Assembly (NCBI GenBank): GCA_000934665.2
Contig: JYFJ02002352.1
Coordinates: forward strand, 1-58,532
Direction of reading: 5' to 3'
Length of the DNA: 58,532 bases
Source: Catajapyx aquilonaris
Lineage: Eukaryota
Positions 1-58,532 of this stretch are shown here, in pieces. Below the pieces are notes generated by a model, which worked only from the letters and a program-made list of their open reading frames with translations, ran no database searches and had not been told where the DNA came from. Position numbers and translations under genes: made by a program. Every line of letters starts with the position of its first letter. Positions within the stretch are counted from its first letter, which is position 1.

Positions 1-440
1 AGTAACTTATGACCAATACACTATGTTAGCTGATGAGGCAGGATGTCACCTTCTTCATTGATTGATTTGTTTCTCCTTTTGCTGCTGTTAGTATTACTAA
101 CTTGAAGAAAAGTATCAGCTTTATGAGCTCGAGTTATTTCCATGGAGAATATTGGTACCTACAAGAGAAAAAGCTCTATTGAACTATGTTCAAATAGCCA
201 ATCCATTTATCTAAGCCAATCAGGCTGGAAAAACATCATGACTTATAACTCCCAAACCAAGGGCCATTCAATTCAAATTCATTGAACCTTTTTCTCTTGT
301 ACCTCCATAGGCCGAAACTGGTTTCAATAAAATTGGGCTCAGGTGGCTGACTTCGTTCCCTTATTGTTATCATAACCTGTTGTTCTCTTGCCAGCTCATA
401 GACACTCAGCAGTTTAATAAGTCACTGTCATCATTTTCAG

Positions 441-874
441 ATCAGTCAACTTCAGATACATCTACCACACCCAACATCCTTACTTCGAACAAATACACCA
501 TGCCAGAGGAAGTTCCAACACCTCGAAGTGAATCTGATGGACAAACAGTCATTCTTTTAGTTGTACTAATTGTGATATTAATAATTTTCGCAATATGCTT
601 GTGCGGCACAATTGGCAAAAAGAAGCCCAGTCCAGTAGGCCTACGTAACATTGAGGAGGCATCATACGTCCCAGCTGTTCCAAGGGAGACAACAAGGCCA
701 AGGACTCAAGCAGAAACAATAATACCAGCTGCATCACTACAAGTGGTGCTCCCACCAGAGCCATCAGCACCAGAACCATTACCATCATCCTCTCCCCCAG
801 AATATCAGCAAGTGATCCTACCTCCCGAGAACGAATCTCTTCCACCACCGTATGAGTCACTGTTTCCATCTTAG
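441..874 (+). CDS. CUB-like/LDLa/TM/PPxY family copy 1: last exon only (stalk, TM, Pro-rich tail); upstream exons probably outside the window
   Basis: Acceptor ttttcag|at at 440/441 (phase 1 as in paralogs); TM VILLVVLIVILIIFAICLC; tail has PSAP, PPEY and terminal PPPYESLFPS matching copies 2, 4, 5. Confidence 0.8.
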
Positions 875-1729
875 TTTCTTGAGTATGTATCATAATATTC
901 ACATGCCACAAAAGTTTCATGATCAGATCATCTTTTTGAATGACTTTTACTGGCAAGTTTTTTATTGCTATTGTTGAGTCAACAGTTAATACCAGTGGTA
1001 AACATGATCTAATTATATACCATACTTATTTTTGCTATGGGAAAGGACTTAATGATGTAGCACCCAATATTATATTACACACTACTGCCTGAATATTTGC
1101 TACCTCATTTTGATACTGATAGCAATGGGTACAAAATATGTTGTAAGCAACGTACAAGCTAAAGCAGATTGTGGAAAAGGCTGGTGTAACCGTGAATGTT
1201 AGATTAGTTAAACCAATCTCCATCTTTATTTATACATGGCCAAAAAATTGTGTTCGACCAAAACGCCCCCTGTACATGGTGTAATTCTTCTGAGATCTTT
1301 TCAATGCATCATGTTCTGTATGGCTGTCCTTTTTTAGTACCCCCAGGAAAAACTACCACACCAATGTATCTAAACTTCTAAAGAGTTAGCAGTGAACACC
1401 AAGTTATCGCATGGGCAAGTTAGCATCAGTTGTCCAGAGTGGACCCGTAAAGTAGTGATAGACTACAGTACCTATTTTCTCAACCTTCAACTATTGGGTG
1501 GGATTAAATGCGAGTAACTGATTCCAGTTGCATGTGCACATCACACATGTACAGTGTAACAGGATCACAGGATCTACCAGTAGGGAAGTGCCTGTGAAAC
1601 TGGAACAGATAATAATTCACTATGCCCGTAATTTCGTCATTACCTTGCTCCATTGCTGAAGGTATACGATGTACTGTACCATCATGCTATAAATTGTTGT
1701 AGCATGTTGTATAGCTGTTTGCAAGCCAG

Positions 1730-1862
1730 GGGGTGGATTCATGAAATGTCGTAAGTTCGTCGTAACCGGTCATAACCATAGTTAGTTAATTATTAGTAAA
1801 TATGGTTACTACCGGTTACGACTAAAATTTGACTTGTCTCCGACATTTCATGAATCCACCCC
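1730..1862. mobile_element. Small MITE, probably PIF/Harbinger type
   Basis: TIRs GGGGTGGATTCATGAAATGTCG...CGACATTTCATGAATCCACCCC, further internal inverted symmetry, 3-bp CAG duplication on both sides. Confidence 0.75.
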
Positions 1863-2887
1863 CAGAAGATTTTTTATGCCCATGCTGTTTTACCATGTGA
1901 CATGGTTCTAGTATGCATGATCCCATAGTTGCAGGCAAAGCTATCCTTACCACCCCATGGGATCAGATTGTAACAATTTGTGACTTACATAAAAGGCATG
2001 TGAATATTTTTGATTATCAATAATTCATGCTGTATTGAAAGTCTGTTTTGATTTGGACACACTTGGTATGAACTGTTCCATGAGTCAGAACTCTTATAAG
2101 GTGTCATTGATGTTGTATTTTTTGCATAAAATTACCAAAGAAATATTAGGCTTGTAGCTCTTTTAAAAATGGACAAAGATGACTCCTTGTCAGCATTAAT
2201 GTATGAATTTTGGATTATGAACTGCCACACCATGAGTGTCAAAAGTCAAGTCAAGTTGTTTCACTTATAGTCTTATAACGTAAGCAATCTACCACCACTC
2301 AGGCGTTTTTATTCTGTACCTTTATTTTTGGCGAGAAAACTCTTTCACAATTATTTCCTGTAGAGAATTGTAATATCCATTGTTGTGAATGCAGAACAAA
2401 TTATGAAAGGAGTTGTCCAGCAAGTACGTCATGCTGACCTGCAGCTTTTTAAATCCCACACCGGTGTGATATGTACAGTACTTCACAGATAACCCTAAAT
2501 GCATTATTAACAAGTGATTTCCGAAAAGGGTTCTCACCATGCCTTACTCTAACTTGTAAGTTACAAACCAGGTGGAGATTTCTTTTTTAAGCATACCACT
2601 ATTTTTACACTGGATTTAGCATGGATTATGGACCATATGTGTGCTACACTTTGCCAATAATGCCAGTGAACAATATTTGAAAACATAGCCATTGCTACAT
2701 CATTTAGTGATTAATAACATTGTACAATTTTGTAACATCATAAATGCATGCATGAAAACTCATTTTATATTAGTTTTGTCCTTCATTTTAGTGCCAGCAG
2801 ATATTTTTGTAAGATAATAATGTGCAATAGGGTGATCATCTGGAAAGTCTGAAATTTGAAACACAATATTCTAGAATTGTTGACCTT

Positions 2888-2905
2888 CAATAATAATAAT
2901 TATTA

Positions 2906-2946
<41 letters not shown>

Positions 2947-2972
2947 CATTATTATTATAAATTATTTATTTA
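2888..2972. repeat. (ATT)n microsatellite
   Basis: Imperfect aat/att tandem array. Confidence 0.95.
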
Positions 2973-3119
2973 TTTTACTGCTTATGAACGGCATTGTGAT
3001 GTAATTGTGCCTCTGAGTACGATTGATATTTACTACTGTGATTCCCAAGCATGATATGAATCAAATACTGATACCAATAATTCAAATGTGAGAATTTGTG
3101 AGAAAGTGAAAGTTTGCCA

Positions 3120-3378
3120 GGGAGATGACTGTCAACAGCACCTCTGGGTCAGACATCACCTGTCATGGAGACTGGAGCCTGTTTACATCACCATAGAACA
3201 CATCATGCTGGAGCTAGCAGTCAGAGAAGGTGGATGCAAGTTTGGTGGGTTCGAGAATTTTAACATCTTGGATCTTGGCCTCAACACCATCACCTGGGAG
3301 ACTGTCAACAGCACCTCTGGGTGAGACGGCACCTGCCATGGAGACTGGCTGTTTACATCGCTATAGAACTCAACATAA
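3120..3378 (+). repeat. Imperfect ~80-bp direct repeat, two copies ~173 bp apart
   Basis: actgtcaacagcacctctgggt...catggagactgg...tgtttacatc at 3128 and 3301. Confidence 0.85.
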
Positions 3379-4723
3379 TATGGTGTTGAACTGTTTACAT
3401 TTTTTATGTGTTTACATGTGTACAATTCGTGAATGTTTTGAGTGTATGTATGTTCATGTCAATGATGTCATCCATTTCATCATCATCCTATCCATTATAT
3501 CTTCTATGTGGCCTGACGAATTGAGTGTAGCATCCCTGAATTATTACTTGGGGACATCAAATGTTGCACTTTCCAGATGATCACCCAAAACATATGCCAA
3601 GGTTATTTTTTAGACCTGTTGTACACCATTAATTTTATTGAATTTCTGTACTCTTGCCTTACAATCAGTTTCAAAAATGTGCATTCATTTCTTGTTGCAT
3701 GGCTTTGGATTACTTGTTCCGATAAAAATGCATAAATGCAGCAATGTCTCATTATTTGATACTACACTTTACCTTTTGTTCCCCTTTGGTTAAGATGACC
3801 AAATCCCTTCTACAGTATTCTACAGTATGGACAGTAGTTACTTTAACACATCATTTTTTTAGTCAGGGAAAGAACACTGGTAAGAAGTACTCTCAATGTG
3901 CATCTGGCTTGCTCATGGGGTATATTCTGCAGGCCTCGAACCCACTCTGTCCAACACCCTTGACAAACAGCTTTTTTTGGGCTCCCATTAAGTCTCCACT
4001 GACTCCCAAGCTAAGAAATGTGTAAGCGTCCGATTTCAAGCCATGCGTCTGAAGTCGCCCCATTCTATGGTACATTGATGGTACTGGTCCGCAAGCTGCG
4101 CTGAGCATCAGAACATTGAAGTGGCTATACTCTGTAGCACTTTGTAACACCTACAGTAATGCATGCCACTTTCCCCCAAAAAAAATCCTCTGCAATTTTG
4201 TGCTATGCCATCAACTTCGAAAAATGGGATGAACATGCCAGTACAGTACAACCATCGCAATAAGATGCCAAAATATGCTCGTTAAATCTGGCTGAATTAT
4301 CTTGGCTCATTTCATTTGATTATTAAAATGTGGACGCTTCACAAGTATCATCATGAAACAACCACTGAATGTTTCCAAGAGCTCTTGATGTTTCTGAATG
4401 TGCTTCAATGCATTATCTATCCTGCACTGTAGGCAACCACACACAAATGGGAGGAGCAGTGTGAGCAGTGCTACCAGAGGGAAGTCACCTGGCTCATGTG
4501 ACGTCACTGTGACTGATGCTGTGACCTCCATAGTGAGTTAGTGACGTCCAGTCCGCCGAGGGCCGAGTCCGGGAACTGACCACTTGTGCGTCTTCCTGCT
4601 TCCGCATCATCCACTGTTTGTGTTCATCGCTGTCACCGTTTGTTTTGCTCCCTTTGGGCAGAGCAACTAAGTAAGCTTCGAGTGTCATACGGTGAGATCA
4701 GCTGCACGCACGTGCAACGAGTG

Positions 4724-7700
4724 ATGCTGACAACCCTTTTGGTCAGCGCAGCCTCCTTATTGTTCACCGCATCCTTGCTGCTGGCAGCAGCTCCTGGTGC
4801 TTCTGCCTATAGACATTACCGTAAGTGGGGACGATTCTGTGGTGCACATAAGGTGGCCAGGATGTGTTCATTTTTATGCTGTTAACCATCTCGATATGCA
4901 GAGACCTTGAGGATTGGGTCCAAGTTGTGCAACCCTCCCACGCAAGTCAACAACAATGGCAGCAGCAACGACTGGTTCACTTTGCAGCTGGAACCACAAG
5001 GGGGGTCAATCTCCTACTATGTCACCGTCAAGCGAGGTGGTGATGATGGGCTGGTGGACCCCACATCAGCACCTGCCTTGTCACCACCAAGTGTGCCCCC
5101 TACCAGAGCAGAGCGCTGCAGGTTTAGGGTGGATGCTGGATGGGAGTTCGGGGTGTTGGCCACAGTGCAGAAAGTGGCACTGACACCAGGTGACAATGCG
5201 ACATGCAGGGAGCATGTTAAGGTAGAGTCACATCTCCCGTGTGTGTGTGTGTACATTGATGGGTAAGGACTTCGTATTTTGAAAACTCTTCAGAGTTACA
5301 ATGAGGAGAAATGTTGAAGCGACTTGATGCCAGAAAAGAAGGTGGCAGGAAAACAAACCCATATATGTGAGCCGAGTCATAGTCTAGTGTAGGCTTGTAG
5401 GTCAGCCAAGATACAGACTTTGAAGATGCATTCATCCCTACCATGCCAATAAGAAACGTGCCACTGAGGCTTTCTTTTTTGCTGACTCTCTCGAAGCATC
5501 TTGCCCAAAGACGATTGTGCCTACACAAGTAGGTGAAGAGGGTATGAAAGGATTAAGGAGGGAGTAGCCTAGTATTGGCAGGAACAACCAAAGAAAATGT
5601 TATATTCATCTCCAGTAGCATTCTTATGGCACTAATTTCTTTACAAACAATTTTTATTTTGACAAATTATCATCATTATGTCATTTTGTGCAGATAATGT
5701 TAGTGATCCTCACTTTTATGTCTTTCAGTTTTCCTCACATGACTTGCAGTCTGTGAGTGATGAGTTGTGTGGATACAAGGATGAAACACAAAACTCTCCG
5801 TTGTGGAAACATAGCTACAGTGTCAGTGGTCCAATGGATGTGGATATAATTACGGAGATACCAGAGCCAAATGGAAATGCAACCAAGAAGCTAGATAGTG
5901 TGGTGATGAAAATTACATTTGTGGCATTCTTAAGTAAGTTCTTTCGTGTTTGAAAATGTTTTCATGGTATCATTTATTACAATATAAGTGTTACTTTTAA
6001 ACAATGTGGTACGAGGGTGGTTCAATAATTTATCTACCTGAGTATCAAAATGAATACCTTTATTGAAATCCTCCTAATCATTTTTCAATATAGTCCCCCC
6101 TGAGCTCTACACACTTCTTCCACTTTGTCTCAAGTGACCTTAGGCCGTCAAAAAAAAAGTTTCCTGTTGGTCTGCAAACTACTTCATCGCTGGAGAAACC
6201 CTGGCCACGCAGGAATTTCTTCCAGTTTCGGAACAGGAAATAGTCACTTGGGGCCAGGTATGTGCTGTATGGTGGATGGTTCAGTGTTTAGAAGGCACAT
6301 TCAGCAATGGCGGCCTGTGATTTGTGCGCCATGTGCACAGGTGCATTGTCGTGGAGAAGAAGAATGCATGATGCAAGTTTCCCACGACGTTTGCTGTCGC
6401 AGAGCCCTCACAGTTGCAGCATAGGACTCCCCAGTGATGGTCTTCTTGTTAGACATGAATTCCAGGAGCAGTTGGCCGTCTTCGTCCCAGAAAACAGTGG
6501 CCATGATCTTCCCTGCGGAGCGCTGCACAGGGAACTTCTTCGGGGTCGGAGAACCCTTGTGCTTCCACTGCATTGACTCTTGTTTGGATTCTCCTGACTG
6601 TACTCTCTGCGGGAGGCTTTTTGCATTGGCCTGAGCATTCTGGGCACCCACCTGGAACTGACCCAGGACATCCTCAAATTTTCATGGATAATTTCCCAAC
6701 TGTTCCTGATGAAATATCCAAATCCTGCACGATTTCCGCAACCTTGATTCAACGGTCCATCATAATGAATGTCTCCACTTTGTCGCACATTTCCTCTGAA
6801 GATGCACTCACCGGCCGGCCTGGGTGGGGGTCATCTTCAATTGACTCCCGTTCCCATTTGAACAGCTTACTCCAGAACTTGACCTTGTAGGCCGATGGTG
6901 CACCATCACCAAACAGTGTTCCCATCATTTCATGGATCTCTTTTGGTGTTTTCTGCTCTTTTGTGAGGAACTTAATCACCGACCTATGCTCCTAATCTAC
7001 AACTTTCTTCGCAGAGAGGCAGGCGCTATCACTTGACATCCTGTCTCTCAGAGGTTGAACAACCTACTGTGCTATAATTTGGTGTGAGTCATCCCAAGAC
7101 ATGTATATAGCTGTATGTGCAAGTTCGGACTTGCACCTCTACGCTTTCATACTCAGGTAGATAAATTATTGAACTGCCCTCGTAGCATTGGCCTTCCTCG
7201 CCACACAAAAGCACCTGGTATATTTCCTGCTTGGCCTCAAATCTAAGGTAAAATCAGAGAGTGAAGAGCAAGAGTCAGGAGAAATGCTTGTGACATTGAA
7301 ATGTATTAAAAGCGTGCGAAGAAGATGACAGACTTCTTTAAAATGACATTTAAATAATACTTGAAAATACATCATGTTTATCTTATTGATTTGTAAGTAA
7401 AAAATTACTGGAGCTAGATTTGTTAGAAAATTATTGTCATCCAGGAAACAACTTCCATCAAACATTTAAAACAAATGCTGTGAATTATTGCAGGGTGCCC
7501 AGCAGGCTTGGGCATTTGGAAGCGCTGTCCTGATTCAGATGTGTGCCTCCATCCGGCCTTGTTTTGTGATGGTGTTAGGAACTGCCCCACTAATGAAGAA
7601 CCATTTTGCCGCTACAATATTCAGCCTTCAGGTAATTTTACAAGTCACAATACTAGGCATTTTTGTGTACTTTTCCTTTGGTTATTTTTACAAGGCACAA

Positions 7701-9955
7701 ACAATGCCATGTAAGTGCGGATGTGAGGATAAGACAGTAGTTTTCTCATACTGTGGCACGCACACACATGTTTGCGGCCGGCCTGTGGGGACCTCAGTTC
7801 CTGCCCTTTTTTGAAATCTGTACTGACCAAACCTGACCTAACATAACATAACCTACCCTACCCTACCTAACCTAAACTAAACACTCCGCCTACGCCAAGA
7901 AAAATTGACTTTAAAAGAACTTAATTATAGGGACATGTCCCCACAAAAATGGTAAAAAACCAAATTCAAGCTGTTACATCCCCACAGTTATAGTAAAACA
8001 ACCAATCAGGTCCCCACAGGCAATGAGTGTGCAGGCACACACACACACAAATGAAACAAGCAGGTTGTTTGCCACTCAGGAATTTTATCTTAATTAAATG
8101 TGATTATTGAATGAGTGCATTACAAAAAAGGAAGTATTTGATGTAATATAAGATATAATGAAGCAGGATATATATATTAATCCAATGTGCCATTTTTTCT
8201 GACACCTTTTTGTACAGTCTCACAGATGAATAACTTTCATTTTTAAAGCCAAAATCTCATAGGGTTGAGATAGCCTACCAAAAATTTTTACTTTGGCTCA
8301 GTTGACATGGCATTACCCTGTTTTAGAAATTGCTATTGTGCTAATATAAGTGCATTACATCAGGATAGTGCAAGTGGCAATCTCCACTCGTGCCGCCCAT
8401 GTCAGAAAATTTCTAAGGGACTGCTGTTATGTCCAGCCATGTACAGTTCTGGACATTAATGGTGTCATACTGCTGGAGCTACGAGGTGCTGGTGGCAAAA
8501 GAGCAAATGAAAGTGGTGAATTAGCTACCAATACATCGCTTTGATTCACTATTTTTTAAATAATTCATACCCCGTTATCAGCCATCGGCTCTTCAGGGGG
8601 GAAGTTTGTTTTGACTGGAACTCTTTGCTTTTCATTTTACTGTGCTCTTTGGGATAGGATAGGGACGGAAGGAAGCGCCTGTGGCCTATTAATTATGGAA
8701 GCAACTCCGGAATTTTCCTGGAAGGACCGTGGGAAACCACAGAAAACCACGGTCAGAGTTGCCGGCCCCGGGATTCGAACCCAGGACCTCCCGATTAGCA
8801 GTCGGACGCCTTATCCACTATGCCAACCTGCTTCTGTTCGATTCACTATTTTGACACATCAGCTTGCAGCTCCAGCAGTATGACACCATTATTGTCCAGC
8901 ACTGTACATTTGTTCTAGGAGAACATTACTGCAAGGTTTATCCCTGCAATGGAATTTGAGATCCTAATTTTGTTAGTAAAGTAGTTGTATGAACCTTAGT
9001 TCAAGGTACAATTTGCCCATATTTTGTGATAATCAATGCTGAATTCTGTAGTTATCCTTAAATTAGGGACCTAAAGGTGTGCCCACAAGGTAGCGAGAAC
9101 CAGTGTGTTTGAGAAAATGTGAGCCCTTCTGGCATGAATGAGAAGCCAAAGGACGAATAGGGTTCTAGAATTTTGGCTTCTCATGTACAGCCCCGATCAT
9201 AAAGTTGGAGACAGCAGGCTCTCCCCTCCAGCAGGGGGCTCTGGCAGTACCCACCATTACGGTATCAAATATACTGTAATAAATACACGAACACACTCTT
9301 GAAGCAGCTAACGCAACCCAAAAAGAGTCAATTAGTATGAGTCTGATAAAGAAAGGTCAGATAAAACCCACAGTGTCTCCCACTTTATGCTCAGGGCAGT
9401 ACCTGTGAACGCTTAAGTCTTATATCTTATATCTCCATTCTAATAATGGACTAAGAATCACTTGATATGCTGGATTACTTGCATTGGTAGTGTTTGTTAT
9501 GAATTAGTAGGGCAATATTCATTGCATAACACTATGCTTTTCTAGGTCCAGCTACTGAGAAGCCCAAAGTTCCAGATGATTATCATGAGGAAATTCGCAA
9601 GGAACCAGCAAAAGGTGGAATGGCTTGGCCATTGCTAGTGTTTTTGATTGCCATCCCAATAAGTCTGGTAGTTTTAATTGGCGGTGCCATTGCACATTTT
9701 ACCAATGGGAAATGCAGCTGCCATGGTACTGACAGAAATAATCACACCAGAGGAAGCAGTCATTTAGAGCCTACATTTGAACCATTTGTGCCATGTGAAG
9801 CATCAGCACCACCTTTTGAAAACCATGGAACGGTTATTAACATACGAAACCTGAATGTTCATTTTAATGCCAATCATGGACGACAAGGTCACAATGCTAG
9901 ACAATGTGATGCCATTCTGCCACCATCATATGAGACCCTCTTCCCATCTCACTGA
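4724..9955 (+). CDS. CUB-like/LDLa/TM/PPxY family copy 2, ~389 aa; exons 4724-4820, 4902-5221, 5729-5933, 7494-7631, 9546-9955
   Basis: Signal peptide MLTTLLVSAASLLF...ASA; GT-AG introns of phase 1,0,1,1 give an open frame; CRFRV...LCG CUB-like segment; six-Cys LDLa (FCDGVRNCP); TM; ASAPP and PPSYETLFPSH. Confidence 0.85.
6012..7182 (-). mobile_element. Defective mariner transposon in intron 3 of copy 2
   Basis: ~30-bp TIRs CGAGGG..GTTCAATAATTTATCTACCTGAGTAT with TA duplications; minus-strand fragments IKFLTKEQKTPKEIH...DDPHPGRP, SRWVPRML, SAGKIMATVFWD; frameshifts and deletions. Confidence 0.95.
7757..8049. mobile_element. Probable non-autonomous DNA element flanked by (CA)n
   Basis: Inverted GCCTGTGGGGACCT/AGGTCCCCACAGGC near the ends, internal acctaac/accct repeats and extra gtccccaca copies. 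Confidence 0.5.
8444..8904. mobile_element. Tc1/mariner-type MITE interrupted by a SINE
   Basis: TIRs CAGTTCTGGACATTAATGGTGTCATACTGCTGGAGCT / AGCTCCAGCAGTATGACACCATTATTGTCCAGCACTG with TA on both sides. Confidence 0.85.
8556..8839 (-). mobile_element. tRNA-derived SINE nested in the MITE
   Basis: Minus-strand A box TGGCATAGTGG and B box GGTTCGAATCC; 13-bp TSD GATTCACTATTTT at 8543 and 8840. Confidence 0.9.
9188..9399. mobile_element. Degenerate MITE
   Basis: Imperfect ~26-bp TIRs (cagccccgatcataaagttggagaca / tgtctcccactttatgctcagggcag) with TA flanks. Confidence 0.65.
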
Positions 9956-10360
9956 TTCTGCAATCCTACCCCTTTCATATATGTCTGCAATTTAAAGGAA
10001 CTCTTTTTGTCACTCAGATTTTAGGCAGTGCACTGCCCAGTTTGTTGAAGATGGGAATGAGTATTATGAATTACTCACTACAGTTTTAAACCACATCTTG
10101 TGTGGATTTGGAGGCTTTTTCATCGTGTCTGCAGGAGGCCTGCTGCTAGTAGGGGTTCTTGTCCTTTTTAAAGATGTACAAAAAAATAATTGTCATTGAA
10201 ACCAAACAGTGGTTGTTGCTGGAATATTTAGACATGAACAATGCCCACAAACTTATTCTGCTCTTGCAGAAATTATTTTTAGGTACAAGTACAATAGAAA
10301 TCATGAACTGTCTACCTGCAGCCCTCACACAGCCATGTAGAAATACTCTTAGGTCAACAA

Positions 10361-10627
10361 GGGCGACACGGTGGCGAGTGGTTAGCGCCGCAGCCTTCCA
10401 CCTCCAAGGTCCCGAGTTCGATCCCCGGGTCGGACGGAGGATGCTTAAGTGGATAGAGTTTCGATGGGTTCTCTCCGTGTTCGCGTGGGTTTTCTCGAGG
10501 TTCTCCCGTTTCCTCCCACTATCAAAATTCATCATATTACAGGCAAATGATTAAAGTCGGTTATTCAAAAGATGATCCCCTAAGAGGCCCAAGGGGCCTA
10601 TCACGGGGTATCCATTATTATTATTAT
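10361..10627 (+). mobile_element. tRNA-derived SINE (second family)
   Basis: A box TGGCGAGTGG, B box GAGTTCGATCC, central GTGGGTTTTCTC...TTTCCTCCCAC domain, (TTA)n tail, perfect TSD TACTCTTAGGTCAACAAGG at 10344 and 10628. Confidence 0.92.
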
Positions 10628-11186
10628 TACTCTTAGGTCAACAAGGAAGCCCCATGTGGGGTATTGAAGTGCCTTTTGTATTCCAATTTATCACTGGCAA
10701 CTTTTTGTAGCCAAATTTCCTTTCATTTTGTACTGACTAGTTGATGTGATGTCAATTAATGAGATTTTGCATGCTTAGCATTTCAATGGATTTTGATGCC
10801 TGATTTAATGTTAGTAACTGAGTTAATGGGTATCAGGTATTCAAATACATATGCTGCGTGATTCAGGCGAGATGCATTTTTACTCTGAAGTACAATTATT
10901 TGAGATCACTGTCTGTCTATGGGTTTGAATGTCTGTCAGTGTAAGACGTCTTTTTAGAAATTTGCATGTACCCACCCTTTTTCAAGTCTAATTGTACTGT
11001 ACAGCTAATGAGGACTCAACTTTATATGTTTGTATTCAAGACATATTTTCATGATGTATTGCATGCCTTCCATGTGGCATTTACTTTTCTACTGTGGCAC
11101 TGAATCACCTGTTGTGATACTCGATATATATGGTAGTTTTTGTAGAATTACTCAAACCTTTACATCAGAGAATGTATGAGGTCCAC

Positions 11187-11444
11187 TCAATAATTGAGGC
11201 GCCTCAGATCAAAAATGGGCAAGTCAATTTTTGGAGGGTGTAACACATACATGCATCAAATATGTATTTTCATGTCATTAGGTATTAATTGCACATTTGC
11301 ATATGTACTGAGCTATGGCAACATATGGACAAATGTTTCATGATTGTACCAGTGAAAGTTAAATAATCATTCGTTTTTGCTCATTTTACGAACCGTTTTT
11401 CCGAGTGGACATGGCTGCTTTTAATCCGAGACCCCTCAATTACT
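11187..11444. mobile_element. Old degenerate inverted-repeat element
   Basis: tcaataattgaggcgcctcagatcaaaaa versus ttttaatccgagacccctcaattactga. Confidence 0.45.
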
Positions 11445-11638
11445 GACAATACTTTTCATGTCTTTGTGATGCTGCATTTCATTTATTGAGTTGCATTAAA
11501 TACTGATCTTATATTAATTGCTGTAAGTGTGTTTGTGTACATTATTTTTGTGCTGATGATAATTTCACGTACAGTATTGTAAGAGTTTTAACTGTCTGAA
11601 AGGACTGTTTTTTCTAGTCCTTCACTGATATAGACCTA

Positions 11639-12106
11639 CAGGATGTCCCTTACTAGTCCCCCTTCCGTCTGGCAGTGCACTCATTGGCCCAAAACAAGTC
11701 GTAAATGTAGGGAGGAGAAATGTCGAGGCAGTAACTGGTAACGAGATAAACAATGATCAAGATGAGGTTGCCCCTAAGAAAATCGCGGCAACCCACCCAC
11801 CGGCTTTTGTGTAGGAGGAGCGGCAATCGGTTTAGCAAGGTCGTCTCGTGCTCAGGACGCAATGTCGGGTTCATATCCTGCCCCCTAGGCAACCCCTGCA
11901 CATGAGGGAGTCGAACCTATTGCCGCTCCTCCCGCACAGAACCCGGTGGGTGGGTGGCCACGATTGTCTTAGGGGCGACCTCATCTTGATCATCATTTAT
12001 CTCGCTACAGTTACTGCCTCGACATTTCTCCTCCCTACATTTACGACTTGTTTTGGGCCAATGAGTGCACTGCTGGACGGAAGGGTGACTAGTAAGGGAC
12101 ACCCTG
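11639..12106. mobile_element. Foldback-like MITE with ~200-bp TIRs (Tc1/mariner-type ends)
   Basis: TA|CAGGATGTCCCTTACTAGTC...GACTAGTAAGGGACACCCTG|TA; arms complementary over ~200 bp. Confidence 0.9.
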
Positions 12107-13539
12107 TATTAGTCTTTTTATTTTAAAATAGAATACAGTGAGTCAGTGACACATAGCATTTAATGAATACTGGATGCAATAGACTGTGTCCATGAAACTT
12201 CAATTTTTTCTGTTACATGTCACAGAAACATGATTTAGTATGAAGATATTATTTTTATGGCAGAGTGCAACACTAGTATGGACAAGTGTCACTGCATATG
12301 TTGCAAGTATCATATTACAATGTGTCTTACAATGTACCGCAACAGCTTTTCAGGATGATGCATTTTGCCATAACTGATATGCAATCCTAGTTCTTTGGCA
12401 AGCTGCAGAAATTTCAGAAATTGGGCCATCATGGCCTGGGTGATACTTAGTTCATGTCCTATATTTAGGGAGTATTGTGTGTCCTGTAAGTACTAAACCA
12501 TGATCATGTTGACAGGGATCACCAATCTGTCTTGGAAAATTCATGAAGCCTCACATATGAACTGTTGTGGAGGACCTGCACTTAGGGACATGGTTTGCAC
12601 TTATGTGGTCTTTTCTTAAACTCTTTAAACTATGTTGGCACTGTCTCCAGAGTCAATAAAATTTTCCTGCACTTTTTTAATCGGTTCATTTGATCCATAA
12701 GAACACCTTTTTCCTTGCAATATAAGGCAGAATAATATTGTGAATATGAACCTGTTTTGGCCCATACTCCCTAGGGTTGTCACTTAGCAGGTTATGCAAT
12801 GGACAAAATAATGGTAGTCACATTTGTGATCATTTTCAATTATACGTACATCTCCATGCACAATATGTTATCAATCATGCAACTCATTAAAAGTACTCTA
12901 GCGTTAAAGATAAATACATTTTTTTAAAAAGCACGGCAGTCATTATTATAGGCCACACCTCATTACTCACAATGTGATAATGCATTAGAACACATTTTTA
13001 CAGTGTGAATTTATTTGGCAGATGTATAATTGTGTGTGATTGTATGACATTGGAACAAATACGATATTAGTGTATGTTTATTCATATATTGACAGGAAAA
13101 AAACTACTGGTTTGGTTGGTGAAGGTTCCATTTTGCGCTGTACAATATCCAGTGCATAAGTGAAGTAAAGAAACAGTTTCTCCTTACAATCAAAGGTATT
13201 GATCTTCCATTTAGTTTTATTATGGTGATTATTTTTTAATGCCAAATGGCATGCTTATACAAGTACATAACCTGTAAGATTGCCTTCCTGCAAGTATCCT
13301 ATGTCCCATTTCCTGCCCCTTTTTGCTTTGCATTAGTATAGATCTGCCAAAGCCCTTTGCAAGGGACTAGGCTATAATGGTTTAACTTCTGCTCATATAA
13401 ATTGTTCAGAGAGAGCCTGATGCTATTGCAGCATCATTCGTAGTTCCAAGCAGCTGCATTAGACATTTCCTATATTTAATTAGAGGCTGAACATGTGGTG
13501 ACTGTGGTATGTGTGATGAGAAAGAAAGCATCATAAAAA

Positions 13540-13781
13540 GTGAGTCAGTGTCACGCAAGGTTCTGCTGCACACCACATGCTCAATTCCTATACTCATCGA
13601 TATGCAAAGTCTTATTGTATATCCATATTTTGCTGAAGCTCACCAGGATGCCACGCAGCTGTGAAACTGTCAGTTGCTAGGAATAATTTCTGTTGCCAGC
13701 AATCCATTGTCATTTATTTTGTGATCGATATATTCACTCAACAACTGCAGGAGAAATTTTTGTTCGAGATTTTAGTCACTG
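13540..13781 (+). promoter_or_regulatory. Putative promoter and non-coding first exon of GMC1
   Basis: Homologous to ~17920-18140 upstream of GMC2; TGAGTCA site, TCAGTT initiator-like motif, donor G|GTGAGT at 13782, acceptor tttcag just before the ATG. Confidence 0.55.
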
Positions 13782-13789
13782 GTGAGTAC

Positions 13790-13873
13790 AATTGAATCAC
13801 TTTTTATAAGAAGGGAACAAGTCCAACTTAAGGTTATTGGACTTGTTCCCTTCTTATAAAAAGTGATTCAATT
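13790..13873. repeat. Perfect 37-bp inverted repeat with 10-nt loop
   Basis: AATTGAATCACTTTTTATAAGAAGGGAACAAGTCCAA (13790-13826) and its exact reverse complement (13837-13873). Confidence 0.95.
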
Positions 13874-13987
13874 ATTTATCCTACATCTCATTGTCAGTGT
13901 CATGTTTCTGAACTGAATGAGCTGGACATGGGTGCAATACAAACAAATGCCATACGGATCCAATATAGAGAATCTATTTCAGATACC

Positions 13988-16160
13988 ATGAAGGCAGTGA
14001 CTACTTTTGTCGCTTTGAGAGTATTCGTCTGGATGGTCGTGCTGTTGCCAACGAAGGCAGCAAATGATTGCGAGTATGACTTCATTGTGATTGGGGGTGG
14101 GTCGGCAGGTGCTGTGGTCGTCAACCGCCTGTCCGAGGTCTCAAGGTGGAGTGTATTGTTGCTGGAGGCAGGCGGGATTCCACCTTGCTGGACAGAAGTG
14201 CCCTACCTGGCCCCGAAGCTTCTCAAAACTAATGTAGACTGGGAGTACTACACAGAACCTGATAATGACACTTGCCTTTCCATGAGTAATAACGCTTCTT
14301 TGTGGTCTCGAGGGAAGGCCCTCGGAGGAACTAGCATTCTCAATGGGATGCAGTACATACGCGGAAATCATAAAGATTACGACAATTGGGAGTCCATGGG
14401 AAATTCAGGGTGGAACGCAAGTTCTGCCCTCTATTACTTCAAGAAGTCTGAAGACTTTCGCAACGGACAATTTTATTCGGACTGGCAGAAGCACCATGGT
14501 CGAGGTGGTGACTTGACCGTTCAGGCAAATGCCACTTTTAGCAGCAACATGAAAGCTGTCCTTTTGGAAGGCGCCAAAGAGATGAATATGTCCATAGGGG
14601 ATTGTAATGGAGAAAATCAGACCAGATTTATGCCCTTGCAAAGTAATACAAGGGATGGCAGAAGGTGCAGTACTCACAAAGCCTTTCTCAACTCGGAATC
14701 CTTTAGAAGAAGGAACAATGCTTATGTTGTCACATACGCCTTGGTGACAAAAGTTTTGATAAATGGTAAGTACAGCCAAGCACTCTTTACAGTACATGGT
14801 GCAAATAATGCAGATATTAATGACACATTTATTTTCAGAAAGCAGCAAAGCAGCTTATGGTGTAACGTTCAAGAAAAACGGGGTTTTGTATGATGTGACT
14901 GCCAAAAAAGAAGTCATCCTTAGTGCAGGCACCATTGGATCTCCGCAAATACTCATGCTTTCTGGAGTTGGTCCAAAGGATCACTTGGAAGATGTTGGTG
15001 TCCCTCTGGTCCTTGACCTGCAAGGAGTTGGGGAAAACTTGCAGGACCACGTGTCCACCATGATGGTCTTCACGGCCAACACAAACGGTAGTCTTGATCC
15101 GATCTCCGCCTTTAGCCCTGAGAGTGCCTTGGTAAGATCAACGTTTATATTTGCTGCCCCCTGCACATGCGAAATAGTGTAGTAGAAACATATTCTCAAT
15201 GTTTACTCTGCATTCTGTTCCACACAGAAATGGGCGACGAACCAATCAAGTCCACTGAATGTACCTTCTGCAATAGAAGTCATGGGGTTTCTTCATAGCA
15301 AGTACAGTAATGCTTCTGAGGATCGCCCTGACCTCCAGATCTTTGCAGCCGACACTTCATTTCTGACTGATCCCACTTCTATTATAATTCCACCTTTTTC
15401 CCTAACTGTAGAGGCCTACAGCTCAGTTTTTGGTGAAGCAATGTTCAAGAAGTCTCACATGATCTTTCCTGTGAATGTCCGACCGAAAAGCAGGGGATAT
15501 ATTAAGCTGAAGAGTTCAGATCCGGAGGAGTACCCAGCCATATATCCAAACTATTTTGACGTTGACCAGGACTTGAAGGTCCTGATTGAAGGCTGCCGTT
15601 TTGCATACAATCTCTCCAGAACCAATGCTCTTCAAAAAGTCAAGTCAACATTTTGGAAGAAACCGTATCCTGGTTGCAAGGAATTCGAGTTTGGAGATGG
15701 GTCAGGCTCCGACGAGTACTGGACCTGCATGTTGAGGCACATGACCATGACCCTTTGGCATCCTGTGGGCACCTGCAAGATGGGGCCTAACCCATCTGAG
15801 GGTGCAGTGGTTGACCCCAGGCTGAGGGTGCATGGCATAGATCGACTCCGAGTGGTGGATGCTTCCATCATGCCAGTGATAACAGCAGGAAACACAAATG
15901 GTCCTACTATTATGATTGGAGAGAAAGCGTCAGACATGATCAAAAACGACTGGAGTGACAGCATGGGAAGAGATGTGAACGCTGAAAGCGTGTATTGCCC
16001 AAATGCTCAACTCCTATGTGAATTACCCAAGTTTACACAAAACATGCCATTAGATGGCAGTATGTTTCAACCATATTTGCATAACAATTTATCTGCTCTG
16101 ACGCAGCTGACAAATATCATAAATCGGGCATGTTTTGAACCATTCCCTACTGGGAAATAA
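13988..16160 (+). CDS. GMC oxidoreductase 1 (glucose dehydrogenase [FAD]-like, secreted), ~667 aa; exons 13988-14765, 14839-15131, 15228-16160
   Basis: [15 protein letters not shown] motif, [60 protein letters not shown]; hydrophobic N-terminus. Confidence 0.95.
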
Positions 16161-16220
16161 TAAAAAAAACAACAGCCACCACCACAATAGCAACAACATG
16201 TTATTGTTGTAAATGATGGC

Positions 16221-16304
16221 GGTGGTGATCTCTATAGGTGGTGGTGGTGATCTCTATAGGTGGTGGTGGTGATCTCTATAGGTGGTGGTGGTGGTGGTGG
16301 TGGT
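16221..16304. repeat. 22-bp minisatellite (x3) grading into (GGT)n
   Basis: ggtggtgatctctataggtggt units. Confidence 0.9.
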
Positions 16305-18438
16305 TGAATATTATTAACTGCAGTATTTCAATTTTAGGGTGACGAAGTCTAGGAGGTTGCGTTGCCTCTCTTGTCAGCTGATCTATAGAGTTTGTCTAAA
16401 GTTTACCAGAAACTTTACTACACTATTTTGATTGAAAATATGGAAAATATTCTTAAATACTAATAGACTACATGATTATGCATTATGCAAAGGCTAACTC
16501 AATTTCGACCAAAAGGTGGTTGATTATACCTGACATAATGGATCACTTGTGTTATTGTTTATGACTTATTGGAATAAAAAGGTGTAGCCTGGTTTTGGTA
16601 AAATCGCTCATTGTTTTATTGTACTGTATATGAAGCAATAAAAGCAAGGAAAGCAGGTAATCCAACCCAATGGAGCAAGCCTACATCTCAAAATATAATT
16701 TTGGTGAGTACAATAGTCTAAATCTGAAGAATATTTTTGATGCTGAAATTAAAACACCGCAGGTAGCGAGAGGAAAACACTAAATTGCAGCTCCATTGTC
16801 ATTAAAAAGCAGAAAGAAGTTCGTAACCATTTAAATGGTATTGTATTGTTTAAGGCAAAATATAAATATTTGTGTAAAAATTAGTCACTCACCCTTCATG
16901 ATCCTTTTCGATATTGTGGAAGTTTTGTATACGAGCGCATGGACCAATACATGCTAAATATATTGTCAAAGGGAATGGTAAAGAAAATATATTGTTATCT
17001 TCAGATCATAATATACGATATTTATTTCCTATATTCTCTGGCGATGTCTGTTAATTTAGTGTAATGTTGCGACTTTTCATTACAATACCAAGAAAACAAT
17101 TTTCCCGGCTATAATTATCATAACGTTCAAAAGTTCCCCATGAGTTTATTTTTTATTAAACAAAATAATGTTATAAGCATAAAATACTCCCCGCACTTTC
17201 GCGATGTGCTGAGAATAAAATTCCCTCTTCACACTTTTACACACTTGATAGTATTAAATGAGTGTCTCAGGCGGTTATAATAATTACGCATTTTGTTCCA
17301 AATTACGAAAACACAGTTAATGCAGTATCGGAAATAGTCCCACATCCAATCAATGCACATTGTTTTACTTAACTTATGTAAAAATATCATTTTCCCATTC
17401 AAATCTTTATACACATTACAAAGATGGATTACACTTATTGGAGCGTACGTGTGGGAGTCACCACGATTCCGGCCCTACTACTGTAATAACTGTGTGCCAT
17501 CTTTGAAGAATCGTGCACTTATACGAGTACAATAAATTTCGCATGATCTCTCCTTTTGCTTCCGTCCGACAAAATTGTCCAAAAGAGAGCTCATACAAAC
17601 CAATTCATCCAAATACCACAGGCCCAGTTGTAGCTCCAGTGATGGCGTATTCATTCTTGCTGTTATGTTGATTATTATTTTGGACGAGGAGTGCAGCGTA
17701 TATCCTTGAACATTCCCTTGCAACATGCACATTGCACAACCTTCGCAGTTTGTGCAATGACATTATTATTGAGGTTTGAGATTGAAACAGTACTCACCTG
17801 CTGGAAGCCTCGACGGCATCTCTTTGATGTCCCACAGCTGCAACAGACATTTCCTCCATTTTTACAGGCCACAAGTGGTGACTGATATATGTGAATGTTG
17901 AAAGGGATAATAAAGAGATCAGTGAGTCAGTGTCAATGCAAGGTTCTGCCCCAGAGAACATTTCAATTGCTCAATTTCTGTATACATGGATATGTCAATG
18001 CTATTGTATATCCACATTTGCGGAAGCTCATCAGTTTGTCACACAGCTGTGAAGCTGTCGGTTGTTGGGAACGTGTCATCTGAATATTCACTCAACGACT
18101 GAAGAATTTTTTTTTTACTTAGACCATTTAATCCCTCATGGTAAGTGTAATTTACTCGACTTTCTTGTATCATGTCAGTTGGAACTATAGATGGACACAG
18201 GTGCATTACAAGCAAATGTCTTATGGATATAACAATAATTAGTCACATTTTCCCAAGTGTTCTAATCATAACATTCACTTTGGAACAGATTGCATTGTAT
18301 TGGGACACGTTTAGAAAATGTTAATAACTTATAATCATATTGCAACCTTTACAACAGACTGCACGCAGAAAGTTACGCATCTTGCGAATAAACACTTTCA
18401 ATTGCATATGGTGATATGTCGGATCTTTTCCAGATACC

Positions 18439-20626
18439 ATGAAGGCGATGACTACTTTTGTCGCTTTGAGAGCATTCGTCTGCATGGTTCTGATGTTGCC
18501 AACGAAGGCAACAAATGATTGCGAGTATGACTTTATTGTGATTGGGGGTGGGTCGGCAGGTGCTGTTGTTGTCAACCGTCTCTCCGAAGTCTCAGGGTGG
18601 AATGTGTTGTTGCTGGAGGCAGGCGGGGTTCCACCTTGCTGGACAGAAGTGCCCTACCTGGCCCCGAAGCTTCTCAAAACCAAAGTAGACTGGGCGTACT
18701 ACACAGAACCTGATAATGACACTTGTCTTTCCATGAGGAATAACGCTTCTTTATGGTCTCGGGGAAAGGCTCTCGGAGGAACTAGCATTCTCAATGGGAT
18801 GCAGTACATACGCGGAAATCAAAAAGATTACGACAATTGGGAATCTATGGGAAATTCAGGGTGGAACTCAAGTTCTGCCCTCTATTACTTCAAGAAGTCT
18901 GAAGACTTTCGCAACGGACAATTTTATTCGGACTGGCAGAAGTACCATGGTCAAGGTGGTGACTTGACCGTTCAGGCAAATGCCACTTTTAGCAGCAATA
19001 TGAAAGCTGCCCTTTTGGAAGGCGCCAAAGAGATGGGATCGTCCATAGGGGATTGTAATGGAGAATATCAGACCAGATTTATGCCCTTGCAAAGCAATAC
19101 AAGGGATGGCAGAAGGTGCAGTACTCACAAAGCCTTTCTCAACTCGGAATCCTTTAGAAAGAGGAACAATGCTTATGTTGTCACATACGCCTTGGTGACA
19201 AAAATTTTGATTAATGGTATGTACAGCCAAGCAATTATTTTCTTACAGTAGGTTATGCAAATAATACAGATACCGTTTTAATGACACATTTATTTTCAGA
19301 AAACAATGTAGCTTATGGTGTAACATTCAAGAAAAACGGAGTATTACGTAATGTGACTGCCAAAAAAGAAGTAATTCTTAGTGCAGGCACCATTGGATCT
19401 CCGCAAATACTCATGCTTTCTGGAGTTGGTCCAAAGGATCATTTGGAGAAAGTTGGTGTCCCTCTGGTCCTTGACCTGCAAGGAGTTGGGGAAAACTTGC
19501 AGGACCACGTGACCACCATGATGGTCTTCACGGCCGACACAGACGGTAGTCTTGATCCGATCTCCGCCTTTCGCCCTGACAATGTCTTGGTAAGATCAAA
19601 AATACTTTATTTGGCGAACCCAGCTGCTAAACTGTTGGAACATATTCTGAATATTTACCATGCCATCTGTTCATGCAGAATTGGGCGATGGATAAATCAA
19701 GTCCACTGAATGTACCTTCTGCAATAGAAGTCATGGGGTTTCTTCATAGCAAGTACAGTAATGATTCTGAGGATTGGCCTGACATTCAGATCTTTGCAGC
19801 CGACACTTCATTTCTGACTGATCCCACTTCTTTTGTACGACCTCCTTTTTCTCTTACTGTCAGGGCTTATAACTCCGTTTTTCGTAGAGCAATGTTCAAG
19901 AAGTCTCACATGATCTTTCCTGTGAATGTCCGGCCTAAAAGCAGGGGATATATTAAGCTGAAGAGTTCAGATCCCGAGAAGTACCCAGCCATATATCCAA
20001 GCTATTTTGACGTTGACCAGGACTTGAAGGTCCTGATTGAAGGCTGCCGTTTTGCATACAATCTCTCCAGAACCAATGCTCTTCAAAAAGTCAAGTCAAC
20101 ATTTTGGAAGAAACCGTATCCTGGTTGCAAGGAATTCGAGTTTGGAGATGGGTCAGGCTCCGACGAGTACTGGACCTGCATGTTGAGGCACATGACGATG
20201 ACCCTTTGGCATCCTGTGGGCACCTGCAAGATGGGGCCTAACCCATCTGAGGGTGCAGTGGTTGACCCCAGGCTGAGGGTGCATGGCATAGATCGACTCC
20301 GAGTGGTGGATGCTTCTATAATGCCGGTGATAACGGCGGGAAACACTCATGGTCCTACTGTTATGATTGGAGAGAAAGCGTCAGATATGATCAAGAAAGA
20401 CTGGAGTGACAGCATGCAACGAAATGTGGACGCCGAAAGAGTGCATTGTCCGAATGCTGCACGGCTTCGTGACTTACCCAAGTTTGCACAAGACCAGATG
20501 TTGAATGGCAGACAGTTCCAGCAGTATTTTCGGAGAAACTCATTTAATCTGAAGCAGCTGACAGATATCATAAATCAGGCTTGTTTTCAACCAGGCCCGT
20601 TTGGAATATTTTCCACTGGCAAGTAG
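18439..20626 (+). CDS. GMC oxidoreductase 2, ~671 aa; exons 18439-19216, 19300-19589, 19679-20626
   Basis: Near-identical to GMC1 with the same motifs and intron positions. Confidence 0.95.
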
Positions 20627-22393
20627 GCTAATACGTAATACTAGTATAATTATAGTGGTTTTTAAAAAGATTTCAGCAATTTCAACGCAAGTATGACCCA
20701 AGTTCAAAAATTCTTTTTTACTATTTTTTAAACTGTCACGTTGTTTAATGTCTATATAGTTTTCCATGAAATGTATTATTACAGGTCAAAATGTAGCAGA
20801 ATTTGTAAAATACATCGAAATTGATACGTTATACTATCCCTAACCATGTCCCAGAGAGCCAGAGTAGCGGACCCAGAAGATGCAAGAACTTGGTTCTTTA
20901 TACTTTTACGTGTTTTGATACCTAATTTCCTCTCATTTAAATGTGAACCTGTAACATTTACAGTAATTAAGGGTTTATCCACAACTCCTATGTTAATAAA
21001 GAGTGCTTGAAATTCTGAAAATAAAGTGGGTGGATATCTTGGCATACTGTGGAATAATAATTGCTCTGAACTCTAGATTCTAGAATGTTGCTCCCCGATC
21101 AACATACTACTGTAGCAGTAACTCTTAACCAGCAGTTTCTGCTGCATGTTAATCTTTTTACGTCAAATTGTACGTATGACAAACATTGTGAGACATGTCT
21201 TGGTTTGGCACCTTGCATTGGGGTATTAGGCTCTATTTGAAGACAACACACCAAAGAAACCAATTCTACATCCTAAATTTTATATCATTCATTGACTCCT
21301 TTTTATATCTATCGCAAATATTTGGGAGACATTGCAAGTAGGTTACACAAAACCATAATAACTGCTATTGTGTAACAGATTATCCGGCAATATCAGAAAC
21401 TACAGGGTTAAGAAAACTTAAACCTCAACTGGAAATAAAATTTCATCAGCAACCACCAAGGAAATAGTTGACAACTTGCATATGCGTTATGAGTGGCAAG
21501 AAGTTAATATAATAATGCAGTCGATTCATTAACAAAAACCATTAGGAAGTATTCAAAATTGGCTAGATATGATGGGTACCCTATATGAGAGGCTGTTGTC
21601 TGACAGTTCTCTAAGATACGTTGTGACAACATGTGTTTACTGCACTGACCCAGAAATGCAGTAGATAATACCGCCTCATTCTGATATTATTAAGTGTACT
21701 GTAAACATTGCTCTGGCACAGTGCGCACATAGCTGTACGATATATACACTGTCGTATATCCTTGCAGGTTATCATTTCACTGGTTGGCAGATTATTCAGG
21801 AAACAGTTTGGTGAGGAAGAGAGGTTCCTTATAAGCCGCTCACTGTGAATGTTTCTAACAATCGCTAACCACACTTGAGCAGACGTAATTATTATCAGGC
21901 ATCAAAGGTATCCGTAAGTAACTTACATACGAGATTGAGGTCAACTTTTTGAGGGCATTTGCACTTGGTCTGACACATAAATCGCAACTGTTTCCCTACC
22001 GGCATTATTTGAAGGCCTGGCAAAATGCCTTTTTCTAGATATTTTGAGGAGATATTATTAACAATCACAGAGAATCTCTTCTGAATACTCGTAGTTAATG
22101 TATCAGCTCTGGTGCAACCTGTCCTTAATATTTTTCTGGACTTACTCCTATTTCAAGAACCGGGAATACCGGAATAGTTTGGCATGCACTATTATACAAG
22201 TGGCATCATATTTTAAAGGACACGTATTTTAAGGATTTTAAGGACTCGTATTTTACCCCCAATTTAACCCCATCGCCATCACATTACCCTTTGTGCGAAA
22301 GAAAGTCTATGATGAATAATGTGACGCTGTAATAGTGTAATGCATGTGTGATTGCATAATATTTTATCTGTAGAAAAGAGCACTGTGGACCTG

Positions 22394-24580
22394 ATGAAGA
22401 TGACTTTGAGATATTCGGCTTATACCATCCTGGTGGCACTTGCATCGATAGGGATCAATGAGGGTTGCGATTTCGACTTCATAGTGGTGGGTGGTGGGTC
22501 AGCAGGTGCTGTTGTGGCCAACCGTCTTTCGGAGGTCACAGGATGGAGGGTGCTGTTGGTGGAGGCCGGTGGAATACCACCTTACATCTCCGAGGTTCCT
22601 TACTTGGTATTTCAGCTTCAAAAGACGGATATAGACTGGCAATATTACACCGAACCAGATGGAGTCACCTGCCTCTCTATGGAGAAAGGAGCATCGTTTT
22701 GGCCTCGAGGCAAAGTCCTCGGAGGAAGTAGTGTCCTCAACGCCATGCAATACGTTCGAGGAAATCCCAAGGATTACGACCGATGGGAGTCCCTTGGAAA
22801 CCCAGGATGGGACTACGAGTCTGTGCTGCCTTACTTCAAGAAGTCCGAAGACTTCCGGGACGGAGAAGCGTATCCTGACAGGGATCTGTACCATGGTGAA
22901 GGTGGTGATTTGACGGTGCAGGCTGAGACCAAGTACTCGACCAATATGCGCACGATATTTCTGGATAGTGCGCAACAGATGGGATATCCGACGGGAGATT
23001 GCAATGGAGAGACTCAGGTCAGATTCATGCCACTCTCAAGTACTACCAGAGATGGGAGGAGATGCAGTACCTATAAAGCTTTCCTGACATCGGCTCGATG
23101 GAGACAAAATCTTTACGTCGTCACTTACGCCAAGGTGACTAAGATTTTAATTGACGGTAAGTCCTCCAATCATTCAGTAGACCTCTACCTGTAGTCTGTA
23201 ACTGAGAAATGGAAAAATGCGCTGCCAATTAAAAAAGTTTTTTGTTTCTCCTGAAAGGCTCAGGTATATACTTTTGGCCATTTCTATTCTCACTGATTCA
23301 ACCATTACAGCACGGCATAACTTTACAAGTCAGTTTTGTATTGCAGAGAGCAGGACAGCATACGGTGTTGAATTCTTGAAAGATGGCGAGATGTATACGG
23401 TGATAGCAGAGAAAGAAGTTATTCTTAGTGCAGGAGCTATTGGGTCGCCACAGATACTCATGCTCTCCGGCGTAGGACCAAAGAAACACTTGGATGAAGT
23501 CGGTGTTCCATTCGTTCACGACCTTCCAGGGGTAGGGAAAAACTTACATGACCATGTGACTACGATGATGGTCTTCACGGCTGAAACAGATGGTCATCTT
23601 GACCCGGCATATGCTCTTCGGTATGACAATGTCTTGGTAAGTAAAGTATAAGTAATATTTCTAATTCATCAGCTAATGAGCAGCCTAAACCAACATTTTT
23701 CTCACGGCATTGCATACAGTTGTATGCAAATCCTATTGGTGAGAATTTGAACAAACCTCTCATTATTTATTAGGCTTGGGCGTATAAGAAGCCCAGCCCT
23801 CTCTCTGTTCCTGCTGCAGCGGAAGTCCTCGGTTTCATTAACACCAAATACAGCAATTCCTCTGAGGGTTGGCCTGACATACAAATAGTTCATACCAGCA
23901 CTTCCAGTGTGGTTGATCCTGCTTCAGCACAATATCCTCCATTTTCTCTGACCAAGAAGGATTATCTCGCAGTTTTTGGGGACGCTTTAGGACGGAGAAG
24001 CTTCGTCATATTCCCCATAAACTTACGTCCAAAAAGCAGAGGATACATCCAATTAAGAAGTTCAGATCCCGAGGAGCATCCAGCTATATATCCAAACTAC
24101 TTCGGAGATGAGCAGGATTTAAAGGTCCTGATCGAGGGATGCCGGTTTGCTTACGACATTTCAAGAACTGAAGCTATGCAGCTGATTAATGCTGCATTTT
24201 GGAAGAAACAGTACCCTGGTTGCGAAGAATTCGAATTTGGAGATGGGTCAGGCACCGAGGAGTACTGGACCTGCATGTTGAGGCACATGACCATGACTGT
24301 CTTCCACCCTGTTGGCACCTGCAAGATGGGGCCTGACCCCTCAGATGGTTCAGTGGTTGACCCTAGGCTGAGGGTGCACGGGATTGATGGCCTTCGAGTG
24401 GTGGATGCTTCCATCATGCCAGACATAGTTAGCGGAAACACCAATGCACCAACCATCATGGTCGCCGAGAAAGCATCGGACATGATAAAGGACGACTGGC
24501 TCTATGCCATTCGACAAAAAATAAACACAAACTTCTCATGTCCGGTAACTTCCACACTAGGAAAGTTACTGCTACTCTAA
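22394..24580 (+). CDS. GMC oxidoreductase 3, ~619 aa; exons 22394-23156, 23347-23636, 23774-24580
   Basis: [43 protein letters not shown]; signal peptide; same intron positions. Confidence 0.95.
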
Positions 24581-25633
24581 GAATTAAATGAGTCACATTG
24601 GGTTGTCCTGTGCGGCTGTGCCAAGTGATTTACAGAATCAATGTATTAAGATTTAAGTGAATGATAGAGCAGAAACAAAATGACACCCTGTAATAAAGTT
24701 ATCATATGAGTTCATCAAAAAGACTGTCTGTAATTTTTACTAAGAAACATCCAAAAGAATTCTACATATCGTGTACAATTTTGTCCGGATTAGATGTAAC
24801 TTTTTCGAGCAATAAATGCGCAGATACTTTACATGAAAAATTAAAGATGATCCCCACACTGCCAATTAAGTTACGCCAAATTTTTGAGACATAATTCTTG
24901 ACAATTTTGCGGGTGCAAAGCAATCTAAAGTGTGCCTACTGACCTACACTGATCATTCCAACATTGGAAAATCTAAAATAAAACTTTTTGAGTCTTCCAA
25001 TGAGCCCCCAATATTCTCTCAAAAAAATTATTACATTACTGACTAAATACTACAGCTGGAGTAAATATCCTCCCAACCCGAGGCAAAATGAGACCCCAAG
25101 TTACCCATGTCCAGAAATATCTGGCAAAACTGGATTCCGGTGTGGGGGTTAATGGGTGACTGACCGGGAGTGAGTGAGTCGGTGCAGATGGAATTCTCAC
25201 TTGGACATATCGAGTAATCTAGTTCAGTCTCACTTTCTCACTTACCTGCAAGCATTGGACTAGCTAGTGCAGACCTCCAGCTTGAGAAGGGCACCCAGAT
25301 AAACTCCAAGTACTGGTAGCAACAATAAGGTAATGTAGCCTAGACTCTGAGTTTTCCTAGTCGATAATTATTATTGTTTGGCTGATTGTCCCCTTAAATA
25401 ATAATAGCAAGAAGGTTATAAAAAATCGGTATGCTGACAGTTGCATAGCGCCAGGATACTTTTAGCCAAAACTGTTTTTTGACATAAGTTACCGGTATTT
25501 GGACATAAGTTATCTAAAATGTTTCTAGAAGTACTACCTCCATTTTTGGAAATGAACACTTCATACAGTAATAATTATGTAATTACACAATACTTTAACT
25601 GCAGATCCAATTCGCTCTCGACGACCTCAGAAA

Positions 25634-28297
25634 ATGTGTGCCAGATTTGCTGCCACCGTCGTGGTGGCATCACTCACATTGCTGAAGATTATTCAGGGTT
25701 GTGAGTTCGACTTCGTGGTCGTGGGTGGTGGGTCAGCAGGGGCTGTGGTGGCCAACCGTCTTTCGGAGGTCCCAAGATGGAGGGTGCTGTTGGTGGAGGC
25801 AGGTGGAACACCACCTTCCATCTCGGAGGTCCCTTATTTGGCCAATTCGCTCCAAAAAACCAATATAGACTGGCAATATTACACCGAACCAGATGGAGTC
25901 ACCTGCCTCTCTATGGAGAAAGGAGCATCGTTTTGGCCTCGAGGCAAAGTCCTCGGAGGAAGTAGTGTCCTCAACGCCATGCAATACGTGCGTGGAAATC
26001 CCAAGGATTACGACATGTGGGAATCCCTTGGAAATCCAGGATGGGACTACGAGTCTGTTCTGCCTTACTTCAAGAAGTCCGAAGACTTCCGAGACGGAGA
26101 AGCTTATCCGGAGAAGGATCTGTACCATGGTGAAGGTGGTGATTTGACTGTGCAAGCAGATAGATTCCACACCAATATGCGCGATATCATTTTGGAAGGT
26201 GCGAAAGAGATGGGATATCCCACAGGAGATTGTAATGGAAATAGTCAGGCCAGATTCATGCCACTTCAGAGTACTACGAGAGATGGTAGGAGGTGCAGTA
26301 CCTACAAATCTTTTCTGAACTCAGCTCGATGGAGAGAAAATATTCATGTCGTAACTCACGCCTCGGTGACTAAGATTTTAATTAATGGTGAGGCCACCCA
26401 AAAAATCAGTGATATTCTTTAACTATTATTATTATTTTTGACATTGCAGGGAGTAAAGCAGCCTACGGTGTTGAATTCGAGAAAGATAACGTGCTTCATC
26501 TGGTGACAGCAAAGAAGGAAATTATTTTGAGTGCGGGAGCAATCGGGTCACCACAGTTACTCATGCTGTCAGGCGTGGGTCCAAAGCAGCACTTGGAAGA
26601 TGTTGGTGTTCCCTTCGTCCACGACCTTCCAGGTGTAGGGAAAAACTTACAGGACCATGTAACCAGTATGATGGTCTTCACGGCTAAAACTGATGGTCAT
26701 CTCGACACTTCGTATGCTTTTCGTCCTGACAATGTCTTGGTAAGAAAATTAAGCAAACCCTAATTCAGTATAATACAACCTGTGTGTAAGTAGTTCTACT
26801 TGTACAATGCAACTTCTCTCAACAATGCATCGATATTTCATTATAAGATTTACATCATACTTACGTAACATGTCTTTTGCTACTTTCGCCCTTCCTGAAA
26901 ACAAGTTAAAATGACATTAGATAAAAACACATTATTTCGACCCTGCTTGCAACGTGAAAGCGAACTAAACTGATGCAAGGGTTTTTTTCACTGTACCTTG
27001 TTTAGAATAATATATTATGCGTGATAGTCTGATTACACGTTTCCCATGAAAATAATATCAATTCGTATATAATTTTTAATTACCCTTACTAACTGTAGTA
27101 TATAACCAACACTGGAAATTTCAATGTAAACAGTGGCCGGAATCACGATATAGCCTACTGCAGAGAATTTAACAGGTCATGGGTGACAAAATAAAGCTGC
27201 ACGTAAAGTCTGTGTCATAAAAAGTGACTGCATAATGCCTCGTTGTACAGTAGGTTACTGTACTACCAGGACAATGGTGAGAGAAAGTAGAGCAACAACT
27301 TGACTTAACAAACACCCTTGCCCACCTCGTTTTATGAATATCAAGGTGCCTCACTTACTGTGCACCATATTGACCTAACTATTCGAAATTACCTTCGCAG
27401 TTGGATACAACTCTTGTTAGTGTCTAATATTCTAACAACACTCTCTTCATTTTTCAGGCATGGACGTTCAACAGGCCCAGCCCTCTATCCGTTCCTGCTG
27501 CTGTGGAAGTAATTGGTTTCATGAACACAAAATACAGTAATTCCTCGAATGAATGGCCTGACATGCAACTAATTGAAATCAGCATGTCAAGTCTGACTGA
27601 TCCTACTTCAACTATAAATCCACCATTTTCTCTAACCAGAAAGGACTTTCAGTCAGTTTTCCATGACGCTTTAGGTCGGCGAAGCTTCACGATATTCCCC
27701 ATAAACTTACGTCCGAAAAGCAGAGGTTTCATCCAGTTGAGAAGTTCTGATCCCGAGGAACATCCAGCCATATATCCCAACTACCTCGGAGATGAGCAGG
27801 ATTTGAAGGTCCTGATCGAGGGGTGCCGGCTTGCCTACGACCTCTCTAGAACACAATCCCTGCAACAGGTCAACGCTGAATTCTGGAAGAAGCCCTACCC
27901 TGGCTGCGAGGAATTCGAATTTGGAGACGGGTCAGGCACCGACGAGTACTGGACCTGCATGTTGAGGCACATGACCATGACCCTCTACCATCCTGTGGGC
28001 ACCTGCAAGATGGGGCCTAGCCCATCTGAGGGTGCAGTGGTTGACCCCAGGCTGAGGGTGCATGGGGTCAAGGGTCTGCGAGTGGTGGATGCTTCCATCA
28101 TGCCGATGATAACGAGCGGAAACACCAATGCCCCAACCATCATGATCGGAGAGAAAGCATCGGACATGATCAAGGAGGACTGGAACGATATTTTTGGACA
28201 AGAAAAGGACTCAAGCGTTTTTTGTCCTGTAACATCGGCGTTAGAAAAGGTACTATTATTTTCATTGGATGAAGGAGGCTATATCGATGTAGCGTGA
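25634..28297 (+). CDS. GMC oxidoreductase 4, ~627 aa; exons 25634-26387, 26450-26739, 27458-28297
   Basis: [29 protein letters not shown]; signal peptide; same intron positions. Confidence 0.95.
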
Positions 28298-29071
28298 CTT
28301 ACTGCACTAATGTTTAGCAATTAAATGCATTTTTTTACTAATCCAAGTGATAAATTATCAGTTTTACAAGAATACAAGGCTTCTTTTGAAACATTATTAT
28401 ATTTTACACTGATTAATTGTGTAAACTTCAAATGGTTTAAATGGTAGTTCAATGTATATCAAGTTACTATTAGTTTTAAGTATTATTATGAACGACAACT
28501 TATGATTTGTTGACAAGACAGTGAATGCCTAAGTGAATTCGGTGCCGAAAATCATGCAGGATTGTTTATCTGCACAGTAATAATGATATCGGATAAGGTG
28601 TAGATAATAGTAATATAGTCAATTAATTTATCATCATTTATTACATTATTTTATATTGTGTTATTGTTTAAATGTAAATAAGGAGTATTTGACGTTGTAG
28701 TGCAATGATTGTATCTGTCAGTAAATTCTTGATTTAGTCGCAAATACACTCTTACCGTAACTTATTCTGAGAAGATAAATGTTGCAGAAAATAAAATACA
28801 CGTACGTTACCCTTACTTGGAATAAGGGCCAAGTAATTTTATACTCAATTAGTCACTAATTTATGTAGGTCATTAGTGACTTTTCATATGAAATTATTCG
28901 GGCGTACAACACCATTCCCATATTTCCGTGTTCTGTGTGGGTGTATCGAAACTATTGCAGATAATATATTTCCACTGTATTGATCTCCTGACTTGTAATT
29001 TATATGAAACAGTGTATAACATTTACTGTATGCCACTATAGTATAAATACATCTGCTCTAATTTTCTCGAA

Positions 29072-31852
29072 TCATGGTATATAATCCGTTTTCCCTCTGA
29101 CAAAATCGTCCATCCACGACCGCGTTTTGAGCTTGTTCGTGCGTTTCTGATTATATAGTTTCTCCAACATGAAAGTAAGAAAAGACATGATATACCCTAA
29201 AAATAAAAAGTAGAAGACCCCTTCTAATCTGGTCACAGAGAAGGCATCCAGATCTGGCCCAAGTTGCAGACCCTGCTCCCTCAGCTTTCTTAGAGACTCC
29301 ATTGTCACATGCAGTTCCATGGCACGATCCCACTTGTATCTGAGGCCACTGGCCACATAGTTGGACACCCAGAAGGTAAAACTGGTCGTCAGGATGTTGT
29401 GTTTGGACAGGAGGATGGCCAGTGGGATTCGAGGGGTCATGTCAGGAGAAATCTGCAGCCGACTTTGACCCTTCTTGTTCAGCATGGCCCTAGCCCGTGG
29501 CTCGTTGGTGGACCATCGGAAAAGACACACAATGTCGTCGTCCAGGCATCGCTCAAAGCATTCGTCCAGATCATCGGTTATTTCCATCTTGTTGAATAAG
29601 GGCGTGTATATTTCTCTGTCCTCCAAGTAGATCTGGAAGGTCAAAATACTGCGTGTATAATGAGGCGCGCTGAATAATGAAGAGATGTAATAGTCTCTCG
29701 TGACATTTGGGCAGGCAGAAGGCACTGACGCTGAACGAGATTACTTTGTCAAAGTAAACTACTAATGATCACGCCAAAGTTCGTTCTAGTTTTTCTCATC
29801 GATAAAATATAACACTGACCTCTCTTATTGCAACATTGTCGGAGATAACGGCCCATTTATTAAGGGGGTATTACTCTCATGTCTCACCTTTTATCGCTAT
29901 TGAGCAATTAGAGCAACAAGGTTTATACCATACTTTGAATACTGACGCAAATTATGGTATAAATGTTTAGTTACTGTGACCTCTATGTTACGTTTTTTTT
30001 AGGTTTTATTATTTTGAAACCAACGTGCACAAATTTTATGGTGTATACCTTCTAGGAAAAAATGAAGAAACCCGTTCAGGATGTAAAGAAGGCAAGAGTT
30101 CTTTAAAGAAAGTTCATATCATATTTTTAAATGTGAGTTTACAGTGGCGGATAAATCATATAGGTGCCGATTGTTTGTGTTATGTGTTTTGGATCAAAGA
30201 GAGACAGCTCTATAAGGCGCGGTGCTTGCCGGGGTAAAGTCAGTTTCTTCCACTATAAGTACTATAGGTATACGCAAGGTATACGTATACACTTGCAAAA
30301 TATTACACTTAACATGCTAGGAGTTTTAAGAAAATCTGCGACTTACTTCCAAGATGTACTTGACCATACTCTCAGTCTTCGCCGGAAATGGACTGGCGAG
30401 CAATTCCCTGATGTTTTGAGGCAGGGTCTCGGTTGGTGGAGACGTCAGAAGATTGAACAGAGTGGTCTTGTAAGCAGTTCCCAGAACGATTGATGCAAAT
30501 AGCCAGAAGCACAAAAATATTCTTGGTGAAGTTTTGTACGTCATGTAGACTGGAAACTGCTCCAGAAGTGAGTCCAAAATGTACTGGAAGGAATAGGAAA
30601 GCAGGGCCAGGAAGGACTGGTACGCTCCTTTTTCCTGCATCTGAATCGGGTCATTTGGTGATGCTACCAGGAAGAAAGTTAACGTGGACATACAGAAGAG
30701 GCTTAGTATCCCAACCAACATCCAAATCACGGGCTGGAAGGGACGGACAAACACGTCCGGAGAGAGGAGCTTCCGAGGTACCCGTGTGGCCATACCAGCG
30801 TAGTCCAGCTTGTAAAATGACGTCTGATCGGTCAGGCCAAAGCTGGCCAAGGTGATCACACTCTCTGGAATAAATGTGTGCTTCCGAAGGGCTAGGTCCA
30901 AGTTCATTTGAATCATGAGCTTTGGCTCAGAACAGTCATCATCACACTTCGGGCTCTCCAGCTCCCAACGGAAGTTGAGTGCTTGACCCACAAAGCATAA
31001 GTGCCGTACACGCTGCACATCTAGGGTATTGGTGGCGCACTGCTCCGAGGACAACTTCATTGGGTACACCGAATTCAAAGTGACGTCTTGAAGATTGAAA
31101 GTTGTATCTGGCCACAGTTCTTCCCTTCCACTGCGTTTGGATTGTATAAAATAAGGCCTGAAGAAGAAAGCCTCTGGTTTTCCCATGTTGCAATACCAGC
31201 AAGAGGACTGGATCAAAACTGCCCCCTTGTTGTCTGGTAAGATATCAGGAGTAAGAGCCAGCTTGAACTTGAAACGCGTCGCTGGAACAGAGAACAGGTA
31301 GGACTCTGGGGTCGGGGCATCTCGGATCCAAATTATGAACCTGCTGAGGGCCTTCTTGTACATAACACTGCTTTCGATGCCGTTCAGAAACTCATCAATT
31401 TTGATAAAGTTGTGCATGCAAGTCGACACGAAGAACACAGTGCAGTCCGGCAGCTGATGCTTCTCGCCCGCCTTTGGCCTGTCGACGCCCCCTGTCTCGT
31501 TGTGCAGCATCCCCGGTCCGGAGCAGTTCCACTTGGCCCGTTCCTCCTCGCTGACCACGTGGATCAGAGATGCCCGAGGTTGAGCTGTGACCTGCTGAAG
31601 CAATCGCCTCATAGGACCAGGCATTGGTGGCTCCGACTCGTACGTGATGACCAGGGGGCACTCTGCTGGTAGGCTGCGATGTATTATGTGGGCGGCTGCT
31701 TCGGATACAGCATCTGAGGCCAGGTCAGATGCAGGGTCGTCACCCATTGATTGACGGACATCTAGCCACGACCCAATGCATTTGGTCTGATCGCTAAGGG
31801 CGTGCCAAACTGCAACACAGATTGCGAGTGAGGCAAGCATAGTGGTAGACAC
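29072..31852 (-). CDS. Divergent ionotropic receptor (IR, variant iGluR chemoreceptor), ~688 aa; exons 31852-30347 and 29632-29072
   Basis: Signal peptide; VRPFQPVIW before M1; LLEQ pore segment; RIFLCFWLFASIVLGTAYKTTLFNLLTSP; ASGLRYKW; LEGVFYFLFLGYIMSFLTFMLE; phase-0 intron GAA|GTAAGT...TTCCAG|ATC. Confidence 0.88.
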
Positions 31853-33010
31853 TGTGCGTGTACGACCGGCGCGGCGTGGCGCAGGGTTTTATATATACGC
31901 ATGATATTTATGACAAGTGTAATCCACGGTTGTTGCACATAAGTTGGTGGAACTTCATTCGGCCGGAACTCATAGCCCACCACTACAGTTGTGGGTTTTA
32001 GGGCCAAATAATTATTATGGCTTGAGAATTATTTATAATAATTTTGTGTCAATTTGGCTGACTAGCTAGGTAGAGCAGCTTATACAGTAAAGAGGCACAC
32101 TCTAGGATAGCCGTGTACAGTGTGATACTTTTTGTCTCTAAATGCAATCGATTCTCCCAATATGACAAGGGCACATGTCTAGGTTGAAGCAATGTGGACA
32201 TGGGCACTTGTTCCATATTGGGTGATTTAATCATATTGTTTAACGACTTGACGCTCAGAAATTGAGTAAAAATAATTGCCATCATATATTCATAATGGTT
32301 GCATTTAATGAAGTTTCATTAACATGCAAGAAAATGTTTAGAAAGATGATAGTATATTCTGCTTTTATGTGCCATTCACAAAAGAAACTAATGGGCCTAT
32401 CCACAATACCACAGCCGACCACAGCAGCATATATGTCGGACCGTGTAGTCTGGACAAAGGAGAACTTACCCATTGAGTATCAGTATACCCTTATTACCCT
32501 ATAAAGACGTACTAGTTATTTTTATAATAAATTAACCTGCCCCATATAGCCTAAGTAATAAGTTACATCCCCGTGGTCCGAAATAACGAACCAAGCGGAC
32601 AAAGCTTACATTGGGACGCTTAAGCAACGAGCCAGGGGTGTCCTGAAATGCTGAATAATATTTATATTTCCCAGTTAACCATTAATTAAGTTACTAAGTA
32701 GAAACTGACAAACTTCCCTCATTGTCCCACTATGACGATGTACAAGTAATATTATTGCCTCATGTATGCTGTCAATGTGTTATTGCGACAACCAAGGCAA
32801 TGCAGCCTAATGAATGAATGGCTCTGACGCAACCCAGGAGAGTGGTATTCTGCGAAGCCAATGGAAGTCATGTGATTTGGACAAAATTAGCCTTTCCCCT
32901 CTCTGCTACGTGTTGGTGCTGCTGCGGAGTATCCTCACTGCACCTGATGAGTGCTTGGTGATCAGGCTGATAACTAGGCGCCACCGGACAAAATTCCTTG
33001 GCTACAAGTG

Positions 33011-34340
33011 ATGTTCACGGCTTTACTTTTTGTCACAGTCTTCAGCTGGACAAGTGCCCAACAGTACCGTAAGTAAGCTGTACTTATAACTGCTCAGTTC
33101 GGTTAAACAAGACAGTGGCATCTTATAACCGCACTACACTACAATGATTTTTTTTTTGCATTTTAGATACTATCAGTACTGATTCCGCGTTTTGTCTTTC
33201 AAGTGAAGACAGTAAAAATAACAGTAGAGATGCTTTTTATATAAAGCCTCAGATCAAAGGATATCATTATATGATCACGTATGAAGGCGTTACCTCCTCG
33301 AAGATTCCTGAAACAGTGTGTATATTTAAAGTCTCTACTTGGATGTCATATGGAATATTGGCAACACTTCATAAAATGTCACTGACAGAAGATATAAACG
33401 GAACTTGCTCGGATTACATAAAGGCAGGTGCATATTTTAGACATACAGCCTCGACTCTAGAGAGTAAACATTTATATAAACTGTTACAGTTTTCAGACAA
33501 AGAAGGCCTCATTAGTGACGAGCTATGTGGAAATAACATCGATAAAAACTCTGCCATATTAGGCAATTCTTACTTTACGAGGTCTAACACCATGTAGTAC
33601 ATAGCGCTGGAAACTGCCGGAAGCAATACAGAGTACAATGTAACACGTCATATGAGCTTCCAAATGTCTTTTGTGGTTTTTAAAAGTGAGTAGGCTACTT
33701 TTACACTATTCAGGTGTCACGGCTATTCGTATCTTTACCTGTTGCAGATTGCACTCATGTAGGCCTATATGAATCATTTTGGAAAAGGTGTCCAATGACA
33801 GACATATGCTTGTATAAAAATATGTTCTGCGACAGAATTATTTACTGTCCCACTTATGACAGGAAATTATGCAATCAGCCATCAGAAACAAGTGAGTAAT
33901 TTTTATTGGAGCCATGTAGCTTCCTGAGCACTTATTGTTATTCTTACAATATATCCTTATTTCCAGTCCATACCAGAACGCCGACAGATAACAAGCCTCC
34001 TAAAACACGTGTCGATAAAGGTCCACTCACTTCAACGTTGCTGTTGTGCATCACGATTCCCACATGTTCCCTCTTGCTAGTAGGCGGATTATTGGCATAT
34101 TACATGAATAAAAAACCAGGGTGCCACAATCTTGAAGACAGGCATAGCTCGGAAATGAGTGACAATTTTGTTAATCGCCACCGAGACATTTCTAACCATG
34201 ATGGACACATAGACCCGACTTCAAGGGAATTCCCTATCGTGATTACACGTAATCCTAATAATTTATTACGAGTAAGAGAAGAGGAACGTCGCTTCTCCTA
34301 CGTGTTTCAATTGCTCTGCAAAAACACATCTAACTGGTAA
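33011..34340 (+). pseudogene. CUB-like/LDLa/TM family copy 3, probable pseudogene; exons 33011-33068, 33167-33423 (or 33427), 33490 (or 33497)-33685, 33748-33891, 33967-34340
   Basis: Same exon layout as copy 2; in-frame TAG at 33595-33597; LDLa eroded (FCDRIIYCP); no terminal PPxY. Confidence 0.75.
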
Positions 34341-34729
34341 TCATTTTAATGCAAAGTCTGGAGAGACTGAGGTCACTTATTCAAACGAGGCGGGTCACCA
34401 GCTGGCGCCACGTGCTGGTAAAAATTGCGGCATCTGGTTGCATTCATGCACAGCAGGTGCACAAGGCATTCCCTTGATCCCTTCCCTGTGTTGCCCTGCC
34501 TGGGGGCAAAAAGAACTAAGGAAGTGCCTGGCTGCAGAGGGGAAATCCATCGCAGGTCCAAGAAAAAAGGAGAGAGAGATATGAGGGGGCGGTGAGCCAT
34601 ATTCAGCTGACCATGTGCACGTGACTTGTGTACCACTTGAGGCCTCCGTGGTGTGTCTGCTGACTGACTGACTGACCACAACCCTTTGTCTCCAATGAGA
34701 GTCAGCTGGGACCAAGGGTGTTGCACAAC

Positions 34730-37700
34730 ATGCTGCCAACCATGCACTGTGCCACTCTCATACTGCTGCACGTGGGCCTCATCACCACGCTGGTGACCAC
34801 CCATGTGCGGGCCTACTGGTTCTGTGAGTAGCCGCACATGCATACCTACTTGCCACATGTTGATAGCTCGCTTTTGCAGACACTCTTGGAGGAAATGGAA
34901 TGGATTGCGACCCAGAGACAAGAGGGATGAAGTTGGTGCTGCAGTTGGACTCGGCCCTGATTCATGGGAGTTACGTCAAGATCAAAGGGACCGTGCCTGC
35001 AGCGTCAGGGCCCAGGACTGTATGCAGCTTCTCGGTGGAGCCACCGCCTGGATATAGGGTGCTGGTCACGGTGCAAAAAATGTTCCTGGTTGCGTGGCAT
35101 GATGGTTCTTGCGAGGAGTCTGTTGAGGTATAGAGAAGTATTGTATTTATTGATATGAGCATTTTTATCAGAATTTGAAGGATAGAGACGGCCAGTGACT
35201 TTTTAAAACCCTCCTCCTCCCAATACAGTGTTTGTGCTAGCCCTGCTAAACATGGGCATGACGGATGTGGCCATTCCTGTACTAGACACATGCCAAAATA
35301 CAAGTAGCCACTCTTAGTGTACTCCTAGATGTAAGAAAAGTATTACTCAGTATTTTTTGTGGAAGAGCGCACAAGAAACATGTATGAGAAGTCATACTGG
35401 TACATGTTTTGTAGTTGCAGTTACAATGTGCCACACATGTACAAGTGAAATCATGGAAAGGTTAGGGAGCTTTTTAAATTTTGAATCTTTTTAATGTACC
35501 ATATGTCAGCAATTTTTTATTAAAGTCTAGGCAACAAAAGTCAGAGGCTGCCTGTATATGCTTTGCTGGTTGCTTTCCTTCACACCAGCCCTTCACACAG
35601 GGATGTATTACAGTGCCCACCTTTTTTGCTTGTAACTAGAAAATTCTGCAAGATGCAACTTGTAATTTTCACCAATGATTCCCCCCCCCCCCCCTACCAT
35701 TTACCTATTTTATTCATTATCCAGAATTCTAAAAACCAAAAATTTCCAAAATCCAAAAGGCATGATGAGCCACAAATGGAAAATCTCATACGAGTGTGAC
35801 ATGACTCGTACCAATACCTGTATTTGTACATACCGGTATTCAAAGTTATTCTAAATTAATATTAAAAACCCTCTACGGTTTATGTATAACCTCTATTATG
35901 AAATGCAGATTGATATCATATTTCGGCTTAGGTCATAACCAAATACTTTCCTATTTTGTAGTTGCAAATGTACAAATATTCCATACTACAAAAAAAAATA
36001 CAAAATCAGAAACATTTCCAGTCCCAAGCATTTTGGATAAAGGATTCTCAACCTGTACCATGTTTTATCAGATTAATGGTGAATATCTTGGACCACAGTA
36101 GAAAAATATGTACAATCAATCTGCCTTGCTTGCTTTTTTGTGCTAGACAAAACATATTATCACAATCAATAGGCCTATGTACTATCATACAATTGTGACA
36201 TATCCATTAGGTGATTAGGAGTTTTGTGTGCACTCATCTCAGGTTTGAAGAGCAATTGGAAGATATCCTCCTTTTACCAACTTTCTCAACTATAACTGTA
36301 GGCTCCTTTTGTACCAAAACCCATGTTTCTGGGTAAAATCCCATACAGGCAGGAAGTCGATCACAGTAAGGGTGGTCTGGTCTTGTAATGGTTAATGCCC
36401 CAGATTTCCATATCTGAGGTCCTAAGTTCAGCCATTAGATCAGGGCATAGATATCTCAAGTGCTATAGAGTTTTCAATGGTTCTTCTCAATATATGGGAA
36501 ACTTTTTTTGTCATGGCACCACTTTCATGAATTTTAAGCATCTCCCAAGACATTGTTATGGGGATCTAATTATGGTATCCTGATGAGAGAGTGTCATGCA
36601 TTCAGGTTGCGCATGCCTCTTTTAATGAACTTTTCTCAAGTTGACAGCAGTCATGCCCTTCTAGAAGAGACACTTTGGGCGGGTCAGCGCCATGTAACTC
36701 TGTGATGCCCACCAACCAAAACAGGTTGGCGCAGGGGGTATAAAGTGTGTATGGGTTTTCTGAGAGTCCTCTCCCCCTTTTTGTGACACCTTAAAATCTG
36801 CCCACAATGAATAGCAGTGGGCTAGTACAAAATGAAGTCCTTCATGTTTCTTGATCATATTGAGGACGTTCCTAAAAGCACCGGTGCACAGACCAATGCG
36901 CCCTGCCGGTTCCCCTCCGGTACGGCTACCAATGACGTCAGCTCTCGGATTAAGGGAACTTTTTTTTGGAACGCACCAGTAACAAAAATGGCGACCAACC
37001 GCAGAATTCGAACATGGAATTAGTCACCCTCTTTCGAAACATCTGCATAGCCTCACCTGAGCCGAAAATAGACATGCCAGGAGACAGAAATGGCTGCGGG
37101 TTGCAGACCACAGCTCATTAATACATCCTTTTCGGTGTTAAAACGCCCGAGGTAGGCCAGTTTCACATGCTCATACCCCATCTAATACCCAGTGCTGGGA
37201 GTCGCCATGTTAGATCGACCGGACGAACCATATCCCTCCGACCGTGCAAGCGGTTCCCTATTGGTGACATCATACATGACGTTGCCTCAGCTACAGGTCG
37301 GCGGACCAGAGAATTTAGAAACGGTTCTGGTCGCACTGGTTGGCTACCGGTGCGTTTAGGAACGTCCTCATAGTGTCCAGTAATTATTTCAACTGTCATT
37401 GCATAATTGTGAATATAAAATTAAGATCAATTTATGCCCAGTTTTCAGATGGAAGAAACTCCGTAAGTGGTGTTCTATGTGGAAGAAAGGATCAAGAGGA
37501 AATCAGAACTGCCAGGTATCCTTCTTGGATATATTCATTCAACACCTCAAGTACAATGCATGTGGACCTGGCAACAATAGGAGGTGTTTCTGCAGAAAAG
37601 ACTCGCAGAGATTTCAGCATCGAAATGGCATTTGTTGCATTCCAAGGTACGCTTGTTCTTAGGGAGTGTTTTTTTCCTCCATTCTTCTGGAGAGGCGAGA

Positions 37701-38366
37701 GTGATGACCACTGTGTCATCAGCTCTTCTCTCCAGCTCTCCCGACTTGGGATTTAGCCATGTTCTCTAATAAACTGTAGTACAGTTACAAAATTTTAAGA
37801 ACATGGGCATATATGTATACCTCATGTACTCTGCTTATATAGCTAGGTCCAAAGTACATGCACTCATTCAAATTCTACTTTCAGAATGTATGGGTTACAG
37901 CAGCCCTCCACCGGAATGGCAACGTTGCAGTGGAACGTATTTTTGTCTTCGAGAAAGCATGTTTTGTGATGGGATTGTGAACTGCCCTGCCACAATAGAA
38001 AGCAGGACAGATGAGTTTTACTGCAGAAAGGAAACCTTGCCAGAACTGATTCCTGATGTAACAATGCAAGTGCCATCACACAAGCCACAAAATAGGGGCT
38101 TACCACCTGACAAAATTGCTATATATACTATAATACCAATAATACTTGCAGTATTATTGCTAGGAATATTTGCTCACTGCAAGAGGGGAAGGCATACCAG
38201 TGATGCTGAGACTGTAATACCGGAGGCAGCAAATCGGGCCACACCGCCAACTGCTCTCTCAACAGATCCGCCTGAATACCACAGTGTAGTTGAAGGTGAC
38301 ATGCCTGCACTTGCCAGGAGGGAGTCTCTTCCACCGCGATATGAGACATTATTTCCCTCAAGTTAA
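34730..38366 (+). CDS. CUB-like/LDLa/TM/PPxY family copy 4, ~342 aa; exons 34730-34823, 34880-35127, 37442-37646, 37885-38366
   Basis: Signal peptide; CSFSVEPPPGYRVLVTVQKM; VLCG; FCDGIVNCP...TDEFYC; TM; PPEY and PPRYETLFPSS; frame open across GT-AG introns. Confidence 0.87.
35715..36055. mobile_element. Tigger/pogo-like non-autonomous fragment
   Basis: End GTCCCAAGCATTTTGGATAAAGGATTCTCAACCTG|TA resembles, from memory, Tigger4/MER46-type termini; left end eroded. Confidence 0.6.
36862..37369. mobile_element. MITE in intron 2 of copy 4
   Basis: TIRs GAGGACGTTCCTAAAAGCACCGGT / ACCGGTGCGTTTAGGAACGTCCTC; flanks atatt/atagt. Confidence 0.8.
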
Positions 38367-39526
38367 TACAGCTGAATTATTATGGGTTTTATGTCACAGA
38401 GTGTGGGATTTAAGAAGTAACTCTAGAGTAAGCTTAAAATTTATTGTTAATCTGTGGAAGATTATAATTATCTGCTATTGAACTGAGGTCATGAGTTCGA
38501 TGCTCAGATCTGACCTTCTGACGGAGGAATTTCTCATGTGGAAAGAGTAGCGATGGATTATGTCTGTCTGTGTGCATTTTATTTCCTCCAACAGTCAAAT
38601 CCAACAGCATCATATGAATTGAATCAAGACTGGTCATTAAAAGGGTATACCCTAAGAGGCCACAGGCCTATCATGGGGTCACCTATTATTATTAATGTCA
38701 TTAATAATTATCCTCCATCTGCCTTTGTTTTGAGGAAATTTGTGAGGCTTTACTACTCATAAATTCCAGTGCCTTTAAACCTAAGTCTGTTTTAGTAACA
38801 GTGCCTTTATTGGCTTGTGAAAGTGGTATTTAAAGAGCAAAGGGACTTGTCCAATTTTGTGCTCCTTTATGCACAAATGTTAATTATTGTTATTAATGAG
38901 GCAGCTTATTACTGGTGATAAATTTAGTGAGATTAGTTCATCATCCAAAAAGCGTACTTAACACTGATTAAGTGAATTGGAAAGTCAGATCAGACCTCAA
39001 ATGCTGACATGGGAAAGGAGCTGCCATGATAATGCTGTCTCCGAGTTAAGGCGATAGGTTTTGTAGTGAGATGGCAGTCCTGCATTTTTACCTAAAGTAC
39101 TGCAGCAAGCAAGAAATTTGGGTGACTGGTTGCATGTGTGATGTGGTTTTGCTGAAGTTGGGCCAATAGGCATTTTGGAAGTGACATTTTGCAATAGTGA
39201 CATGCAGCATTCCAGTGAACTTTTGATCTTTTTGTGACCAGTTGATGAGTTTTTGATCGATGCAGTACCTTCTCTGGCATTCCATTTACAGTTCAATGTT
39301 TAGCCAACCATTGAATCTCATTTCTGGCATTGTGAATGTACAAATTTTCACTGATGAAATCAGTTGAGATGAATTTTATTTCAAGAGCCATTTTTAATAA
39401 ATAGGCTTTTTGATGTACAGTTTTATGAAAATATACAAATCATGCCCAAAATGAGTACAGTACAAGGTATTAATAACAGCATGCTATTTGGCAGTGACCT
39501 TTTTTGACAAGTTTTTCAGCAAATTG

Positions 39527-41303
39527 TTAGCAGCTGTCTTTGGGAAAGAGTGAGTCGTATGATGGCGGGCAGTCTGCGTTGGTGTTCTCTGGTGGCGACA
39601 GAGGTGGTGTTGCAATTGAGGTGACATCTGGTGATAGTTGCCTCTCCCTTCTCCTTGATGCGTGAATGCATATTGCTCGGAAGAGAAGAACTGATGCGGT
39701 GAATATTCCAAAGCATACAACAGTTAGTGTGTATGGACTAATGATGTAAGGATCTGGAGAAAATAATTAATTGTTTGTATTTAGGTCTGCATAAAACTAC
39801 AATGAGTGCATACCATTTGTGGTGGGATGTATCTCTGAGGTGGAAGTAGAATGTGTTGAGTCTTTTTTAGTAGGTACCAGTTTCTTTTTTGTACACCAAC
39901 TCTCATCTGTTCTGGTTCCAGCTCCACAGTTGATCATACCATCACAAAAGTGCTTCCTTGATATACAGATTCCACCCAAACCAGGACATGCTTCCCAATA
40001 GTTGCTCAGGGTGCTCCATGAACCACATTCTAGTAAAGTTGCAAATGGTACCACAATTTGCCAGAAATTACACATTTTCTTCGTAATGCAGATATACAGT
40101 ACATTGTACACAGTGCATACCTATGAAGGGTGTGAAGAGAAGTGTCAGGTATATCTGTTGCAGTCCCATCCTCCCTTCAGTATGAATCTCCACGTCCATC
40201 TTGCCTGATGGATCAAAAATAGCATTAGATGTGTTCTGACTGAATGCTTCTTTTCGGTTGATGGTTAGGGGAAAATTAGATCCCCTGTATCCACAGAGGG
40301 ATGGGGCTTCAGGGCCTACATGCCACGCCTCCCCTGAATCAAACTGAGAAACAAGACGCATAATGAGTATTAATATTCAGTAGCAAATCGCAATGGGGTT
40401 CCCACCTTGACGTAATCTATGCACTGCCCAGCCGTTGGGTCCAGCCGTAGTGTCATGTTATGTATGACAGCAAAGACCCCAAGCCCCCGGGGTGCAACTA
40501 TTCTGAATCTACAGGAGAGGTCATAAGGCTCAGTCTGATTGGTCGACTCCCTCATGACCACAATTTGTCCCTCACCACTCTCATTCAGGTAAATGTATCG
40601 CTTGCTTCGCTCCATGCACACTTTAGTGTGAGGGTGGACATTATCTGGAAAATAAAGTGGGGAGTTAATAGTTGATCTTCTATTGGGCATTTGGTGCTAC
40701 AACACTCTATTAGCTTTTTAAATATAACATTGAGTTGACAGATGTTATCGGTTATAATCAAATCACATGGTACTTAAATCAATAAAATAATATTGTTACA
40801 ATTATTGTCATGATGGAATTTCTACACATATGAAAGAACTGGACATGACATGGAGAGTAATTCTGTGCAAACATATTTTAGTTCAGTGACAGGGCAGTTT
40901 GCTACCAGTGACCTACTTTCACATCCAGGAGCCACATTGCCATTTACACATACACATCTGTTCATATTCAGATTTGGTGCAACACAGTATCCAGTTAAAA
41001 ACACACTGGCTTTGTGAGGAACATGGAGAACAAATTAATTCCATGCGAGTGTGTCACACATGCCCCCTCTAAAACACTGACGTTTCAATTTGGTCAATTT
41101 GTGAGTGAAACTCCCCAATATTTCCCAATTTTAGCAACTATAACCAATATTCCACCTGCGAAAAAACACTTCGACCTTGGATACATACAAGCTCCTTCTG
41201 AGGTCGAGATTTTGGCACAAACTATCCTGAAGACAATAATCAGCAAATAATAGCTGGCAAGTTCCGTGCACCAATGTTGTCTGGTGGGGCATCGTCTATG
41301 CAT
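39527..41303 (-). CDS. CUB-like/LDLa/TM/PPxY family copy 5 (inverted), ~339 aa; exons 41303-41189 (tentative), 40644-40406, 40343-40121, 40029-39814, 39753-39527
   Basis: CRFRIVAPRGLGVFAVIHNM...CIDYVK|F...LCG; FCDGMINCG...TDESWC; last exon (not in ORF track) reads DPYIISPYTLTVVCFGIFTASVLLF...CPPSYDSLFPKDSC*; intron phases 1,0,1,1. Confidence 0.82.
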
Positions 41304-42529
41304 GTTTCCTGCTCCTCCAGCGGGTACAACGAGCCCATAAAAAAGTGAATGTCCCAATCTACATGGCGGCCAGCAGGGACACACACGAAAATCTCAGCAT
41401 GTCTCATGTGTATGGTGGATATGTGACGGCACACATAATTCCTCTCTGCGACGTCATTGCGTTTATTAAGTGACGTGGTTGACGTTGCCATATTTTTTGT
41501 TGCTGGCTGGATATGTATGTCGCTTTAATTCACCGCATATATTATAGCAGGACTTACTGCGACGAAATGACGCACTCGATCCCTAAGCTGAATTACATAA
41601 ACGGAAAATGACATATAACTATTGAAAAATATATGGTAACTTTTTAAGCATTTTCAAGGGTCCTATAGGTGCTTCGATTGTGTTTAAAAACTGCGGCTCC
41701 GTGATTGTCACATAATACCAGATGATCATAATTCTGCGAAAAATGTACACGGACTCGTTTGACCTTCGCGGATACGCGACTGCAATACCAGAGGCAAGCA
41801 ATACCCGGAACGACAGAATATAAATTTCCAGGGTCAGGAAACGTCATTATTATAGGCGTATAGTCTTGGAAATCTCATACCTATTAATATGCCAGGTATA
41901 CCCCACAAAGTGCTGATTGTATTATAGGACACGAATGGATCTAAATTATTCCGGGAAGTTCAAGCGATGCAATAATATATATCCGCGAATAAACATTCGG
42001 GACGAATTTTACGAGCTGATAACGGCAAGTATACACCCTGAGGAGAAGCATATCGTTTTTAAGGCTCCTAATATAGTCTAACAATAGCTCATCTTGCTAA
42101 TGAACACGGCTATTAAAATTGTTATAATATCGCCCTTTTCTATTTCAATAGTGGGATATGCGGTAATAATGCACATAAATGATCAGTCTCTTGCATAATT
42201 AGAGGATGATTCTCCCACACTTCCAAACACGTAGTGTTGTACGTATTCACTCTGAGTGTTAATGATGTGCCAAAGTGCGTTAAAAACCCTGTACAGCTGT
42301 ACTTTCAGCATGAAAATTCTCAATAATTCAATATCCAGCAGGTGCAGAAACGTATCATACCTGGCCGTGTTTCAACAATAGCATTACGATACTGTATCAA
42401 ACGAAACGTTAAAAGGAGATCGAATAATGCTCCATTCATCTTCCACAATCTGCCAGAGAGATATTCAGGTGCGCAACAGGTGCTTTTTCGAGTTGGGGAA
42501 TTACCCTCCTCCATGTCCCTTGCAGCCTT

Positions 42530-42775
42530 GGTGGCGCCTCCATCTATTTCCAAGTCTGCCAGTGGGGGACGGGGGGAAAGAAGGGCGCGGTGTGGTAGCT
42601 CAGAAGAGGTTGGGTGGACCGCCGGACCAGAAGTCGAGCTTTTTCCTCTGCCTCGTCTGTCGGTGGTGTGTAGTTGTGGTCGCCTTGGCTACGGGTGGAA
42701 AGGAACAGGAACAACACAACCAGTGTCCACCACACACGTTCTGGTCCGTCCAAGCCCCCGACAGAGTATTCCAAG
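42530..42775 (+). other. Possible non-coding first exon of the SLC10 gene
   Basis: GC/CpG-rich patch ending at donor AAG|GTGAGC; the SLC10 ATG exon opens with an acceptor (ttcccag|, 47367) so an upstream exon is needed. Confidence 0.4.
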
Positions 42776-45700
42776 GTGAGCCAGGTAAGGTGGCCCCCTT
42801 TTTTCGACCTCTCCTTATTACGGAGACACGGATACACATTTTAATGGCACGTGCTTCCAAGGACCCACATCACACGCCCACAGACGAAAAGGGGCTGCTT
42901 GCATGACACTCTGACCTATAATGCACTACCTGGGCTATATGGGTACAGGTCATGCTCTACATGGAGATGGGTGTAATGCACCAGAATTATGAAATTATTA
43001 TTAATAGTGGTTTAAGAGGATGTTGCATAAGTTGACATATTACATCATGCTTGTGGAGCAATGGTCTTGACAAGCAGAGATTCTCGAGTGTCATGTTTGT
43101 AATGAGGGAGGCTTGAGATCTAGTGCAGGAAAAAGTGGTGTGGCGAGGGGTTGCTAATAGTCGCGATTTATGATGGCAAATCACGTCAGCCGTCATTTAC
43201 AGTGGCAGGGCAAATGATGCGTAATGATTTAAAAGGAATATTCGTAACGTGGAACTCTCAGGAAGTGGGCAGGAAATGTTACTTCCATACATGAAGTATG
43301 GTAGTGAAGCGATGGAAAAAATATGAGTTCATTATACAGTGAAACCCTTGATCCAGCGGAAACTTTGACATTAACAATGGAGTGATATACAGTTTCTCAT
43401 AGCAGAAGGTCATTCATTTTTTAAATTGACATTCAAGATATGTATCAGGACCGTGGTAGGGGCGTAACAGCCTAGTACATGCACATTATTAGTGATTCAG
43501 TTTGCCTATCCATTTTTAAGGAAAAGTTATGATGCATTGATTGATTGTCTACGCTAGTAAACTTTTTCTGCCCCAGCAGCATGATAGGACTACCCATGTA
43601 TTTTGTCTGATATAGCGAAACCTGTCTAATGTGGAAACTATGTTTCAGTCCCTCAGTAAGGAAAGCACCATATGCAGCAAAATTTGTACTGCAGTACTGC
43701 AAGCTTCTTAACATATTCGATGAGACAAGAACAAGACCTAAAATGGGTGTGAATGGCATTTGCATGAAAAATTCACATTATCTGGTGGAAATATGATGAC
43801 AATATTATTGCCATTAATTCAGAGTTTAAAAATGTAAAGACATAGGACCACCAATTCGTACACTTGTAATGAGCCTTAAAGAATTTTTTATTCTAGTTTT
43901 ATATTATCTGACATTTTGAAATTTGTCTATTACATAAAATTTTCATGGAATGGAGCAATTCCACTGTGCAGGTTTGTCAGCAATAGTGTGTACTTTTACG
44001 AACAATACTAGAAGATTCGCCCTTATCAGTTATATAAACCTGTGTACTCACATAATGTGGGCGATACAACTGATAGGATGAAGTGGTGATAATGATATCA
44101 CCTGCAACGAAAACGTAGGTGTTGCGATATATTTGCAATGTATGGATTCATTTCACGACATTACAGCACTAAAATATAAACTGAGAAGAAATGCAGCAAA
44201 TGCTTTTCCACCTATTTAGGCAATAGGCCTACTGAATAGTGTTAAAATTACTTGTATTCTTCAGGTCAATTGCAGACTGTTTTTAGTAGTTATCAAAATG
44301 GAATCTTCTTCGTAGATAGCCTGGGTACAAATGTCAATGAGATTTATAGTGTCTGTTTTTCTAAAAGACCCAGTGTTGACCATAGGAAATTGATGTGAGT
44401 GTTGTTATAAATGTTCAAAAGTAGGGTTAATTATATGAGAAATTAATTTTTTAAATATCAAGTTGGATATAGTCAGTCTAGACATGGTTTAGACCAAGTT
44501 ATTAAGGAAGTGTGGCTGTTACTATGGTAGAAAATCACAACCCCAATTTGGATTGGGTATATCGGTAATTTACTAAGATTTAGATAATTTACTAACGGTA
44601 ATTTACTAAAGACTTGGGCAACAAACAACCAAACTTTTTCAGTCTTGGACCAGTCAAGCAGCATTATCAAACTTGTCTGCTGGTTCAAACTTAGCATCAC
44701 TTGGCAGCAGCATCAGCAGCTGAAATGTATTCCTCAAAGACTGAACTGACTTTATAGAAACAAGCATGCTTTATTTTTGTGTCTCAGAGGATAATGTCAT
44801 AATTATGTGATCAGTGTGGAGCAAGACTTACTGTTAGTATACACAGTTCATTAATCTTGTGCAAAGCCAGACAATGTTAGGTTTCTTTTCTGACTTTCGC
44901 CTTGACCTTTGATGTATGACCAGTGTCATGTTGTATGGGGAAAACTTCCCCCCAATGAATAATCTTTTGTCAAACAGAAGAGACCTCCTATCCGCCTTCA
45001 ATCCAGGCAGGCTGATCTTTATACTGCCCAGCAATATCCTGGCAGCTCCACTTTTTTGCACCATATTCTTGTAATCCGTTGCAGAGGTAAAACTTTCTCT
45101 TTGAGTGGTGACCTCCATGTGCGTCCTTATGTGCAGGGGAAAAGAAGGGGCGCAGACAAGCATTTGTTAACCTTCAGTGGACCTTTACCATTAAAATAAA
45201 TCCCTATCAATGAAGAGGTTTCATCTCAAATTCAGCTGAGAATTGATTAGTGATGCTGCATTTCAAGGAAGGATTGATATCCTGATACGGAACTGAATAA
45301 TGTATTCAGTGAAATTGTGACCTACATTTTTCAATTCCTTTCGATTCTACTCTCACCTCCATGGTGCACCTAAGACCGGAATTATTCTTAGTCTACCTTG
45401 GTTCGAGGCTACAAATAGAAACCCCTTTTTTATGGGTATGGGTATTGTGGGAGGGGAAAAAAATGCCTTGGGATGTAAGTCAGGAAACCGTTGCACAATA
45501 TATTTTTTTTGCTGTGTGCTGACGTCTGAGTGTGCAAAAACAAAAGCTTAAGGGCAGTCACTTATTTCTCCTTCTAATTACTTAGTGAGAGTGAAATTTA
45601 CAGTTGTGAGATGACATTACAGATTTATTACAAAGGGAAAATAGTGACAATTTGCAGATCTTTTGAATTTTTGACTTTCATATTAGGTAGGTGACAGTGG

Positions 45701-47379
45701 TCAGTGAATGTTCATGTGGAGCTGCAAGAATGGGTTGTGAAAGTTTCTACTTGTCATAAAGGAATAAAATTTTAGCCACCTCTGCCTTTGTACTACTTGA
45801 GTTGCAGAGGTTATATTATATTGCCAGTGCTAGTCACCACACTGTGTAACGTGTGCTTTTTTAACTCATATATCAATATGGTACACTGCTAGAAAAAACC
45901 CCCTTGTACCCGGGCATCAGCATCAACGTGGGCATGGATGTGAGCATGTGCAAGTCCAGCTTGATTCACACGCATTTCCATCAGTGCCTGCTCACCCCAC
46001 CACTTGGAGCTGCTACTGGGGGCACAAGGCCATTGTTATCCAATTTAAAATTCTCTTGCATTTCTACACCTTATGTGCCTGTGGCCATTTGAAATACAAA
46101 AAATTGCAAATATTCTTGAATTTCAAATCCAGATTTTCTCCTCTCAGAAAACAAGTAACATTTAAAAACAGAGTTTTACTTTTTTGTCCAATATTAGTAC
46201 ATTACAAACAACTTCCAATATAAATTAGTATTGGGGTGCACCATGAAATAAATCCTGAGATGTAAATTTTTTGTCATAATACAGTACCTTCATGATGTAC
46301 AGAGGTTTTAATTTTGTTGCCATCTAGCACTAAATAGTTGCTTTCTGTAGTTCTGTGGAAGCATGTGGCCACTGCACGTGAACACTAATGTTGGGTTAAT
46401 ATGGAAAACAATAATGAATTAATAGGCATGTAACTACTAAAGAACAGAAAGTCAAGCTAATTAGGATAGGCTCTCAAGAGATCGGGTGCGACATAAATAG
46501 CTGATGACGTGCCACTAGAACAGCAATGGCTGGACTGCCATTAGAGTTACAGTCATATCTTCATTTCCATTATTACAAAGTGCTTATTGGCAATTCGGTT
46601 GTTGAAATGGACAATAATATTTTTAGTGTTGCAGCCTGTATGTCTTACATTAATCTTGTTTACACTTGACAAACTGCACTGCATGTAGGTAGGTATATCT
46701 CAGGAAGGTATTGGTATGTTCAGGTGGGCAAATGCATATTTTCCAGCCAATGCAAAGCAAAGGTAGGATTGCAGATGGGTCGCAGGGTACGGAATCATGG
46801 ATATGTGAGTGCACGGAGGAACGGGTGGGGGTGTATGCATATGATTGGCGGATAGGCATCATCATTGGCTATAAGTCCAAAGCGATAAAAAATATGGTAG
46901 GCACTGCAGGCCGTAGGTCTAGAAAAAAGTGAGTGAAGCGTGTGGTTTTCTACGCGTGCACCATAGAAAAATCCGGAAAAATCCAAGCGTAGCGAGGGTT
47001 TTTCTAGTAATGCTTTGAAATCCCTTGTTTTAGGACAAAAAAACCTAACTATTTCTGAATAAATATGTCGGTTTCTCTGAATCCCAGTTCTGTTATAGAC
47101 AGGTATCACAATATTACAGTTTGCCCTAGGTACCAACAAATAGGGTCAATATTTTACTGTTATTGATACAAGCTACCTGTATTTTCTCTCAGAGATCTTG
47201 GAGCTGGTAAATTATTATTATCTGCATAGGTTTGTGAAGCATCCATCAGGACATGGTGTTGAGGAATTTCTATATGAATAAGCAAGTCACCTTAAAGGAT
47301 GTTGTAGGGCATGACCAGCTGCCTGATATGTCATTTAATTAACACACAATCATTATTTCTTTCCCAGGTTTCAGCAAAG

Positions 47380-50300
47380 ATGTGTCCTCTGTGGCCTCTA
47401 CACATCCTCCTTCTCTACCTTCTGGCCCTGAGCCCTCTCTGGCTCTTCATGGCCAATGCTTCAACCATCTCCATTGCATCCCCAAGTGTCTGGAAGCTGA
47501 TTTTCGAACCCAATAATGTGACAGGACTGGTGCAGGGAACAAGCCAACAAGTGAATATATCTTCAGATAAATCTTATGTACTGGAAAAAGCTGGGCCAAA
47601 TGGGATAATTGAGTTTTGTGTAACAAACCCTGACATTGCGAGAGTGGAGCCATCCACTATACACCTGAACTCCACTGGATTCTACGAGGGCAGTGTCACT
47701 TGGACGGACATGTTCAACGTCACAGGCAACTTCCTGGGCCGCACAGAGGTGAAGGCTAGGCTGTACAATGCGACCGTACCGGTTGCAGAGAGTAGTGCGC
47801 TGAAAGTGAGCGTGGTGAGGCCGGTTCGGAGCATTGACCTGGCCTTTACCTACTCAGTGATAGCCCTAGTTTCAATCATCTTTATAAACATGGGCTGCGC
47901 ACTGGATTGGGAGGTGCTAAAACAAGTGCTGAGAAGGCCAGTGGGACCTATCTCAGGATTCATCTCGCAGTTCCTCTTCATGCCTCTGGTGAGTAGGGTA
48001 AAGTCAAATATTGCTGTCGAAGAGTTTCATTCTATGGAGAGGAACTCATGCTGGGATAATTGGTATAAAATTGGTATAATTGGTATACTTCTGCTGGAGA
48101 TTTCACTGAAGAAATTATAATGGTAACAGTTTTATTTGGACTTGACTGCTTAATTTTTCAGAGGCAAATGGGGCTAAAGAAAGGGTATGGAAACTGGTGC
48201 AAGTTAATACCCACCATACTCTCTCACCAGGTTTACCTCAGGGTTTGTGGGTCACTATGAATCACTTCACCAGATGGATGTTTGATATTGCTGAATCCAG
48301 AACTCATGTCCCTTTTACTTGGGTTATTAATTTGTTTTGTGGGTATTAAGATTATGATTGCTGTCCTTTGAAAAAAAGCAGCACATGTTGGAAGAACTTC
48401 CATGTTTTCATGCTGTAATTTCGTCTGGCAAGTTTCTCCAACCTTTTAATTTGACCATTAAAGCTAACTGGAGTTGTTCTGTGATACTGCCATCTGCTCT
48501 TGCCTTCACTTTCACAGTCAGTTAATTTTGTTCCAAATTAAGTCACACTAGCTTTAAGTATTGCATATGTCCTTGATGGCATCTGAACTAACGAGCCAAC
48601 ATAGTTTAAGAATTCTTTTAAGTTACATATGTAAAGGTGGAAAGTTCAAGTTTGGCAAAGGGGGTCCCTTCTTGTACGTTTCAGGTTTGAGTTGGCAGAG
48701 TAGGTAAGAGGAAAAATCTGAAGCATTGACTTCTTGACCATTAAGACAAGGGTGTAAATAGAGCAGGATTCACAATAGTGCCAGTTCTTACTCTGCCAAA
48801 GATTATTAGGCAAGTAACATGCAATTTTCTTGCTTCTAAAATATTAAAGGGCCCAATGGACTCTCAGGGAGTGCGCCACACAGCAAATGGTGTTGAACAT
48901 GCTGATATCAGAAACCCCTGTCCTTGGCATTAGCCCTCAAAGGAAAACCGCATGCTTCTTGATAAGATTGGTTTTTACGCTAGTCAGATATCCTTCCCTA
49001 ATGGAACACGGTAATCAGTTCGGAGTAATATTGACCAATTGCAGTTCAGTGTGCAGCATTGCAGATCACAGGCAAAAGGCCATGTACTCATTCCTTTTTA
49101 CCAAAGATCTGCCAGTCATTGTCAATCAATATTTCCTATTTTCGGCAAATTTTATGGAGAAAATAATTTAATGAGAAGCAGACCCATGGGAATGTCACTT
49201 CACAAATTGAATTTTGTGTTCATCATGCAAAATGACTATTGATCAGTCCGTCACATTATGATAATGGAACTTTTCTCCCATCGGATTTTATCCCCTTGAC
49301 ATTTCTTTCCCATGCCATTTTTTACTGCTGTCACTTGATTTCCCTTTCCCTCTTTGTTAGGAGTTTGGGGTTTCTCCGACTTCTTCATGGTTGGGATTCT
49401 GATTGACTATCCAAGGGAATTATACTTAAAAACCAGTGTTGACACTGCACTTGAACTGGTCTGCCCTCTCCCATCACCAGCATGCCCACGGATTATGCAA
49501 AAGGTTCCAAGTGTAATACAGTGTTATGGCCTGTGCAATATATCCTACTTCTGTGAAAGCACTACAAGTATGTAAATAGCCATGCAGTATACCAGAATTC
49601 TAATGTGAATTGCCCTTATAATTTCCTTTGTGAAAACCGGAGTAGACAACTTTTATAATTATAAGCTATCGTGTTTTCTTTTTGCAGTCTCTTCCACTGT
49701 TTTCCAATGAATTGTTGATTTTTTATAGTACTTAAAGTTTCAAAGTAATTATATAGCGGCAAATATTTACAGGCCTCATTTGGCTTGGCCCTACTCCTCT
49801 TCCCTAACATGGCAGGGATCCAGCTGGGAATGTTTGTGACTGGCTGCAGTCCTGGAGGAGGAGCATCCAACATATGGACACTCATGCTAGGAGGCAACCT
49901 CAACCTCAGCCTCGCTTTGACCACAATCAGCACTATGTTGTGCTTCGGTATGATTAATTAGAGTTAACTCAGTGCCCAAAATTCATACTAAATTTCTTTT
50001 TTAGCAATGATACCTCTCTGGACGTTCACCCTGGGCCAGGTGATATTCACGGACAACGACATAGTTGTTCCATACTCCAAAATTGCCACATTTGCCTTTG
50101 GACTGGTGGTGCCCCTGGGATTGGGCTTGCTGGTGCAACGCTTCCTGCCAAGAGTCAGCAAGTGGATGGTTCGCATCCTGAAGCCATTCGCAGCATTCCT
50201 CATCCTCTTTATCATAGTTTTTGCTGTGTACACCAATCTGTACCTCTTCAAGCTCTTCTCATGGCAGGTAAGAGAGGGTGTTACAGAGATAGTCAGAGTG

Positions 50301-52635
50301 TATAGGACTCTGGGTAACGCTAGCAGTAGAACTGGTTGTCGACACTTGTCAGATGTTCAAATTCATTGTGATTTTCAAGTGTTGTCATAATGGGCCAGTT
50401 CTAAAGTAGGGCAAGAACAAATTGCAAGTATTGATGCATCAACCCTTCAAAGAAGGAAGGTAACAGTGTGACATTGCAAGGGCTGCGGACATTTTTCTGA
50501 TTAACAGTAATGGTGTCCACTTTTAAAAGGTTTGAATGAACCAACTGACAAATGGCAGGATTAGGATATTGCAAGTGTAATTCCATGTCACAAGAGGTGG
50601 TTCAACTCCCAGGGAAATTTTCACCGTTCTGTGACAATGAGTGACAAAAATATGTTGATTTCAAAGTGCTGCCTTGCGCACATTCACAAGCCCCCATGAA
50701 TTTTCTTACACAGTTGTAATTGTCACAGGCACATCTTCATATGGGTCAATACAGTAAAACCTCGATATAATGCTCCCACACATAACGCTTTCCCGCTTTT
50801 AACGCTCCCTTCTTCCGATCCCTTGATCATTTCCATGAGGTAAATTTTCCTGCATATAATGCTACTTTTGGGTGGTCCCTTGAAGAGCTTTATATTGAGG
50901 TTTTACTGTATTTGGTAAAGGTGCAATATGTTGTCCTAGTGCAGTAAATGGTGAAATACAGGGTGTTTCTCTAAGTAGTCCGCCCCAAAGAATCAACTAT
51001 ATTTTTCTTCCTACTTTACCTAGAAACATGATGTTTGGTTTAAAACTGACATTAGTTCATGGGAATGTAGGACCATTCACAATAAATGCTGGAATTGACC
51101 TTCAATGACCTCCATATGCACTCGAACACGACGGGACACAAATCTCCTTAAAATCGAAGGCCTTCCGCATCATATCAACATTAATAGTCAGGATTGCTGT
51201 ACCAAGTGTTTTGTACCAATACAGTGGTAGATGACCTCCTTTAGAGGAGGAAAAAATCGAAAAAGTGAAGCACAGGCTGCTGGAATGACCGAAAAAGTCA
51301 CCACGATTTTGTCACAAGAAACTGCGTATCCTGTTTCCACCTGTCAAGCCATGAATGGGGATATTAATTTGAAAAGTTTGCTTACAACAATGTTAGAAGA
51401 CCTGGAAAGCAACATCAGTGCAGAAATCTGGACCATTTATGAGGATATGCTGTGGAGGATCTTGGATAATACGCAGTGTCGAGTCAAGTCGTGTTTGAGT
51501 GCGTATGGAGGTCGTTTAAGGTCAATGCCAGCAATATTATTAAGAGTGGTACTACATTCCCATGGACTAAGGTAACTTTTAAGCCAAATATCACGTTTCT
51601 AGGTAGAGTGGTAAGAAGAATATCGTCGGCCGGCGATCAAAACCTTGTAACTCCATTTTGCGCGAAAATGGACTTACGTACCTCGGCGTAAGTTCCTTTG
51701 CACAACTTTGCAACGGTGTACATGAATTCAACATCATCCTCATGAAAGGTAAAGTTTACGTTATGCTATACTGTAGGAATAATTGTCAGCATGAACAGAA
51801 AACATGATTTTACAAAATGTTTTTTGTCCCTCCTGTAAAATTTGGTCTTGAGGAGTTACGAGGTTTTGATCGCCGGCCGACGATATAGTTGATTTTTTGA
51901 GGAGACTACCTAGTGAAACACCGTGTATATTAGGTTTTAAGTGCAGTATTACACTTATGCCCTGTCTCTGCTTTGAGCAGGAAATCAGGTGGAATTAAAC
52001 TTGCTAGTGAGAATTTTACTGTAATGCAGCATAAGCTCGCAGGAGATCCATTCATGTGAGGAAAATTGCTATTCTAAATTGGTATCCAAATGTATACCAA
52101 TAACGTTATGAAATGAATGATGATTGGAAATATTAATAAGTAATAATTTTGGATGAAATGTGAATTGAAATCAGCATGATACATGCCGTACTGACAAGTG
52201 AATTACCTCTGTTTTCAGATTGTTGTAGCAGGGATGGCTCTGCCATGGTTGGGCTACACCTTTGGAGGTCTGCTGTCGAGAGCATTTCGCCTTCAATGGG
52301 AAGACATTGTGGCAGTAGCCATAGAGACTGGTGTCCAGAACACAGGTCTTGCCATCTTTATGCTCAGGTTCACCCTTGGGCAGCCAGAAGCAGATCTGGC
52401 CACCGGTAAGTTCAGTTGTTCAAGGTGTATGATACGTTTGCAAGACAATACAGTGCTTGCAATTTATTTTCTAGTTGTTCCGGTGTCAGTGGCTATCATG
52501 ACACCAATACCCTTGATGATTCTCTGGGGTATCCAGAGGCTGGGAAGGTGGCAGCACAAAAAGAAAGAAGATGAACTTGGGTACACACTGGCTTTTGATG
52601 ATGGTGCGCCTACTCCCATGACATATGTGCAGTAA
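47380..52635 (+). CDS. SLC10 family sodium/bile acid symporter-like protein, ~464 aa; exons 47380-47988, 49773-49947, 50005-50267, 52219-52405, 52475-52635
   Basis: NMGCAL, QFLFMPL, GCSPGGGASN, GGNLNLSLALT, AVAIETGVQNTGLA motifs; signal peptide plus N-terminal ectodomain as in SLC10A3/A5-type proteins. Confidence 0.93.
50752..50908. mobile_element. pogo/Tc1-type MITE
   Basis: TA|CAGTAAAACCTCGATATAA...TTATATTGAGGTTTTACTG|TA. Confidence 0.85.
50959..51925 (+). mobile_element. Internally deleted Tc1/mariner-superfamily transposon
   Basis: TA|CAGGGTGTTTC...GAAACACCGTG|TA with long TIRs; residual transposase C-terminus LEDLESNISAEI...EDMLWRILDN...RVKSCLSAYGG. Confidence 0.8.
51623..51883. mobile_element. 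MITE nested in the right TIR of the Tc1-like element
   Basis: TIRs TCGTCGGCCGGCGATCAAAACCT.GTAACTCC and reverse complement, TA flanks. Confidence 0.85.
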
Positions 52636-53933
52636 CGGGTTGCCTGCATAACTCCCAGGAGGGGTGCATCTCTGTACACTGTTGCGTTTACAATTGTTGG
52701 GGAGCTTTGCGTGGGACGCTTCTCTTACATTTGTTCATTCCCCATCCCACCTTCCTCAAGCAAAATAGTGTTTCTAAGTCTGTGTAGTCCTGGGTTTAAG
52801 TATTAATTTGTCCATGTCCAGGTTTATATTTTTTACGGTGGTGGTGGTTGTGTTTTCTGTTGTTCAACTGTAAGTGTGATCTGCTTTTTGTCTTCCTTTG
52901 GCAATTTTTTTTCCTGTGCAGAATCCCGAAACCTTCTTCGGGAAGAAGACAAGGACATATGAATGTTGCAGGCAACGTTGTTGAGGAAGCTCCTATGTAA
53001 TTGCCCCAGTGATTTTGAGCCTTTGTATCAAAGGGGGCTTTGTATTGTGGAACGTCCTTTGATTAGGGTTGCAAATATTTTTGGCACAGAGTTTATTTTT
53101 TGATCTCCCTCTTTTGCACAGAAGCGAGTCAACTTCAGGTGCCAGATATTAAGAAGTACGGAACAGTTAATGGAATGGTTAATGGAACTGCCAGCAAGTA
53201 AGATAATGTGGTTATTGTATTTTTGTGACGATTATTGTTACAATACCGGTAATTATTGTTGACGATGGGACCACCAGAAACATTTTTTCAAAAGGGGAGT
53301 TTTGTAATGGTTGTGTAAGGAGCGAGTGTCAGATTAAAGTTATAGTTAAACACACACATCCTTTTTCTTTAGATGTTAAAGTATCCTCTGATTTGCAGCA
53401 TTTTGTGGGGAATTAGTCCTTTCAGTATTTCCAGCACTGGTTTCAAAAGTAGCTGTTATTTTCAGTCCCATGTGAATCTGCTGTGCTTGTTTGTGCCCCC
53501 CCCTCCTTGAGAGCACGCACGCGAGAGCCACCTGTGGTGCGTGTTTCCAACCCTGAGCGTCGCTGAGCAGCCTCTAGAGCAGCAGCGGCGGAGGTGGAGG
53601 AGGTGTGCTCGGCTCTTCTTCTCTTGACTCTTTTGCTCTCTTATTTCGCTCGCTTCCAGTCCTTCCATGTTCCATCCCATTTACCAGTTCCACCCTCGAT
53701 AGCCACCACCACCTTTGGCCCAACCTCACCACAGCAACTTTTAATCCCCCTATTTTTTTTTAAATTTTCCCTTCCTTCCTTCCCGTCTTTCCTACCCCCT
53801 GCCCTCCCTGTCCCTGTTTTCCATTACTTTTTTAAACAAATTATTTTCTGGACGTTTTCTAGGGGGAACCTTTTTCCTGAGCACTTCCCCTTTTATCATT
53901 GGTTTCTCGTTGGCGCACCGGGGGAAAAAAGAG

Positions 53934-55409
53934 ATGACGCTGAACCCCCAGTATGAGGCGATAGGGAAGAGCTTCGCCCAGCAGTACTACACGCTCTTCG
54001 ATGATGCTTCTCAGAGACCCAACCTCGTTAACCTCTACAATGTAAGTATTCCTGCACACACATATTGCTGGAAGAGGAAACAGGACAATGGAAGGCACCG
54101 TCCAAGCATGGGTTGCACCGGTGTGCTCCACGAGGCCTAGGCCTACCATGCACATGGCAGTGGGTGGCCAGTTTGAAGGAGGTCAGGTCGTAGCCAGGCA
54201 GAGTTATAACCAACTGTGGAAGAAGAGAGGCGTAGGTCAATGCTGGCCTGATTTTGCCACCACTTCAGGCAGCAGTCTTTGTGCCTCCTCGAGTTCCACA
54301 TGCTGTGTCCCAGTCTTGTTGCAATTTGCTCGCAAGCCGAACCTGGGAATGATGCAGAGAACTGTTGGGATTTGCGTGTTGAGTTGAGTAAACCAGGTGG
54401 CATGTGCCCATGAGGCACACCTGGATATTGCACTTGGTACATACGTATTTTGTTCACTCCTTCATTTGTTCTAGTACCAATAAATACTGTGCATCAATTG
54501 CTTTTGATGATGCGGGTTGTGACAGTGTGTGTACTGTGAGTGAAGTTGGCTCACTGGGACCGAGCAAGACTTGCAAAACAATAGAAGGTGGACGTAACGT
54601 ATGCTGTGTCTTTTTATGGCAGCCAGATGGCAGGGCAATCATGCATCCCAGCTTCAATTTCTGCTCCTGTCATTGATATGTATAGTAGTATGTTACAGTA
54701 GTAGCCATACAATCTCTTATTAACCTGTAAGCAAAGTTGAGTAGACATTGCCACACTGTCTGGCATGGATCATTATGTGCTTAACGCATCACTTCAAGGG
54801 CAAGCGGCCTTTTTCTTTAATAGTGTCTGGTGCAGGGGAAGAATATTGTCCAGTAAATAATAATTTGGTAATGTTAGGAATTGTGGAAAACAAGTAATGC
54901 TGCTTATTGATAAGTTGGTTGTGTATGACTGCACTTTATGAGCTGCATGTCTTTCCCACGGACAATTTGTTATGAATATTTTTATTGGCAGGCTGAAAAC
55001 TCTCTGATGACATTCGAGGGACAGCAGCTACAAGGTGCCTTAAAAATCATGGAAAAGTTCAATGTAAGTTACCGGACTTTCTGAAACGATAGAATGTGAA
55101 TTTGAAAATGTTCTTTATTTTTCAGAGCTTAACGTTCCAGAAGATCCAGCATATCATAACGGCTGTGGATTGCCAGCCCATGTTTGATGGCGGAGTCTTA
55201 ATCAATGTCCTGGGTCAACTCAAGGTATGGAAAAGTATTACTTTTTAAATGCTCGTAAGGCTAGGGGGTCAAAGCAAAAAGGTTGGGATTTTCAGACAGA
55301 TGATGATCCTCCACACGGGTTCCATCAGACTTTTGTTTTGAAGCCAATTGAGGACTCGTTCTTTATTCAGCACGACACTTTCCGCCTTTCCTTGCATCAT
55401 GTTGGATAA
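53934..55409 (+). CDS. NTF2: Nuclear transport factor 2, isoform A (130 aa); exons 53934-54041, 54992-55063, 55126-55224, 55296-55409
   Basis: MTLNPQYEAIGKSFAQQYY...SLMTFEGQQLQG...ITAVDCQPMFDGGVLINVLGQLK|TDDDPPHGFHQTFVLKP...HDTFRLSLH. Confidence 0.95.
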
Positions 55410-56703
55410 ATGACAAGTCAGCTTTTATAGGAATGCATATATTTTTATACCACCAAGGTTCAACAAGTTTTAAGTGCTGTGAGCAGGTATAAGTTGGGTT
55501 TGTTTTTTATTGAGAGCTTAGATGTGATTCTAACTAATTCAGATTAATGTTTTGTTTTTTTTAAATTTTTTACCTCGCTTCTGTTTACTAGTAGTTGGTT
55601 GCTGTTAAATTTGAGATCTTGAATGCATTGTTGACATTATACTAACAAGCAAGGATTGTCCACCAATTGTCAGTATTGCAAGTGTACAAAATTGTACAAA
55701 GCTGTAGGGTTCATCGCTAGCTGACTTTCGACATGAGCATAAGTTGGCATAGCTTCAGTGAAATTAGTAAGGGTGAGTCACACCAGATATCCTTCAGAAA
55801 TTGTAATGTGATGGATTTAGCTAAGATTGGACTAGTGGGACTTGGAGAGATTCTTATCCTGGGGCAAGAGTAGATTGATTTGTAATTTATAAGCCGTGCG
55901 ACATTAACCAATAGGCAGAAAAGGCTATTACCTAAGGGCAGCTGCATTTTGCAATGTATAATTTTATAATAAAATTACTGAGAGAATTCAACAGAAAAAT
56001 GCAATTTTCAAGTGGCATGTGGGGGGGGGGGGAGGGGGGGGGGCTGAAAATTTGGCGCTGCTTGTAAATAACAGATTGGTTAGCCATGTAAAAGTGGGGC
56101 TTTAGCTGGAATTGGATCTGGAAGACAGTTTTCCACATTTGAAGTATGTTCTGATTATTCCCTCTGTTACAGGCATTGTCATGATTATTAACAAAGTGAT
56201 TATCTCTTTATTTCTTTGTGAAGTAAGTTGTGTAACGACCATTTGGTTGCTGTTGGTTTAATCCGCAGATACAGAACCTGCGGGTAAGGATGGCTGACTG
56301 TTATTTGTTATCAGTTGAGTCATCTACCATAACAGAAATGCCTTATGACATGCACTAAAATGTTATAAACGTCATCCTATTTTGTATTTTAAAAGGACGC
56401 AGATTAATTTAGTAGTTTGGCAGTTCAGCTGCAGCCATGGCCAAAAGAGTAGATGAAGTGAGGGTGGGTAAGCAGGGCTGCTTCTATGTACAGGAAGGTC
56501 CCTCGTGGTTCAGTCTGAGCAGTGTTGAAGGGCGCTTAACTTGCAAATTAATGTGTGTCCCTTTAGGACTCTGTTTGAATTGATGTGGCATGAATTTGAG
56601 TTTGCAATTCTAATTCAGGTGGTGCATGTTGTGCAGAGGCCTATTTTGATACGAATTGCTTATAAATAGTTCTTCCCTGTCTAACATTTTGCACTTTTCA
56701 CAG

Positions 56704-56817
56704 AGCGATGAAGACCCACCCCATTCGTTCTCTCAAACCTTTGTACTCAAGTCGATTGGTGACTCGTTCTACTGCCAGCACGACATCTTCCGCCTTGGCA
56801 TCCACAACACTGCCTGA
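56704..56817 (+). CDS. NTF2: NTF2 alternative terminal exon (isoform B)
   Basis: Acceptor ttttcacag|; SDEDPPHSFSQTFVLKSIGDSFYCQHDIFRLGIHNTA*, same length and phase as exon 55296-55409. Confidence 0.92.
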   Translation, partial: SDEDPPHSFSQTFVLKSIGDSFYCQHDIFRLGIHNTA

Positions 56818-58532
56818 GTTTCTTGTTCATTATTGTTCTCTCGCTTCAAACCCCACCCTTGCCACCTTGTTCGCTCCACCAATCCTACTCCATCCCTCCT
56901 AATCCACTTCAAGAAAAGAAAGAAACAAGGGATATCAAAACAGGCAAAGCAGATGATGCTTCCTCACTACCCATGCCTCATTCCACGTGTTTGTTTAGTC
57001 ACATGCCGGGGTAAGCTGTGAGAAAAGAGTTTACAAGAGTTTGCAAAGTTTTATGAGTCGTGAATTGTTACTCGGTGGTGAATTATTTCTTTAGCAACTG
57101 TTTCCATTGGAAAGAACGTGTTGTCCTATGGTGATAATTTTCGTAGCAGCCTTTTTACCCTGTCCTACCAAAATATCCGGAAGTTGTCGTGTCACTTGCA
57201 TATTATTTGGATAATCTGTTGCTGGAGGATTTTCCTTTGCCCTTTTGTTGTTTTTCACTGTGGCAAAGGGTCAGTGGACAGACTGATAAGTGATAATACC
57301 TGCAGTTTGATTCTTGTTCCTTTTTTTCATGTAACATCAGATATTGGGTTGAGATTTTGGTGTGGATCTTGTGGTGGGATTTGTAATAAAAGTGGAAATT
57401 TTTAGTTTTTTTTTTCTTTGGCTAATTTAACTTACCAAAATCATGCAATTTTGCAATATGATCCGTCAAATCTCCCGCGAAATCCTGTAAATCGGAAGGT
57501 GCGCCGAATAAAGAATTTTTGTAACAAATCATGCAAACATGTTGTTTTGAATTTTTATTTTCTTCTAATTGTTTTATTCTGTAGTTGCTGCATGTAGATA
57601 TCATTGGAGATATCAAAAAGGTACTGGGTTTCGTTGTAATACAGATGATGCACAGGATGGTCTCTTGATAAACAGGTGAATCACACCCAACCATTCAATC
57701 ATACACCCTGTTGTGCTGACTTGTGAGCACAGGCGAATAGTGTAACAACAGAATGAGTGGGTAAGTATTTGCGTAAAGCAACAGCTGTCTTCAACCAATG
57801 TTCCGTGAATCTCTTCCTGAGGGTCCAGAAGATATGAGTATTATAGGTAATGGCATATTGTAGTGGTTTTATTAGTCTAGTACAGCAAAGAACCATGCTG
57901 AAGTTCCATGGTTTTAAAAAGGTTTTACTGGAGGGGTTATGCAGGGAGACAGAGTGGTGCTGTGGTAATGTATGCCCCCATGGATGTAAGGGTCAAGAAA
58001 TAAATGACGACTATACCAGAACCTGACTATTTCAGCTAGCATTGAGCAACTGTTGCACACAGTAAATACTGGTCATTTCCAGAATAATTATTGTGCAGCT
58101 TTACACCATTTAATTTCTTCCAGAGAAGGTGATCACAGTGGTAATGACAGAATTACAGGGGAGACTTTTCTTAGACTGCATAAGAGTGACACTTACAGAT
58201 AGCCCTATGAGAGGAGTCATTAACAAATAGGTCCCAATAAGCGAATTAATTGACAACATTTCTGACTTCGCACGAGGTTGACGGGTAAACACTGTTTTCC
58301 CTACTCTGCTTGATGTAGCCCTATTAAATCATTAGAGCGGCCTTCATAAGTACTTTCAGACGAAAAAACATGGATGCAAATTTTTGACCTTTTATTAAGC
58401 TAATAAAGGCAGTTAAATTGTCAGACAGCTGAAAAGAGCGTCTACAGTGGTCTAGACTCTAGAGAATGAAAATAGCCTATATCTAAAACCGCGTCGACGT
58501 TCTGCCCATATACACCCACTCTGGTCTCCTGA

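Follow-up and report, generated by a model that had tools for sequence, protein, structure and literature searches.

A predicted ionotropic receptor gene lies head to head with a decaying copy of a conserved one-CUB/LDLa membrane protein family in Catajapyx aquilonaris

The window analyzed here is the whole 58,532-nt stretch of contig JYFJ02002352.1 of Catajapyx aquilonaris (GCA_000934665.2). It contains a predicted ionotropic receptor (IR) gene on the minus strand and, in divergent orientation on the plus strand, a gene for a CUB-LDLa membrane protein, referred to as copy 3. The first-pass annotation had described these two genes as a head-to-head pair about 1.16 kb apart, inside an array of CUB-LDLa genes and beside oxidase genes. 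This arrangement was borne out. The ATG codons are found at 31840 (minus strand) and 33011 (plus strand), with 1,170 bp between them, five paralogues of the CUB-LDLa family were found in the window, and four tandem GMC oxidoreductase genes are located at 13.8 to 28.3 kb. The spacer between the divergent start codons (31841 to 33010) had a GC content of 0.41 and a CpG observed/expected ratio of 0.66, and neither a Pfam-bearing open reading frame nor a tandem repeat was found within it. The GMC genes (13832 to 28297, plus strand) matched Pfam GMC_oxred_N and GMC_oxred_C with E values of 1e-14 to 1e-43, and their first exons were 59 to 88% identical to each other. Together with the IR gene, they interrupt the array, separating copy 2 from copy 3.

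The IR gene consists of two exons. Exon 1 (30347 to 31840, minus strand) is an open frame of 498 codons, and exon 2 (29072 to 29632, minus strand) has 186 codons plus the stop codon at 29074 to 29072. They are separated by a phase 0 intron of 714 nt (29633 to 30346, minus strand), read from the sequence as GTAAGT...CCAG, with the GTAAGT donor at 30346 and the acceptor AG at 29634 to 29633. When spliced, the two exons form a single frame of 684 codons with no internal stop. The minus strand given for this gene earlier was right, but the start codon had been placed at 31852, which is an in-frame GTG four codons (12 nt) upstream of the first ATG at 31840. A TATA-like motif is present at 31890 to 31897, about 50 nt upstream of this ATG.

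Exon 1 encodes a signal-like N terminus, about 360 residues ahead of M1, then M1, the pore region and M2, and exon 2 completes the ligand-binding lobe and adds the last transmembrane helix. The hydrophobic segments (residues 374 to 392, 441 to 459, and 636 to 654) have the right spacing for a channel core. Pfam Lig_chan matched exon 1 with an E value of 8.3e-6 and 26.1 bits, under the curated cutoff of 30.8. In a comparison with PDB sequences, 59 of 60 among the matches listed for exon 1 were M1-M3 regions of ionotropic glutamate receptors (iGluRs), with a best E value of 0.014; the sole match of exon 2 was NR2B near M4 and was not significant (E value of 1). Its neighbors in the Atlas were arthropod Lig_chan clusters (score of 0.96). 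Although the curated Pfam threshold was missed, these lines of sequence-based evidence jointly make a convincing case for an IR-type channel. Because M1 starts near residue 365, versus 520 to 545 in the NMDA and kainate receptors aligned with it, the protein is predicted to be without a full amino-terminal domain, as in IRs of the tuning type. No close relative was found by sequence search in the databases searched. The gene is intact and is predicted to encode, in two exons, a divergent IR of the tuning type whose three membrane helices are accompanied by a pore region.

The paralogues in the array encode small type I membrane proteins in which a signal peptide is followed by a single CUB domain, a single degenerate LDLa module, a transmembrane helix, and a cytoplasmic tail roughly 60 to 135 residues long (about 135 in copy 2). 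Copy 1 is represented by its last exon only (311 to 874, plus strand), the gene running off the window; this exon encodes the transmembrane helix and a tail ending with ESLPPPYESLFPS before the stop codon, and its match to the family HMM was weak (E value of 0.041). Copy 2 (4724 to 9955, plus strand) is intact, with 389 codons in five exons (4724 to 4820, 4902 to 5221, 5729 to 5933, 7494 to 7631, and 9546 to 9955). Copy 4 (34730 to 38366, plus strand) is also intact, with 342 codons in four exons (34730 to 34823, 34880 to 35127, 37442 to 37646, and 37885 to 38366), and its tail ends with LPPRYETLFPSS before the stop codon. Copy 5 (39527 to 40644, minus strand) is intact over its four located exons (40644 to 40406, 40343 to 40121, 40029 to 39814, and 39753 to 39527), the exon models starting after the signal-peptide exon. 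The lengths of the window copies ranged from 342 to 389 codons. The five paralogues were 21 to 34% identical, and we read them as old tandem copies. A mariner-type transposase remnant (Pfam Transposase_1, E value of 1e-17) was observed on the minus strand at 6.3 to 7.0 kb, within an intron of copy 2.

Copy 3 extends from 33011 to 34340 (plus strand), with its stop codon at 34338 to 34340. Exon 1 (33011 to 33068) encodes the signal peptide and ends with a phase 1 GTAAGT donor; this exon end (a Y codon plus 1 nt, then GTAAGT) is common to copies 2 and 3. It is followed by the CUB exon or exons (33167 to 33685), a six-Cys LDLa-like exon (33748 to 33891), and a last exon (33967 to 34340) for the stalk, transmembrane helix and tail. 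Copy 3 had been suspected of being disabled, and we did find an in-frame TAG codon at 33595 to 33597 within the CUB exon. The conserved phase 0 donor is GC in copy 3 (33424 to 33425) and GT in copies 2, 4, and 5. The LDLa module is degraded, with FCDR instead of the FCDG of copies 2, 4, and 5 and with the acidic DE pair gone, and the tail is without the LPPxYE(S/T)LFP end described below. Copy 3 is therefore a decaying copy with four independent signs of decay: the TAG codon, the GC donor, FCDR with the loss of DE, and the loss of the tail motif.

Apart from this single stop codon, the 342-codon frame is open, and copy 3 could be alive if the TAG came from misassembly, segregated as an allele, or were read through, with the IR gene and copy 3 coregulated from their shared spacer. 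A Drosophila IR provides a precedent for read-through "pseudo-pseudogenes," which counts in favor of a live copy. The exon also still appears to fold as a CUB domain in silico. An AlphaFold model of the CUB stretch, with the TAG entered as X, had a pLDDT of 67.2, and all seven Foldseek matches at an E value of ≤0.001 were CUB domains. The intron-like stretch at residues 94 to 111 of this model fell below 50, and an in-frame mini-intron of 66 nt (GC-AG) or 69 nt (GT-AG) is possible in the CUB exon. Nevertheless, we consider a live copy 3 very doubtful, since the signs of decay are four and not one, and since its identity to the other copies (21 to 28%) is the lowest or near-lowest in the array. 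In addition, 97 to 98% of the words sampled from the stretch were present in DNA runs, a figure that applies to the stretch as a whole and not to the TAG position itself.

We then considered what the family is. In the four complete window models and in insect homologues, the signal peptide and the LDLa module flank a single CUB-like domain, but Pfam recognizes neither this domain nor the LDLa module. Pfam CUB (PF00431) gave no match at an E value of ≤10 in 13 exon translations and none at an E value of ≤0.1 in the homologues P0001, P0004, P0008, and P0010, and the best E value for Pfam LDLa on the 13 exon translations was 0.11. The four conserved Cys residues of the family match the CUB pattern, and the LDLa module has six Cys residues followed by a hydrophobic helix. 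A profile of the CUB part (A1) found nothing among PDB sequences. When A1 was searched against 1.84 billion proteins with an E value cutoff of ≤1e-3, it gave 15 matches: 11 short arthropod proteins or protein fragments built in the same way, 2 canonical multi-CUB proteins (E values of 1.8e-4 and 2.5e-4, in 4 and 3 stretches, respectively), and 2 repeat artifacts. A profile of the LDLa and transmembrane part (A2) had Neto2 as its best PDB match (E value of 3.1e-4), and LDLa modules were present in 26 of its 28 matches.

The named members of the family are "uncharacterized" proteins from an aphid, a thrips, and wasps, and further members were found in a mealybug, a scale insect, a bee, and stick insects; the insect homologues are 335 to 393 residues long. 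No Drosophila sequence was among the family matches, either in the profile search of 1.84 billion proteins or in a further homologue search. All four spliced window copies were detected by an HMM trained solely on insect sequences (E values of 2e-37 to 2e-15); copy 5 is the closest to the insect homologues (2.3e-37, 114.9 bits). A model of the insect homologue P0004 (pLDDT of 77.4) had Neto2 chains from GluK2-Neto2 complexes as its top six Foldseek matches (E values of 1e-7 to 4.5e-6). By VIA, its best PDB match was Neto2 residues 175 to 330, which comprise CUB2 and LDLa (Z score of 12.1, 3.3 Å over 150 residues). The model aligned with these two domains as one unit, at a sequence identity of only 14 to 16%. 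There were 67 chains at a Z score of at least 8, with a CUB domain in each among the matches listed. The profiles' reach to canonical CUB proteins and Neto2, and the fold match to the CUB2-LDLa part of Neto2, agree with the earlier assignment of the neighbor to a CUB-LDLa single-pass family. Judged by its sequences, the family is conserved and uncharacterized across hexapods, with CUB and LDLa domains to which Pfam is blind.

The tail ends with LPPxYE(S/T)LFP in four of the five window copies (1, 2, 4, and 5) and in 12 of 13 homologues; it is missing from copy 3 and from homologue P0002. Within this end, a PY motif (L/PPxY) overlaps a YxxL sorting signal. PY motifs bind the WW domains of Nedd4 (PMC2064599). 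A cytoplasmic L/PPxY is also shared by LAPTM5, NDFIP, TMEM127, and Commissureless, adaptors of Nedd4-family ligases that are embedded in the membrane but have no CUB or LDLa ectodomain. According to the passages cited (for Commissureless, PMC8205486), the endosome or lysosome is the destination to which they guide either client membrane proteins or themselves. Judged by published descriptions, the family is closest in layout to two Drosophila proteins, CULD and Lost and found (Loaf). CULD (CG17352), with one CUB domain, one LDLa module, and one transmembrane helix, resides on endocytic vesicles, and the endocytic turnover of the sensory receptor Rh1 and the channel TRPL depends on it (PMC4732287). 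Its described layout is that of the family, but its domains are recognized by InterPro, whereas those of the family are missed by Pfam; the cited passages of PMC4732287 do not mention a PY motif. Loaf (CG6024), a transmembrane protein with CUB and LDLa domains, is 378 residues long, of which residues 292 to 378 form a short cytoplasmic domain; it localizes to endosomes and has been proposed to control the trafficking of other surface proteins (PMC8205486). By this description it has the same layout and a similar size, and no tail motif is described in the passages cited.

Based on the PY/YxxL tail, the family members are probably endocytic sorting adaptors for membrane cargo. The CUB-LDLa ectodomain would grip a membrane or secreted partner, and the tail would direct the complex to endocytosis or to endosomes, in the way that CULD acts on rhodopsin and TRPL. 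A tyrosine-based tail that is conserved could also serve ligand-uptake receptors, which would bind soluble ligands through CUB and LDLa, internalize them through the YxxL/PY tail, and have no membrane-protein client. CUB and LDLa are indeed ligand-binding units of endocytic receptors (Moestrup and Verroust, cited in PMC8205486), and cubilin and enteropeptidase were also among the fold matches of the P0004 model. However, uptake of soluble ligands seems unlikely for proteins with a single CUB domain and a single degenerate LDLa module whose calcium-binding acidic residues are partly gone. The nearest fold match was Neto2 and not an uptake receptor, and the characterized proteins of the same layout act on membrane cargo, at least in the passages cited. 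The sorting-adaptor reading is thus preferred, and the lasting result of the analysis would be an unnamed, conserved hexapod family of one-CUB/LDLa proteins with an invariant PY/YxxL tail, unrecognized by Pfam, as candidate endocytic sorting adaptors.

Neto1 and Neto2 of vertebrates, Drosophila Neto, and Caenorhabditis elegans SOL-2 are CUB-LDLa auxiliary subunits of iGluRs, from which IRs derive. Like Neto2, the family members are type I proteins with a CUB-LDLa-transmembrane helix order, and they resemble its membrane-proximal half; unlike Neto, they have one CUB domain instead of two, a degenerate LDLa module, and a tail ending in PY/YxxL. The first-pass annotation had proposed that such proteins traffic or modulate IRs. 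The array members would then be Neto-like auxiliary or trafficking subunits, with the linkage reflecting shared regulation, the CUB domain docking on the ligand-binding domain of the IR, and the transmembrane helix packing against the channel, as CUB2-LDLa-TM of Neto2 does on GluK2. The modeled fold match to Neto2 and the profile match to its LDLa-TM part are consistent with this proposal, because the family's nearest structural relative in the PDB serves as auxiliary subunit to the very receptors from which IRs descend. An IR without a full amino-terminal domain could dispense with the CUB1 contact of Neto, so that a one-CUB protein would suit it. The divergent orientation, the 1,170-bp spacer, and the presence of a five-copy array in a genome where IRs appear expanded would also favor a link.

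On balance, we regard such an accessory system as improbable. The adjoining copy is the broken one, and the IR has its own TATA-like motif. Co-duplication is not seen, as no IR remnants were found elsewhere in the 58,532-nt window, leaving one IR versus five family copies, and the array is interrupted by the four GMC genes as well. The family also occurs in insects of several orders, and we know of no link between Loaf and IRs. In Drosophila, as far as the cited descriptions go, the same layout serves rhodopsin and TRPL (CULD) or surface proteins (Loaf), not IRs. Among the listed matches of a literature search naming both IR25a and Neto, neither term was present in a title or abstract. No tie between the GMC oxidases and a ligand emerged, and the accompanying suggestion that they make or clear the ligand of the IR thus found no support. 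A bolder version, in which one-CUB, LDLa, single-pass subunits ("mini-Netos") expanded alongside a giant IR repertoire to partner IRs without an amino-terminal domain, their PY tail setting receptor turnover, is a long shot. If a link to IRs were true, chemosensory IRs would gain their first dedicated family of auxiliary subunits, and the Neto principle would apply in smell and taste as well as at synaptic glutamate receptors.

As the evidence stands, the pairing is ordinary. Because of IR base rates and the decayed state of copy 3, we find it rather likely that the two genes are unrelated neighbors, an intact tuning-type IR and a decaying paralogue of a sorting-adaptor family, which are adjacent by chance. 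The IR would be one member of a very large dispersed family that landed in the array, like the four GMC genes. This genome seems to carry a great many IRs at scattered sites, a base rate taken partly from another species, the dipluran Campodea augens. According to the passages cited, the latter has 2,431 IRs, about 8% of its genes, many of which are singletons, and several of its IR lineages gained one or two introns (PMC6938034). The window IR is like the tuning IRs described there in being divergent, with few introns, and alone among unrelated genes.

The region from 29072 to 34340 contained two genes in divergent orientation, an ionotropic receptor (IR) gene on the minus strand and a CUB-LDLa gene, copy 3, on the plus strand. 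The IR gene was read from the sequence as two exons. Exon 1 was an open frame from 31840 to 30347 (minus strand), and exon 2 ran from 29632 to 29075 (minus strand), with the stop codon at 29074 to 29072; the intron between them, on the same strand, started with GTAAGT and ended with CCAG. The spliced frame had 684 codons and no internal stop. A TATA-like motif of the IR was found at 31890 to 31897. The first-pass annotation had described a divergent pair with start codons at 31852 for the IR and at 33011 for copy 3. The arrangement and the copy 3 ATG held, but the first ATG of the IR was at 31840, a correction of 12 nt; position 31852 lies four codons farther upstream and reads GTG in the same frame.

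The naming of this gene as an IR was borne out. Exon 1 matched the Pfam family Lig_chan with an E value of 8.3e-6 (26.1 bits, under the curated value of 30.8). When exon 1 was compared with PDB sequences, 59 of the 60 matches listed were channel cores of NMDA or kainate receptors, the one non-iGluR match being a viral tegument protein. The stretch aligned to iGluR channel cores corresponded to residues 353 to 471 of the receptor, with a best E value of 0.014. Exon 2 alone retrieved just NR2B from the PDB sequences, with an E value of 1. In a language-model atlas, exon 1 fell among Lig_chan and Lig_chan-Glu_bd clusters from arthropods (214 of 256 features; score, 0.96). Three hydrophobic segments were present, at residues 374 to 392, 441 to 459, and 636 to 654. 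The aligned iGluRs had about 170 more residues ahead of M1 than this receptor, which indicates that the IR has no full amino-terminal domain. No close relative was found by a word-based homologue search with exon 1. Judging from its sequence, we call this putative receptor a divergent tuning-type IR.

With the help of tblastn and a family HMM, five CUB-LDLa paralogues were found in the window. Copy 1 consisted of the last exon only (311 to 874), copy 2 extended from 4724 to 9955, and copy 4 extended from 34730 to 38366. Copy 3 ran on the plus strand from its ATG at 33011 to 34340, with four or five exons, and copy 5 ran on the minus strand from 40644 to 39527, its signal exon not being located. 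The common exon plan was signal peptide, CUB part a, CUB part b, LDLa, and transmembrane (TM) segment plus tail, with intron phases of 1, 0, 1, and 1. Copy 4 departed from this plan by having the LDLa module and the TM segment in a single exon, and a word-based search for homologues of its last exon among longer proteins gave none. Pairwise identity between the copies was only 21 to 34%, which implies either ancient duplications or rapidly evolving genes. The intron of copy 2 between the CUB and LDLa exons contained a mariner-type transposase remnant at 6304 to 6991 (minus strand; Pfam Transposase_1, E value of 1e-17; HTH_48, E value of 4e-5).

The reading frames of copies 2, 4, and 5 were open throughout. 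Copy 3, previously suspected to be disabled, indeed displayed four signs of decay. An in-frame TAG was found at 33595 to 33597, within a strand of the CUB sandwich. The conserved phase-0 donor had GC instead of the GT that follows AAG or GAG in copies 2, 4, and 5. In the LDLa module, FCDG was replaced by FCDR and the acidic pair was lost, and the C-terminal PY tail was missing. The intron interrupting the CUB-coding sequence had shrunk in copy 3, where alternative in-frame introns of 66 or 69 nt could be drawn at 33424 to 33496 (plus strand), compared with 507 nt in copy 2 and about 2.3 kb in copy 4. Since this short intron is in frame and without a stop, its retention would add about 22 residues and leave the frame unbroken.

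We then considered whether the array proteins have a CUB-LDLa fold. Pfam said no: none of 300 open reading frames of the window (at least 60 residues; two near 58 kb left out) matched CUB or LDLa at an E value of ≤0.01, and at an E value of ≤10, only a copy 5 exon matched Ldl_recept_a (E value of 0.11). Deeper tests, based on profiles, structural models, and an insect-only HMM, said yes: the array proteins are CUB-LDLa proteins, and the earlier description of the neighbour of the IR as a Neto-like CUB-LDLa gene was confirmed. A profile of the CUB part gave no match among PDB sequences at an E value of ≤10 and 15 matches at an E value of ≤0.001 among 1.84 billion proteins. Eleven of these were short arthropod proteins or fragments with the same build as the CUB-LDLa family, including one (P0002) in which LDLa was significant by Pfam (E value of 2.9e-6), and two were canonical multi-CUB proteins (E values of 1.8e-4 and 2.5e-4). 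The other two, P0013 and P0014 (E values of about 7e-4), were rejected as relatives; they consisted of tandem repeats of about 45 residues, contained Cpn60-like fragments by Pfam, and look like repeat artefacts. With a profile of the LDLa-TM-tail part, the top match among PDB sequences was Neto2 (E value of 3.1e-4), and 26 of the 28 matches had LDLa modules.

Structural models gave a similar picture. The thrips homologue P0004 was modelled with AlphaFold from 27 aligned rows, the window exons among them. Its mean pLDDT was 77.4, with values above 90 over most of the CUB domain and of 85 to 89 over the LDLa module. A Foldseek search with this model gave 59 matches at an E value of ≤0.001; the top six were Neto2 chains of GluK2-Neto2 complexes (E values of 1.1e-7 to 4.5e-6), and classic CUB domains ranked below them. 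VIA-align superposed residues 39 to 238 of the model on residues 175 to 330 of Neto2, corresponding to CUB2 plus LDLa (Z score of 12.1, 3.3 Å over 150 residues), with single CUB domains next (Z scores of 9 to 11). The CUB exon of copy 3, modelled with X in place of the stop, had a pLDDT of 67.2, the stretch removable by the 66- or 69-nt intron being the low-confidence part, and all seven of its Foldseek matches at an E value of ≤0.001 were CUB domains. Finally, an HMM derived from six homologues of insects, with no window sequence, recovered the four spliced copies (E values of 2.3e-37 for copy 5, 6.1e-21 for copy 2, 5.2e-17 for copy 3, and 1.9e-15 for copy 4).

Named members of the family, from an aphid, thrips, wasps, a mealybug, a scale insect, a bee, and stick insects, are annotated as "uncharacterized" or "hypothetical," except for one with a kinase name, evidently automatic. 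Members of the family include XP_026289049.1 of Frankliniella occidentalis, XP_014230947.1 of Trichogramma pretiosum, and VVC44566.1 of Cinara cedri. The C-terminal sequence LPPxYE(S/T)LFP was present in 12 of 13 aligned homologues and in copies 1, 2, 4, and 5 of the window. It combines a PY motif with an overlapping YxxL signal. PY motifs are described as binding Nedd4-family WW domains (PMC2064599), and published abstracts report that they send membrane proteins to endosomes or lysosomes. Two Drosophila proteins share the layout of single CUB and LDLa domains with a TM helix: CULD, which is located in endocytic vesicles and required for rhodopsin and TRPL turnover (PMC4732287), and Loaf, an endosomal protein of 378 residues proposed to control surface-protein trafficking (PMC8205486). 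In itself a modest find, this hexapod family is conserved, has no name, and escapes Pfam. It is related to proteins of the Neto/CULD/Loaf kind, has a PY/YxxL tail, and most likely acts as an endocytic sorting adaptor. A scan of metagenome contigs for the tail motif matched 78 stretches, none of which was confirmed. A metagenome scan with the CUB exon of copy 5 gave one locus, on a dense contig of the bacterial type that had no member of the family (best HMM E value of 0.055); this match is due to chance.

The first-pass annotation had raised a functional link between the two genes as a possible IR accessory system. The Neto2-like fold of the CUB-LDLa proteins is among the main points in favor of their being auxiliary subunits of IRs, as is the fit of a one-CUB protein to receptors without an amino-terminal domain. 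The gene arrangement gave this link no support. There was one IR for five CUB-LDLa copies, and tblastn found no IR remnants elsewhere in the window (other matches had E values of at least 2.3), so the two kinds of genes were not duplicated together. The CUB-LDLa array was also interrupted by four GMC oxidase genes. The IR and copy 3 ATGs were 1,170 bp apart, divergent orientation is expected in a quarter of random neighbour pairs, and the IR had a core-promoter-like motif of its own beside its ATG. Direct repeats were absent from the flanks of the IR, where the inverted repeats were all short and imperfect, and its surroundings had no tandem repeats, giving no sign that it arrived as a mobile cassette. 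In the dipluran Campodea augens, 2,431 IRs are reported, amounting to about 8% of its genes, and many of these IRs are singletons that moved about the genome (PMC6938034). By analogy with the figure reported there, one IR per about 14 window genes would be close to the base rate. Our interpretation therefore leans toward a chance adjacency of the IR and copy 3, and we regard an auxiliary-subunit role of the CUB-LDLa proteins as highly improbable.

The four GMC oxidoreductase genes were arranged in tandem at 13832 to 28297 (plus strand), with three coding exons each. Their first exons were 59 to 88% identical (88% for genes 1 and 2 and 74% for genes 3 and 4), indicating a much younger age for the GMC array than for the CUB-LDLa array around it. 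That these enzymes might make or clear a ligand of the IR, as raised in the first-pass annotation, is a speculative reading of their proximity. A gene of the sodium/bile-acid symporter family (SBF) was represented by exons at 47308 to 50387 (plus strand), with Pfam PF01758 in three open reading frames (E values of 1e-5 to 7e-11), and an exon with the end of an NTF2 domain was found at 55188 to 55406 (plus strand; PF02136, E value of 1.5e-5). Two reading frames of a long microsatellite of the TAT/ATT type at 2884 to 3051 (plus strand) gave poly-Ile or poly-Tyr.
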